Shown in pieces: positions 1 through 64,000 of a stretch of DNA of 64,000 nucleotides (positions within the stretch are counted from its first letter, which is position 1; each line of letters starts with the position of its first letter). Both the position numbers and the translations under genes were made by a program. Below the pieces are notes generated by a model. The model did no database searches. It was not told the origin of the DNA and saw only the letters and a list, made by a program, of their open reading frames with translations. The stretch comes from Carpediemonas membranifera BICM (lineage: Eukaryota; Protista; Fornicata), in contig JAHDYR010000062.1 of assembly GCA_019828565.1 (NCBI GenBank), positions 235,666-299,665 on the forward strand, in the 5' to 3' direction.

Positions 1-3000
1 GGTTGGGTGTGCGGCCGGGCGCTACCGGGAACATGTGAAAACACCTCCCGCCGGTTCAGGAATCATTCCGCCCTGTGCCTTGTCTTCACCCAGGGCTTTC
101 CTCCTAGTCTGGGCCTGTTCTGAGGTTCATGAGGGCCTTTTCCGCATAATAGACCCTCCTTCACTGTTTCATCCTCCTGTTACTTATTGTAGTGGAGCTC
201 CAATATGGCCCTGGAGTTATACCACTCGTCCGGAGCCGTGCCGCAGCTGCCGCGGGTGTGTGTTGCCGCAGCTTCCAGCACTGCTCCCACCCATGGCGGC
301 CGACGCCCTGGCACTCCCGCTATGATGTGGCTTTGTGTTCCTAGCGGTTGGTCTTCCAGCCACCCGGCTACTGCCACTAGCGCCTGCCGCCTGTATATAG
401 TTGGAGGTAGTTGATCAATTCGCGTTCGGCTGCGGTGTGCATATCGGGTATATTCGCTTTGGATACCACGGTCGCAGGCATTTCCTGCCCAGAGTACCTC
501 CTGCTTATGATGAGCGCGGCTCCTCGAGTTGTGTGTGGCTGTTGTTGCTAGCGGAGGAGGCGTGTTGGAGCTGTTACGCTACCCTCTTTGGCTTTCCCTC
601 TGAGCATCATCTCTCGAGTAATCACACTGGTTTCGGGTGCTCTCCCGCCTGCCATTGTTTGCATTGCCTCCGCCAGCTAGCACTTCGAAGCGAAGCCCGC
701 CTTGGCTCAATTCCGGCTACCTTGGTGGCGATGTCTCATGCTGTCATCTCCATCGGCTGTGCTCTGGGTCAGGGTCCCGTGAAGGTCGCTAGCCAGATCT
801 GTTACGTTAATCTGCCCACTTGTTCCAGCTTTCCGATAACGGACTTGTTCATGCAGTGAAGTCCGCTAGCGATGGGCGGTCAGGATCGGGCCGGTCGCCC
901 AGTTCTAACCGCTCTTACACATGTCCGCTTCCCAGCACATCCCATCCCATCAGGCGGCTGCGGGCAGGCGGGCCACCACCACCCACACTCCTGTCCACCT
1001 CCTGGGCTTCCTTCCATTCATTCCATTCCGATCAGCCATAAGACTCCCAGAACAGCCACCGGGCGTGGAGCCTTTAGTCCATCCCACTCTCCGGGCAGCG
1101 ATGTGCTTGTTCGACTGTTCTTTTCTCTTTTCTTCTTTGCGATGCATGCGCTGGTGGATGAGAGACCACTTGCTATCAGAGTCCCAAGTATCGGCCCTGA
1201 CTCCATGCTCCGGGTAGCCTCCCATGAATTCGCACTTCCGCATTTGGATTTGGTACTTATGACGATGTTCTTTCCTGGGCTGATACACAGCTTGTGTGCC
1301 ACCTATCACTTCCACCATTGCGGCGGTGAGGACTCCGCATCATTTTCTTTCTTTGCCGAGATGCTCGTATCGTCTACGAACACATTGCTATGATGCCATT
1401 CCGGGTCTGTGGTGGGTGAAGCTTCGGTCGCAGTATTGTCCTATAAATACTGGCATTCTGAGTGACGCCTGGCTAATCCAGTTGGCCGTAGAAATAGTAT
1501 GAATAGAATTGCGACCACGCTGTAGCGGCTCTAAAATTCGATTTCGGACCATAGGTCGGATCTTACCGCGTATAGGGTCCTCTCCATTGCAGCTGTACCT
1601 GCTCTGAAGCTAGGTGTGTGTACACCCATATTGATCAGCTTGCTGACTAGGATGTCTGGGAACCGTGTGCAGTATCGAGCAGCACGCTGGTGGGTCCTGC
1701 TTCTTGAATTTACCCAGTTGGGTTAGGAGGGCGATGTGGTCTATGACTGTGCTTTCCCTTCATGAAGCCGATCTACTGCTCTCTGTAATGCCTCTCAACT
1801 GTTGGTTTGAGCCTCCATTTTGAGTACCTTCCCATATGCTCGGTAGGGAGTGGTGAGATGGGTCGGTAGGATCTGGCAGTAGCTTATCTTCTACTTTGTG
1901 TATCGGAGATGGGCGGCCACTTCCACGTGGTGGGTAGTTCAGACTCGTATACTTTCTGGAAGAAGTGATTGCCCTGTAGGCCGCCTGAGGTCTCTCAGAC
2001 ATTCGCCCGTGATACCATCCGGGCCTCCTGCCGATGATTTCTTCAGGGACTTGATGGCGGCCGTGACCTCCTCCTCCGTGTTGATCAGTTGTTTGGGCCG
2101 CCGGGATCTACTCTGGTCCCAACTAGGTCGCTATGCCACTACTGACTTAGGCGTATTGCCTCTGCAGCTCCCTAGCTATCTCGTTTTCCCTTGTTAAGAT
2201 CGACCTCTTTCCTCTGAGGCATCGCCGGTAGCCCTGCGTGTTGTTTCTCGTTCCAGAACCTGTGGACCTGGTTTGCTACTTGGCCTTCTTGGTGGTCTTA
2301 TACCTGCCCTTGCGCTGTTTTCCACCTGCTGCGTCACTCCTCCTTGAAGCTTTCCATGACTTCTGGGCTCGTTGTTCAGGGTTCGCTTGATTTCCGCGGC
2401 GCTTTGTTCCATCGGGCTAGGATGGAGTTGCTTCCACATACGTTCTCCGGGATCGCTTTTGCGATCTCCCTGGTCTGACTTCTGGCGGAAGTTTGAAATC
2501 CACCGATAAAGTTCCCGTATTTGGTACTCGATTGTAACATCTACATATGGAGCTCCACATCGGGTTGCGGCCATTCCCTTGCTCTTTCCCGTTGCGCTCT
2601 GGAGGGACATTCCGGGTAGTTTGTTCCGCAGGTTTTGGCGTTTTGGCCGGTTGTTTCTTCCAATGCAGTTCGTCCCAGAGTTGGCTCCACTGCCCTATGA
2701 GCCCAATGCATCTCCCGAAAGCACTGTCAATGACTCTGGCTTTGGCCCTCGTGATCGGTAGCTGCATAATCCAGCGTCGGTGGTATTCCCGCGCTCATGT
2801 ATGTGTGAGACGAGAAAACTAGGTCTGGAATTGTTTCGCTGTAGTGTGGCGCTGGTGGCGCAGGCTCCGCGGAGTCACGGTTCCAGTCATGATGATTATC
2901 TCGAAGCCGTGGTACTCCTCTGACGATGTTTTCCAGCTGTTGGTCAGAAGCGGTCTGGCTCCGCTGCGCTGCAGTCGCGGAGCGTATATGTTGATGACCG

Positions 3001-3400
3001 CGATGGCCCGCCAGGGTTTCGAGGATGCTAATTGAACTTCAGTTCGTGCCGTCAGATACTCCCACCATCCCAGGTTGCTGTGAATGTGGGCTGATCACCG
3101 TGGCTACGCTGGGTTAATCTTGCCTTTCTGAGCCTTGATGGGTTGGCGTGCCCTGCATGCGTATTATGGAGTCCGCCCAACGGGAGGACTACGGAGTTAC
3201 CGTACCTGAATGTTTCCACTGCAGAGGAGGGCGTCTTCGAACCATTATTGCTTGCGAGAAGCGCTACCGCTATAGATCCGCTGTAGTCTTCATTGCCCGT
3301 TAAATTGTCGCCCAACATTGAGAGGAGACTATTCGCATTCAGGTTATTTACTGCCTTAACCTGCACTCCTTATTCTGCATACCTGCACACTTTCATCTTG
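1..3400 (-). pseudogene. ORF2: AP endonuclease + reverse transcriptase (frameshifted)
   Basis: Minus-strand motifs appear in the expected order: NLNANSL (~3340), AVINIYAP (2979-3002), IIIM-DWN (~2890), TEEEVTAAIKSLKKSSAGGPDGI (2011-2079), AYRAIT (~1975), NVFVDDT (FVDD at 1369-1380). Confidence 0.85.
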
Positions 3401-3429
3401 TTGTTGTTTAGCATCTGCATAGTTGCCTT

Positions 3430-6400
3430 CCCAATGGGTGAGCGCCTATGTCGTCGTTGTTTTAGCACGTTGGGTGGGCCGCCCGCCCTGTGGGTTGTTG
3501 GTGGGCGGCCCGGGTGAGCGTCTTCTTTGCTTGATATTTCTCAGGACCAGAAGCATGCGCCATTCACATGTGCTTGGCCAGAACAGCTGCTTCCTCCAGA
3601 GTCACAGACGTGGCCCAGGTTCCTTCCCTCTTAGACTGACCTAGGGTGTACCACTTTGCATCAGCCACGCGCCCTCTGGTGCTTGTCGGGACTTTTCATT
3701 GCCGATATATAGCGCTTCTGGCCTCGCTTGCATTCTTGGCAGCATCGTTGCCTAACTGCGCATAGGTGGGAGCGGCCACTTTCGGCGGCGCCTCCCAAGG
3801 CTGGAGTTCCGGCCACCAGACCAGGCCAGGTCCTCGATGGCGTTCCAGGCTTTGCCTCTACCGCTTTGGTCCCTGCGGGAACAGTTTAGAAAGAGTCACC
3901 CGGGCGTGTGGCAAGTACAGCCCAGCCTTCCTGGCGGGCTCCAACGCTGCGCCTATTCCGGCGCCTTCACTTCACCTATTCCTGCAACGTGCTATATATA
4001 CACATCCCTTTAGACTCTGCACTGCTTCCTCCACTGCTTGGTATGGCTCGTTACTCATGCATCTCTTAGTCTGGTTCATTAAAGCCTGGTACCCACGTTA
4101 TTCCACGATGCGTAGGAGGGCTCTTCTTCCCTCCCGTCAGCTTCCAGATTTAGGCGGCGGCAAAGCCTCCCTCGAAGCCTGGCCCTCAGGGACTCCTGTA
4201 ATTTTGTTCCACTTGGAGCCTGAGGGCTACAGAAACAAGAGCCGCCTCCGAGGAATTTTCTCCAAAAGCGATGCGCCGCGCTGGGAGGCGCTGGCGCTCC
4301 GCTCCGCTCCTCTTGCTAGGGCTTCCCTTTCGCTTGGCCAGCTGGCCTTGGAGTCGGAGCAGCCTCGTTGTTGCAGCCGAGACTTCCTCTTCGTAATGGC
4401 TCATGATCACTTGCCGCTCTTCTTCAGCTCTTCGCTCCACACCTCCGCTTGGAAGAGGCTTGGATGTGAGCACCATCGTCGGCCCGTGCCCAGTCTCCTT
4501 TGGAGTTTGGGAACTCTTCCCTTCCAGGGCGCCGGCGTGAGGTGCTCAAGCTTCCTGGCTCAGAGGGAGAGGCATCGCCAGAGTTGTAGCCTCTTTGTGA
4601 GGCGTGAGGATCCGCCTGTCCCAGGGCCCACGGGTGTTCATTCCTCAGGAGGTGTAGCAGGGCTTTACCTGGTGCCTTTGATAGTGATGAGACTGCCCTT
4701 GAGGTGTGGGCGTACCTGGCGCGGGTTGTGTTTGTTTCCCTTGCCTGCTGAGGGTGGCGTTCACCTTCCTTTAGCAAGGATATGGGTTTGTGACCTGTGT
4801 CCGGTTCTCGGTGAGCTGGGCCCTCAAGCAGCCTAAGGCCGAGAGCCACTCCATGCCTTGGTGAACTCGTTGGTGAGCCTCTCCCGGTGCTCTTCGAGGA
4901 AGGCAGGCTCTTTGACCCTTGCCTTACGGTCACAACCTCTTTGCTCTCGCTGCGACCTGTGCCGTCGTTGTTCTGGGTGTGCAGAAGGAAGTCACAGGCG
5001 GATGAGGTAGTCTCATCGCTGGGACTGCATCCAGGGCCAGGAAGTGCCGTCGTATTGTTCGCTGAGGCGCTCGGGCGGCGTCTTCCAGGCTCCCTCCTTG
5101 CCCGAACCTGTGCAGATGCAGTCCTGAAGCCGAGGAAAGAAGTTTACACATAATGCCTGGGCCCTCTATCTTGGCGCCGGGTTCCTTGCTTACGATGAGG
5201 ATTCGGGACGCCCGCTGGTGCTCTATCGCCGATGTTGCCAGGCGGTGGATGAGCCCAGGGTGTCTGGCTGCTGGGCTGAGCATGCATCATGTCTACACTG
5301 CTTATGGGCGGGACCAGCGAGGCTGCACAGATAGGGTCAGGAGGCTCGTGGAGTTTGACCGGGAGGTTGCTCCGACCTGTCCAGGGTGGTACGGTTGCCA
5401 TAGAAGTCTGGCCAGTAGCTTCTCCCTTGCTACGCGGCGCCTACCGTTCCGCGTTTTCGGATAGGAGCTCAAGAGCCAGAGGGTCTCGATGGCAGGGCGG
5501 GAATGAAACGAACAGCTACGCTCCTTTAAGGACCATGGGTTCCTTTTCCTGGACAACTGGAACTCTTGCGCGGTCGTGTTGGCCGTAATAGTTTCCCTTC
5601 GGACGCGGCGGTATTAAAAGATCACGTGCTGTAGTTTGAGGGTGTGATGACTCGCCCTCTATGGCGTTCCGGAAATCCTCTACAACCAGATTACGGGACG
5701 TGTCCTACTCTAATGATGCTTTGTGCGTCATGCTCCTCGTGCGCGATTAGTTCCGCTCCCACATCAGCCCAGGTCAAGGTTATACAGCATGTGGATGGCC
5801 AGGGAGAGTCTTGTAGAAAGAGCGTTACATCGCAAGCGCACAGTGACAGTAGGCTGGTGCGTTTCTGTGAGTAGCACAGCCCAGCAGGTTCCCTTCTCCT
5901 TTGCTGGTCCGCGGAGTCCAGACCTTGGCCTGCTCGGCGCACTGCCTTCTGGTCCTCCTGTGGGAGGGTCTCTCGGACCGGGCGGTCCCTCCTGGGAGGG
6001 TAGAAGAGGAGTGTGCTATTGAGACGTACACCGCATCTAGGCCGGCAGCCGATTAGGTGGGTGGCTACTATGCCCTGGCCGTGGGAATCCGGTACGTGTT
6101 GGCGCTCGTGAGGACGGCGTTTCAGCTACGCTGGCAGTCAGGTGGATGGTGCCGGTGTCGCCCTTCCGACGCTGGGAGGGCATCGATCATTCCGCGCACC
6201 ATGTGGTGCTGTTTGGGAATGTGCTTTCGAATCCCTGCCTGCAGTGGTGATGTCATCGACGAGGTGAGGCTGCAGCCGTGGAGATTCTTGAGCTCATCAG
6301 CAGAGCCTGGTCGAGGTCGGCCACCCAGATATCTTCGCCCTAACATCCCATTCTGCAGACTGGCGACGATATTCCCGTTAACTTGGTCAAAGACTATGAC

Positions 6401-9400
6401 CGCCCTTCGCATATGACGGCCTCATCGCCTTGGATGCGGGTTTGGGCCTTCAGAAGTCCAATGCATCCCGATCCAGCATCCTCTTGCCCTGCACGGGTTG
6501 GTGAGCAGGCAGGACGAATCTGCTGTTGGCTGACGGTTCACCCTTGGCGGGTTGTCACTATCACTGCCAGAAGGACTCTTCTGGCCGAACCATTCGGCGT
6601 TGGGCCGGGCCATCTTAATTGCCACGGTGCCGAGCCACACTTTCGCCACTGGGCATGGTGGCGTTCGCTAGTTGGAGTTCCAACCACCGCTTCGCAATAG
6701 AACAGCATTCAGGATCTGCGCTGCATTATGTTGGGTTGGCCAGTGGTCGGGTCGCGCCGTTTGTGCGAACAGCATAGGTTGATTGCTGATTGCCGGGCGG
6801 GTGGGTCCGTCCCTTTGGGCCGCCGTTGGGCGGAGCTATCACCTGCACTTGCTCTGCTGCGCACCATTATTCGGTGTGACCAGGAGGGTTTGCCTGGTAG
6901 GAGTGGAGTTGTCGGTTTGCTCGTTGCCCTTAGGCGAGGCCGTCTGTGGATTCGGTGGCGAGCAGCTTGGTACCCTGGTCCGCCATCCAGATGTTGCGAT
7001 CACGCAGCGAGGGTGGAAGCGTCGCAGAGACCGTTGGATGAACTGCGGCATTGGCCGGGAGTAGTAGTATCCCATGCGGCCCACAGCTCTTTGAAGCCCG
7101 GAACCGTCCAGCGAAGCGCACTAAGTCTTCAGCCTCACTGCGCGCTGGCGCTCTCGTCGCCGGCAATGTTGAGGGCTGAATCCGTGGGTGTCCTGCTAAC
7201 CAGCACAGGTCTGATACGCATCGGTCCTGCTGTAGCGGGCAGCTATCGCGGAGAACATGCCTGCCACCTTCCCGGGAGGCGACCCGGCCTGTCCGTCAAA
7301 GCACCTCCTGCTGTCTGCTGACGCATCCTCCCAGAGCCCGACCTAAGACCGCCGCATTTGGCGACGTTGTTGTGGGCTCTGTCCACCTGGCACTCGCTGT
7401 ATGAGAGCCGGCTGTGGCTTGGCCGCCTGCATGAGGAGCCAGGCGGCGCTCTGTGGCCGAACCTTGTGTGTGTGCCTGAACCAGGCCCTGTGAGGCTTTG
7501 GTGACCACGACCTTGAGGTGCTGGCAACTAAGCTCGAACAGCAAAAGGATCTAGCCGGTGAGCGGAGACGATTACAGCAAGTTAGCGTTGTATCCCTCGA
7601 AAGATCACTGTGGTGTTGTTACGCTTAGCGAGGATCGGTCAGCTGCTCTTCGGACTTTTGCGCACTCTTTCGGTCGTAGCGCTACGCGTTTTCCAAGCTT
7701 TGGTGAGCTCTGTTCCAGCTTTCGTCTGCATCTGGGTACCTTTCGGCCCATGGCTTTGTTGCATCCTGTGTTTGTGTGGCCGAGTGGTCTCGAAAAGTCC
7801 GAGAAGAGTCGGCGTGAATCCCCGAGATGGGCCCTCCCCCTCCCCTGCCCGCCTCCGCCTGGGAGACGTTGCCGGCGCTCGTGAGCTGGGAGACAGTCGA
7901 GAATGTAAATCCAGCTGGAGAATGAGGAGCAACACCCATCCACGACAGCCAGCCCGCATCGGGGCGAGTGGCCGGCGCTGTTGGTCCTCGCGGTGGATTT
8001 TCCAGGCCGCACTGGCTTACCCACCCATGGCCTTCCGGTTATCAGGGGCGTGAGTGGTATAGCAGGATGTCATGTTTCTCTAGCATTTGGGATGGCGTTT
8101 CCCTTTCTCGGCTGGGATTCTGCCACCGCACCGCTGGTGATCCACTCCTGGGGAAGGGATCCTTTATCTTGCTATACTGCCTAGGTCGCCGTACATCCGG
8201 ATCAAGTCGGCGATTTTTCTACTCGGGTTCCTCAGTGCGTACTTGCGTGAGAGGCCCTAGGGATGCTCGGGGAGGAGATCTTCTGCTCGGGCAGCAACGT
8301 ACCCGCCCCCTGTGGGTTCCTGGGAAACGCGTCCATTGCGCGGCCGGTGGCTCGGATGAGGAGTGTGCATTTTAGTGCTCCATCACCTGATGCATCACCA
8401 TAGCCTTGTGGCGTTGCACGTTGGCCCTTTCCGAGCAGGGGGCGGGGAGGTGTGGCCTATTGCCCGCGAGATGCGGGGTCGGTTGCGAACCTTGCCAGCC
8501 ATAGCCAGGAGTTCACCACGTTTTCGGTTCCTGTTACACCCAGTGCCCGCCTGCGCCTGGCGAGCACCGAGGCCCAGGCATGCTGCCGCAGCTAAGGTTC
8601 AGCCTTCTAAGGTACCTGATTCCCCTCTTGGCCCCTCATGCCGATCACCTCCAAGGCCCAGGCATTGCCGCGGCGGGAGCCCCAGACCCCTGAGAGGGCT
8701 GGGGGTCGGAGTTCTTCCACCATGCAGTCGTCCTCTGTGGAGGGAGCTGCCCCCCGGGTCATTGGCATTGCCTTCCATCCCGCAGCGCCCGCGCCTCTGC
8801 TCCCAGCCTGGTGGGATGGGGGCCCTCGGGAGTCCCTCAGCGCCGACTCTTCCGCTCCTTCCAGGGGGAAAGCCGTCCCCCGCCGCCTCCAGCTGGCCCG
8901 GTCCCCCTGCCCCGGTCCTCACGGCGGCGAGGGGCGCTGCCCCGTTTGTCACGCCATTGGCTTCCTCCCCAGCTCGCTCGCGCCGTTCGTCGGCCTGGCA
9001 TGAGCTCACGCGTCAGTCAGCCCCTCGACGCTCTCAGCACTTTGGATCGCATCGCTGCATGGACTGGCACTCGTGTGCCTATAGCAGCTTCGTGGACATG
9101 CTCCATGGGGGGACCGACGAGGATCAGCCTGTCGAGAACCTTACAGGCCATTTTTAGGCATTCCAGCGCACTTCTCCAGTCCCAGATGGTTATGTATCGC
9201 GGCAGCAGCAGGGCGCTCTCGAGGCGGGCCCTGCCCAGGCAGTATAGTCCCCTTCGGTTTCCCATTTCCTTGCCGACGGAAGCCCCTCAGCTGAGTTCCT
9301 GGGCGCCGGGACTCCTCAGTAAACACCCAGGGTTGAATGGGGGTTGAGACCATGTTGCTGCTGTTCCTTGCGGTATCTGCCTACCACTCACGGGTTGCTG

Positions 9401-9700
9401 GGCCCCGGCATTCTCCCCCTTCTCCCAGCGGGGAGCGCGGCCACAGGGCGCCATTTGGGTTTCCCTCCAGTTGCGCGTCATTCCTACTAAATTCATGAGT
9501 TCATACCTTGGTTTCGGCTTGGTTGCAGTGGTGAGGGCCCTTGGCATGTTGCTGGGGCTCCCTCTGGACGTTCTTTGCCCTGTGGGTTGAGGAACGTCCG
9601 GGCGGTAAGCTTCCCTTGGTCTTTTGGATGGTAATATCCCATCAGACCGCTCACCGGGGGCTCCATGCCCATACGGGAAGTTTCGTTGCCCCAGAGGGTG
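3430..9700 (-). pseudogene. Putative long ORF1 region of element 1, fragmented
   Basis: Lies between the 5' end and ORF2; only short minus-strand ORF fragments remain; boundaries approximate. Confidence 0.4.
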
Positions 9701-10140
9701 CACTTTGGGGAGCACAGAGAACCAACCCAAGCACAGCGCCCGTCCGCTAGCGGGTTATACAAGGCAGGCAGGGTGGTTTCAGGGGCGACGGCTCAGTGCC
9801 TCCGGCGCTCGCATCTTCCAGTTTTTCTGCCACCGGCCCGTTTCTGCTTCCGTTTGACTTGGTCTCAGGCGATCTCATCGAGGAGGCTAGAGAGAGGCCT
9901 CGTGCGCCCCTATGGGTAGAAGTGGTAAAGAGTTATGCTGTTCCTGCTGGTATTCCCCGAGCAGGAGAACTCACGATGCTGAATTGACCAAAAATGTGGC
10001 ATTCCGCGCTATAGGTCACCGCCGCTCTGTTTTTGAGCTCTATAAACCTCGAAAGAATCGCCAATGGCTATCATTCCTCGGCGCTTGGCTTTGTTCCGGT
10101 TGGTGATTCCAACTTTCCATACCGGACATTTTAACTGAAC

Positions 10141-11088
10141 TCCTATGAGATGGAGGCCAAAAAGCCTCAGAAACAACTCACAAAGTACCATAGAGACGCC
10201 TGGACAGTCCAGCACCGCCCATCAACGCCGTCTGACTCTCAACTTGACCGCAATGCGGCCACTCAGGCCCTGAACGACTCCTCCCAGCGCTGCCCCGGCG
10301 GCTGGAATTCTCCGGCAAGAGGCCGCACTCACCCCCAATTGAGCTAGAATCGAAGCCTGTTGGCTCAATATTTGTCCCACCGTTGCGGGGCACACCTGGA
10401 TGTCGCCCCGTTCGAAGAGTGGCCCGAGACTTGCCCCTGTGTCAGGCCCAGCGCTGCACCTGGCAGCATGCCTGAGGTGGACACCCCGGCACTGTATCAA
10501 AAAATAAACTCAAAAACTCAAAACTCAAAACCTGGCAGCATGCCCTCTCGTGCCCACACACCAAGGGAACCGCCCACACCGAGCGTCACAACCATGTTAG
10601 AGACGCTGTGAGCGCCGTGTTGACCGACGACGACGTTAGAGGTCGACCCATGGCCTGTTGCCAGGCCGAGGGTCGCGCTCACCTCTCGTCACCCCCGCTA
10701 CCAGCAGGCCGATACCGAAGCGCCCAGACGCAAGGTGGCCGACCTCATGGTGGCAGGCGAGAGAGACGTGGTCGGGAACCGTGTCCACGAGGAAGTCTAT
10801 GTCGACTTCGTGGTCAGCCTGCACCCGCGGGAGGCTGAGCTAGAGAAGCTCCGCGAGTACCGCAACTGGCAGGTCACCTTCGTGCCTGCTGCCTGCACGG
10901 TTCTGGGCGAGACTGAGTCCCGTCTGACCGAGTGCTGGGTCGCCCGCCTCTGTGCCGCGATTCGCAGGCCGGCCCTCGTGGGCGCCATCCGTGACCGGGT
11001 ATTCTGGTCCATCTGGGCGGACAACCAGACCGTCTGGTCGGACTATGTCTCCCAGTGCAAGGCCCGTTGGGCCGAGCACCACCAATAA
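10141..11088 (+). mobile_element. 3' part of CRE-like RLE non-LTR element (alpha type), indel-rich
   Basis: Near-identical to 20808-21683 apart from 1-bp indels and a small insert; encodes RLE motifs ADLMV...VYVDF...ELEKLREY. Confidence 0.9.
10473..10530 (+). mobile_element. ~57-bp 5'-truncated retroposed insert with AATAAA and a (CTCAAAA)n tail
   Basis: Flanked by duplicated CCTGGCAGCATGCC (10459-10472 and 10531-10544); absent from the sister copy at ~21130. Confidence 0.8.
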
Positions 11089-12999
11089 TCTGCCCTCCCC
11101 ACAAAATGCCGGAGTCGCGACTCGGCTGACTCGGCCACTCTAGGCTGCGTCGTCCCCGAGCCCCCCTGCGCCTCCCGCCCCATCGCCGCATCGCATAACG
11201 CATCCCCTGCCCCCTGCGCGAGAGTAGTTGCTCGAAATTCCGCGGAGTCGCGTGTTGTTCGGACAACCTGGGAAAGTAAATTCGGCCATGGTATCCAGAG
11301 GAAAGTTGCTCGATTCGCCGCCGCAAGGCGACGAATCCTGCCATACATCCGATGAAGGACCAGGTGACACGAATTACCAGAAACTAGCGCTGTTCGCTGC
11401 GCTCCTGCGCGTAATGGACGAAATTCGTCAGCACTGCCCGAAAGGCTCGTGGCCGAAGAACGCTGAGGCCTTCATCGAGGTTTGTATGAACAAAGATCGT
11501 TTATTGCGCCTTGTGACGGACAACAAACGCTTCTTCACGATCAACAACCTTTCTTTGATCACGGACTACGTTCATGCGGCCACAAACCGCTTCGGGCCAG
11601 GCCATAAGCCGAAGGCATCCCGCCGTGATGACCACATCGCCAATGCCACTTCACTTCTTCACGCCGCAGCCACCAACCAGGTGTTCACTGCTACGATCTC
11701 GATTGATCGTGCCAACGAGGCCCTCGAGCGCGTGATACGGGGCAGAAGGACCGATGAGCAGCTCATGAGGGGAGCACCCTCGTCCGCTCCGCCCGTCCGA
11801 GATCGCCGCTCGCCGCGCCAAGACCGGGCGTCAGTCATACGCCCAACTGATCAGCCGTGTCGAGGAGGCCCGCCCGGCAAGCCCTGCGCGAGACCGCACT
11901 GCCTTCCTCGAGGCAGAAGCATACGCGTGTCGCGTAGCTGCTGGCCGCGCAGACCGTCAACAGCAGGGTGACCGGCCCCCGAGCCCCACCCCCTGCCGAT
12001 GCTGCCCCCACCGACTCCGCTGCCGCCCTAACTGGGCCGCAGCCCGCAGCCGCCCCCGCAGGGTGACAGGCCCACGCGCCAGACCCCCGCCCAGGTTGCT
12101 CCCCACCCAGCCAGAGGGAGAGGAACATCGACGACACCGCAGTGTCCGAGTTCCTCTCCTGGCGGGCGTCGAAGGCGGGGAAGGGGAGAGAGCTGAGCCA
12201 GAGACCGAGCACGAAGCCCGTGGTGACTCAGCCAACTCCCCCTTCGCCCGCCGCCGCAGGTTGACCCCGCCCACCGGCTCACAGGGTGGCTCGACCGCAC
12301 GACCATCGACGCTGTTCGCCGCAGCTTTGACGCACATGTACCGCGGGAAGACAGAGACATGTGGTCGACCAACGACCAGGTCGTCGCGACGCTGACGTCT
12401 GTCGACGCCGTCCGCTGGCTCTCCCGGGGGCAAAATGGCCAGAACCGCATGTCCAGAGCACGCTGGACGACTCTCCTCGAGCAGGTCTTTGCGGCTCACC
12501 CGAGGAACCGGCCTTCGTATGCGTTCCCGCAAGGCCTGAAGTCGTTCGCACCCAGGTTCGTGGCGTTCATGAGGGAAGGGTTGGGTATGCCAGTCGACCC
12601 CGCTCTCCCAGCTGTCCCGCAGCCAAGGACGGCCCAGCCAGCCAGAAGAAGGCTCACTGCTCCCCGCCCGCAGCCGGAGACCATCCTTCCAGAGCTCCCA
12701 GAGGACCTCAAGTTCCTCCCCTCCCCGACGGAGGCCGGCAGGATTGGGAAGTCGAAGCCCCTCAAGGAAGGGTGCGGTCTCATTCGTGAAGGGTCTCATC
12801 AACCTGTTGGAGGCCCTGAACGAGGTGCCTGCCCAGCAGAAACGGCGTGGCCTTATTGCCATCATGACCCATGGTCAGACGGTGTAAGAAAGAAAGAAAT
12901 TTATGGTGCTTGGATTCTGACCCCGGACTGAGCTTGTTTCCCGTTGTCTTGGAGCTGAGTGCCCCGGGGTACTGCCTATTTCCCGTGGCAAACTGGTCA

Positions 13000-14918
13000 G
13001 CAGCGTTTGCCTTGGGCTTTCGGTGCTACTGTCTCCGCGGAAAGCCGATTCCAATCGCCCCAGAGGCCCTGCGGCCATCTCCGTGCAAATATGCTTTCCC
13101 TGTCTCCCCTGAAAGTCCGGCAACTATCCGGGGAGCCTGGGGGTCTGTCCTCGGGGCATTGACAGGCAGGATCGTCCTGCAGAACCTTGACTATGACACT
13201 CCTTGCTTCCCTGCAGTCCTTGTAGAGCCGTTCAGCCACGGCACCCTCTCGTCTGTCCGGTTCCCCAATTCCATGCCCCCTCGACTCTGTTAAGAGGCCT
13301 ACCCGAAGGCGGGGAAAGTGACTAAGTCCATGCTGTCTACCCCGGTTAGGTGGCGTGGGTCAGGGCATGGTGTAGGTACCCCCAGGCACTAGGCCTGGTT
13401 GTCCTGTTACCCCTTACAACATTTCGCTTGCACTACATGTCCTTGGTTTCCCATGTCGTTAACAGGGCGGCAGGGGCACCTGTGCCCCTCCGACCCCCGT
13501 GGCCAGTCCCTGCAGTTTCCTTTGGGGTCCCAACGAGTGGTGCAACCATATGAATATGGATTTCCTTGACCTTATCCTTGCTCTGTCCTTGTTGCATGTC
13601 CTTTCTTTCTTATTTCTGGTCTGTCCTTCCTGTTAATTCCTTGCAGTCGTTCCTTCCCTTGCTTTGGTTCCTGGCTACCGGGATACGTGGGGCCTTTCCT
13701 CACTGATCCCAGGAGCTTAGCACCCAGCGAGGGTGGTCCATGGCTGATTCCTTGTCCATCCCTTCCCGGTCCTGGAGTCAGGGGTTCATGACATGCTTCT
13801 ATTCCACCTTGAAGCTGTTGTAAACCTTTGCCAGTTCCCGTAGTCCTGCCGTGAGGCCTTCCCAAATGTCTATTTCTGTCCATGGGGTTCGCTGGAGTTC
13901 GCTCCACACTCCGTTCCCGAACACTTTGTCCCTTGCCTTTGCTCCCCTGTTGTTCACTGGGTCGCCCATGCATGCTCTTATAGTCTCTTCCCATTGGTCC
14001 GAGCTCTTGATCCTGTTCAGCTTTGAGACTGTGACTGGCCCCTCCTTCTTTTTCATGGGCCAGGTGTGCACCTCGGGTATGGCCAGAGCCACGTCTCGCT
14101 CACTTCTGCCATAGTACCGTTGTTCCTTCCATGCTAGTGTGATTCCATTGTGTGCTGAGCCCCATACCCCGACCTTCTGAGACTCTACCACCTCAATCTC
14201 CGCCCCCTGGATTCCTGGTGTTGTCACTGCAAAGTCCGGGGTTGATGTTCCTGATGTGAGCGTCCCAGACTTGGGTATGATGGCTTTGAGCCTGTGCTTC
14301 TCCATCATATCCTTCCACCGGGTGGATCTTTCCATCTGGCCTGGGTCGATGTTCCAGTCTCCCATAATTATGGCCTCCATGCTCCCTTTCATGTCCATGA
14401 TCTTCTGTATAGTGTCCCTGAATCCATCCTTCTCCTGCTTGCTGTGGCCGGATGGAGGGCCATACACGTTGATGACTAGTATGTCCCTGCCGGTTCTCAT
14501 TATGCTGGCTTGCACTCTTCCCGATAGGCTGTCCGTTATGCCGATGTCCCACTTTGCAGTTGCGTGTGGGCTCACTCTCGTGCCGATGCCTTCCCTTGTT
14601 CCCTTCCATCTTGGCGCAGGTTCGTCATTGCCTGCTATGCCTAGTTGTCGGTTGATGCGGTGCTGACTTTTGACATCCGCCTTTCGTTTTTTCGTTGGCT
14701 AAGACCAGGTCCTCTTCCGTCTCCCTCCCTGCTAGTGCGTAGTCAAGGTCCATGAAGCAATGAACCCTCGTATTCGCCGTTCTCCATGTCTCTTGTATGA
14801 GTACTGCCTCTATGTCCTTCAACCTTAGCTGAATCGCCGTTGCCATAGACGCCGTGAAGTCCTTTCCTCTTCCTATGTGTCCCTCTGTGTTCAGACTAAG
14901 TATCTTGTAGGTTACCAT
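13000..14918 (-). pseudogene. ORF2 of element 2: AP endonuclease, frameshifted, no recognisable RT
   Basis: KILSLNTEG..VLIQETW (14918-14625), then VINVYGP, IMGDWN, PDFAV..SAHNG (14575-13799); only ~0.9 kb follows. Confidence 0.85.
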
Positions 14919-15250
14919 TGCCTTTGTCCTGTTTCCTTATCCTGCGAATTCCCAGAATTTGGGAGCCCCAGCTTCCCGCTCCTCTCCTGCTATCCTTGTC
15001 CTAACAAGGGGCCTAGATGCCGGTCTCGGTGACCCTTGTCAGGCCAACCTTGTTACCACCTGGTGACCTTCCATTCTTCGGGCAGGGTACTTAGGAGGGG
15101 GACGATATGACGTGACCCCCCTTTGGCTGCCGCTACAGCCTACCGGCAGTGCATTTCAGCTAATGCCGGGCCCTGGGTGGGAGCCAGGGCTTGTGAATTA
15201 TAAAGAAAATGTTGCTTGTTCCTTGAAAGAATACTGCTTTTACCATGTCC

Positions 15251-18200
15251 TTACTCCTCCTCCGTGGACTCCCCACTGCCGCTGCAGCTGTCCTCGGCCT
15301 GACTCACTTGCTGTCCTTGTAGACTCTGCATTACCGTGATGAACTGGGTCATCAGGTCCATGGGTGAGATCTGCTTGGCCTTCTTAGCCTTCTTGTGCTT
15401 GTGCCGGGGGATCGTGGGCTTCTCCTTGCTGGGCTTAGTCGCGACGCCGGAGAGCACCAACCTTCCGTGGCCTTGCTCTTGCATGAGTCGGGCAGCCTTG
15501 AGCGCTGAGATCTCTTGTTGCGCCTCTGCCAACTGCTTTCGGAGCCGCAGCTTCTCCGAGTCCATGCCGGTTGCCTGTCTGCTTCCAGACTCCCAGTCCA
15601 TGTCCTCTTCGTGCCTGCTTCTCTTTCCGCTGTCCGAGTCCATGATCCTACTCGTGCTGCCCTCCTTGCGCTTGAGCGTCGTGGAGGAAGAGTGATCCTT
15701 GCTGTTGTCCATGCCTCCCTCTGAGCCTCTACCGGCCCAGGTGTTCCCGCTGAACGAGCCTCTCATCTGCGTTCCCGTGTTGTCCTGTCTCTCCCTGTCG
15801 TCTCCTCCGTGGTTACGATCCGAGGTCCTGTTCATGTTACCAGCTCTGTCGCCGGTTCTGTCGTCAGCTCTGACACCAGCTCTACCGCCGGCTCCGTGTC
15901 CTACCCTTCTGTCCTCTTCCCTGTCTCCATGCTGGTCGTGATGTCCTTGATCCGCGTCCTGGCCGAAGTGCCTGCCCACCATCCTGGTGCTAATCCGCCT
16001 CGCCTTTTCCTCCAGGCCGTTGTCGAAGAACCTACTTTGGTATGGCTGTTCGGACTTTCCGTCGATGGTGGGGACATACGTGATGCCTGGGACATTGACT
16101 GTGTTGGCTCTGGGCTCGTCCGGGATAGCTGCCGAGACTAGTCTGGCCCCTTCCTTGCGCATGCGGCTTAGGATGGTCCCAGCCTCGCTGACCCTGACCA
16201 TGCCCCAGTCTCTCGGGATGAAGCTCGCCCCTAGGGTGATCCTACCCCTGTTCCTGGGGGGCCTTGACGTTGACTATGACCTTCTCATAGTCCCTGAGGC
16301 TCTCTGCTAGGTCGTCGCAGCCCCAGACTCCTTGATGAGCCGTAGCCTCCTTCGAGGGCCACCACTCGTATAGCATGGCCATGGTTATGATGTCCTCCTC
16401 CCTTGCTGCCCCTAGGCCCTTCCTGACGCGTACCATGCGGAGCTGGTTAGCCGTGGCTCTTCCATGATGGTCCATAGCGGGCTTCTCTCCAGTACACCTT
16501 CGTTGTCCATGATTGTGAGGGGGCCAGTAAGATGCCCTTCATGCCCAACAGAACCTCCCCCGAACCCGAAGCCGATGCCGAAGCGGTGTCCGTTGTCCGG
16601 GACTACGAGGATCCTGTCGCCGACTTCCCTGCTGACGTCCCTTGCGTCCCCGATCGGGTACGTGCCGAAGATCTCAAAGGTGTCCCTCCTTGTCGCGAAT
16701 TCCGGGCCTCCCATGATATCCATGCCCGGCTCCGCCTTCCCGACTGCTTCCATGGTCTTGTCGAGTGCCTTACCCATGTAGTGGTAGACGTCTGGGGTGC
16801 TCATCCTCTCCTTGCATAGGGCCCTGATCCTGGCTGTGAAGACTACTGTATCCGCCAACCCACAGTGGTAGCAACCCGCGGTGTGTCTGTGGTACGGACA
16901 GACTCCCTTGGGCTCGCTCCTGTTCTGCCATCCATTTGACCATGTTGTTACTGCTTCCAGGTAGTTGGCCTTGTCGAGGTTGTCCCTGAGGTTTTGGCCA
17001 GCCTCCTCCTTGCCGTTGTTCTCCAGGATCTCTGGTAGCTTCTTCTCGTCCACCAGCCTAGCTTGGAAGAATTCCCTGGTTCCTTGCTCCAGTCCATTTG
17101 TGGGGTTCGTGAGGAGGAAGCTTTCCATCTCCACCCCCTTTGCATACATGATTATCTTCCAACCCTCCGACCTTTCGATCCTTGCCAGCTGAGCCGCCAG
17201 GCGGTTGGCCCAGTCCCTGAAAGTATGTATGTGCTTCTCATACTCGATCGGCGGCCGCCCCGTCCCGACCTCCACGAAGGTGGCCGGCGGCAGCCCCGTC
17301 ACTGCCCATGCCGTGTACCTCGCTTGGTCCATGCTTGCTGCCGGTATGTCCTGGTAATACAGGCCATGCCCGTGTCCAAGAATGTCCCCAGTGCTGAGGT
17401 CAAAGAGTACGATCCCGCCCTCAACCGGGATGGCAGGGATCCCTGCCTTCTTGACGCCAGGGTCTGCGCACTCGAAGTCGATGGCTCCGATCACCAGTCG
17501 TTTCTCCTTGTCCTTTCTAGGCATCCTCGGCGGCTGGCTGCTGACCTTGTTTGAGTCGACCTCCTCGTCCTGGTCGATCTTGCCTTGGTTGGCCCCGACC
17601 ATGTCCTTGTTCACTTCCAGGAGGCTGTCGTCGAGGCTTCTTCTGCCGGGCATGGTGGCCTGCTGGCGTCGTTCCTCCTTGTCCTTGACATGTTGCTCCT
17701 CGTCTCCGTCGATGACCGTGCTAGCGGACGACCTGTCCAGATCGGCATGTTCGTCCCTATTGCTGCGGACCGAGGTGGCCTTGAGCACTTCCAGCCTCAC
17801 CTTCCGGAACGGCGGCTCGTTGCTAAGGGGGGTCTCCTCCCCTTCGCCCAGGATATTGGTTCTGCCCTTCAGGTAGATCCCTGACTTGTTCCATGCTGCC
17901 TGCCATATGGCCGGGGCCTCCGGTGCCTGAAGCCTGAGGATGTCCCTAGCCTCCTCCATGAAGCGGCTGATGGACCATGCTGACGTGTCGCTTAGCTCTA
18001 GGATGACCCTGTACTTGCCGTCCTCTTGCTCGTAGGCCACTCTGGTGACCGGGCCTTGGTTTGCCGGATCCCATACCTTGTCGTAAGGCACGCCTTCTAC
18101 GGCCTCGTCTCCATGAGCCCCTGATACCAGTATGAACGACCCTTCGGCCTTCTTGACGCTGTCCCTGTCTACATCCCATTCGATGGGCCCATCTTCCTTC

Positions 18201-18754
18201 GGCTTGAGGATCGCCGTCTCGATGTCCTTCTCAGATGGCCATCTTGCCATGCCAGTGAAGCCCGCTTTCAGCGTCTTGGGCTCCAGTGCCTGTGCCATGT
18301 CCTTTGCTTCCTCGTCTCTGGGGTTGAGCGCCTCTGTGAGCATGTAGAAAAGGTCGCGGAGGCCGTGGATGCCGCATGGGTTCCTGAGGATGATGTCCTT
18401 GTTGTCAGTGACGCCGGTTGCGAAGAGGATGCGTCTGGCGTTCATGATTACTTCCTTGCGTCCTTTGGAGTTCGCATTGAGCGACTTTCCTGTAAACTTG
18501 CCTGTTCTACGAAGAAGTAGAGTCCTTGAATCGTTCCTTTCAGCGAGGAAGCTGTCCAGTAGTTCCCTGATGTCCTCCCACTGCTTCTGCGTGGAATCCC
18601 TGATCCTTGTCGGTATTTCTACCTGCATTGTTGAGTGCAAAATTTCTCCCCTTTTCCTAGTCCATAAACTGGGTCGGAATTTTTGGGTCCGAAAGTCGGG
18701 CCACATGTACATATCCGGGTGAGGTCTCCGTCCAGGCCTTCCAGTTTCTCCCAT
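15251..18754 (-). CDS. ORF1 of element 2 containing a Maelstrom-like (DEDDh/ECHC) domain; split by frameshifts near 16450 and 16240
   Basis: 780-aa ORF 18754-16412 plus pieces 16475-16242 and 16201-15251; motifs IDFEC, PVEGGIVLFDL..H.L, YAK, CPYH..YHCGLAD. Confidence 0.78.
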
Positions 18755-21705
18755 TGTCCATGCTCCGAACTATATAGGTCATTCTTTCCAAAAAGGCGCG
18801 GTCCTAAAAATGCGTCGCCCTTTTCTGAGTAGCGGGGCCTTTCTGTGTAGTTGTTGTTGCTTTGTTCGTAGTCTCCTTTTAGCCTCTATCGACGGCCCCT
18901 GTTTCCCTTTTGTGCTGCCCTTCCTTCCTTGTGGTCTTGACAAAACCATGTAGCCGCCGGTGCTAGCACTGGCCCTCGACGGTTGTTTTCCTTTTCCTTG
19001 TAAACATACGTTCCATGAAGACACTTTGATTCCTTGGTATGGGCGTGGAGCTCCCACTCGCGCCCAGCGGTATGCCCTGATAGCAACCCTTGAATGTTCA
19101 GACAGGGAGGCCAAGGCCGCTCCTTCTGAGCTCCATGGGGCACTGCCCTATCCATATAGGCCAGGCCTGTTGGTCCTTGTCCATCCATGATCGAAGTGTT
19201 TCCACTTTGCTGAAATCATTGGTGAACTGGTCAGACGGTGTACAAGCCCGCCAAGAAGCAGGTGACACTGCGGACCCGGACCAAGGAGCGCTCGGCCTTC
19301 ACCAAGGCCTCGGCCGGCTACTACTCCAGTGGCCTGAAGATCCTCCTGTCTGAGGACATGGACCTCAGCCCGACCGAGGTTGACGAGAAGCTGGTGGAGC
19401 TGCAGGCCGAGCCAATGGCAGACCCACGTCTCTTCCACCCACAGCAACGGGCGGGTGCGCTGGAGTCATATGAGGTCACCCCGGAGTCTGTGACATGGGC
19501 CCTGGACAGGCTCAAAGCAGACTCGGCACCGGGACCCTCGGGCCTGAGTTTCCTTCACTTGAAGCTGGCCTACCGCCTACGCAAACACAAGTTTGTTGCT
19601 GCTGTCACGCCTCTGATCAACGACATCATCAACGGGGAGCCCTACACTGAGATCCTGTCGCACTCGAGGCTCGTTGCCCTGCCTAAGGGAGACTCCAAGG
19701 TCCGGCCCATTGCAATGGGCGAGAGCCTGAGACGCCTCGCAGGCAAGGTCCTAGCCCACGATGTCGGGCTGAGGATTATTGGCGATGGTGTGTGCGAGGG
19801 GCAGTTCGGACTGGGCGAGAGCTGCGGCCTGGACTGCATGGGTGACATTCTGAAGGCAGCGTACGCCGGCGGTGCGCAGCTGTGCGCCGTTGACATGTCC
19901 AATGCGTACGGAACCGTCAGTCGGCAGCATCTGTCTGAGGTCGCACAGGCGTGGGCCCCGGTCTTGCTACCGTACCTGCACACGATGTATGCCGGGGGCA
20001 AGATGATCACACCAACAGGCCTTGTCATCCCGTCCCGGGAGGGCATCCAGCAAGGGGACCCCATATCTCCGCTGCTGTTCACCCTGGCGATGAAGCCGGT
20101 CCTGGACCAGATCAGAGGTGAGTTCCAGGAGTGCAGGATGGTCTCCTATCAGGACGATGCTTACTTGATCGCGCCAGCGTCCATGCCGGCCTCACGAGTT
20201 GATCGGTTCTACGACCGGATGGCTGAGGTTTGTGGCCGCATCGGCATGCGCGTGAACACGGCTAAGTGTATGGTGATCAGCGCTGCTGGCTCCCCGGGTG
20301 CCATTCAGCGGGTAGTCAACGGTAGAGCCGTTGGAATCCCTGTTGGTGACGCTCATGGTGAGGCAAGAGCTGTCGATGATGTCTTCTCGGAGATGGAGAT
20401 GGCGACTGCTCGCGTCGTGGAAATGGTGGAGACTGTAGGGCCTTCTGCGGCCAGCGTTGCGCTGAATATGATTCGTTCATGCATTCTTGCGATGCCATCC
20501 GCAATCTACAGAGCTGTGTCGCCGATTAGGCACGAAAGCAGGACATCCCGCTTCGAGCAGATGCTTAGCCGCAGCGTAGAGCACATTCTGCAACTAAGAG
20601 ATGGTCTGGAAGGCAAAACTCGTAGAATGGCTCTCGATTATGGAGATTACGGGCTCCGCATGCCAATCCCATCACTCGTCTGGAAATGCGCATTTTTGGG
20701 CACGGAACACCAGCTGCACCAGCTGCTTCCGGACCGGTCTGTGCACCTAGACGAGGCCCTGTTTACCGTTGAAGGCGCCGAAGAGTGGCCTAGGACCAAG
20801 GACGAACTCTATGAGATGGAGGCCAAAAAGCCTCAGAAACAACTCACAAAGTACCATAGAGACGCCTGGACAGTCCAGCACCGCCCATCAACGCCGTCTG
20901 ACTTCAACTTGGACCGCAATGCGGCCACTCAGGCCCTGAACGACTCCTCCCAGCGCGCTGCCCCGGCGGCTGGAATTCTCCGGCAAGAGGCCGCACTCAC
21001 CCCAATTGAGCTAGAATCGAAGCCTGTTGGCTCAATATTTGTCCCAATTGCCAGGGCACACCTGGATGTCGCCCCGTTCGAAGAGTGGCCCGAGACTTGC
21101 CCCCTGTGTCAGGCCCAGCGCTGCACCTGGCAGCATGCCCTCTCGTGCCCACACACCAAGGGAACCGCCCACACCGAGCGTCACAACCATGTTAGAGACG
21201 CTGTGAGCGCCGTGTTGACCGACGACGACGTTAGAGGTCGACCCATGGCCCGTTGCCAGGCCGAGGTCGCGCTCACCTCTCGTCACCCCCGCTACCAGCA
21301 GGCCGATACCGAAGCGCCCAGACGCAAGGTGGCCGACCCTCATGGTGGCAGGCGAGAGAGACGTGGTCGGGAACCGTGTCCACGAGGAAGTCTATGTCGA
21401 CTTCGTGGTCAGCCTGCACCCGCGGGAGGCTGAGCTAGAGAAGCTCCGCGAGTACCGCAACTGGCAGGTCACCTTCGTGCCTGCTGCCTGCACGGTTCTG
21501 GGCGAGACTGAGTCCCGTCTGACCGAGTGCTGGGTCGCCCGCCTCTGTGCCGCGATTCGCAGGCCGGCCCTCGTGGGCGCCATCCGTGACCGGGTATTCT
21601 GGTCCATCTGGGCGGACAACCAGACCGTCTGGTCGGACTATGTCTCCCAGTGCAAGGCCCGTTGGGCCGAGCACCACCAATAATCTGCCCTCCCCACAAA
21701 ATGCC

Positions 21706-21875
21706 GGAGTCGCGACTCGGCTGACTCGGCCACTCTAGGCTGCGTCGTCCCCGAGCCCCCCTGCGCCTCCCGCCCCATCGCCGCATCGCATAACGCATCC
21801 CCTGCCCCTGCGCGAGAGTGGTTACCCTAAGTTCCGCGGAGTCGCGTGTCGTTCGGACAACCTCAGGAAGTAAGT
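21706..21875 (+). repeat. RLE leader block (variant copy, not followed by the RLE ORF)
   Basis: Matches the leaders at 11111, 23549 and 28416 for ~115 bp, then partially, then diverges. Confidence 0.85.
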
Positions 21876-22194
21876 CTGTCGCGCAGACAGTGGGTATGTC
21901 TATAAATGTCTAACCCTGGGGGGAGAAATATTTACGCTATTCTTCTCTGTGTAAGCGGAAATATCTCCCGTCGGTGACCGCACCACCGGTCAACCGACTC
22001 ACGCCTTGCGGCGGATAAAGGTGGCCACCCCGCAGTGGCAAGAGGTGCCCCTCGGCTGCGGGTTCCATGGCCTCATTGCCTAGCCCACTTTGGCTTCGGC
22101 TCTTCCCTCAACGTCCTGTTAACTCGCCGGACCTGAGTACGTCTCGCGTTATTGCTCCTTTTGTTTCGTTTCCACTGAGCTTTGTGGAAAGTCT

Positions 22195-22266
22195 GAACCC
22201 AACTGGACTCGAACCCGCGACCTCCGGCAACAGAAGCCGGGGATCAGTCGACTCTGCTATCGGTGG
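22195..22266 (-). pseudogene. Degenerate tRNA-like sequence (CTG at the anticodon position)
   Basis: Minus strand has TAGCAGAGTCG (A-box-like), stem CCGGC-TTCTGTT-GCCGG, AGGTC and GGTTCGAGTCC (B box); the acceptor stem does not pair. Confidence 0.5.
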
Positions 22267-22604
22267 AGCGCATACCGTCGTAGACGCGATGCGTAAGTAC
22301 GCCTCGGGGCGTGGTACAGGCCCAGATGGACTACCGGCCATCTGGTACAAATATTCGAGAGAGATCGAATATTGACCAAATATTCGAATCAAATCTACGG
22401 TCCAGTTCAGACCAATTTTACCAAGGGGTTAAAACCCCATTCCCCGGTAGTTCCGAGAAGATGGGCGACGCACAGCCCCCCGTGACACTGGAGAGCCTGG
22501 AGGCCAGAGCATGTTTCCCATCAATCTCGGGTATAAATTTGATTAGATCAATTGGAGACTTCGACCGTAGTCGACTGCAAGTCGGATAGTTCTCAATTTT
22601 GTTA

Positions 22605-23527
22605 TGTTCTCTCCAGAAGAGTGCCAGGAGTGGCCCAAAACCATCCAGGAACTGTTTAGCATCGAGGCTGAAAAGCCGCAGAAGACACTCACTACGATGC
22701 TTGCAAAAGCCTGGACGGCCAAGTACCGCCCCAAGACACCCGCCGACTTCGGCCTAGACCCCGAGGAGGTCTCCCAGGGCCTCTCTGACTGCAGCTCCCT
22801 CGAGGCCCCCGCCGCCGGACTCCTCCGCAAAGAAGCCGCGCTGAGCCCCCTCGACCTCGAGCAGACCTCCTGCGACAGCGTGTTCGTCCCCGTCACCCGG
22901 GCGCACCTCAACATCGCCCCATTCCGCGAGATGCCGGTCACCTGCCCCCTCTGTGGCCAGCAAGACATCACGTGGCGCCACGCCCTCGGCTGCTCCTACC
23001 TGAAGGATGGCGCGACCAACGCACGCCACGACAGCATCAAGATGGCTGTGCACGATCTCGTGACCCAGGACGACCTCCGCGGGCGGCCCATTCCCCGTTG
23101 CCGTCCAGAGGTCGACCTCCGCGACACACACCCACAGTTCCGTGTCACCAACGCCGCAGCGCCCACACACAAGCGGGCCGACCTCAAGGTCTGGGGCGAG
23201 CGCGACGTGGTCGGAAACGCGGTACACGATGATGTATACGTGGACTTCTACTGCGGGCTGCACCCCCGCGACGCCGAGCTCGAGAAGACCAAGGAGTACG
23301 CCAACTGGGACGTCACCTTCCTGGTCGCCGCCACCACTGTCGGCGGCGCCACAGAGTCCCGCCTGACCACGGACTGGGCGGTGCAGTTTTGCGACGCCAT
23401 CGCACGGCCGCACCTGGCGGGAACCATGCGCGACCTGGTCTTCCTCAAGACTTGGGAGGGCAACATGACCGTCTGGAGCGACTACGTCACTCAGTGCAAG
23501 GCCCGCTGGGCCGAACTTCGCCCCTAA
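22605..23527 (+). mobile_element. 5'-truncated CRE-like RLE element (beta), zinc knuckle + RLE only
   Basis: Near-identical to 27471-28393 except the last ~90 bp. Confidence 0.92.
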
Positions 23528-23743
23528 TCGCCTCACCAGAAATGTGCCGGAGTCGCGACTCGGCTGACTTGGCCACTCTAGGCTGCGTCGTCCCCGAGCC
23601 CCCCTGCGCCTCCCGCCCCATCGCCGCATCGCATAACGCATCCCCTGCCCCTGCGCGAGAGTAGTTGCTCGAAATTCCGCGGAGTCGCGTGTCGTTCGGA
23701 CAACCTGGGAAAGTAAATTCGGCCATGGTATCCAGAGGGAAAG

Positions 23744-26700
23744 TTGCTCGATTCGCCGCCGCAAGGCGACGAATCCTGCCATACATCCGATGACGGACCA
23801 GGTGACACGAATTACCAGAAACTAGCGCTGTTCGCTGCGCTCCTGCGCGTAATGGACGAAATTCGTCAGCACTGCCCGAAAGGCTCGTGGCCGAAGAACG
23901 CTGAGGCCTTCATCGAGGTTTGTATGAACAAAGATCGTTTATTGCGCCTTGTGACGGACAACAAACGCTTCTTCACGATCAACAACCTTTCTTTGATCAC
24001 GGACTACGTTCATGCGGCCACAAACCGCTTCGGGCCAGGCCATAAGCCGAAGGCATCCCGCCGTGATGACCACATCGCCAATGCCACTTCACTTCTTCAC
24101 GCCGCAGCCACCAACCAGGTGTTCACTGCTACGATCTCGATTGATCGTGCCAACGAGGCCCTCGAGCGCGTGATACGGGGCAGAAGGACCGATGAGCAGC
24201 TCATGAGGGAGCACCCTCGTCCGCTCCGCCCGTCCGAGATCGCCGCTCGCCGCGCCAAGACCGGGCGTCAGTCATACGCCCAACTGATCAGCCGTGTCGA
24301 GGAGGCCCGCCCGGCAAGCCCTGCGCGAGACCGCACTGCCTTCCTCGAGGCAGAAGCATACGCGTGTCGCGTAGCTGCTGGCCGCGCAGACCGTCAACAG
24401 CAGGGTGATAGGCCCCCGAGCCCCACCCCTGCCGATGCTGCCCCCACCGACTCCGCTGCCGCCCTAACTGGGCCGCAGCCCGCAGCCGCCCAGCGGGATG
24501 ACCGGTCTACCGACCCCACCCCTGCCCAGGCTGCCCCCACCGACTCCGCTGCCGCCCTAACTGGGCCGCAGCCCGCAGCCACACAGCAGGATGACCGGCC
24601 CCCGAGCCCCACCCCTGCCGATGCTGCCCCCACCGACTCCGCTGTCGCCCTAACTGGGCCGCAGCCCGCAGCCACACAGCAGGATGACCGGCCCCCGAGC
24701 CCCACCCCTGCCCAGGTTGCCCCCACCGACTCCGCTGCCGCCCTAACTGGGCCGCAGCCCGCAGCCGCCCCGCAGGGTGACCGGCCCCCGAGCCCCACCC
24801 CTGCCGATGCTGCCCCCACCGACTCCGCTGTCGCCCTAACTGGGCCGCAGCCCGCAGCCACACAGCAGGATGACCGGCCCCCGAGCCCCACCCCTGCCCA
24901 GGTTGCCCCCACCGACTCCGCTGCCGCCCTAACTGGGCCGCAGCCCGCAGCCGCCCCGCAGGGTGACCGGCCCCCGAGCCCCACCCCTGCCGATGCTGCC
25001 CCCACCGACTCCGCTGCCGCCCTAACTGGGCCGCAGCCCGCAGCCGCCCCGCAGGGTGACAGGCCCACGCGCCAGACCCCCGCCCAGGTTGCCCCCACCC
25101 AGCCAGAGGAGAGGAACATCGACGACACCGCAGTGTCCGAGTTCCTCTCCCTGGCGGGCGTCGAAGACGGGGAAGGGGAGAGAGCTGAGTCAGAGACCGG
25201 GCACGAAGCCCGTGGTGACTCAGCCAACCCTCCCCTTCGCCCGCCGCCGCAGGCAAGCCAAGGCCCTGAACCACGTACATTTGTGTACACAGGACCTCCT
25301 GGCGCTCTTAACCAGATCACGGAGGCGCACCCTGGGCCAGCATCATCCACGCCTACCCAGGGGTGGCTGAGCCTTGCCAAGCTGGATCGACTCCGGCATA
25401 GGTTCACCGCAAACATCCCGACCCACCTGGTCGAGTCTCATTGGGGCTCGGCCGAGCAGGTAAGGTCCACACTCACGACAGCAGTCCGGGTCGGAGAAGT
25501 GTCCGGCGGGCAGAATGGCGTCCACAGGATGTCACGTGAACGCTGGACACAGCTTCTCGAGGGCCTCTTCGCGGACGAGCCGGACAGGCGGCCACCCTAC
25601 AGCTTCCCCAAAGGGTTCAGGCAGTTCACGCCGAGGTTTGTGTTCTTCATGAGAGAGGCATGCGGTCTTCCGCCGGACCCTAGTGCTGAGGCCCCGCCCC
25701 ATGCCGGGCCCAGCCAGCCCCCACGGAGACCGAGAGCAGCGCTCCTGCCCCTGCCGCCGGCCGACCCTCTCGCGGGCGACCTGCCGATCGAGCTGTCATA
25801 TCTGCCTCACCCCGCGGAAGCCGGACGCATCGGCCGGGCGAAGCCCTCACGGAAGGCTGCCGCGGGATTCGTGAACGGGCTGATCCGGCTGCTCGTGACC
25901 CTGGCGAACGCGCCGCAGAACCGGAAGCGGGAGGCGCTAGCCGCCGTCCTTCGGCACGCGCGGACAGTATATCGCCCTGGGAAGAAGGGGATCTCCCTCC
26001 GCACCCGCTCCCCAGAGCGAGCTGCATACTCGAAGGCCGCCGCCGGGTATTACTCCAGCGCCATGAAGGTCCTGCTCTCTGAGGAGATGACACTCACGCC
26101 GGGTCAGATCGACCAGAAGCTGGAGGAGATGCAGGCCGCCCCGCTGAGAGATCCCCAGACGCCGGCTCTCACACGCCGCGCCGACGCGCTCACGTCCTTT
26201 GAGGTCACCTTCGAGGCCGTAGACGAGGCGCTGGGGAAGATGAGAGCGGACTCGGCCCCCGGCCCATCCGGGCTGAGCTTCTTGCATCTGAAACTCGCTC
26301 ATCGACTCCGGAAGGGCCAGTTGGTGCAGGCACTCCTGCCCCTTGTGCGCGACATCATTGCCGGCGAGGAGTACACGGGTATCCTCGCTCACGCACGGCT
26401 CATCGCACTGCCGAAGGGCGAAGATCGGGTCAGACCCATCGCCATGGGCGAGGCGCTCCGGCGCCTGGCCGCGAAGGTCCTCGCCTCGGCCGTCTCGTCG
26501 CGTCTCCGTAATGACGGCGTCTGCCCTGAGCAGTACGGGCTCGGCGAGAGCTGCGGCCTGGACGTTATGACCGCGAAAATTGCGGAAGCGTACGACGAAG
26601 GGCTCAAGGTCTGTGCTGTTGACATGACTAACGCCTACGGAACCGTGTCCCGCGCCCACCTCCGTGTGGTGCTCGAGGCGCACGCCCCAGCCGCCCTCCC

Positions 26701-28393
26701 CTATTTCTCCACCATGTATGGCGAGGGCAAGCTGCTGACCCCGACCGGGCACGTCATAGCCAGCCGAGAGGGCATCCACCAGGGGGACCCCCTGTCCCCA
26801 GCCCTCTTCACGCTGGCTATGACGCCCCTCCTCGGCAGCCTCCGGTCGCAACTTCCCAGTACGACCATCCTCGGCTACCAGGACGACGTGTACGGGCTGC
26901 TGCCCCGGCAGGCAGACCAGCGGACGATCGATACATTCTACGCGCGTGTGGAGGCGGCGTGTGGAGCCGTCGGTATGCGGGTGAACCGACTGAAGTGCCT
27001 CGTCCTGGCGAAGACGGGGACACTGGGCCAAAAAAGCGGACGGGTGCTCGGTATCCCCGTAGGCGACGACGCGGGCGTTGCCAACGCTGTGGACGCGGCC
27101 TTCTCGCGCATGGAGGACGCGCTCGTGCGGGTGGCCGAGATGACCGAGGCAGTGGGGCCGAAAGCGGCCTCGGTGGCGGTCAATCTGATCAGGTCTTGCG
27201 TTCTTCCGATGCCTTCGGCAATCTTTCGCAACGTGAGCCCGATTGGCCACGAATGCCGCACAAAAAGCCTGGAGCGGAAGCTGAGAGCTGCCATCGCACG
27301 CATCCTTCAGGTATCCGACGTCACAAAGATACCCGAAGAGCGTCTAGCGCTCGATTTCGCCGACTACGGGCTCCGTATCCCTCTTCCGTCGCTCATCTGG
27401 AAGTGTGCATTTTTGGGCGCAGCCCACCAGCTGCACGCCCTAGGCATCACCCGGGACATGGAGGCGGCGCTGTTCTCTCCAGAAGAGTGCCAGGAGTGGC
27501 CCAAAACCATCCAGGAACTGTTTAGCATCGAGGCTGAAAAGCCGCAGAAGACACTCACTACGATGCTTGCAAAAGCCTGGACGGCCAAGTACCGCCCCAA
27601 GACACCCGCCGACTTCGGCCTAGACCCCGAGGAGGTCTCCCAGGGCCTCTCTGACTGCAGCTCCCTCGAGGCCCCCGCCGCCGGACTCCTCCGCAAAGAA
27701 GCCGCGCTGAGCCCCCTCGACCTCGAGCAGACCTCCTGCGACAGCGTGTTCGTCCCCGTCACCCGGGCGCACCTCAACATCGCCCCATTCCGCGAGATGC
27801 CGGTCACCTGCCCCCTCTGTGGCCAGCAGGACATCACGTGGCGCCACGCCCTCGGCTGCTCCTACCTGAAGGATGGCGCGACCAACGCACGCCACGACAG
27901 CATCAAGATGGCTGTGCACGATCTCGTGACCCAGGACGACCTCCGCGGGCGGCCCATTCCCCGTTGCCGTCCAGAGGTCGACCTCCGCGACACACACCCA
28001 CAGTTCCGTGTCACCAACGCCGCAGCGCCCACACACAAGCGGGCCGACCTCAAGGTCTGGGGCGAGCGCGACGTGGTCGGAAACGCGGTACACGATGATG
28101 TATACGTGGACTTCTACTGCGGGCTGCACCCCCGCGACGCCGAGCTCGAGAAGACCAAGGAGTACGCCAACTGGGACGTCACCTTCCTGGTCGCCGCCAC
28201 CACCGTCGGCGGCGCCACGGAGTCCCGCCTGACCGCGGACTGGGCGGTGCAGTTTTGCGACGCCATTGCACGGCCGCACCTGGCGGGAACCATGCGCGAC
28301 ACGGCCTTCCTGAAGGCCTGGGAGGGCAACCTCAGCATCTGGAGTGACTATGTCAGCCAGTGCAAGGCCCGCTGGGCCGAGCTCAACCTATAA
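23744..28393 (+). CDS. RT + CCHC + restriction-like endonuclease polyprotein (1549 aa; start codon uncertain)
   Basis: SAPGPSG, LIALPKG..RPIAMGEALRRLAAK, DMTNAYGTVSR, HQGDPLSP, YQDD; CPLC-x8-HALGC; ARHD, RADL, YVDF, ELEK..Y. Confidence 0.95.
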   Translation: MLDSPPQGDESCHTSDDGPGDTNYQKLALFAALLRVMDEIRQHCPKGSWPKNAEAFIEVCMNKDRLLRLVTDNKRFFTINNLSLITDYVHAATNRFGPGHKPKASRRDDHIANATSLLHAAATNQVFTATISIDRANEALERVIRGRRTDEQLMREHPRPLRPSEIAARRAKTGRQSYAQLISRVEEARPASPARDRTAFLEAEAYACRVAAGRADRQQQGDRPPSPTPADAAPTDSAAALTGPQPAAAQRDDRSTDPTPAQAAPTDSAAALTGPQPAATQQDDRPPSPTPADAAPTDSAVALTGPQPAATQQDDRPPSPTPAQVAPTDSAAALTGPQPAAAPQGDRPPSPTPADAAPTDSAVALTGPQPAATQQDDRPPSPTPAQVAPTDSAAALTGPQPAAAPQGDRPPSPTPADAAPTDSAAALTGPQPAAAPQGDRPTRQTPAQVAPTQPEERNIDDTAVSEFLSLAGVEDGEGERAESETGHEARGDSANPPLRPPPQASQGPEPRTFVYTGPPGALNQITEAHPGPASSTPTQGWLSLAKLDRLRHRFTANIPTHLVESHWGSAEQVRSTLTTAVRVGEVSGGQNGVHRMSRERWTQLLEGLFADEPDRRPPYSFPKGFRQFTPRFVFFMREACGLPPDPSAEAPPHAGPSQPPRRPRAALLPLPPADPLAGDLPIELSYLPHPAEAGRIGRAKPSRKAAAGFVNGLIRLLVTLANAPQNRKREALAAVLRHARTVYRPGKKGISLRTRSPERAAYSKAAAGYYSSAMKVLLSEEMTLTPGQIDQKLEEMQAAPLRDPQTPALTRRADALTSFEVTFEAVDEALGKMRADSAPGPSGLSFLHLKLAHRLRKGQLVQALLPLVRDIIAGEEYTGILAHARLIALPKGEDRVRPIAMGEALRRLAAKVLASAVSSRLRNDGVCPEQYGLGESCGLDVMTAKIAEAYDEGLKVCAVDMTNAYGTVSRAHLRVVLEAHAPAALPYFSTMYGEGKLLTPTGHVIASREGIHQGDPLSPALFTLAMTPLLGSLRSQLPSTTILGYQDDVYGLLPRQADQRTIDTFYARVEAACGAVGMRVNRLKCLVLAKTGTLGQKSGRVLGIPVGDDAGVANAVDAAFSRMEDALVRVAEMTEAVGPKAASVAVNLIRSCVLPMPSAIFRNVSPIGHECRTKSLERKLRAAIARILQVSDVTKIPEERLALDFADYGLRIPLPSLIWKCAFLGAAHQLHALGITRDMEAALFSPEECQEWPKTIQELFSIEAEKPQKTLTTMLAKAWTAKYRPKTPADFGLDPEEVSQGLSDCSSLEAPAAGLLRKEAALSPLDLEQTSCDSVFVPVTRAHLNIAPFREMPVTCPLCGQQDITWRHALGCSYLKDGATNARHDSIKMAVHDLVTQDDLRGRPIPRCRPEVDLRDTHPQFRVTNAAAPTHKRADLKVWGERDVVGNAVHDDVYVDFYCGLHPRDAELEKTKEYANWDVTFLVAATTVGGATESRLTADWAVQFCDAIARPHLAGTMRDTAFLKAWEGNLSIWSDYVSQCKARWAELNL
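24407..25099 (+). repeat. Coding tandem repeat, 93 bp x 7 plus a partial unit (31-aa Pro/Ala/Thr-rich unit)
   Basis: Unit DRPPSPTPADAAPTDSAAALTGPQPAAAPQG; units start at 24407 and recur to 25058 (7 x 93). Confidence 0.95.
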
Positions 28394-28415
28394 CCAGGTC
28401 CCTGCACAGAAATCT

Positions 28416-31400
28416 GGAGTCGCGACTCGGCTGACTTGGCCACTCTAGGCTGCGTCGTCCCCGAGCCCCCCTGCGCCTCCCGCCCCATCGCCGCATCGCA
28501 TAACGCATCCCCTGCCCCTGCGCGAGAGTAGTTGCTCGAAATTCCGCGGAGTCGCGTGTCGTTCGGACAACCTGGGAAAGTAAATTCGGCCATGGTATCC
28601 AGAGGGAAAGTTGCTCGATTCGCCGCCGCAAGGCGACGAATCCTGCCATACATCCGATGAAGGACCAGGTGACACGAATTACCAGAAACTAGCGCTGTTC
28701 GCTGCGCTCCTGCGCGTAATGGACGAAATTCGTCAGCACTGCCCGAAAGGCTCGTGGCCGAAGAACGCTGAGGCCTTCATCGAGGTTTGTATGAACAAAG
28801 ATCGTTTATTGCGCCTTGTGACGGACAACAAACGCTTCTTCACGATCAACAACCTTTCTTTGATCACGGACTACGTTCATGCGGCCACAAACCGCTTCGG
28901 GCCAGGCCATAAGCCGAAGGCATCCCGCCGTGATGACCACATCGCCAATGCCACTTCACTTCTTCACGCCGCAGCCACCAACCAGGTGTTCACTGCTACG
29001 ATCTCGATTGATCGTGCCAACGAGGCCCTCGAGCGCGTGATACGGGGCAGAAGGACCGATGAGCAGCTCATGAGGGAGCACCCTCGTCCGCTCCGCCCGT
29101 CCGAGATCGCCGCTCGCCGCGCCAAGACCGGGCGTCAGTCATACGCCCAACTGATCAGCCGTGTCGAGGAGGCCCGCCCGGCAAGCCCTGCGCGAGACCG
29201 CACTGCCTTCCTCGAGGCAGAAGCATACGCGTGTCGCGTAGCTGCTGGCCGCGCAGACCGTCAACAGCAGGGTGATAGGCCCCCGAGCCCCACCCCTGCC
29301 CAGGCTGCCCCCACCGACTCCGCTGCCGCCCTAACTGGGCCGCAGCCCGCAGCCGCCCCGCAGGGTGACAGGCCCATGCGCCAGACCCCCGCCCAGGTTG
29401 CCCCCACCCAGCCAGAGGAGAGGAACATCGACGACACCGCAGTGTCCGAGTTCCTCTCCCTGGCGGGCGTCGAAGACGGGGAAGGGGAGAGAGCTGAGTC
29501 AGAGACCGGGCACGAAGCCCGTGGTGACTCAGCCAACCCTCCCCTTCGCCCGCCGCCGCAGGCAAGCCAAGGCCCTGAACCACGTACATTTGTGTACACA
29601 GGCCCTCCTGGCGCTCTTAACCAGATCACGGAGGCGCACCCTGGGCCAGCATCATCCACGCCTACCCAGGGGTGGCTGAGCCTTGCCAAGCTGGATCGAC
29701 TCCGGCATAGGTTCACCGCAAACATCCCGACCCACCTGGTCGAGTCTCATTGGGGCTCGGCCGAGCAGGTAAGGTCCACACTCACGACAGCAGTCCGGGT
29801 CGGAGAAGTGTCCGGCGGGCAGAATGGCGTCCACAGGATGTCACGTGAACGCTGGACACAGCTTCTCGAGGGCCTCTTCGCGGACGAGCCGGACAGGCGG
29901 CCACCCTACAGCTTCCCGAAAGGGTTCCGCGAGTTCACACCAAGGTTGGTCTACTTCATGAGGGGAGGCCTGCGGACTCCGGCAGGACCCCACAACCGGT
30001 GGTCCACCGCACACCAGACCCAGTCTGACCCAGCGGAGACCGAGAGCCGCACTCCTCCCCATGCCACCAACTGACCCCCATCGCAGGCGACCTGCCCCTC
30101 GAACTGGCGTTCCTTCCCCATCCAGCTGAAGCCGGCCGTATCGGCCGATCAAAGCCATCGCGAAAGGCGGCAGCCAGGTTTGTGAACGGGCTGATCCAGA
30201 TGCTCGTGGCCCTTGCCAACGCCCCGGAGAGTCGGAAGCGAGAGGCGCTAGCCGCCGTCCTTCGGCACGCGCGGACCGTATACCGCCCTGGGAAGAAGGG
30301 CGTTTCTCTCCGGGCCCGCTCTCCGGAGCGAGCTGCATACTCGAAGGCCGCCGCAGGGTACTATTCAAGCGCCATGAAGGTCCTGCTTTCGGCGGAAATG
30401 ACACTCACACCGGGAGAGATCGACCAGAAGCTGGAGGAAATGCAGGCCACCCCACTTCACGATCCCCAGACACCGGCACTCACACCCCACACCGACGCAC
30501 TGACGTCCTTTGAGATCACGTTCGAGGCGGTTGACGAAGCCCTAGGAAGGATGAGGGCGGACTCGGCACCGGGCCCATCCGGGCTGAGCTTCTTGCATCT
30601 CAAACTGGCCCACAGACTGCGGAAAGGCAAGCTTGTCCAGGCGCTGCTACCTCTCGTGAGAGATATCATCGCAGGAGAGGAGTACACAAGCATCCTCGCG
30701 CACGCACGGCTCATCGCGCTACCAAAGGGCCAAGATCGCGTCAGACCCATCGCTATGGGCGAGTCTCTCCGACGCCTTGCCGCGAAGGTCCTTGCCTCAG
30801 CCGTCTCGGCCCGCCTCCGGGACGATGGGGTCTGCCCAGAGCAGTATGGGCTGGGTGAGAGCTGCGGCCTGGACATCATGACCAACAAGATCGCCGAGGC
30901 CTACGAGTCGGGCCACAAGGTCTGTGCTGTGGACATGTCCAATGCGTATGGCACAGTGTCCCGGGCTCACCTTCATGCAGTACTGCAGGCCTATGCCCCA
31001 GCCGCACTCCCATACTTCACTACGATGTACAGAGAGGGCAAGCTGCTTACGCCGACTGGCAAGGTCATTGACAGCCGCGAGGGCATCCACCAGGGTGACC
31101 CGCTCTCGCCCGCACTCTTCACGCTGGCAATGATGCCCATCCTGAAGAGCCTCCGGTCTCAGCTCCCGAGCGCCACCATTCTCGGGTACCAAGATGACTT
31201 GTACGGTCTCTTGCCCGCCCACGCGGACCAACGCTCGATAGAGACGTTCTACGTGCGAGTGGAAGCAGCATGCAAGGCCGTTGGTATGCGCGTCAACAGG
31301 CAGAAGTGCCTCATCCTGACGAAGGCCGGATCACTTGGCAGACGGAGCGGACGCGCGTTGGGAATCCCTGTAGGAGACGACGCCGGCATCTCCCAGGCAG

Positions 31401-32184
31401 TGGATGATATCTTCACGCGCATGGAGGAGGCGCTCGAACGCGTCGCTGAAATGACGGAGACCGTGGGGCCAAAAGCAGCCGCCGTAGCGATCAACATGAT
31501 CAGGTCATGCGTTCTACCGATGGCTTCAGCAGTATTTCGCAACGTGAGCCCGATCGGGCACGAATGCCGAACCAAAAGGCTCGAACACACGCTGAGAACC
31601 GTTATCGGCCGCATACTTCAAGAAACGGACGTTTCAAATATCCCAAAAGAGCGCCTTGCACTTGATTATGATGACTACGGGCTTCGGATTCCACTTCCCT
31701 CTCTCATTTGGCAATGTGCGTTTTTAGGAGCAGCGCACCAGCTGCACGCCCTAGGCATCACAAGGGCCATGGAGGAGGAGCTATTCGCTCCCAATGGGTG
31801 CCAGAGGTGGCCCAAGACCACCCAGGACCTGTTCGACATCGAGGCTGAAAAGCCACAGAAGAACCTCACAACGATGTTGGCAGAGACCTGGACGGCCAAT
31901 TACCGCCCCAAGACACCCCACGACTTCAGTCTAGACCCCGAGGAGGTCTCCCAGGGCCTCACCGACTGCAGCTCCCTCACCGCACCCGCCGCCGGAATCC
32001 TCAGGAAGGAGGCCAGCCTGAGCCCCCTGGACCTCGAGCACGTCTCATGCGACAGCGCGTTCGTCCCAATCGCCCGGGCACACCTCAATGTCGCCCCATT
32101 CCGCGAAATGCCGGTCACATGTCCCCTTTGTGGCCAGCAGGACATCACGTGGCGCCACGCCTTAGGGTGCGCCCACCTCAAGGA
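28416..32184 (+). mobile_element. CRE-like RLE element (beta 5' / gamma 3' mosaic), 3'-truncated
   Basis: ORFs 28611-30074 and 30182-32323 are joined by a frameshift near 29960; homology stops after HALGCAHLK, before the RLE domain. Confidence 0.92.
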
Positions 32185-32233
32185 AGATAAGACTCTCACT
32201 CTTAAGACCCGGGTTCGAGTCCCGGTGGCCGAG
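32185..32233 (+). tRNA. 3' half of tRNA-Glu(CTC); 5' half missing
   Basis: TAAGA-CTCTCAC-TCTTA anticodon arm (32188-32204), CCGGG-TTCGAGT-CCCGG T arm (32209-32225), acceptor strand TGGCCGA-G, then TTTT at 32236-32239. Confidence 0.85.
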
Positions 32234-32732
32234 AATTTTCATTATTTATCTCGCTTGATAACCAAGCCTTATGATCCACAAATCCACAAAGTGTGGCTCT
32301 ATAACAGAGAGCCCTCCTCTTAAATCCAACCAAAATGGGGGGGCGAGTATTTACTTCGGGTGGCTTCCCCGAGCTCTTATGACAGACCCGGGTAAATCCT
32401 CGTCTCGCGATCCGGTCAGGTCCGAAACGGCTCCGACACCTGCCGATGCGTTTCGAAGTGTGACCTAAAGTGCACATTGATCGGCGCGCGCAGGTGCCAG
32501 TGATGGTCCTGTGACAGGATCCACAAAGTGTGGCTCTATAACAGAGAGCCCTCCTCTTAAATCCAACCAAAATGGGACAATCCCGCAAGACGTCCCTGTG
32601 GGACTAAAGCTTTGGGCCGGCGAGTCTATCTCGCCTCGACCAGAGTTAAGAATTAATGATGAATCCAGGCCGGCGAGTCCGTCTCGCCTCGGCCGTTCCC
32701 CCTCGAACGCGGATTTTTAATGGAGGGGGTGG

Positions 32733-35483
32733 TTAAAAGTGGGGCCCGAGAAGGCTGAGGTTCATCCTCCTGGTGAGGTCCTCGTTTGTTCTGATGGCGT
32801 CAGCGACATAGCTGCGGAGGGAGGTGACGTCCTTCCATGTGCCCATTGAGAGGATCACCTCCAGCGGGACTCCTGATAGAGCCATCTCCGACGCTGCCCC
32901 CTTACGGAAGCTGTGGAGACCCGTCCGTGGACCGAACAACGCCTTCACGACTCGTCGGAGGTGTGCGGCTGTGAGCGGTTTGTCTCTGCTCAGGCGCCCG
33001 TTGACTATGACTCGCCAGATGGGGGTGTCATCAGCCAGGTAGTGTGTGCCCTCGACCCAGCGTCTAAGTGCCAAGGCCGGGTTGAAGGCGGCTGATAGCC
33101 ATACGTATGGTACGCGCTTCTTAACTCCCGTTAGGATGGTCTTGGTCCGCTGAATGTGTAGGAGAATGTCGCCGTTCTTGAGTAGCTCCAGGTCGGCCGG
33201 GCATAGGGAGAGTATCTCGATGCCTCTGGACACCGTCAGATAGGCGACTGCCCCAAAGAGACATGCCTGATATGACTCAAAGTCGTCACTCCGGCGCCCC
33301 AGTGCCTCGATCATCTCAGCCTTGGTGATGGCGCGCGAGCCGCCGGTAGTTCCCGCCGTGCTGGCGCCCTTAGCCGCCTGCTTAACGATGTACTTGGAGT
33401 TGGCGGGCGGATGCCAGTCTTTGAGGAACTCCTGTAGCTGAACAATCCAGTAGCCCTTCCTCGCCACGTTCGATGGCCCGCAGAAGGAGCCTTCGTCCTT
33501 GAGGAAAGCTACAAGCTGGTCTCGATCCGACAGGCTGCGATCGCGAGAGCCTTCGAACCTGGCCACCCAGCCGGCCACCGTCCGAGCAGACGCGTGATTA
33601 AGGTGAATCACTCTGTCCGACCTGAGGACTCTGTGGAAAACGTCCTGAACGCCATCACATTGAACCGTAGGCGTCCTCTGTCCTGTAGGTGAAGTAGGTG
33701 GGCCAGATCTGAGCTCGAAGCCGGGACGGAGAGACGGAGTTTCCAGGACGTCCAACTCTTGAGGAGTCTCATCTCCGGCGCTTGAACCTCTGGGTAGAGG
33801 AGAAAGACTGCTGAGGTCCAAGACCTCGGGTGTCCAGTCTGAGTCTGAACTCTCGCTGTCGCTATCTTCTGGACTATGGCTGCCATAGACGAATTGGGGG
33901 CCCAGAGGACGCGACATCCAAGCCTTACGTCTACGTCCGTTGAGACTGTCTGGACTGGACCCCACTCCGCGAGGACAGATTCCATGCTGGACTCCAGAGA
34001 GGAAGGGAGTCGTGAGAAGCCTCTGGACAGCCGATCTGCTGCCAGGTTGATGATGCCCGGAGTGTGTAGTCCACGGAGTGTCAGGTTCCGGTCCTCCGCC
34101 TCCTTCTGGATCTGGGCTAGAATGTGCAGGGCCTGAGGTGGAGCCTTCGTAGACCCCGCCTTGTTGAGCCAGGCCAGAGCTGATGTGTTGTCTGAGAAGA
34201 TCGATAGCTCGCGTTGGGAACTCTGTCTGCCGATCAGACGGATGCCCTGTAGGATTCCCGCGAGCTCCTTCACGTTGATAGATTCTGCTCTTAGTTCTGG
34301 AGTGAACGTGCCCGAGGCTGAGGTCCCATACTCGCCGTGCACGGCTGCTCCCCACTTGACTCCAGATGCGTCTGTCGATACGACGAGGTCTAAGGAGGGG
34401 TGAGCGCCCCAAAGCGACTGAAGTTCTCTGATGTCTCGGACTGGGCGCTCTCTTAGCAGTAGCAGCCACTCTTGCAGTAGCTCCTTGGAGAGTGGGTCCT
34501 GTTGAAGGTGTCTCAGCCGGAGGAAAGCCCCGTGGGCGGTTGTAGCGAAGTAAGTCAGTCTCCCGAGGATCTTGGCCCAAGTCTCCTGATCGATGGTCTT
34601 GCCTGCCAGAGCCTGATGAATGTGAGAGGAGTAACGTTTGGCCTTGTCCGCCGGGAGGCGTATTGTAAAACTCGCGGAGTCTATCACGAGCCCCAGATAG
34701 ACCAATGACTGAGTCGGTGCCCATTCTGACTTCTCCTCTGAGGTGAGGACACAGAGGTCGGCTAGAGTCCGCCTGATGCGCGGCACCGCCCTCCTCAGGA
34801 TTTCTCGGTCGCGGTGAAATAAGAGGAAGTCGTCGAGGTAGACAACGATGGTAAGACCCGTCCGAAGGGCTAGTATCTTGGCGAGTTGGTTGGTGATCGT
34901 CTGAAACACGAACGGCGATGCGCGCCAGCCGAAGCCTAGCACTCTGTACTGAAACGCTCGTCTGTCTGGAAGATAGACTCCTAGCAGCTTGCGGTCCTCC
35001 TTCCGTACTGGTACTTGATGGTACCCGGACTTGAGGTCGAACTTGACCATCCAGTCGCCCCTCTGGAGAAGGGAGAGAGCTCTGCGCAGACCGTAGAGCC
35101 GGAAGGATGAGCGCTCTGCCGAGCAGTCGTTCAGTATCGTGAGGTTGTGAATGATCCTCTTCGACTCGCCCTTCGGCACAGTAAACAGCGAGGCGGTGTG
35201 TCGCAGGGAAGAGGGATTCACTTGCTCTATGACGCCTGTCTCTATCAAGGAAGGAATCTGCTGGACAATGAATGGGGCGACTGTCGGCTGTTGCCTTGGT
35301 GCTGGTGGTTGACTTCTCAGACGGATCTCGACCCCGTATCGTAACCAGTTGATCACCCGTTGTGATGCTCCCAACCTCTGCCACTCCCTCCACGCCGCGT
35401 TCATGCATGGAAAGAGGGTTAGGTGTGGGCTCTCTTGCCGGAGGATCCTGTCTGAGTGCGACCTCGGTCCTGAGCGCGGCCAC
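32733..35483 (-). CDS. Tyrosine recombinase ORF (YR domain C-terminal; overlaps RT in another frame)
   Basis: SRGIE, RTKT, HSFRKG, GTW, RSY catalytic motifs; true start uncertain. Confidence 0.9.
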   Translation of the reverse strand: MAALRTEVALRQDPPAREPTPNPLSMHERGVEGVAEVGSITTGDQLVTIRGRDPSEKSTTSTKATADSRPIHCPADSFLDRDRRHRASESLFPATHRLAVYCAEGRVEEDHSQPHDTERLLGRALILPALRSAQSSLPSPEGRLDGQVRPQVRVPSSTSTEGGPQAARSLSSRQTSVSVQSARLRLARIAVRVSDDHQPTRQDTSPSDGSYHRCLPRRLPLISPRPRNPEEGGAAHQADSSRPLCPHLRGEVRMGTDSVIGLSGARDRLREFYNTPPGGQGQTLLLSHSSGSGRQDHRSGDLGQDPRETDLLRYNRPRGFPPAETPSTGPTLQGATARVAATAKRAPSPRHQRTSVALGRSPLLRPRRIDRRIWSQVGSSRARRVWDLSLGHVHSRTKSRIYQREGARGNPTGHPSDRQTEFPTRAIDLLRQHISSGLAQQGGVYEGSTSGPAHSSPDPEGGGGPEPDTPWTTHSGHHQPGSRSAVQRLLTTPFLSGVQHGICPRGVGSSPDSLNGRRRKAWMSRPLGPQFVYGSHSPEDSDSESSDSDWTPEVLDLSSLSPLPRGSSAGDETPQELDVLETPSLRPGFELRSGPPTSPTGQRTPTVQCDGVQDVFHRVLRSDRVIHLNHASARTVAGWVARFEGSRDRSLSDRDQLVAFLKDEGSFCGPSNVARKGYWIVQLQEFLKDWHPPANSKYIVKQAAKGASTAGTTGGSRAITKAEMIEALGRRSDDFESYQACLFGAVAYLTVSRGIEILSLCPADLELLKNGDILLHIQRTKTILTGVKKRVPYVWLSAAFNPALALRRWVEGTHYLADDTPIWRVIVNGRLSRDKPLTAAHLRRVVKALFGPRTGLHSFRKGAASEMALSGVPLEVILSMGTWKDVTSLRSYVADAIRTNEDLTRRMNLSLLGPHF
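33608..35404 (-). CDS. DIRS-type RT + RNase H + reduced methyltransferase-like tail
   Basis: DLKSGYHQ, FGWRASP, YLDD, TDAS, INVKEL, SDN, ADRLSR. Confidence 0.95.
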   Translation of the reverse strand: MNAAWREWQRLGASQRVINWLRYGVEIRLRSQPPAPRQQPTVAPFIVQQIPSLIETGVIEQVNPSSLRHTASLFTVPKGESKRIIHNLTILNDCSAERSSFRLYGLRRALSLLQRGDWMVKFDLKSGYHQVPVRKEDRKLLGVYLPDRRAFQYRVLGFGWRASPFVFQTITNQLAKILALRTGLTIVVYLDDFLLFHRDREILRRAVPRIRRTLADLCVLTSEEKSEWAPTQSLVYLGLVIDSASFTIRLPADKAKRYSSHIHQALAGKTIDQETWAKILGRLTYFATTAHGAFLRLRHLQQDPLSKELLQEWLLLLRERPVRDIRELQSLWGAHPSLDLVVSTDASGVKWGAAVHGEYGTSASGTFTPELRAESINVKELAGILQGIRLIGRQSSQRELSIFSDNTSALAWLNKAGSTKAPPQALHILAQIQKEAEDRNLTLRGLHTPGIINLAADRLSRGFSRLPSSLESSMESVLAEWGPVQTVSTDVDVRLGCRVLWAPNSSMAAIVQKIATARVQTQTGHPRSWTSAVFLLYPEVQAPEMRLLKSWTSWKLRLSVPASSSDLAHLLHLQDRGRLRFNVMAFRTFSTESSGRTE

Positions 35484-35901
35484 CGCGGCGAAAATTAGCG
35501 TCGCGCTTATCGCCCTTAGACTTGGCGCGGGCCGCCAGTTCCAGGACCTCGTCGCGATCAGGCACGCCCTTCGCCTTGCAATAGTTCTCGAACCGCTCTG
35601 CAGTAGCGTCAGTGTACACGTCCTTGATTAGAAGGTACTGGATTCTTGCAAAGAGAATGTTCCCGATCTCCTTCATCTTTGCGCCGTTCTCGATCCTATT
35701 CATGGTCTTGTATACGAATCTGGCCTCGTCTTCGAGGCCGAACCTCTTTGGCATCTCCAGGAACAGTGGACGGCGAGCTGCTTCTGCTTGCTGCTCCAAA
35801 ATTGCTTCCGATTTTATCTTAACCAAGCGCTCCAGCTTCTCGATACGCTTGTTAAGCTCATCGGGACTGTCTTGCGGCGGCAGGTCTTCGTTATCAGACA
35901 T
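35419..35901 (-). CDS. Gag-like ORF1 of DIRS-A
   Basis: ATG immediately follows repeat A1; charged, coiled-coil-like protein upstream of RT. Confidence 0.75.
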   Translation of the reverse strand: MSDNEDLPPQDSPDELNKRIEKLERLVKIKSEAILEQQAEAARRPLFLEMPKRFGLEDEARFVYKTMNRIENGAKMKEIGNILFARIQYLLIKDVYTDATAERFENYCKAKGVPDRDEVLELAARAKSKGDKRDANFRRGGRAQDRGRTQTGSSGKRAHT

Positions 35902-36424
35902 CCTGCCGATGCGTTTCGAAGTGTGACCTAAAGTGCACATTGATCGGCGCGCGCAGGTGCCAGTGATGGTCCTGTGACAGGAGTGTGGCTCTATAACAGA
36001 GAGCCCTCCTCTTAAATCCAACCAAAATGGGGGGGCGAGTATTTACTTCGGGTGGCTTCCCCGAGCTCTTATGACAGACCCGGGTAAATCCTCGTCTCGC
36101 GATCCGGTCAGGTCCGAAACGGCTCCGACACCTGCCGATGCGTTTCGAAGTGTGACCTAAAGTGCACATTGATCGGCGCGCGCAGGTGCCAGTGATGGTC
36201 CTGTGACAGGATCCACAAAGTGTGGCTCTATAACAGAGAGCCCTCCTCTTAAATCCAACCAAAATGGGACAATCCCGCAAGACGTCCCTGTGGGACTAAA
36301 GCTTTGGGCCGGCGAGTCTATCTCGCCTCGACCAGAGTTAAGAATTAATGATGAATCCAGGCCGGCGAGTCCGTCTCGCCTCGGCCGTTCCCCCTCGAAC
36401 GCGGATGTTTAATGGAGGGGGTGG

Positions 36425-39175
36425 TTAAAAGTGGGGCCCGAGAAGGCTGAGGTTCATCCTCCTGGTGAGGTCCTCGTTTGTTCTGATGGCGTCAGCGACA
36501 TAGCTGCGGAGGGAGGTGACGTCCTTCCATGTGCCCATTGAGAGGATCACCTCCAGCGGGACTCCTGATAGAGCCATCTCCGACGCTGCCCCCTTACGGA
36601 AGCTGTGGAGACCCGTCCGTGGACCGAACAACGCCTTCACGACTCGTCGGAGGTGTGCGGCTGTGAGCGGTTTGTCTCTGCTCAGGCGCCCGTTGACTAT
36701 GACTCGCCAGATGGGGGTGTCATCAGCCAGGTAGTGTGTGCCCTCGACCCAGCGTCTAAGTGCCAAGGCCGGGTTGAAGGCGGCTGATAGCCATACGTAT
36801 GGTACGCGCTTCTTAACTCCCGTTAGGATGGTCTTGGTCCGCTGAATGTGTAGGAGAATGTCGCCGTTCTTGAGTAGCTCCAGGTCGGCCGGGCATAGGG
36901 AGAGTATCTCGATGCCTCTGGACACCGTCAGATAGGCGACTGCCCCAAAGAGACATGCCTGATATGACTCAAAGTCGTCACTCCGGCGCCCCAGTGCCTC
37001 GATCATCTCAGCCTTGGTGATGGCGCGCGAGCCGCCGGTAGTTCCCGCCGTGCTGGCGCCCTTAGCCGCCTGCTTAACGATGTACTTGGAGTTGGCGGGC
37101 GGATGCCAGTCTTTGAGGAACTCCTGTAGCTGAACAATCCAGTAGCCCTTCCTCGCCACGTTCGATGGCCCGCAGAAGGAGCCTTCGTCCTTGAGGAAAG
37201 CTACAAGCTGGTCTCGATCCGACAGGCTGCGATCGCGAGAGCCTTCGAACCTGGCCACCCAGCCGGCCACCGTCCGAGCAGACGCGTGATTAAGGTGAAT
37301 CACTCTGTCCGACCTGAGGACTCTGTGGAAAACGTCCTGAACGCCATCACATTGAACCGTAGGCGTCCTCTGTCCTGTAGGTGAAGTAGGTGGGCCAGAT
37401 CTGAGCTCGAAGCCGGGACGGAGAGACGGAGTTTCCAGGACGTCCAACTCTTGAGGAGTCTCATCTCCGGCGCTTGAACCTCTGGGTAGAGGAGAAAGAC
37501 TGCTGAGGTCCAAGACCTCGGGTGTCCAGTCTGAGTCTGAACTCTCGCTGTCGCTATCTTCTGGACTATGGCTGCCATAGACGAATTGGGGGCCCAGAGG
37601 ACGCGACATCCAAGCCTTACGTCTACGTCCGTTGAGACTGTCTGGACTGGACCCCACTCCGCGAGGACAGATTCCATGCTGGACTCCAGAGAGGAAGGGA
37701 GTCGTGAGAAGCCTCTGGACAGCCGATCTGCTGCCAGGTTGATGATGCCCGGAGTGTGTAGTCCACGGAGTGTCAGGTTCCGGTCCTCCGCCTCCTTCTG
37801 GATCTGGGCTAGAATGTGCAGGGCCTGAGGTGGAGCCTTCGTAGACCCCGCCTTGTTGAGCCAGGCCAGAGCTGATGTGTTGTCTGAGAAGATCGATAGC
37901 TCGCGTTGGGAACTCTGTCTGCCGATCAGACGGATGCCCTGTAGGATTCCCGCGAGCTCCTTCACGTTGATAGATTCTGCTCTTAGTTCTGGAGTGAACG
38001 TGCCCGAGGCTGAGGTCCCATACTCGCCGTGCACGGCTGCTCCCCACTTGACTCCAGATGCGTCTGTCGATACGACGAGGTCTAAGGAGGGGTGAGCGCC
38101 CCAAAGCGACTGAAGTTCTCTGATGTCTCGGACTGGGCGCTCTCTTAGCAGTAGCAGCCACTCTTGCAGTAGCTCCTTGGAGAGTGGGTCCTGTTGAAGG
38201 TGTCTCAGCCGGAGGAAAGCCCCGTGGGCGGTTGTAGCGAAGTAAGTCAGTCTCCCGAGGATCTTGGCCCAAGTCTCCTGATCGATGGTCTTGCCTGCCA
38301 GAGCCTGATGAATGTGAGAGGAGTAACGTTTGGCCTTGTCCGCCGGGAGGCGTATTGTAAAACTCGCGGAGTCTATCACGAGCCCCAGATAGACCAATGA
38401 CTGAGTCGGTGCCCATTCTGACTTCTCCTCTGAGGTGAGGACACAGAGGTCGGCTAGAGTCCGCCTGATGCGCGGCACCGCCCTCCTCAGGATTTCTCGG
38501 TCGCGGTGAAATAAGAGGAAGTCGTCGAGGTAGACAACGATGGTAAGACCCGTCCGAAGGGCTAGTATCTTGGCGAGTTGGTTGGTGATCGTCTGAAACA
38601 CGAACGGCGATGCGCGCCAGCCGAAGCCTAGCACTCTGTACTGAAACGCTCGTCCGTCTGGAAGATAGACTCCTAGCAGCTTGCGGTCCTCCTTCCGTAC
38701 TGGTACTTGATGGTACCCGGACTTGAGGTCGAACTTGACCATCCAGTCGCCCCTCTGGAGAAGGGAGAGAGCTCTGCGCAGACCGTAGAGCCGGAAGGAT
38801 GAGCGCTCTGCCGAGCAGTCGTTCAGTATCGTGAGGTTGTGAATGATCATCTTCGACTCGCCCTTCGGCACAGTAAACAGCGAGGCGGTGTGTCGCAGGG
38901 AAGAGGGATTCACTTGCTCTATGACGCCTGTCTCTATCAAGGAAGGAATCTGCTGGACAATGAATGGGGCGACTGTCGGCTGTTGCCTTGGTGCTGGTGG
39001 TTGACTTCTCAGACGGATCTCGACCCCGTATCGTAACCAGTTGATCACCTGTTGTGATGCTCCCAACCTCTGCCACTCCCTCCACGCCGCGTTCATGCAT
39101 GGAAAGAGGGTTAGGTGTGGGCTCTCTTGCCGGAGGATCCTGTCTGAGTGCGACCTCGGTCCTGAGCGCGGCCAC
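36425..39175 (-). CDS. Tyrosine recombinase ORF, copy 2
   Basis: Same motifs as 32733-35483. Confidence 0.9.
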   Translation of the reverse strand: MAALRTEVALRQDPPAREPTPNPLSMHERGVEGVAEVGSITTGDQLVTIRGRDPSEKSTTSTKATADSRPIHCPADSFLDRDRRHRASESLFPATHRLAVYCAEGRVEDDHSQPHDTERLLGRALILPALRSAQSSLPSPEGRLDGQVRPQVRVPSSTSTEGGPQAARSLSSRRTSVSVQSARLRLARIAVRVSDDHQPTRQDTSPSDGSYHRCLPRRLPLISPRPRNPEEGGAAHQADSSRPLCPHLRGEVRMGTDSVIGLSGARDRLREFYNTPPGGQGQTLLLSHSSGSGRQDHRSGDLGQDPRETDLLRYNRPRGFPPAETPSTGPTLQGATARVAATAKRAPSPRHQRTSVALGRSPLLRPRRIDRRIWSQVGSSRARRVWDLSLGHVHSRTKSRIYQREGARGNPTGHPSDRQTEFPTRAIDLLRQHISSGLAQQGGVYEGSTSGPAHSSPDPEGGGGPEPDTPWTTHSGHHQPGSRSAVQRLLTTPFLSGVQHGICPRGVGSSPDSLNGRRRKAWMSRPLGPQFVYGSHSPEDSDSESSDSDWTPEVLDLSSLSPLPRGSSAGDETPQELDVLETPSLRPGFELRSGPPTSPTGQRTPTVQCDGVQDVFHRVLRSDRVIHLNHASARTVAGWVARFEGSRDRSLSDRDQLVAFLKDEGSFCGPSNVARKGYWIVQLQEFLKDWHPPANSKYIVKQAAKGASTAGTTGGSRAITKAEMIEALGRRSDDFESYQACLFGAVAYLTVSRGIEILSLCPADLELLKNGDILLHIQRTKTILTGVKKRVPYVWLSAAFNPALALRRWVEGTHYLADDTPIWRVIVNGRLSRDKPLTAAHLRRVVKALFGPRTGLHSFRKGAASEMALSGVPLEVILSMGTWKDVTSLRSYVADAIRTNEDLTRRMNLSLLGPHF
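37300..39096 (-). CDS. RT + RNase H, copy 2
   Basis: Same motifs as 33608-35404; three amino-acid differences seen. Confidence 0.95.
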   Translation of the reverse strand: MNAAWREWQRLGASQQVINWLRYGVEIRLRSQPPAPRQQPTVAPFIVQQIPSLIETGVIEQVNPSSLRHTASLFTVPKGESKMIIHNLTILNDCSAERSSFRLYGLRRALSLLQRGDWMVKFDLKSGYHQVPVRKEDRKLLGVYLPDGRAFQYRVLGFGWRASPFVFQTITNQLAKILALRTGLTIVVYLDDFLLFHRDREILRRAVPRIRRTLADLCVLTSEEKSEWAPTQSLVYLGLVIDSASFTIRLPADKAKRYSSHIHQALAGKTIDQETWAKILGRLTYFATTAHGAFLRLRHLQQDPLSKELLQEWLLLLRERPVRDIRELQSLWGAHPSLDLVVSTDASGVKWGAAVHGEYGTSASGTFTPELRAESINVKELAGILQGIRLIGRQSSQRELSIFSDNTSALAWLNKAGSTKAPPQALHILAQIQKEAEDRNLTLRGLHTPGIINLAADRLSRGFSRLPSSLESSMESVLAEWGPVQTVSTDVDVRLGCRVLWAPNSSMAAIVQKIATARVQTQTGHPRSWTSAVFLLYPEVQAPEMRLLKSWTSWKLRLSVPASSSDLAHLLHLQDRGRLRFNVMAFRTFSTESSGRTE

Positions 39176-39593
39176 CGCGGCGAAAATTAGCGTCGCGCTT
39201 ATCGCCCTTAGACTTGGCGCGGGCCGCCAGTTCCAGGACCTCGTCGCGATCAGGCACGCCCTTCGCCTTGCAATAGTTCTCGAACCGCTCTGCAGTAGCG
39301 TCAGTGTACACGTCCTTGATTAGAAGGTACTGGATTCTTGCAAAGAGAATGTTCCCGATCTCCTTCATCTTTGCGCCGTTCTCGATCCTATTCATGGTCT
39401 TGTATACGAATCTGGCCTCATCTTCGAGGCCGAACCTCTTTGGCATCTCCAGGAACAGTGGACGGCGAGCTGCTTCTGCTTGCTGCTCCAAAATTGCTTC
39501 CGATTGTATCTTAACCAAGCGCTCCAGCTTCTCGATACGCTTGTTAAGCTCATCGGGACTGTCTTGCGGCGGCAGGTCTTCGTTATCAGACAT
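39111..39593 (-). CDS. Gag-like ORF1, copy 2
   Basis: MSDNEDLPPQ..., as in copy 1. Confidence 0.75.
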   Translation of the reverse strand: MSDNEDLPPQDSPDELNKRIEKLERLVKIQSEAILEQQAEAARRPLFLEMPKRFGLEDEARFVYKTMNRIENGAKMKEIGNILFARIQYLLIKDVYTDATAERFENYCKAKGVPDRDEVLELAARAKSKGDKRDANFRRGGRAQDRGRTQTGSSGKRAHT

Positions 39594-39798
39594 CCTGCCG
39601 ATGCGTTTCGAAGTGTGACCTAAAGTGCACATTGATCGGCGCGCGCAGGTGCCAGTGATGGTCCTGTGACAGGACATACGACGTCTTTCCAACGGAAATG
39701 TCCCGCCGGCACAAGCTATACCTTTCTCGAAGAAGCCTCTAACTTGCACGTCCACATATGTCTACATGTCCAAGTCAAATCACCGTCCCATCGATGAT

Positions 39799-40900
39799 TT
39801 ACCTGAGGAGGATGTCGGAAAGGCGCCGCTGCACCTCAGGGTGCTGGCGCACACCATTCGCCAGGTACCTCAACATACTTGATGTTGTCCTCCATCCCCC
39901 CATAGACATGATTGTATATGGAGCGACTGACTCCACCGCCCAGGTGGTCGCCGCCCCTTTCCTGAATGAGTGAAGGGTTGTGTCGTGGCCGTACATCTGC
40001 GACACCCACCTGCGCATTGTCGCCTTGCTGAGGGCCTGCCTCAGAGAGACCTTGTCCTTCCGGACCCGTCTCCACAGGCTGTTGTCGCAATACCGTATTA
40101 ATATTTATATATTTTATGGGTGTCGTCTTGGTCCTACTTGGTCCGAGACGACACCAGTGTGTCGAAATAAATTAGCGCATCGTTACAACACTGTCTCCAT
40201 CCCGCCGTGTGGCGGTCGCGATCCAGAGCTTTAGGGCTCTCGCTGGGTTGAAGTCACAGACCATCCTGTTCACAATCAGTTTTCTCGTCCCAGTCTCCGT
40301 CTTCGTTCTATTGATCCGCAGGACTGCATTGCCCTCCGGGTCGAACTGGATATCCCCCTTTGTCAGGTTGAAGATCTCCGCCCCTCTAGCGGCTGTCATG
40401 AAGCACAGTGTTGAGAAGAGGACGACCTGGAAGTGGCGGGGGGACGTCCTCCAAGTCTTCGTTACACGCTGTACCTCGGCCGAGGTCACTGGCCGGGCGC
40501 CTCCAGTGAGACCTTGGAGCGAGGCTCTATTCGAAGCCCCGATGATGATCTGTCGCGCGGCCAGCGGCAGCTTCCAGTCCGAGATAAGCGGGGCTGCCTC
40601 GCAGATCCAATAGCCCTTCCGCGTAATCGAAGCAGGGCCGCACGTGCCTGCTTCCCTACTGAGGTACTGTTTGAGCTGCTCGTTGTCTGGAAGGGTCCTG
40701 TCCCGCTCTCTAAGGAACTTGCAGACCCAGCCAGCCGCGGCCCTACGCGAGTCTTCATCCCTGAAATGTGCTAGTCTGTCGTGTCTGACGAGGGCCTCGA
40801 AGTCGTCCGGACCACCATCGCCATGAGGCGGATCTTGTCGTTCTTCTCGAGCCAGCTCAGTTCCGAGTCCGCATACTGGTTGGCTGGGACAGAGTAGTAA
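39799..40900 (-). pseudogene. DIRS-B tyrosine recombinase domain disrupted by a solo LTR
   Basis: ARGAE and RTKT precede the insert; HSFRKG..GGW..RYL follow it; removing the insert and one CTGT restores GDSLWRR in frame. Confidence 0.9.
40083..40190 (+). repeat. 108-bp solo LTR
   Basis: TG...CA ends, TSD CTGT (40079-40082, 40191-40194), AT-rich TATA-like tract, AATAAA. Confidence 0.85.
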
Positions 40901-42669
40901 GCCTTGTGGCGTGATAGGCGCTTCAGTGTCCTCATCTCCGGTGAGCTGTAGTCTGGGGTCACAATTATCACTGCTGACGTCCAGGTCAGAGGGGAGCCAC
41001 TCTGGGTCTGCTCCCGAATCGATTGTATACGACGGGATATCTGTCCAATCAGAGCTAGCGGGGGAGCCATGAAGACCCTCATCCCCCGCCAGTCCCGGCT
41101 CAGGCCATGCTCCTCTCTGGTCCAGGCCTGAGACACGAATCCCGGAAGCGCCAAGGTCTTGTCGGGCCTCGCAGTCGCGTCCACCTGAGGGGGTCCCCAC
41201 CGTTTGGCGATGTTCTCTAAAACGCCCCTCGGGGTTGCCCATTCGAGTCGGGCGAACCGGCTCAGTCTGTCTGGCTGCACGTTGAGATGGCCGGCGATGT
41301 GAAGGCATCGGAGTGTGAGGTTCTTGGCGTCTGCTCTCAGTAAGATACGTTCCAGTGTGCCCATGACTATCGGGCCTGCACTTGTGGAGCCTTGCTTGTT
41401 GACCCAAGACGCAGCGGCAACGTTGTCTGTAAAAACAGTGAGCGTCGTTGGGTGGCCCTGCAAAGGAACAAGCTCCAACCCTCTTTCGATTGCGTACAGC
41501 TCCTTCACCCCGATGCGCTCCTCGGCGATGTCTGGGGGAAACTTGCCCTGGGCCTCGTCTGTGTTGTTGCCTCTGTAGAGGCAGGCGCCCCAGCCGTAGC
41601 CTGACGCGTCCGTTGCTATCGATAACTGGAGGGAGTCTACCATAGACCAGAGGCTCCTGAGCTCCACAAAGGATCTGGTCGGGCGCTCCTCCAGAGTGCA
41701 AAGCCACTGCTGCAGTTGTGATGCCACCTCCTCTGTGATGGAGACGTTCTCCCCTTGGATGGCTTGAAGAGGACGAAGCTTGAGCAGGGCTGCATGCGCG
41801 GTCGTCGAGAAGAATACTAGCTTTCCCATGATCTTGGCCCACTCTTGCCGCGGTATGGACCCGGCCGCGGCTGCGGCGATCAGTGTCTGCCGGTACTTGA
41901 TTGCCTTTTCGAGCGGAAGTCTCACTGAATCTGACTCGGTTGAGAGGACCATGCCCAGGTATTCGAGAGATCGAGTCGGGTCTAGGACCGACTTGGGAAG
42001 ACTGGGAATGACCCCCAGGGCCTCCATGATCTTGAGTGCTTTGCGTGTTGCCTCTCTGAGATACTCTCTGGACATGTGTGAGAACAGAAAGTCGTCTAGG
42101 TAGATTGAGACGAGGATCTTGAGGCGTCTCGCGATGATCTTGGCGAGCTGAATCGTTACGCTTTGAAAGTGGAATGGCGCCGCGCACCAGCCGAAGCTCA
42201 GGCCTCGATAGTAGTAGGCCCTCCCCTCGGGCGTGACGACTCCGAAGAGAGGCGAGTCCTTCTCGGCCAGACCCAGTTGGTGATAACCTGACTTGAGGTC
42301 TATCTTTGTCATGTATGCGTGGTGCTGCAGCAGTCCGATCGCGCGACGAATCCCGAAGAGTCGGAACGTCCTTCTCTCCGCAGTGACGGCATTGAGCTCG
42401 CGAAGATCGTGAATAACTCTCACATCCTCCCCCTTTGGCACAACGAACAACGGCGCGGAGGAGCGAAGGTCCTTGATGTGGCACTCTCTGAGGACCCCCG
42501 AGGCTACCATCTCGTCGAGCTTGGGGCGGATGCGGCGGTCTAGTCGTCGAGTTTGGGGCTTGGGTGGCGGGGGTTGGGCGGTTAGGGTGACTGGGACTCC
42601 GTCTCGGAGAAGAGCGACTACCTCCTCGGAGGCTCCGAAGCGTTGCCATGTCTGCCAGTGTTTGTTCAT
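40771..42669 (-). CDS. DIRS-B RT + RNase H + Dam-like methyltransferase domain
   Basis: DLKSGYHQ, YLDD, TDAS, TDN, PDRLSR, then WGPPQVDATA..DW..FMAPPLALI..IIVTP. Confidence 0.93.
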   Translation of the reverse strand: MNKHWQTWQRFGASEEVVALLRDGVPVTLTAQPPPPKPQTRRLDRRIRPKLDEMVASGVLRECHIKDLRSSAPLFVVPKGEDVRVIHDLRELNAVTAERRTFRLFGIRRAIGLLQHHAYMTKIDLKSGYHQLGLAEKDSPLFGVVTPEGRAYYYRGLSFGWCAAPFHFQSVTIQLAKIIARRLKILVSIYLDDFLFSHMSREYLREATRKALKIMEALGVIPSLPKSVLDPTRSLEYLGMVLSTESDSVRLPLEKAIKYRQTLIAAAAAGSIPRQEWAKIMGKLVFFSTTAHAALLKLRPLQAIQGENVSITEEVASQLQQWLCTLEERPTRSFVELRSLWSMVDSLQLSIATDASGYGWGACLYRGNNTDEAQGKFPPDIAEERIGVKELYAIERGLELVPLQGHPTTLTVFTDNVAAASWVNKQGSTSAGPIVMGTLERILLRADAKNLTLRCLHIAGHLNVQPDRLSRFARLEWATPRGVLENIAKRWGPPQVDATARPDKTLALPGFVSQAWTREEHGLSRDWRGMRVFMAPPLALIGQISRRIQSIREQTQSGSPLTWTSAVIIVTPDYSSPEMRTLKRLSRHKAYYSVPANQYADSELSWLEKNDKIRLMAMVVRTTSRPSSDTTD

Positions 42670-43584
42670 CGATGGGAATTGATATGTTGGTGTTACTGGT
42701 TGTTGGAGCCCCTGCTCCCTCGGCCCTTCTTCCCCCTGCCGTGTCGAGGGCGAAAATAATCGTCCTCCTCCTTCTTGTGACCCTTCTCCTTGGCCTTGAA
42801 GAAGAGCTCATCGATCTCCTCCTCGGTGCGGATCTTGCGGGCTTGGCTAGAAAGAAGCCTGGAATTTGCCCACAGTTGCATCGGACCAGTTGTCATCCTT
42901 CATGTTGAGGGCCTTTCGTCTGCAGAAGATCTCGTGGTTGAGCCGCTTGCGGGCCGTGGGCTCCATCTTGGAAGATTGGATCAGGGCATGGATTCGTCTT
43001 ATCCAGCGGGCCTCCTCATTGAGGGCTCTCTTGCTTGGAAGATCGACCATGGAATCGATGTATTCCATTGCAAGCAGTGGGTCCTCTTCTTCTTCCTCCT
43101 CTTCTTCTTCTGGTTCTGTGGGCTCCTTCTTGTCCTCCGTCTGAAAGTTGAGCGCTGTCGGTTCATCTTCGGTTTCTTTCTCATTATTTTCAGCCAACTT
43201 GGTTAGAAGTGCTTCAATATTGTTAAACCGGGAAGATAGATCAGAAACGGCTTGTGCCGTCGCTGCTAGCGACAACTCTTCTGGCATTGTCCTTATCCTG
43301 CACATTGCGCCAAAACCCATCACCCGAGGTGATAAATCTCAGACACCTGATGTGGTGCCAGCTAGACTAGATGTCTGACACATCCGGCCATATAACATGG
43401 CCAACTAACATATAATCACCGACCCAGAGGGAACCACTCACCCAGAGGACACACTACTACCGCTACTCTCTCACACTACAATAACCTCGCATTGTTATAG
43501 CGGGAGCGGATCAAGGCGCCAGCGAAACCATTTCGCTTCGACGAACGCGTTTAAAGATTGTTTGGAATGATTAGGAGCGCAGCG

Positions 43585-44860
43585 TTAAAGACGCTTCGCG
43601 CTAGGCCGCAGCAGACTCCTTGTCGCTTCGCGGACGAAGAGAGGCTCGTTGCGCATAGCCTGTCCGATGTAAGAGCGCAAACTACGAACCTCCCGCCATG
43701 TACCCATGGCGAGCAGAGCCTCAAGGGGTGTACCAGAGACTGCAAGCTCGGACGCAGCGCCCTTTCGAAAGGAGTGCCATCCTCACCCTCGACCAAAGAC
43801 CTGCTGAACATCGCGGAGTAGTCCCGTGGCAGAGCGCTCGCGCTTCCTGCTGTACGCTCGGCTGCTAATCACCTCTCTCCAAAGACGGGCGTCGGGCTTG
43901 AGGGCCAAACCTCTGACCCATCGTCGCAGGGCGTCGGCGGGGTTGAACCCATGGATCCAGACGTTGGTGACCCTCTTGCTAATGGCTACCATAGTCTTTG
44001 TCCGCGGGATGGCTAGGATTGCATCCCCTCTGCGATCGAACTTGACTTGAGCCGGCGTAAGGTTGAATATCTCTCTTCCCCTGCTGACGGTGAGGAAGCA
44101 AAGAGAGGCAAAGAGCACGGCCTGGTACGTCTTGGGACAGCGGTTTCTCTTACGGATCGCGGAGAGCATGGCTGTCCGATAGATGGGTCGCGCGCCACCT
44201 GTGAGCCCGGCTAGGGATGCACGCTTCACCGCCTCCCGCTGAATTGCCTTATAGTCTCTTGGGACGGTGAACGAAGACCACCTCGGCGCCGCCTTGACAA
44301 TCCAGTAGGCCTTGCGCCCCACTGAGTCTGGCCCCGATGTCTGCCCTTCGGTCCGGAGGAAGGACCTGAGTTGCTCGGCGTCAGAGAGCGTTGGGTCACG
44401 AGAGCTGAGGAACTTGAGTACCCATCCTGCGACCGACCGACGTCCTTGCTCCTCGAGGTGGGCGAGCTGATCAGATAGTCTGATGTCATCGAAGTTTGGA
44501 AGGCGAGAGCCACGAGCCTTGTTCGATCGCCCTTCTGCTGGTTGGGAAGGCTGAAGTACCGGCGAAGGTGGGCCCTCTGCTTCAGGAGTCTCAGCTCGGG
44601 GGACATGATGTGGGGTACGAGCACGAAGATCCCCGAGATCCAAGTCCTCGGATGGGCAGTAGGTTGCGTCGGAGTCACAGCTCTGAGGACTATCGGGACT
44701 ATCTGGCGAATAATAGCAGGATCCATCGTCAGTACTCGTCGACCCATCCAGTCCTTGGGCCCCGCTCCCTGCCACACCGAAGTGACGGGACCCCACTCCT
44801 GAAGGAGTTGCTCTGTGATCTGGGAGCTGTCCTCCACGGCAGGTATGCCACGAGAGAGAC
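43585..44860 (-). pseudogene. DIRS-C 3' fragment: RT-ORF tail + tyrosine recombinase with internal TGA
   Basis: SRGRE, RTKT; an in-frame TGA at 43783-43785 is followed by GWHSFRKG..GTW..RSY and a stop at 43585. Confidence 0.88.
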
Positions 44861-45992
44861 CAGAGGACTCCTGAGAGACTGGAAGGTCAGGGTCCAGAGC
44901 AAAGACGTAGACGAGTTCATCGCCAGATGCCCAGAGTGTCAGGTGATGCAAGCCCCACCGCATACCTCGGATGCTGGTCTTCACACTGCGGTTGAGAGAC
45001 CGTTCATGCGTGTCGCCATGGACACCATGTCAGCCCCCTCTTGCTGGGTCGACGGGGTCGAGTACAAGTATATCTTGGTCGTCATCGATATGTGCTCTCG
45101 GTGGACCGAGCTGATCCCGTTGAAAACGACACGGGCGGTCGAGACGGCCAGGGCCTTTGTCAACCACTGGATCCTCAGGTTTGGTACGCCGAGGATAGTG
45201 CAGACGGACGGTGGCTCTCAGTTCCGCAACGCGGTATTCAACGATCTCGCAGAGAGAGTCGGTTTCAAGATGGAGAAGACCACCGCGTATCATCCCCAGT
45301 CCAACGGACTTGTTGAACGAGCCAACGTTTCGATCAAGGCAATCCTGACAGCACGGCGTTTCGAGCTGAGGAGCAACGAGTGGGTAGATAGCCTCCGTAT
45401 AGCTCAATATCTCGTCAATTCGCTGCCGAGAGTCCCTCTGAGACTCTCACCCGCTGAGATCATTTATGGTTTCTCGATGAGAGAGCCGGGGGCCATGCTG
45501 ATGATCCCTACGGACGAGAGCGTGCTGGTTGGGCGACGCGAGGACTGGTTAGTGGAGGCTGAAGCCTGTCGCACGCTCGCAGCGGAAAGGGTTCGAGCGA
45601 AGCGTCTTCTGGCGCAGTTCAAGCCTGACGCCAGACCCGAGGTCACCACACCCTATGTACTGGTCGCGTATCCCGAGAGGCCGCCAGACAAGTTTGCTGG
45701 AGGTCTTAGAGGACCGATGGCGCGAGTTTCGACTCACCACGAGTATAAAAAGGTGGTTGCGTATACCGTTCGTGACCTGCACTCGCTGAAGCAGTTCAGA
45801 GTCGACGCGTCACGCGTGGTACCATTTCGCCATGAGGGCATATCCACCGAGCAGGTTCAACGCCTGGCAGACACTATCGCTCCAGAGTTCGAGGTCGACA
45901 AGATCCTTGACTCACGCCCACTGGAGGCAGACGCACAGCACCCAGCTAGCGTCGAGGAGCGAGAGTACCTCGTCCAGTGGAAGGGCTACGAG
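44861..45992 (+). pseudogene. Gypsy integrase + partial chromodomain fragment
   Basis: CPECQ, MDTM, QTDGG..F, HPQSNGLVER, FEVDKIL..YLVQWKGY; cut by an LTR at 45993. Confidence 0.92.
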
Positions 45993-46093
45993 TGTAGTGC
46001 ACCTGATTCATTATTTTGATTTGGTCCTCATTGGTCTTTGTTGACACATGTGTGTCGTAATAAAGTACTTCCTCTTCTTCCTGGTGTACCACA
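45993..46093 (+). repeat. 101-bp 5' LTR
   Basis: Imperfect terminal inverted repeat TGTAGTGCACC...GGTGTACCACA; AATAAA; interrupts a chromodomain; gag ATG 15 nt downstream. Confidence 0.8.
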
Positions 46094-46108
46094 GTAATTA
46101 CTGTATCG

Positions 46109-46936
46109 ATGCAATTCCAGGTCCCCGATTTATTCGTAGCCCCTTATTTGAAGACTCCTACCGCCGAAGCTTGGCAGGAACACCGCGAGCAGTATTATGC
46201 TTACCGCTCCCGCGGAGGTACGCTCGGCATCCGTCTCCTGATCGCCCGAGATGTCTGGGAAGTCCTCAAGCTCCGTGATCCCACTCTTGGTGACTTCGAG
46301 GTTCCTGCTGGCGAAGGAGCTGAAGAATCCGTACGGGAGCTCGTCCGTGCAAACGCCGAAGACGACGACGACGACTCCGACGATGCTTGTTCTGATAACG
46401 ACAGCTCTTCGGACGATGACAACGAGGCCCCTATCGACGCTGCTCCTATCCCCGCTCTGGAGAACGACCCTGCAAGCGTGGCTATCGTCAGGCGTATTAA
46501 CGCCACCTTTCAGCCACTCGACAAGCAGGATGCCCTTGATTCCTTCTCCAGGATCCAATGCAAAAAGCGCGGCTCGACGTATCAGAACGCCCTTAATTAC
46601 GTGTTCCTCTATCAGCGGCAGTTGGAAAACTGTGCTGACGTTAAGCCTCCTACCAAGCGCCTTGTGCGACGGTTCATCGGTGGGCTCGAACCGGAACGTC
46701 TACGCGATCGTGTAATGACCATCGCGCCCAGAGACGATCTCCAAGCCGCCTTCAAGGCTGCCCTAGAGCAAAGCCGCCACATTGAGCAAACCCAGCGTGA
46801 AACCCGTCATCTGGACGCCCAGCGAGAAGAGCGTCGTGTCTCCGATCATCCCAAAGCTACGAATCCCCCGACATGCTCGTACTGCCACAAGACAGGCCAT
46901 ACAGCCGACCGGTGCTTCGCCGATGCTACGGGGTGA
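46109..46936 (+). CDS. Gypsy gag with CCHC knuckle (pol deleted)
   Basis: RRFIGGLEP..LR; CSYCHKTGHTADRC. Confidence 0.85.
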   Translation: MQFQVPDLFVAPYLKTPTAEAWQEHREQYYAYRSRGGTLGIRLLIARDVWEVLKLRDPTLGDFEVPAGEGAEESVRELVRANAEDDDDDSDDACSDNDSSSDDDNEAPIDAAPIPALENDPASVAIVRRINATFQPLDKQDALDSFSRIQCKKRGSTYQNALNYVFLYQRQLENCADVKPPTKRLVRRFIGGLEPERLRDRVMTIAPRDDLQAAFKAALEQSRHIEQTQRETRHLDAQREERRVSDHPKATNPPTCSYCHKTGHTADRCFADATG

Positions 46937-47297
46937 CACGGTGAAGCAAGATGGCGTGCCAGTAGCGTACATGGTTAAGGACGTGAACGGTGACGGCAAG
47001 TGGCTGCGGGTGGCAGCAGGTCGAGTAGCGCCATTTGACCAGGGCGACTTGACTGACGAACAAGTGGCAACCCTGTCAGCAACGACCGACGACGAATACC
47101 TGGTACAGGAAGTCATGGGCCACAAGGGTGACCTAAGACGCAAGCGCCAATGCGAGTTCCTCATACGTTGGGCCGGGTACGAGCCGGTGGAAGACTCACT
47201 TGAACCGTTCGAGAACGTTGACGGCACGGTAGCAGTGTCGGACTACATCAAGAACAAGCTAGCAGAGAAGATGTACATAGGGCAGGTCAAGTCGTAA
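46930..47297 (+). pseudogene. Integrase C-terminus + chromodomain remnant
   Basis: VAYMVKD..RV..LTDEQV..DDEYLVQEVMGH..FLIRWAGYEPVEDSLEP, homologous to the end of 56341-60270. Confidence 0.88.
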
Positions 47298-47348
47298 ATG
47301 GCCAGCCTCATCCAGCTAGATTTTTATCAGTCGTTTATTAATCAAGAC

Positions 47349-48670
47349 TTACACCAGAACAGAACCGATTCTCTCTCCATTCGGGCCCACGTCACGGATG
47401 CAGTAGTCGAGCAACTCGGGATGGTCGTCGAAGAAGGGCTTGACTCTATCCATCGAGGCCATGTCGACGGTGGGCTGAACGATGGAAGATGTGTCGTTCT
47501 CGCGACCGGCAACCGTCTCATACGTCATCAGAAGGCGGAGAGCGCGACCATCCAGGGGCGGGGCAGGCATGAGACCGGGGGAGTAGCCCGGGGATGCGCC
47601 CGGCTCGAGGCAGCGCCAAAACTCAAAGCCCGCGAGCAGAGAACGGGAGAAGTGGCCGAAGTGGGCGCCATCGCGGCAAGACCGAATCTCCGCAATGTAC
47701 TGCCGCACGAAGCAGCGGACCTCGTAGTCGGAGAGCAGGTCCTGGCACTGGCCAACCAGAAGAAGCTGGTATGTGGCCGGGTCGTGGCCGAGCATGATGG
47801 CCCGCTCGAGGTGGGGGCGCATGACGGTGCGACCAAGGCCGGAGATACGAGAAATCTGCTCGCCGAGCGCGGCGGGACAGAGGGTCGGCACCGACGCATC
47901 CAGGCGGCCGAGGAAAGCAGCGATAATCTCGCTATCCGACGGGTCGGAACTGTCGGTGGTCATTGAGACCCGGAGACTGCGAAGGTGCCGCGAAATGGCT
48001 AGCAACACCAAGCCGTCACGGGACAGGTCACGAAGAGCGTGATGCGACCGCTCACTAGTGGTCAGATGACCGTATCGCGACAGCCGGCCGCGCACAAGTG
48101 CTCGTAGCTCTGCTCTAACGTCAGCACTAACGTAGGAGATCGCGGTGGCCTGTAGTCCGTTAGGGACAAGAAAGCTTTACAGGGAAAAGAGACGACACCA
48201 AATGTGTCGACAGAAACCTGAAGACGATGTAAATAATACAACTATGTAAATATTGGGTAAGACCCACGACAGGCCTGCACACGGGAGACCATCTCGGACA
48301 GCTGGGGTTCGGCCTCGACGGGGTCGTTAGGCGCGGTAGCCTCGGCCTGCACGGGTGCCTCCGTCTCCTCGGGCGTAGGGTGAGGCTCATCATCCTCAGC
48401 GGCGGCGTCATCAGCTTCGTCGGCGCTGGATCCGGCGTCCTCGGTGCTGGGCGCAGGCGGCAAGTCTCCAGCAGGAGCAGACGGTGAGGTAGCATCGTCG
48501 GATGTGACAGAGGCGGGCGCGGGAGCGAACACGGCACGGTAGGTACGTTGCCGGTTCGGAAGCTGGTCTTCTTGCACATGCTTGTCGAGAAGCCGCTTGA
48601 ACGCGGTCCGAGCGCGTGACGTAGTGAAAAACGGCAGCAAATGCCTTACTAGCTCGTCAAAGTTGCTCAT
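47349..48670 (-). pseudogene. Antisense accessory ORF (~398 aa once the solo LTR is removed)
   Basis: Shares ARTAFKR, YGHL, RDGLVLLA.SR, PHL.RAIMLG.DP and FF..HPEL..YC with 50250-51494 and 55075-56307; excising 125 bp restores the frame. Confidence 0.88.
48151..48271 (-). repeat. 121-bp solo LTR (same family as 54301 and 60289)
   Basis: TSD GGCC (48147-48150, 48272-48275); closely similar to 54301-54421. Confidence 0.95.
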
Positions 48671-49438
48671 TCGTGTAGATCGCTCTGTCACTCGAAGTGA
48701 CAGCACGCGATCAATGGAAAACAAAGAAGAAGAACAAAACGGAGCGGATCTACAGGCCAATAGGCACACAATTGACGCGGATGATGTTGATTACTTATGG
48801 CGGGTGGCTTAAGGCCAAGCTCGCATGGCGAAGAGGCAAGGAAAATTACAGAAGCCAGAACTCGCGATTGAGACCTCGTTGAGGCCTCTAGAGGCCTTTT
48901 TTGGGCCTTTGATGTTGTTATTATCTATGAATGCAGCTCCTGGAGCTGATAATGGTGGTTAATTGCAAAGTGGCCAAGGATTTACGTCCCTGATTTACGC
49001 TCATGTAAGTTTTCCAATTGAGACTGGAAACGCCCAGGACAGTGTGTGAGACACACTTGGCTGTTGCGAAGTGGCACAAGTGGCCGTTTAGTCGGAGATA
49101 GCGACTAGAGATTTTAGACAGAGTTGGTGTGAGTTACCCACTAACTTAGCAGCGCTGCAGATCATGATAACTCTTGCTTGATTGCTTGATAGCTCTTGAC
49201 CCGAAGGCTGCAGGATGTGCGCCGGTGCTAGCCACACCGGGTTGGGCGATGCTTGGCCGCTGACCCTAGTAGCACATGCCTCGCGAGCATGGAGGGGTAG
49301 AGAGGTGCACTTACACAGGACACGACACATGCAAGGACAGTAGACCCGACGGGGTCCAGGAGAAATGACGATAACCCAGCGGGCAGTCCGGTCGACTGCC
49401 GATGGGTCCCCATGATGCTCGCCGAGCATGTGGGCCAG

Positions 49439-49633
49439 TGTGGTGGTCATAGACCACACTAATCATTTATACAGTTTAAGCCATTTATTGGCACAAGGGT
49501 TTTCTCTTCTTCTTTCCCTATAAAAGCATTCTCCGCATTAGCGAGGCACATTAACGTTAATTCCCCTCAAATGCTGAAGAAATCCGATCCCCCGTTGCTG
49601 AAGTCGCCAGATCTGAACGAACTGTTCCTCTAC
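49439..49633 (+). mobile_element. 5' stub of another Gypsy element: ~112-bp LTR, palindrome, first gag codons
   Basis: TGTG...CACA (49439-49550; start could be 49429); MLKKSDPPLLKSPDLNELFLY resembles gag MNDKKRLIPPLLTIPSVEALIAF. Confidence 0.65.
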
Positions 49634-50249
49634 TCAGGCGTATGCCACTCGAACGAATGTGCGATGAGGGACTTGACCAGTCCCGAGACCTCCGATGCCA
49701 CTCATTGGTCTACGAGACTCTGTACCATGGCAGGGTACAGGGTGAATGCCTTGTTCAAGTCGGGAGCCAGAATTGGCGGGGTGAATCTGAAAGATTCGGA
49801 AAATATCTGCGGATCTCAAAATCCTATCGTGGTACCACTTTTTAGCGCGCTGTGTAATTAGAATGATCTTACGTGAGGCATTCCGCCCCTCCACGGTCGT
49901 AAAACGGCCGTTTGAATATTGATTAGATCAAATGAGCGCCTAAAACTGCTCACTGTGATGATCTTTGTGTTTCTCTTGGTATGTACTTCACGTCGCCGTC
50001 CTTATTACATAGAGATCGAAAAACGTCATTAGAAGCCTCAATTCGGCTTCGTTCGCGAGTTCTCGCGTTTTTTGCTCTCGACGGTGCGACGTTCTCTCTC
50101 GCGGCTGCAAAAGGCCGCGTTCATCCTTAATAACATCAATCGGGCTTGAATTAGCCGTAAAACAGTGTCTTTCAAGTTCCATTGAGGTTGGTTGCTACTT
50201 CTTTCGAGTTGTTGTTTTCTCAGTGAAAACGGGAAGTGACGAACGAGCA

Positions 50250-51494
50250 ATGTCCGACGTACGTGAGCAGATTACGCAGATGCTGGCGCTATTTGATGAG
50301 GAGAAAGCCCGAAAGGCCTTCAAACGCTTCTTGAACCGCTATCTCGATCGTGCCCGTTTTTTCAACTCAGCCAGCGACTACCACGCTTTGTTCAGCGCAC
50401 CTGCTCCTACAAACGTGACATCTATCCGGGACACCTCTACTGAGAGCGTTACGAGTGCTCCGGTCACTTCTTGTGTGCGTTCGCCGACGCCGGGCGGTGA
50501 CGAAAGCCCGGAGGAGGCTGAGACGGTGAGTGGTGATGCTGGCTCTCCACGTGAGAACCGTGGTGACTCGTGCGAGGCCGAGACCGCTCGTAGCGATGAT
50601 GAATCCCGGCCAACGGGTCACGGCGACTCGGGGTCGGGTGAGGAAACCGAGGTCTCGCCGCTCTTCTCTCTGGAGGAGATGATCACCGCTGTTGCCGCAG
50701 AGGGCGTGAGTTACATCACTCTAGACATGTCTGGTACCTTGCGGGCGCTCCGCGCCGGGATGCTCAACTCATATGGGCATCTCGCCGCAACGGAGAACGC
50801 TTCTTCCGTTGCGCGTGACATCTGTCGCGATGGTCTCGTGTTGCTGGCGCTATCGCGCGAGTACCACACTCGGGCTATGTGTGGTCGGCCTGGCGATCCC
50901 ACCGATCAGGATCTGGTGGCTTTGCACCTCCGCCGCCTCGACGCGACCTCGCGTACGCTCTGTCATCAGGGTTTGCGCGAGCGTATTCAGCTTCTCTCGG
51001 GGCGTGGTCACACCGTCATGACCCCTCATCTGCGTCGCGCCATAATGTTAGGTAATGACCCAGACCTGTATGACATGATGGTCGTGGGCCACGCGCAGGG
51101 CATCCTAGACGCTGCTGACGTGCGAGAGTTCAGCCGCCAATACATTGAAGCAATCCGGACCCCCACTGGTTTCGGTCATGTGCGCCACTCTTTGATGGAC
51201 AACTTCCTGTTCGATGTCCCCAACAATGACGTCCTGCCCGTCGCGCTCGATCATAACGAGCCACGTCGTGTGTATGTGCTTGAGGCAATCGTTGGCCACC
51301 ATCTGCATGAGAATTCCCTGCGTCTGCTCGTGCACTATGCTCGACGCGAGTACAGCTCGATTATCCTGGCAACCGAGGCAATCCGTGATAGTCAGGCTGG
51401 GGTCAAGTTCTTTGCTGCTCATCCCGAGCTAGTTCGCTATTGTACCCGGTCTGAGGACGCGAACGGTGCTCTCAGCGGGGGTGTTTTGGAGTGA
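50250..51494 (+). CDS. Antisense accessory protein (414 aa) with chromo-shadow-like C-terminus
   Basis: Intact ORF convergent with pol; homologues at 55075 and 48670. Confidence 0.85.
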   Translation: MSDVREQITQMLALFDEEKARKAFKRFLNRYLDRARFFNSASDYHALFSAPAPTNVTSIRDTSTESVTSAPVTSCVRSPTPGGDESPEEAETVSGDAGSPRENRGDSCEAETARSDDESRPTGHGDSGSGEETEVSPLFSLEEMITAVAAEGVSYITLDMSGTLRALRAGMLNSYGHLAATENASSVARDICRDGLVLLALSREYHTRAMCGRPGDPTDQDLVALHLRRLDATSRTLCHQGLRERIQLLSGRGHTVMTPHLRRAIMLGNDPDLYDMMVVGHAQGILDAADVREFSRQYIEAIRTPTGFGHVRHSLMDNFLFDVPNNDVLPVALDHNEPRRVYVLEAIVGHHLHENSLRLLVHYARREYSSIILATEAIRDSQAGVKFFAAHPELVRYCTRSEDANGALSGGVLE

Positions 51495-51527
51495 GATAAA
51501 GGTTTGGATTGAGTAGCTGCTGAAGGT

Positions 51528-54296
51528 TTACAGACCGGCTTGCCTAGCCTCGTCTGACTTCAGGTATACGTCTAGTGCCTCAAGGTCCTTAACTGACGAA
51601 TAGTCTTGCCACGTGGCCTCTTCGTCTTCGCACCCAGCCCAATGGACGAGGTATTCCCGTTTGGACATCGGGCCTCGACCTCGAGATCGACTGATTCGCT
51701 CAACTTCCCACTCGTCGTCAGCCGTGGCTGCGAGTGCTTTGATCTGATCTTCTGTCAGCCTGCCGGGATTGAACTTCCGAACTCTCGATGCGTCTACCGT
51801 GATCGCTTTCGAGTTGTCCTTCTCAGCTAGGTCTAAAACCTTATACGCGACAACGACACCGTGTTGTTTCACTCCGGCGAGCCTTCGCATTGGCCCTCTC
51901 CATCCAGGTGACAACTTGTTCGGTGGTCTAGAGGGGTACTTGACTAGGACGAACCTGCTAATAATCTCATTCCTCGAGGCAGTAGCCTTTGCGAGGGCGT
52001 CCTCTCTCATCGCCTGGACTCGGCTGCTGGCGAGTTGGACAGCCGCTGCGGCCGCTTCCCTGTGAGACTCACTCGCGCTCGCTGTACTAGAATCAGTCAC
52101 ATACACGTTCTGTGGTATTCTCAGGTCGTACCCGAGTACTATCTCGGCTGGAGACAGACGTGTTGCCGTGCGCGGTGATGAATTGACGATGAACTGGGCG
52201 ACAGGTAGATTCTCGATCCAGGTTGACCCTCTGAGCTGGAACTTACGCGCCTTGAGGATGCGTAATACTTGCTGGTTGGCGCGCTCTACCATCCCATTGG
52301 ATTGCGGGTGGTGAGCCGTGGTAATATGGATCTTGAACCCCATCTCATCTGCGATGCGCTTGAAGAGTTGGTTCTTGAACTCTGGTCCTCCGTCGGATTG
52401 GAGAACCTCAGGGCACCCGAAACGCAATATCCAGTTGTTGACCAGGGCGTCCGCTGCTGCCGCGCCGGTGGTACTCGAAGATGCGACTAGCTCAGTCCAC
52501 CGACTGCACATGTCGATCATGACTGTGATGTAAGCCTTGCCGTCGACGGAGGGGAAAGGCCCCATCGTGTCAACTGCCACCCTACGGAACGGGCGATCTA
52601 CGGCTGTGTGCAATCCTGACGGGCTGTCAACCGGAGGGCGTCTAATCACCTGGCACACCGGGCAGTTTTCGATGACCTTGCTGACAGTCTCACGTGATAC
52701 TGACTTGCCTTGGTCCTTGAGTCGTTCAGTAACTACACGTCGGGAGAGGTGGGCCCCGGCGGTGAGGTGTTCTGCTTCAACGTCATCTTCTGATGCGGAC
52801 TGCATAGCGTACACTCGCGATAAGCCGTCTGCCCCACCGTTATCAAGGCCAGCGACGTGCTTGACGTCGAAGTCCATGTCGGACATAGCCTCAGCCCATC
52901 TGCGGACCTTGGCGTTAGTCGACTTGTACATGTAAATCAGGTTGCGATGGTCCGTGAGAAGGGTGAACTTTCCCCAGGAGAGGTACTTGTTCCATCGCTT
53001 AATGGCGGCGACGATGGCGAATGCCTCCTTCTCTCCGACCGACCATCGCGATTGCACTTGGTCAAAGGCCTTGCTCATAAAGCACACGGGTTGGCCTTCC
53101 TGCAATAGCACAGCGCCGTAGCCTACTCCTGACGCGTCGGTCATGATGGTGTGCTCCTTGGACGCATCGAAGATGGCGAGTGCTTCTGCTTGGGCGAGCA
53201 GTGTCTTGACTTTGCGTAATGCTTGCTCTTGCTCGTCGCCTCCCAGCGGGATCTTGGCGGCCATCGCTTGTGTCAAGGGGTGAACGACTTCTGCGAACCC
53301 GGGGACGTGGTCCCGGAAGTAGTTGAGGAACCCGACGAGCGCTTGCATTCCTTTGACTGATTTGGGCATTTCGAGATCGAGGATGTCTTGAATGCGGTCT
53401 GCTGCGATGCGTTGACAACCATGGGATATGACCCTGCCCAGGAACTCGACCTCGGCCCTCGAAAACTGGCATTTGTCACGGTTGAGCTGTAACTTGACCT
53501 GTCGGGTGCGCTGCAGAACGCTCTCGAGGTTTCTGAGGTAGTCTTCCTCGTCTTCCCCGAAGACGATGATATCGTCGATATATATGTAACACGCGTGACC
53601 GACCAGTTCGGCGAACGCTGACTCCATGGCGCGCTGAAAGTGAGCTCCTGCGTTCCTTAGCCCGAAGGGCATCCTAGTGTATTGATATTGACCTAGAATG
53701 GTGGTGAACGCAGTGTACTTGCGGCAGCGTTTGGTCAGTTCGACCTGGTGATAACCCGACGACAGGTCTAGTGTGGCGAAGATCTTCTTGTTGGGTTGTT
53801 GGGCGATCACCTCGTCGATCATTGGGATCGGGTAGTCGAAAGTGGGGGTGATCTCGTTGATCTGCCGGAAATCCACGACGAAGCGCGACTTCCCGCCCTT
53901 CTTCGGCACCGTCATGGCCGGGGATGCGTACGGTGAGTTGCTTCTCTCGATAAACCCCTTCAAGGACAGCTCGTCGATGTGCTCCCGTATTATGTCGACC
54001 TTGGCTGGTGGGACGAAGTATGGTCTGGCGTTGACCACTTGGTCCTCGCGTAGGATGAGGTCATACGGCTCGAGGCGGCTGGGTTCGCTACGGTCCTCGA
54101 ACACGTCGCTATAACGTCTGATGAGCTCGGCCTGCCGGTCGATGCTGGTCTGCGACAAAGAAAACAATGGTGCCTGATACTTGTACACGTCCGGAATCTC
54201 GATCTCGTTATCATCTTGCTCGTCGGTGTAGGCTTGGGGAAGGATTCCCAGTGCTACCATGTCTGGATATCCGATAATCATGTCGAACTCAGTGTC
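51528..54296 (-). pseudogene. Pol 3' part (RT, RNase H, integrase, chromodomain) of the older copy
   Basis: YIDD, TDAS, CPVC, DDE core, WEVERI..YLVHWAG..ATWQ. Confidence 0.95.
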
Positions 54297-55074
54297 AAGT
54301 TGTAGTCCGTTTAGGACAAGAACACTTTATGAGGAAAAGAGACGACACCAAAAGTGTCGACAGAAACCTGAAGACTATGTAAATAATGTTACTATGTAAA
54401 TATTGGGTAAGACCCACGACACCGCCCCTCCATGGACCCCAAAGGGGCCATGGCCTCAGGCGTATGCCACTCGTACTGATGTACGATGAGGGACTTGACC
54501 AGTTCCGAGACCTCCGATGCCACTCATTGGACCGCAGAACTCTTGCACCTTGGCGGGGTACAAGGGTGAATACCTTGTTCAAGTCTGGTGCCAGAACTGG
54601 CGATGTGAATCTAAAAGATTCGGAAAATATCTGTGGATCTCAAAAAATCCGGTCGTGGTACCACTGGTTAGCGCGCTATGTAATATGGATGATCTTACGT
54701 GAGGCATTCCGCCCCTCCACGGTCGTAAAACGGCCGTTAGAATTTGAATAGCTCGAATGAGCGTCTAAAACTGCACATTGTGATGATCGTTGTGCTTCTC
54801 TCGGTTTGTACACTACGTCGCCGTACTTCTTATATAGCGTTTGAAAAACGCCCTTAGAGGCCTCAATTCGGCTTCGTTCGCGAGTTCTCGCGTTTTTTGT
54901 TTTGGACGAAGCGACGTTCTCTCTCGCGGCTGTAAAAGCCTTCCTTCGTCATTAATAACATCAGTCGTGCTCAAATTGAGCATAAATACCTGTGTATCCG
55001 GATCTGTTAGTGATGGTTACGGTTTCTTTCGAGTCGTTCATTTCCCAGTGAAAACGGGAAGCAACGAACAGTCA

Positions 55075-56307
55075 ATGTCGGACGTTAGTGCACAGATTAC
55101 GCAGATGTTGGCACTACTTGACGATGAGAAGGCCCGAACGGCCTTCAAACGGTTCCTCAACCGTTATCTCGATCGCGAGCGCTTCTTCCCTACGGTCAGC
55201 GAATACCACGCTTTGTTCCGCGCCGACACTGCCCGTGGCGCGAGTGTTGCACCCGCTGCCTCTACTGAGGGTCTTGAAAGCGCTCCCGAGGCCTCTCGCT
55301 CGCCTACGCCTTCTCCCAGTAACGACGCCGGCACGGGAGGCGACGACGTGCTTGGCGAGAGCTCTCGGCCCACCCATCAGGATAGTTCGGGCGAGATTGA
55401 GGCTGTGCCGAGCGATGATGACTCCCGACCGACGGGTGGTGACAACTCGGGTTCGGACCAGGAAACGACTGCGCACTTCTCACTGGAGGAGATGATCACG
55501 GCTGTTGCTGATGCTGGCCTGAGCTACATCACCTTGGACGTCGCTGGCACCCTGGCCGCGCTCCGTGCCGGTATGCTCTACGCATACGGGCACCTCACGG
55601 TGACCGAAACCTCTTCGGTCGTGGCCCGTGACATCTGTCGCGACGGTCTCGTGCTGTTAGCTCTATCACGTGAGTACCACACCCGGGCTGTGCTGGGTCG
55701 AACCGGTGATCCGACCGATCAAGATCTGGTGACTTTGCACCTCAGACGGCTCGACGTGAACTCGCGCACGCTCTGTCATCAGGAGCTGCGTGAGCGGATT
55801 CAGCTTCTCTCGGGACGAGGTTATACGGTCATGACACCTCACCTGCGCCGGGCCATCATGTTGGGTAATGACCCCGACCTGTATGACATGATGATCGTTG
55901 GTCACGCTCAGGGCATTCTTGACTCTGCCGACGTGCGGGAGTTCAGTCGCCAATACATCGAGGCGATCCGGACCCCCACCGGCTTCGGTCATGTGCGTCA
56001 TTCCCTGATGGACAATTTCCAGTTCGTCATCGACGGTGATAATGTTCTTCCGGTCGCGCTCGACTATAACGAGCCACGCCGCTTATACGAGTTGACGGCG
56101 ATCGTTGGCTACCGCTTGCATGAGGGCTCCCTTCGTCTGCTCGTGCACTACGCTCGGCGCGAGTACAGCTCGATTGTCAAGGCGACCGAGACTATCCGTG
56201 ACAGTCAGGCTGGGGTCAAGTTCTTCGCTGCTCATCCCGAGTTGGTTCGATACTGCACCCGGTCTGAGGACGCGAAGGGTGCTCTCTGCGGTGGTGTTTT
56301 GGAATAA
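55075..56307 (+). CDS. Antisense accessory protein (410 aa) with chromo-shadow-like C-terminus
   Basis: Intact ORF inside the LTR-bounded element; its stop is 33 bp from the pol stop. Confidence 0.88.
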   Translation: MSDVSAQITQMLALLDDEKARTAFKRFLNRYLDRERFFPTVSEYHALFRADTARGASVAPAASTEGLESAPEASRSPTPSPSNDAGTGGDDVLGESSRPTHQDSSGEIEAVPSDDDSRPTGGDNSGSDQETTAHFSLEEMITAVADAGLSYITLDVAGTLAALRAGMLYAYGHLTVTETSSVVARDICRDGLVLLALSREYHTRAVLGRTGDPTDQDLVTLHLRRLDVNSRTLCHQELRERIQLLSGRGYTVMTPHLRRAIMLGNDPDLYDMMIVGHAQGILDSADVREFSRQYIEAIRTPTGFGHVRHSLMDNFQFVIDGDNVLPVALDYNEPRRLYELTAIVGYRLHEGSLRLLVHYARREYSSIVKATETIRDSQAGVKFFAAHPELVRYCTRSEDAKGALCGGVLE

Positions 56308-56340
56308 GATAAATGTCTGAACTGAGGCTCTGCTGAAGAT

Positions 56341-59300
56341 TTACAGACCGGCTTGCCTAGCCTCGTCTGACTTCAGGTATACGTCTAGTGCCTCAAGGTC
56401 CTTAACTGACGAATAGTCTTGCCAGGTGGCCTCTTCGTCCTCACACCCGGCCCAGTGGACGAGGTATTCCCGTTTGGACATCGGGCCTCGACCCCGAGAT
56501 CGGCTGATTCGCTCGACTTCCCACTCGTCGTCAGCCGTTGCTGCGAGTGCTTTGATCTGGTCCTCTGTCAGTCTGCCTGGATTGAACTTCCGAACTCTCG
56601 ATGCGTCTACCGTGATCGCTTTCGAGTTGTCCTTCTCGGACAGGTCTAGGACCTTATACGCGACAACGACACCGTGTTGTTTCACTCCGGCGAGCCTTCG
56701 CATTGGTCCTCTCCATCCAGGTGACAACTTGTTCGGAGGTCTAGAGGGGTACTTGACCAGGACGAATCTGCTAATGATCTCGTTTCTCGATGCGGTGGCC
56801 TTGGCGAGTGCGTCCTCTCTCATTGCTTGAACTCGGCTGCTGGCGAGCTGGATAGCTGCTGCGGCCGCCTCTCTGTGGGACTCGCTCGCGCTCGCGGTAC
56901 TGGAATCGGTCACATACACGTTCTGTGGTATCCTCAGGTCGTATCCGAGTACTATCTCGGCTGGAGACAGACGTGTTGCCGTGCGCGGTGATGAATTGAC
57001 GATGAACTGGGCGACAGGTAAATTCTCGATCCAGGTTGACCCTCTGAGCTGGAACTTGCGTGCCTTAAGGATGCGTAGCACCTGCTGGTTGGCGCGCTCT
57101 ACCATCCCATTGGATTGCGGGTGGTGAGCCGTGGTAATATGGATCTTGAACCCCATCTCATCTGCGATGCGCTTGAAGAGTTGGTTCTTGAACTCTGGTC
57201 CTCCGTCGGATTGGAGAACCTCAGGGCACCCGAAACGCAATATCCAGTTGTTGACCAGGGCGTCCGCTGCTGCCGCGCCGGTGGTACTCGAAGATGCGAC
57301 TAGCTCAGTCCACCGACTGCACATGTCGATCATGACTGTGATGTAAGCCTTGCCGTCGACGGAGGGGAAAGGCCCCATCGTGTCAACTGCCACCCTACGG
57401 AACGGGCGATCTACGGCTGTGTGCAATCCTGACGGGCTGTCAACCGGAGGGCGTCTAATCACCTGGCACACCGGGCAGTTTTCGATGACCTTGCTGACAG
57501 TCTCACGCGACACTGACTTGCCTTGGTCTTTGAGTCGTTCAGTAACTACACGTCGGGAGAGGTGGGCCCCGGCGGTGAGGTGTTCTGCTTCAACGTCATC
57601 TTCTGATGCGGACTGCATAGCGTACACTCGCGATAAGCCGTCAGCCCCACCGTTATCGAGGCCGGCTACGTGCTTGACGTCGAAGTCCATGTCGGACATA
57701 GCCTCAGCCCATCTGCGGACCTTGGCGTTAGTCGACTTGTACATGTAAATTAGGTTGCGATGGTCCGTGAGAAGGGTGAACTTTCCCCAGGAGAGGTACT
57801 TGTTCCATCGCTTAATGGCGGCGACGATGGCGAATGCCTCCTTCTCTCCGACCGACCATCGCGATTGCACTTGGTCAAAGGCCTTGCTCATAAAGCACAC
57901 GGGTTGGCCTTCCTGCAATAGCACAGCGCCGTAGCCTACTCCTGATGCATCGGTCATGATGGTGTGCTCCTTGGACGCATCGAAGATGGCGAGTGCTTCT
58001 GCTTGGGCGAGCAGTGTCTTGACTTTGCGTAATGCTTGCTCTTGCTCGTCGCCTCCCAGCGGGATCTTGGCGGCCATCGCTTGTGTCAAGGGGTGAACGA
58101 CTTCTGCGAACCCGGGGACGTGGTCCCGGAAGTAGTTGAGGAACCCGACGAGCGCTTGCATTCCTTTGACTGATTTGGGCATTTCGAGATCGAGGATGTC
58201 TTGAATGCGGTCTGCTGCGATGCGTTGACAACCATGGGATATGACCCTGCCCAGGAACTCGACCTCGGCCCTCGAAAACTGGCATTTGTCACGGTTGAGC
58301 TGTAACTTGACCTGTCGGGTGCGCTGCAGAACGCTCTCGAGGTTTCTGAGGTAGTCTTCCTCGTCTTCCCCGAAGACGATGATATCGTCGATATATATGT
58401 AACACGCGTGACCGACCAGTTCGGCGAACGCTGACTCCATGGCGCGCTGGAAGTGGGCACCCGCGTTCCTCAGCCCGAACGGCATTCTGGTATATTGGTA
58501 TTGACCGAGGATGGTAGTGAATGCGGTGTACTTCCTGCAGCGTTTGGTCAGCTCGACCTGGTGATACCCAGATGACAGATCTAATGTGGCGAAGATCTTC
58601 TTGTTCGGTAGTTGGGCGATCACCTCGTCGATCATCGGAATCGGGTAGTCGAAGGTGGGGGTGATCTCATTGATCTGCCGGAAATCCACCACGAAGCGCG
58701 ACTTCCCGCCCTTCTTCGGCACCGTCATGGCTGGGGATGCGTATGGAGAGTTGCTCTTCTCAATAAAACCCTTAAGGGACAGCTCGTCAATGTGCTCCCG
58801 TATAATGTCTACCTTGGCTGGCGGGACGAAGTATGGTCTAGCGTTGACTACACGGTCTTCGCGCAGTATGAGGTCGTAAGGCTCAAGGCGGCTAGGTTCG
58901 CTACGGTCCTCGAACACGTCGCTATAACGTCTGATGAGCTCGGCCTGCCGGTCGATGCTGGTCTGTGACATGGTGAAGAGTGGAGCCTGGTACTTGTACA
59001 CGTCTGGAATCTCGACCTCGTCATCGTCACGCTCGTCGGCGTATGCCTGGGGAAGGATTCCCAACGACACCATGTCGGGGTAGCCGATAATCATGTCGAA
59101 TTCCGTGTCGAGGAGCAGCATACGTGGCTTGTAGCTGCACGCCTTGGGTGTAAACGCCGAAGGTAACAGTCTCACGTCCCCCTCGACTGCGCCTTGTGCA
59201 TGGAGGATCCCCTTGTTGGCGGTACGTATCGGAATAATCTCAGAGCTAACTCTGGGCAGCTTGGACGCCCACGTGCTCTTAATAACGGTGACTCCGGCGC

Positions 59301-60270
59301 CTGAATCAAGGAGAGCGGAGAGACTATGGCCATTGATCTGGACTTTGATCAGCGGCACGGACGACTTGGACTCAGTCTTCCCAGTAGACTGAGATGACTC
59401 GTTCTTAGACTTGTCGGAACTCAAAACACACAAGCACTTGGAGGATTTACAGTAATCCTCCAGGTGGCCGAGACGGCCACACTTCTTGCAGGTGTGTTTG
59501 GCCTTCTTGCACTTAAACACGGAATGGCCTCTTCCCCCGCAGTTGTAGCAGGTGTAACCCGAGTAGTCTTTTGCGGGTCTCTCCTTTTTGATCGTCTTGG
59601 GCTTGAGATCCTTCTCAGAGGAGGGCTTCTTCGGGGTGAAGGGAGCGTCGTGTCTGCGCTCTTGACGAGATGAGGCGGTTTGACGAGAGGGAGCGTCCTC
59701 GAACGCGCTCAGCAGGTTGCGCGACTCTTGGACTTCACGTGCTAGGGCTAGGACCGCGGGCATGGCCTTCTCCAGAGGCTGATCCTCGATGAGCTCTTGA
59801 ATGCGGTACATGGCCTTGGGGTTACTCTTGAAGGCACGAGTATACGTCTCTTTGAGGTTGTCCTCGTTGAGCGACTTCCCATCGAAGAGGGACAGGAGGA
59901 GGGTGAACTTCCGGTTGATACGTGCTACCTGCACCGTGTCGAAACTGTTGGCGCGCAGGCGGAAGAGCTGGAGGCGTGAAGTCTTCGCGCGCGGTTGAAG
60001 GGCTTGGCCGAGCCGCTTGAGGGTCCTTTGATCCTTGAGATCGCGAATGTTCTTCTTTGAGGCTATAAGAGGGGTATGCTCGTCGCTATCGTCAGGATCA
60101 GTGTCCAGAATGGTCGTAATGAGGTCTTGAACCGCGCTATCGATGAGATCGGTGATATCTCGATGGCCTCCATAGGCCCGATAGTCTCGGAAGGCCTCGG
60201 CGAATGCGATCAGTGCCTCTACTGAAGGAATTGTTAGTAGAGGCGGGATTAAGCGTTTCTTATCGTTCAT
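56341..60270 (-). CDS. Single-ORF Gag-PR-RT-RH-IN-chromodomain polyprotein (1309 aa)
   Basis: Two CCHC knuckles, LLDSGA, YIDD, TDAS, HHCC/DDE, chromodomain; first ATG after the LTR is at 60270. Confidence 0.97.
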   Translation of the reverse strand: MNDKKRLIPPLLTIPSVEALIAFAEAFRDYRAYGGHRDITDLIDSAVQDLITTILDTDPDDSDEHTPLIASKKNIRDLKDQRTLKRLGQALQPRAKTSRLQLFRLRANSFDTVQVARINRKFTLLLSLFDGKSLNEDNLKETYTRAFKSNPKAMYRIQELIEDQPLEKAMPAVLALAREVQESRNLLSAFEDAPSRQTASSRQERRHDAPFTPKKPSSEKDLKPKTIKKERPAKDYSGYTCYNCGGRGHSVFKCKKAKHTCKKCGRLGHLEDYCKSSKCLCVLSSDKSKNESSQSTGKTESKSSVPLIKVQINGHSLSALLDSGAGVTVIKSTWASKLPRVSSEIIPIRTANKGILHAQGAVEGDVRLLPSAFTPKACSYKPRMLLLDTEFDMIIGYPDMVSLGILPQAYADERDDDEVEIPDVYKYQAPLFTMSQTSIDRQAELIRRYSDVFEDRSEPSRLEPYDLILREDRVVNARPYFVPPAKVDIIREHIDELSLKGFIEKSNSPYASPAMTVPKKGGKSRFVVDFRQINEITPTFDYPIPMIDEVIAQLPNKKIFATLDLSSGYHQVELTKRCRKYTAFTTILGQYQYTRMPFGLRNAGAHFQRAMESAFAELVGHACYIYIDDIIVFGEDEEDYLRNLESVLQRTRQVKLQLNRDKCQFSRAEVEFLGRVISHGCQRIAADRIQDILDLEMPKSVKGMQALVGFLNYFRDHVPGFAEVVHPLTQAMAAKIPLGGDEQEQALRKVKTLLAQAEALAIFDASKEHTIMTDASGVGYGAVLLQEGQPVCFMSKAFDQVQSRWSVGEKEAFAIVAAIKRWNKYLSWGKFTLLTDHRNLIYMYKSTNAKVRRWAEAMSDMDFDVKHVAGLDNGGADGLSRVYAMQSASEDDVEAEHLTAGAHLSRRVVTERLKDQGKSVSRETVSKVIENCPVCQVIRRPPVDSPSGLHTAVDRPFRRVAVDTMGPFPSVDGKAYITVMIDMCSRWTELVASSSTTGAAAADALVNNWILRFGCPEVLQSDGGPEFKNQLFKRIADEMGFKIHITTAHHPQSNGMVERANQQVLRILKARKFQLRGSTWIENLPVAQFIVNSSPRTATRLSPAEIVLGYDLRIPQNVYVTDSSTASASESHREAAAAAIQLASSRVQAMREDALAKATASRNEIISRFVLVKYPSRPPNKLSPGWRGPMRRLAGVKQHGVVVAYKVLDLSEKDNSKAITVDASRVRKFNPGRLTEDQIKALAATADDEWEVERISRSRGRGPMSKREYLVHWAGCEDEEATWQDYSSVKDLEALDVYLKSDEARQAGL

Positions 60271-61061
60271 GGAAGGAATTTCTAGAAATGTAGTCCGTTT
60301 AGGACAAGAACACTTTATGAGGAAAAGAGACGACACCAAAAGTGTCGACAGAAACCTGAAGACTATGTAAATAATGTTACTATGTAAATATTGGGTAAGA
60401 CCCACGACAAAGTAGCAGCATACGTGGCTTGTAGGAGCACGCCTTGGGTGTAAACGCTGACGCTAGCAGTCTTACGTCGCCTTCAACAGCGCCTTGCGCG
60501 TGAAGAATACCCTTGTTGGCGGTACGGATCGGAATAACCTCGGAGCTAACTTTTGTCAGCTTGGACGCCCACGTGCTCTTGATGATCGTGACTCCGGCAC
60601 CTGAATCAAGTAGAGCAGTGAGGTTGTGACCATTAATCTGGACTTTGATCAAGGGAACAGATGGCTTAGTCTCGGTCTCGCCCTTAGTCTTTGACGGTTC
60701 GCCCTCGGCCGGTGACTCCTTGGAACTTAAAACACACACGCACTTGGAGGATTTACAGTAATCCTCCAGGTGGCCGACACGACCACACTTCTTACATGTG
60801 TGCTTGGGCTTCTTACACTTGAACACCGAGTGACCCTTGCCACCGCAGTTATAGCAGGTGTAGTTAGAGTAGTCCTTTGCCGGCTTCTCCTTCTTGATTG
60901 CCTTGTGGCCCTTGTTGGTTTCAGCCGACCGGTTATCGGACGAGGGCTTCTTCGGGATCACAGACGAGTCGTGTCTGCGGTCATGGCGGGACGTGTAGGG
61001 TTGACGAGAGGGAGCGTCTTCGAAAGCGCTTAGTAGATCCCGTGACTCTTGGACTTCACGT

Positions 61062-64000
61062 TGTCACGGGGCTACTCATATATTTATGGTCTACGTACCA
61101 TTCTTTGTAAATCACACACTCGTCAATCGTTTTGCCCTTAACTGGGTCAAAGTAATTACTTCCCGACTAAGATGGTAACGTTCGATCTAGAGATCAAAAT
61201 GCCGCGGTTTTCCGCGGCGAACATCACGATAGAAGGAGTGGAGAAGTTTGAGAGAGAAGTGCGTGTAGCGATCGCCTCCAAGCACGATTACCCGGTTGCT
61301 CTATTGCTGCCGAGCGGGCTAGCGAAGGAACTCGAGAGCTCCAAGCCCGGATTGACCGCCGAAACGGCCACAAAGGAGGAAGTCTTTGATTTTCTCCGAG
61401 AGCTCGCTGCCCCCAAGTCGCTTCAGCAGCTTAAGAAGCATCTCCGCTCCATCGACTGTCCCACAAAGGACACCAGTGGTTATCGCACTCATCTTGCCGC
61501 CGTGCGCGATTATACGGATCGATTCAAGAGAGCCGCCGACTACGCTCAGCGCGTGGCCTCGAAGGAGCGCAAGGACGGACACCGTCGCCTGTACGGCACC
61601 AAGAAGACTAAGGTTCCAGTCCTCTCGGAGGACGGCGCCTCAGCAACGGTCGTCGAAAAGGACGTCCCCTGGACCGCAGACGAAGTCGCGGCCAAGCGGG
61701 CCGAGGCCTTCGAAAAGACCGCATCCAAGATGTGCATGACGAGGCTTAATCCCCAGATATTGTACGAGCGAGTAGAGATGGAACGTTCTCTGCTCCGCCC
61801 TAGCAAGCTCATCGACCTAATCGAGCTCATCAAGCTCGAGGCCGAATGCCTTGACGACGAACCTCCTACTGAGGAGGTCACGGAAGGCAAGCGCAAGGCC
61901 CCAGTGGCCGACGCTCAACGTAACCTGCGGCACCCCCGTGGAGGCAGTGGCCAATCGGGTACCGCCCGTGTCGCTGAACCACAAGCCCAGACTCCCGCAG
62001 CCACGACGGCAACGCAGCCCAGCAAGCCGCGCAAGCCTTTCAGACCATGCAGGATCTGCCAGGGTAGCCACTATGACTGGGAGTGCCCCCAGAAGAAGGG
62101 TCGCCACGATCAGGGCGGGCTGCGCCCGCACCCGAAGAAGGTCGACCCCCGCTCGCGCGAGGCTAACTTGGCAGTCAGCGAAGAAGCCGTCGTCGTCCAG
62201 GCCATGATAAATGGCCATGAATACAACGTCTATGTCGACACTGGAGCATCGATCTCCTTCATTGGGAGCCAGGCTGTTTATGAGTTGATCCCAAAAGCCG
62301 ACACGAAGATCATCCAGCTCGATAGCGAGTTAATGGTGAGAACAGCTAATGCTACAGTCCGGTGCTCTAGTGCCGTGAGAATGCAGCTGTGTATACCGTC
62401 CATCAGCGACTGGCCAGTAGAGTTCACAACTTTGTTCGTCATTCTCCCGGGCCTAAAGGATAAGGTCATCATGGGATGCAGCACGCTCCGAGAACTGGGA
62501 CTCCTGAACGACGAAGAACTCCATATCAGATTTAAGCAGCCCGAAGAGGCAGAGAACGATACGGCCACGGAGCCCTTCACTCCAGAGTACATGGCCGCAC
62601 TAGCAACGTCTGACAAGAGCGAACTGGAGAAGATCACGCTCGTTGATGACGACGATGGGCGAATCAAAGCGCTGTGCGAAGAGTTCAGCGAGATCTTCGA
62701 CAGAGAGCTGCCCAGAGAAGGCAGCGCCCTGCCAAGAGCACGAGTACCGCTCGACGAGTCGGTGCCGTTCCACCGACACCTCAAAGCACGGCCCCTGAAG
62801 CCGGGTGTGAGAGAGCGGGTCCAAGAGGAACTAAGAAGTCTCGAGAGCAAGGGCCTGATCCAAGACGCCTCGGGGCCGTATGCCTCTCCGGTGGTAGCAG
62901 TCCTCACAGGACATAAGGGCTCGTCCAAGCTACGTCTGTGTGGAGACTACTCGGAGATTAACAAGGCGACGGTCCGCGACCGATATCCGCTCCCCGACAT
63001 CCGTTCCTTCATCACAGAAGCAGCAGGATCCACAAGATTCGGTTGCATGGACCTCAGAGAGGGGTATCACCAGATACTGATGGAGCCAGAGGACATACCG
63101 AAGACGGCTATCATCACACCAGATGGCTACAAGGAGTACACCCGCCTGCCCTTCGGCCTCACCAACGCGCCCGCACATTTCCAGAGAGCCATGGATTCTG
63201 CCTTTGCTCCACTGAGACAGCGGGGCGTGAGTGCCTATCTCGACGACATTCGAGTACACGCAGGGTCGACAGACGAGTTCATCGAGCGTCTTCGGGCGTC
63301 CTTCGAGACTTGTCGTCAATATAGACTCCGACTGAAAGCCGAGAAGTGCATCTTCGGGGCCCGGTCCGTTGAGATTGTGGGCTATATATGCGACAAGGAT
63401 GGATACAGACTGTCTCACCAACGTGTAGAAGCAGTTAAGAACATCAGACGTCCCAGAACACTGAAAGAGCTGCAGACAACGCTCGGATCGTTTAACTACG
63501 TCTCAAAGTTTGTGCACGACTCCTCTCGGATGCTTCGACCACTTCAGAACCTTAAGAAAGGTGGCAATAGGGACATTGAAGGTCGCTGGGATGCACGCTG
63601 CCAAGAAGCGTTCGACAACTTCAAGGAGAAGCTCTCGGCGACAACAAGCTTAGCCTTCCCGGACCTGACCAAGAAGTGGACGCTTCACACCGACGCCTCC
63701 AACGAAGGGTTCGGAGGTATGCTCACACAACGATCAGAGGACGGAGCCGAAGAGCTCGTCAGCCTCTTCTCGGGCACATTTACCGAGACGCAAAGCAGAT
63801 GGAGCACATATGAGCAGGAGCTCTACGCTATCCTGTACGCCGTGACGCGCCCGGACCTGACGGCCCTGTTCAAGATCCATCCGCACTTTAAGGTCATGTC
63901 GGATCACCGCAACCTAGTTTACCTCAATAACAAGAAGTATGTGAACGACAAGATCCTAAGGTGGTCCTTGATACTTTCGGATTACCATTTTACCGTTTCA
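61062..64000 (+). mobile_element. Further Ty3/Gypsy element (LTR ~61062-61149), running off the window
   Basis: Begins TGTCAC exactly where homology to the host gag stops; LTR end tentative. Confidence 0.88.
61172..64000 (+). CDS. Gag-pol polyprotein (partial; absent from the ORF track, presumably because it has no stop in the window)
   Basis: MVTFDLEIKMP...; CRICQGSHYDWEC and VDTGAS checked in frame with ATG 61172; then YASP, DLREGYHQ, LPFGL, YLDD, TDAS. Confidence 0.93.
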   Translation, partial: MVTFDLEIKMPRFSAANITIEGVEKFEREVRVAIASKHDYPVALLLPSGLAKELESSKPGLTAETATKEEVFDFLRELAAPKSLQQLKKHLRSIDCPTKDTSGYRTHLAAVRDYTDRFKRAADYAQRVASKERKDGHRRLYGTKKTKVPVLSEDGASATVVEKDVPWTADEVAAKRAEAFEKTASKMCMTRLNPQILYERVEMERSLLRPSKLIDLIELIKLEAECLDDEPPTEEVTEGKRKAPVADAQRNLRHPRGGSGQSGTARVAEPQAQTPAATTATQPSKPRKPFRPCRICQGSHYDWECPQKKGRHDQGGLRPHPKKVDPRSREANLAVSEEAVVVQAMINGHEYNVYVDTGASISFIGSQAVYELIPKADTKIIQLDSELMVRTANATVRCSSAVRMQLCIPSISDWPVEFTTLFVILPGLKDKVIMGCSTLRELGLLNDEELHIRFKQPEEAENDTATEPFTPEYMAALATSDKSELEKITLVDDDDGRIKALCEEFSEIFDRELPREGSALPRARVPLDESVPFHRHLKARPLKPGVRERVQEELRSLESKGLIQDASGPYASPVVAVLTGHKGSSKLRLCGDYSEINKATVRDRYPLPDIRSFITEAAGSTRFGCMDLREGYHQILMEPEDIPKTAIITPDGYKEYTRLPFGLTNAPAHFQRAMDSAFAPLRQRGVSAYLDDIRVHAGSTDEFIERLRASFETCRQYRLRLKAEKCIFGARSVEIVGYICDKDGYRLSHQRVEAVKNIRRPRTLKELQTTLGSFNYVSKFVHDSSRMLRPLQNLKKGGNRDIEGRWDARCQEAFDNFKEKLSATTSLAFPDLTKKWTLHTDASNEGFGGMLTQRSEDGAEELVSLFSGTFTETQSRWSTYEQELYAILYAVTRPDLTALFKIHPHFKVMSDHRNLVYLNNKKYVNDKILRWSLILSDYHFTVS

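Follow-up and report, generated by a model that had tools for sequence, protein, structure and literature searches.

The Maelstrom (MAEL) domain, defined as Pfam PF13017 (Zhang et al. 2008), is a DnaQ-H/DEDDh RNase H-like domain with an E-C-H-C zinc site, made up of a Glu on beta2 and C-x2-H-x8-C before the last helix. In animals it is represented by Maelstrom (Drosophila 4YBG; Bombyx 5AF0 and 9NHC), which lacks the DEDD residues, is not an exonuclease, carries an HMG box and works with PIWI to silence transposons. The Bombyx protein binds ssRNA. The protist enzyme EhMael (Entamoeba histolytica EHI_192630), in contrast, has both the DEDD and the ECHC residues and is a metal-dependent exoribonuclease (PMC4408791). 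Such protist MAEL proteins are host proteins, either stand-alone or fused to an RRM, with no shown role in silencing. The C-terminal exonuclease of the arenavirus nucleoprotein (Lassa NP, LCMV NP) also combines an ECHC zinc site with an active DEDDh site, and degrades dsRNA to block innate immunity. Among retroelements, hydrolases or exonucleases with intact catalytic residues and an unknown role have been recruited as accessory proteins, namely the esterase (SGNH) ORF1 of CR1/L2/RTEX LINEs and the RNase D-like DEDDy exonuclease ORF3 of the bdelloid Juno/Vesta LTR elements and Athena (Penelope-like) elements (PMC5408684). Here, we describe a Maelstrom-type, predicted DEDDh exonuclease domain in the gag-like ORF1 of an APE-type LINE of the protist Carpediemonas membranifera. 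We did not find a report of such an ORF1 in the searchable literature.

We analysed a 64,000-nt stretch of contig JAHDYR010000062.1 (assembly GCA_019828565.1, positions 235,666 to 299,665 of the forward strand), hereafter called the window. An earlier note, made from the sequence alone, had claimed that ORF1 of a TSD-bounded APE non-LTR element in this window carries the motifs of a MAEL domain. The features are as follows, in window coordinates.

12887-19227, minus strand: LINE copy (6.34 kb) with 5'UTR, ORF1, APE-only ORF2 and a 3'UTR ending in a (TTTC)n tail.
19228-19242, minus strand: upstream copy of the 15-bp target-site duplication, TACACCGTCTGACCA.
12872-12886, minus strand: downstream copy of the target-site duplication.
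16412-18754, minus strand: ORF1 as it is open in this copy (780 aa).
16739-17512, minus strand: MAEL-type DEDDh exonuclease domain, by homology and predicted fold (ORF1 residues 415-672).
17471-17479, minus strand: ExoI motif D426-F-E428, on strand beta1 of the model.
17420-17422, minus strand: E445 on beta2, the proposed zinc-binding Glu (equivalent to Bombyx E137).
17123-17125, minus strand: E544 in AKGVEME, at the start of the helix after beta4, the ExoII acidic position (E in place of D).
16850-16900, minus strand: C619-x2-H622-x7-H630-C631-x3-D635, the putative zinc ligands C, H and C interleaved with the ExoIII H-x4-D motif.
15251-16201, minus strand: C-terminal part of ORF1 (charged region and a short coiled-coil-like stretch), separated here from the 780-aa ORF by indels.
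13799-14918, minus strand: ORF2 remnant, APE endonuclease only (Pfam Exo_endo_phos_2), with a frameshift at about 14692.
13867-13870, minus strand: junction of a 2.33-kb deletion that removed the RT.
5828-6052, minus strand: decayed fragment of a second MAEL-type domain (..CATHRNAPAYCHCALAM) from another LINE family (hmmsearch E 1.1e-5).

First, we verified the motifs, and the observation made in the earlier note is confirmed. IDFEC corresponds to ORF1 residues 425-429 (17468-17482), PVEGGIVLFDL to residues 443-453, YAKG to residues 537-540, CPYH to residues 619-622 (16889-16900) and YHCGLAD to residues 629-635 (16850-16870). The sequence TACACCGTCTGACCA occurs exactly twice in the window, at the two ends of the element, against 0 occurrences expected by chance. 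We rejected the possibility of a chance motif, as the motifs are invariant in six paralogous families that are 31-49 % identical to the window copy and are also kept in relatives down to 24 % identity. The reading of a host gene trapped between repeats was also rejected.

Two points of the earlier description required correction. The window ORF1 is cut short by single-base indels at 16561, 16524, 16462 and 16261. Intact copies encode 1167 aa, the segment 15251-16201 being the same frame after compensating 1-bp indels, and other copies have an extra T after 16459. Secondly, this copy has no RT. It is an RT-deleted derivative of an 8.7-kb master element and is 99.5 % identical over its whole length to another copy, L036, which has an intact ORF1 (L036:3658-7161), different flanks and its own 16-bp TSD. 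Long versions (copies L048, L049 and L050) carry the extra 2.33 kb, and the ORF2 of these master copies has APE together with RVT_1 (E 6e-33). At least 16 genomic copies share the deletion junction and at least 24 continue into the RT; one contig diverges at 13870. The family is young, with at least 24 copies whose domain is 99-100 % identical and free of stops. In our search for RNA data no RNA run was found to hold the element; the one run found consists of low-depth contigs of unknown kind, which show presence only.

Next, we asked whether the domain could be assigned by sequence. Direct searches gave nothing: the Pfam Maelstrom model did not hit ORF1 at E <= 1, nor any of 11 domain sequences at E <= 10, and no exonuclease family was found in them either. 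PDB searches by sequence and by profile gave only noise. A word-indexed protein search with the window ORF found only two C. membranifera proteins, and with MAEL queries it found only three MAEL proteins, too few for a phylogeny. Scans of GTDB genomes and of JGI metagenomes found no relatives. However, a profile of the six paralogous families run against 1.84 billion representative proteins gave 16 hits. Fifteen of them are ORF1-like proteins of C. membranifera or of assembly GCA_002919055.1, and the sixteenth (E 5.5e-5) is a Rhizamoeba saxonica protein, P0017, which scores 69 bits (E 5.7e-19) on PF13017. Profile-profile comparison (hhalign) of 11 retroelement domains with two or three Pfam-positive MAEL proteins gave 98.7 % and 98.6 % probability (E 3.6e-16 and 9e-16) over 181-190 columns running from ExoI to ExoIII. 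In the reverse direction, a MAEL profile found the element copies in the genome (E 2.6e-4). Compared with the protist MAEL proteins, the domain is too diverged for the Pfam model and has an insert of roughly 50 residues between beta5 and the C-x2-H motif.

We then predicted the structure of the domain with AlphaFold. A single-sequence prediction was unusable (pLDDT 33), whereas the alignment-based model (pLDDT 89.6, pTM 0.89), whose 18-row alignment included two MAEL proteins, is a DEDDh exonuclease fold. Every strong Foldseek and VIA match is a DEDD exonuclease. The three best matches among 48,161 PDB representatives are the Maelstrom structures (Z 12.0-12.4). Over the comparisons made, the Maelstrom structures ranked first with the longest alignments (Z 12.0-12.8 over 191-196 residues), against at most 11.8 over 150-182 residues for the others; the Z-scores of MAEL and of other DEDDh enzymes differ by less than 1, which the tool treats as a tie. 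The arenavirus NP structures match at Z 10.5-11.2 with the highest sequence identity among the matches (17-18 %), but this similarity is structural only, with no sequence hit to PDB.

It is conceivable that the domain is a generic DEDDh exonuclease (RNase T/ERI-1/Rv2179c-like) acquired independently of MAEL, with convergent or coincidental ECHC-like residues. The tie of the Z-scores, the absence of a direct Pfam Maelstrom hit and the nearest named ESM-Atlas clusters, which are Rv2179c-like and RNase_T rather than MAEL, favour this view. Against it, no RNase_T-type protein among the 1.84 billion reached E 1e-3, although such proteins are far commoner than MAEL, and the only non-retroelement hit is a MAEL protein. 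The Pfam RNase_T model found nothing in this genome, and the hhalign scores and the match to the published zinc site also speak for MAEL. We consider this alternative very unlikely.

At the sequence level, the C-x2-H-x8-C-x3-D spacing is identical to that of Bombyx C290/H293/C302/R306 (PMC4408791). E445 aligns to the E of PCEIG in P0017, which HMMER aligns to the Glu of Bombyx LIGEF (E137), and the secondary-structure positions of the four putative ligands in the model are consistent with a single zinc site. D426, E428, E445, E544, C619, H622, H630, C631 and D635 are all kept in LINE families that are only 24-33 % identical. Of the two extra His of the EHHCHC signature, H463 is invariant among the six Carpediemonas families, though not in every relative, and aligns to the conserved His of the MAEL proteins; the second position is Thr or Ser in the window family and its closest relatives, and His in most other ORF1 families. 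The conservation of the full catalytic set, as in EhMael, indicates that an active nuclease is likely, although this is inferred without biochemical data. The alternative, that the domain serves only as an ssRNA-binding module of ORF1p like the inactive Bombyx protein, is in line with the RNA chaperone nature of typical LINE ORF1 proteins and with the Glu at the ExoII position. It appears unlikely, because all five catalytic positions, which animal MAELs lost, are invariant here and the protist enzyme with the same residues is active.

ORF1 does not correspond to a described ORF1 domain set (RRM/CTD with coiled coil, CCHC knuckles, PHD or esterase). No Pfam family matches the 1167-aa protein, only weak coiled-coil-type hits appear at the C-terminus of relatives, and ESM-Atlas features for residues 1-400 gave no usable hit.

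The interpretation given in the earlier note is only partly supported. The MAEL-type DEDDh assignment, the E-C-H-C motif, the retained catalytic residues, the location in ORF1 of an APE-type element and the lack of a described precedent in the searchable literature held. The proposed capture of a host silencing-type RNase is not supported. We searched the genome for a host MAEL gene, as had been suggested beforehand, using the Pfam Maelstrom model and a MAEL profile, and found no host-like MAEL gene. The Pfam model was blank, but it was also blank in every control genome and is thus weak evidence of absence; of the profile matches, every one examined lies in a retroelement ORF, and the rest are multi-copy. 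Moreover, the domain is shared by several deeply diverged LINE families of this genome and by LINEs of GCA_002919055.1, which have the same ORF1-ORF2 layout. It is therefore an old component of the clade, and we rejected a recent capture. A single-ORF MAEL-APE-RT family also exists.

Taken together, we conclude with good confidence that ORF1 of this LINE carries, at residues 415-672, a Maelstrom-type member of the DEDDh (DnaQ-like) 3'-5' exonuclease superfamily, having the residues of the MAEL-specific zinc tetrad (E445, C619, H622, C631) and, unlike animal Maelstrom, a full catalytic set (D426, E428, E544, H630, D635). In this view it is a native, ancient module of ORF1 in a whole clade of Carpediemonas LINEs. 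Our data establish the homology, the fold (as modelled), the motif conservation and the location inside an active LINE family, whereas zinc binding, catalysis, substrate and role are inferred. It is likely that ORF1p binds the RNA of the element and that the domain would act within this RNP as a Mg2+/Mn2+-dependent 3'-5' exo(ribo)nuclease. The role we prefer is trimming the 3' end of the transcript, or of the primer/cDNA, so that the (TTTC)n tail is presented for target-primed reverse transcription by ORF2p.

Two other roles are possible but appear unlikely. The nuclease might act on DNA, trimming the 3' flap of the nicked target or proofreading cDNA, since DEDDh enzymes act on both RNA and ssDNA, Pol III epsilon, TREX1, DinG-exo and RNase T are among the fold matches, and the element relies on APE nicking and a short (TTTC)n tail. 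However, EhMael, the closest characterised relative, was tested on RNA only, where it is active, and in most families the domain is in ORF1p and not fused to the RT. The counter-defence role proposed in the earlier note would involve degradation of host small RNAs or double-stranded RNA, by analogy with the arenavirus NP exonuclease and ERI-1-type siRNA nucleases. The genome does encode two Piwi-domain (Argonaute-family) proteins, and arenavirus NP, with the same ECHC and DEDDh combination, suppresses innate sensing. This role remains hypothetical, as no evidence on substrate supports it, there is no sign of recent capture from a host silencing gene, and the position of the domain in cis with the RNA-binding ORF1 of every family fits a role in the element's own RNP equally well. 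A more remote possibility, which we consider very unlikely, is that active MAEL-type (ECHC and DEDDh) exonucleases are an ancestral retroelement or virus nucleoprotein module, from which the host Maelstrom of animals and/or the arenavirus NP exonuclease descend, rather than the element having taken the domain from a host. The animal anti-transposon factor would then be a domesticated transposon protein.

LINE ORF1 proteins are known as RNA chaperones, with a few enzymatic exceptions such as the esterase type, and a conserved, apparently active 3'-5' exonuclease would be a new enzymatic ORF1 type. It points to an unrecognised nucleolytic step in the LINE life cycle, or in its conflict with the host. 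This domain defines a transposon-silencing factor in animals and sits in the RNA-coating nucleoprotein of arenaviruses, where it blunts host sensing, and its presence inside a transposon's own RNA-binding protein gives a testable link between these systems. Protist-type MAEL nucleases could also be studied with this protein. Finally, an RT-less derivative that keeps ORF1 and APE has still reached at least 16 copies, which bears on how strict cis-preference is in LINE mobilisation.

The window, C54:235666-299665 of the 24.2-Mb, 69-contig assembly of Carpediemonas membranifera (PMC8516963), is almost entirely made up of retroelements. It holds RT/restriction-like-endonuclease elements on the plus strand, Ty3-like elements with chromodomains, tyrosine-recombinase ORFs and APE-type LINEs. 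Among the neighbors of the LINE described below, we observed the following:

32733-35483 and 36425-39175, minus strand: two tandem 916-aa ORFs with a C-terminal tyrosine-recombinase (Phage_integrase) domain, which suggests DIRS- or Crypton-like elements.
51528-54281 and 56341-60405, minus strand: Ty3/gypsy-type polyproteins (protease, RT, RNase H, integrase) ending in a chromodomain, one of which is full length at 1354 aa.

We first checked the ORF at 16412-18754 (minus strand, 780 aa), where the earlier note had placed a Maelstrom-like nuclease domain inside a LINE ORF1. The note's observation held, as every motif that it listed was present at the positions where it had placed them:

residues 425-429: IDFEC, with DFE at 17471-17479
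residues 443-453: PVEGGIVLFDL
residues 537-540: YAKG
residues 619-622: CPYH
residues 629-635: YHCGLAD, at 16850-16870

The element is bounded by a perfect 15-bp direct repeat, TACACCGTCTGACCA, at 12872-12886 and 19228-19242. These are the only two occurrences in the window, and none is expected by chance. A 99.5%-identical copy elsewhere in the genome (locus L036) has different flanks and its own 16-bp duplication. The element therefore runs from 12887 to 19227; it starts with GTTCACCAATG and ends in (TTTC)n. The two target sites examined, window 19228-19242 and L036:3171-3186, look alike (CACCGTCTGACCAG versus CACCTAGTCAGAGCAG) and both lie inside other retroelements, which hints at a target preference.

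Next, we searched the genome with the nuclease domain as a query and found at least 24 copies that are 99-100% identical with no stop codon, together with many partial copies and whole families at about 67%, 50% and 30-35% identity. Intact copies have an ORF1 of 1167 aa. The window copy differs by single-base indels at 16561, 16524, 16462 and 16261, which cut ORF1 at 780 aa and separate off the 15251-16201 ORF, which is in the same frame. Another data set shows the missing base after 16459. Some of these indels could be assembly errors. The nuclease domain is unaffected. Downstream lies an APE endonuclease ORF (Pfam Exo_endo_phos_2), but no RT.

Longer copies of the element (loci L048-L050) showed why the RT is absent. 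The window version lacks 2.33 kb at about 13867-13870, and in the long version that stretch encodes RVT_1 (E 6e-33). At least 16 genomic copies, on many contigs, share the identical deletion junction, and at least 24 continue into the RT. The window copy therefore belongs to an RT-less derivative that keeps ORF1 and APE. As the junction is shared by these copies and L036 has its own target-site duplication, this derivative has itself been mobilized repeatedly, presumably using RT supplied in trans.

We then asked whether the domain is MAEL-like. Direct sequence searches were uninformative: Pfam gave no family for ORF1, nor for any of 11 domain sequences at E ≤ 10, and PDB sequence and profile searches gave only noise. 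The Pfam Maelstrom model found nothing in the genome, but this is weak evidence, as the same search gave no match in any control genome either.

In contrast, profile methods gave a clear answer. We aligned six paralogous families that are 31-49% identical to the window copy, and observed that D426, F427, E428, E445, H463, A538-K-G540, E544, D569, C619-P-Y-H622, H630-C631 and L633-A-D635 are invariant in that alignment. An HMM of this alignment, run against 1.84 billion representative proteins, returned only 16 hits. Fifteen of them are ORF1-like proteins from C. membranifera or from assembly GCA_002919055.1. The sixteenth (P0017, E 5.5e-5) is a 352-aa protein from the Rhizamoeba saxonica transcriptome, which scores 69 bits (E 5.7e-19) on Pfam Maelstrom and has the Maelstrom entries as its best PDB hits. 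No RNase_T-type protein reached significance, although such proteins are vastly more numerous than MAEL proteins. We also compared 11 retroelement domains, in an alignment with no MAEL protein included, against two and then three Pfam-positive MAEL proteins by hhalign, and obtained probabilities of 98.7% and 98.6% with E-values of 3.6e-16 and 9e-16, over 181-190 columns from the D-x-E motif to HCALAD. In the reverse direction, the MAEL-protein profile found the element copies in the genome (E 2.6e-4), along with further multi-copy LINE ORFs.

Next, we predicted the structure of the domain. AlphaFold2, with an 18-row alignment, gave pLDDT 89.6 and pTM 0.89; two of these rows are MAEL proteins, as an iterative search would include. 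Foldseek listed only DEDDh exonucleases and Maelstrom, at marginal E-values (1.5e-3 to 1e-2), with the highest TM-scores belonging to Maelstrom chains. VIA-align on the Foldseek list put five Maelstrom entries first (Z 12.1-12.8, 191-196 residues aligned), followed by Pol III epsilon, DinG-exo, RNase T, 3'hExo and ERI2 (Z 11.0-11.8, 153-182 residues). A Foldseek-independent search of 48,161 representative chains also put the three Maelstrom representatives first (Z 12.0-12.4), and all 30 chains with Z ≥ 8 are DEDD nucleases, including the Lassa and LCMV nucleoproteins. As differences under 1 Z are treated as ties in this method, the predicted DEDDh fold is firm, whereas the preference for MAEL within it is only nominal on structure alone. 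ESM-Atlas features agreed on the superfamily (Rv2179c-like, RNase_T).

Chen et al. (PMC4408791) report that Bombyx MAEL binds a structural Zn through E137 (β2), C290, H293 and C302, and that R306 occupies the position of the lost ExoIII Asp. The ORF1 spacing is identical: C619-x2-H622-x8-C631-x3-D635. E445 lies on β2 of the model and aligns to the Glu of PCEIG in the R. saxonica protein, which in turn is aligned by HMMER to the Bombyx LIGEF Glu. The putative zinc site is inferred from sequence spacing, sequence alignment and predicted secondary structure. The predicted catalytic residues sit where a DEDDh enzyme needs them: D426 and E428 are on β1; E544 is at the start of the helix after β4, in the pattern A-K-G-x-x-M-E-x-x-L-L, which resembles A-H-N-x-x-F-D-x-x-F-L; and H630 and D635 are at the start of the last core helix. 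The same paper shows that the Entamoeba protein carrying both DEDD and ECHC is a Mg/Mn-dependent exoribonuclease, while animal MAELs that lost DEDD are inactive.

To see how old and how widespread the domain is, we compared the ORFs in which it occurs. Within C. membranifera, it is found in several LINE architectures: the separate ORF1/ORF2 family of the window; a family whose ORF fuses the MAEL-type domain with APE (protein P0016; loci L044 and L045); and another multi-copy family with one 1748-aa ORF (L046:3869-9115, genomic C6:524869-530115), which runs from the MAEL-type domain (about residues 615-835) to APE (1139-1284) and then to the start of the RT (1650-1738). In the P0016-type family, the ORF at L044:3449-5677 (on C4) has a HADGNCGLHAMAAA stretch upstream of its MAEL-type domain that resembles an OTU-type cysteine-protease motif, but Pfam gave no hit and this remains a motif-level lead only. 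A public C. membranifera protein named 'Splicing factor U2AF' (KAG9395705.1) is the C-terminal part of one of these LINE ORF1 proteins, including the CPYH...HCALAD motif, and its name looks like a misannotation. In GCA_002919055.1, ORF1 proteins of 1129-1250 aa carry the domain, and on the one contig read through, the ORF1 is followed by an APE+RVT_1 ORF2.

A further, decayed trace of the domain lies in the window itself:

5828-6052, minus strand: decayed fragment of a second MAEL-type domain (..CATHRNAPAYCHCALAM) from another LINE family (L026-type), inside the other APE element.

The earlier note had placed this fragment at 7000-7620, but the only profile hit that we obtained is at 5828-6052. 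Every MAEL-profile match that we examined in the C. membranifera genome lies in a retroelement ORF of the above kinds, the remaining matches are multi-copy, and no host-like MAEL gene appeared. The domain is therefore an old, conserved module of this LINE clade, and the data give no support to a recent capture from a host silencing gene.

The homology, the predicted fold, the conservation of the catalytic and zinc residues under long-term constraint and the residence of the domain in the ORF1 of a recently active LINE are what our analyses establish, whereas zinc binding, catalysis, the substrate and the role of the domain are inferred. By this inference, the domain is probably an active metal-dependent 3'-5' exo(ribo)nuclease that works inside the ORF1p-RNA particle. 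The role that we prefer is the trimming of the 3' end of the transcript (or of the primer), so that the short (TTTC)n tail can engage the nicked target. The alternatives are degradation of host small RNA or dsRNA, DNA-flap trimming or proofreading, and pure RNA binding. With regard to host small RNAs, the genome has two Piwi-domain (Argonaute-family) genes (C7:87108-88037 and C65:23790-24737), so that small-RNA silencing may exist in this transposon-rich genome.

Earlier work has described MAEL domains in animals and protists (PMC2628886), the structural kinship of MAEL and the arenavirus NP through the ECHC site (PMC7968707), DEDDy exonucleases as ORF3 of bdelloid LTR and Athena elements, described by those authors as not yet reported in retrotransposons (PMC5408684), and DEDDh nucleases in P and piggyBac DNA transposons (PMC3627910). 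We found no report of a MAEL-type or DEDDh exonuclease in a LINE ORF1 in the literature that we searched, although such an absence is not proof of novelty. The interpretation in the earlier note was borne out in part: the MAEL-type assignment is supported, while its proposal that a host silencing-type RNase was captured for counter-defense is not supported as stated. The finding itself is real, and it places a known domain family in a new and biologically suggestive host, the gag-like protein of a LINE.
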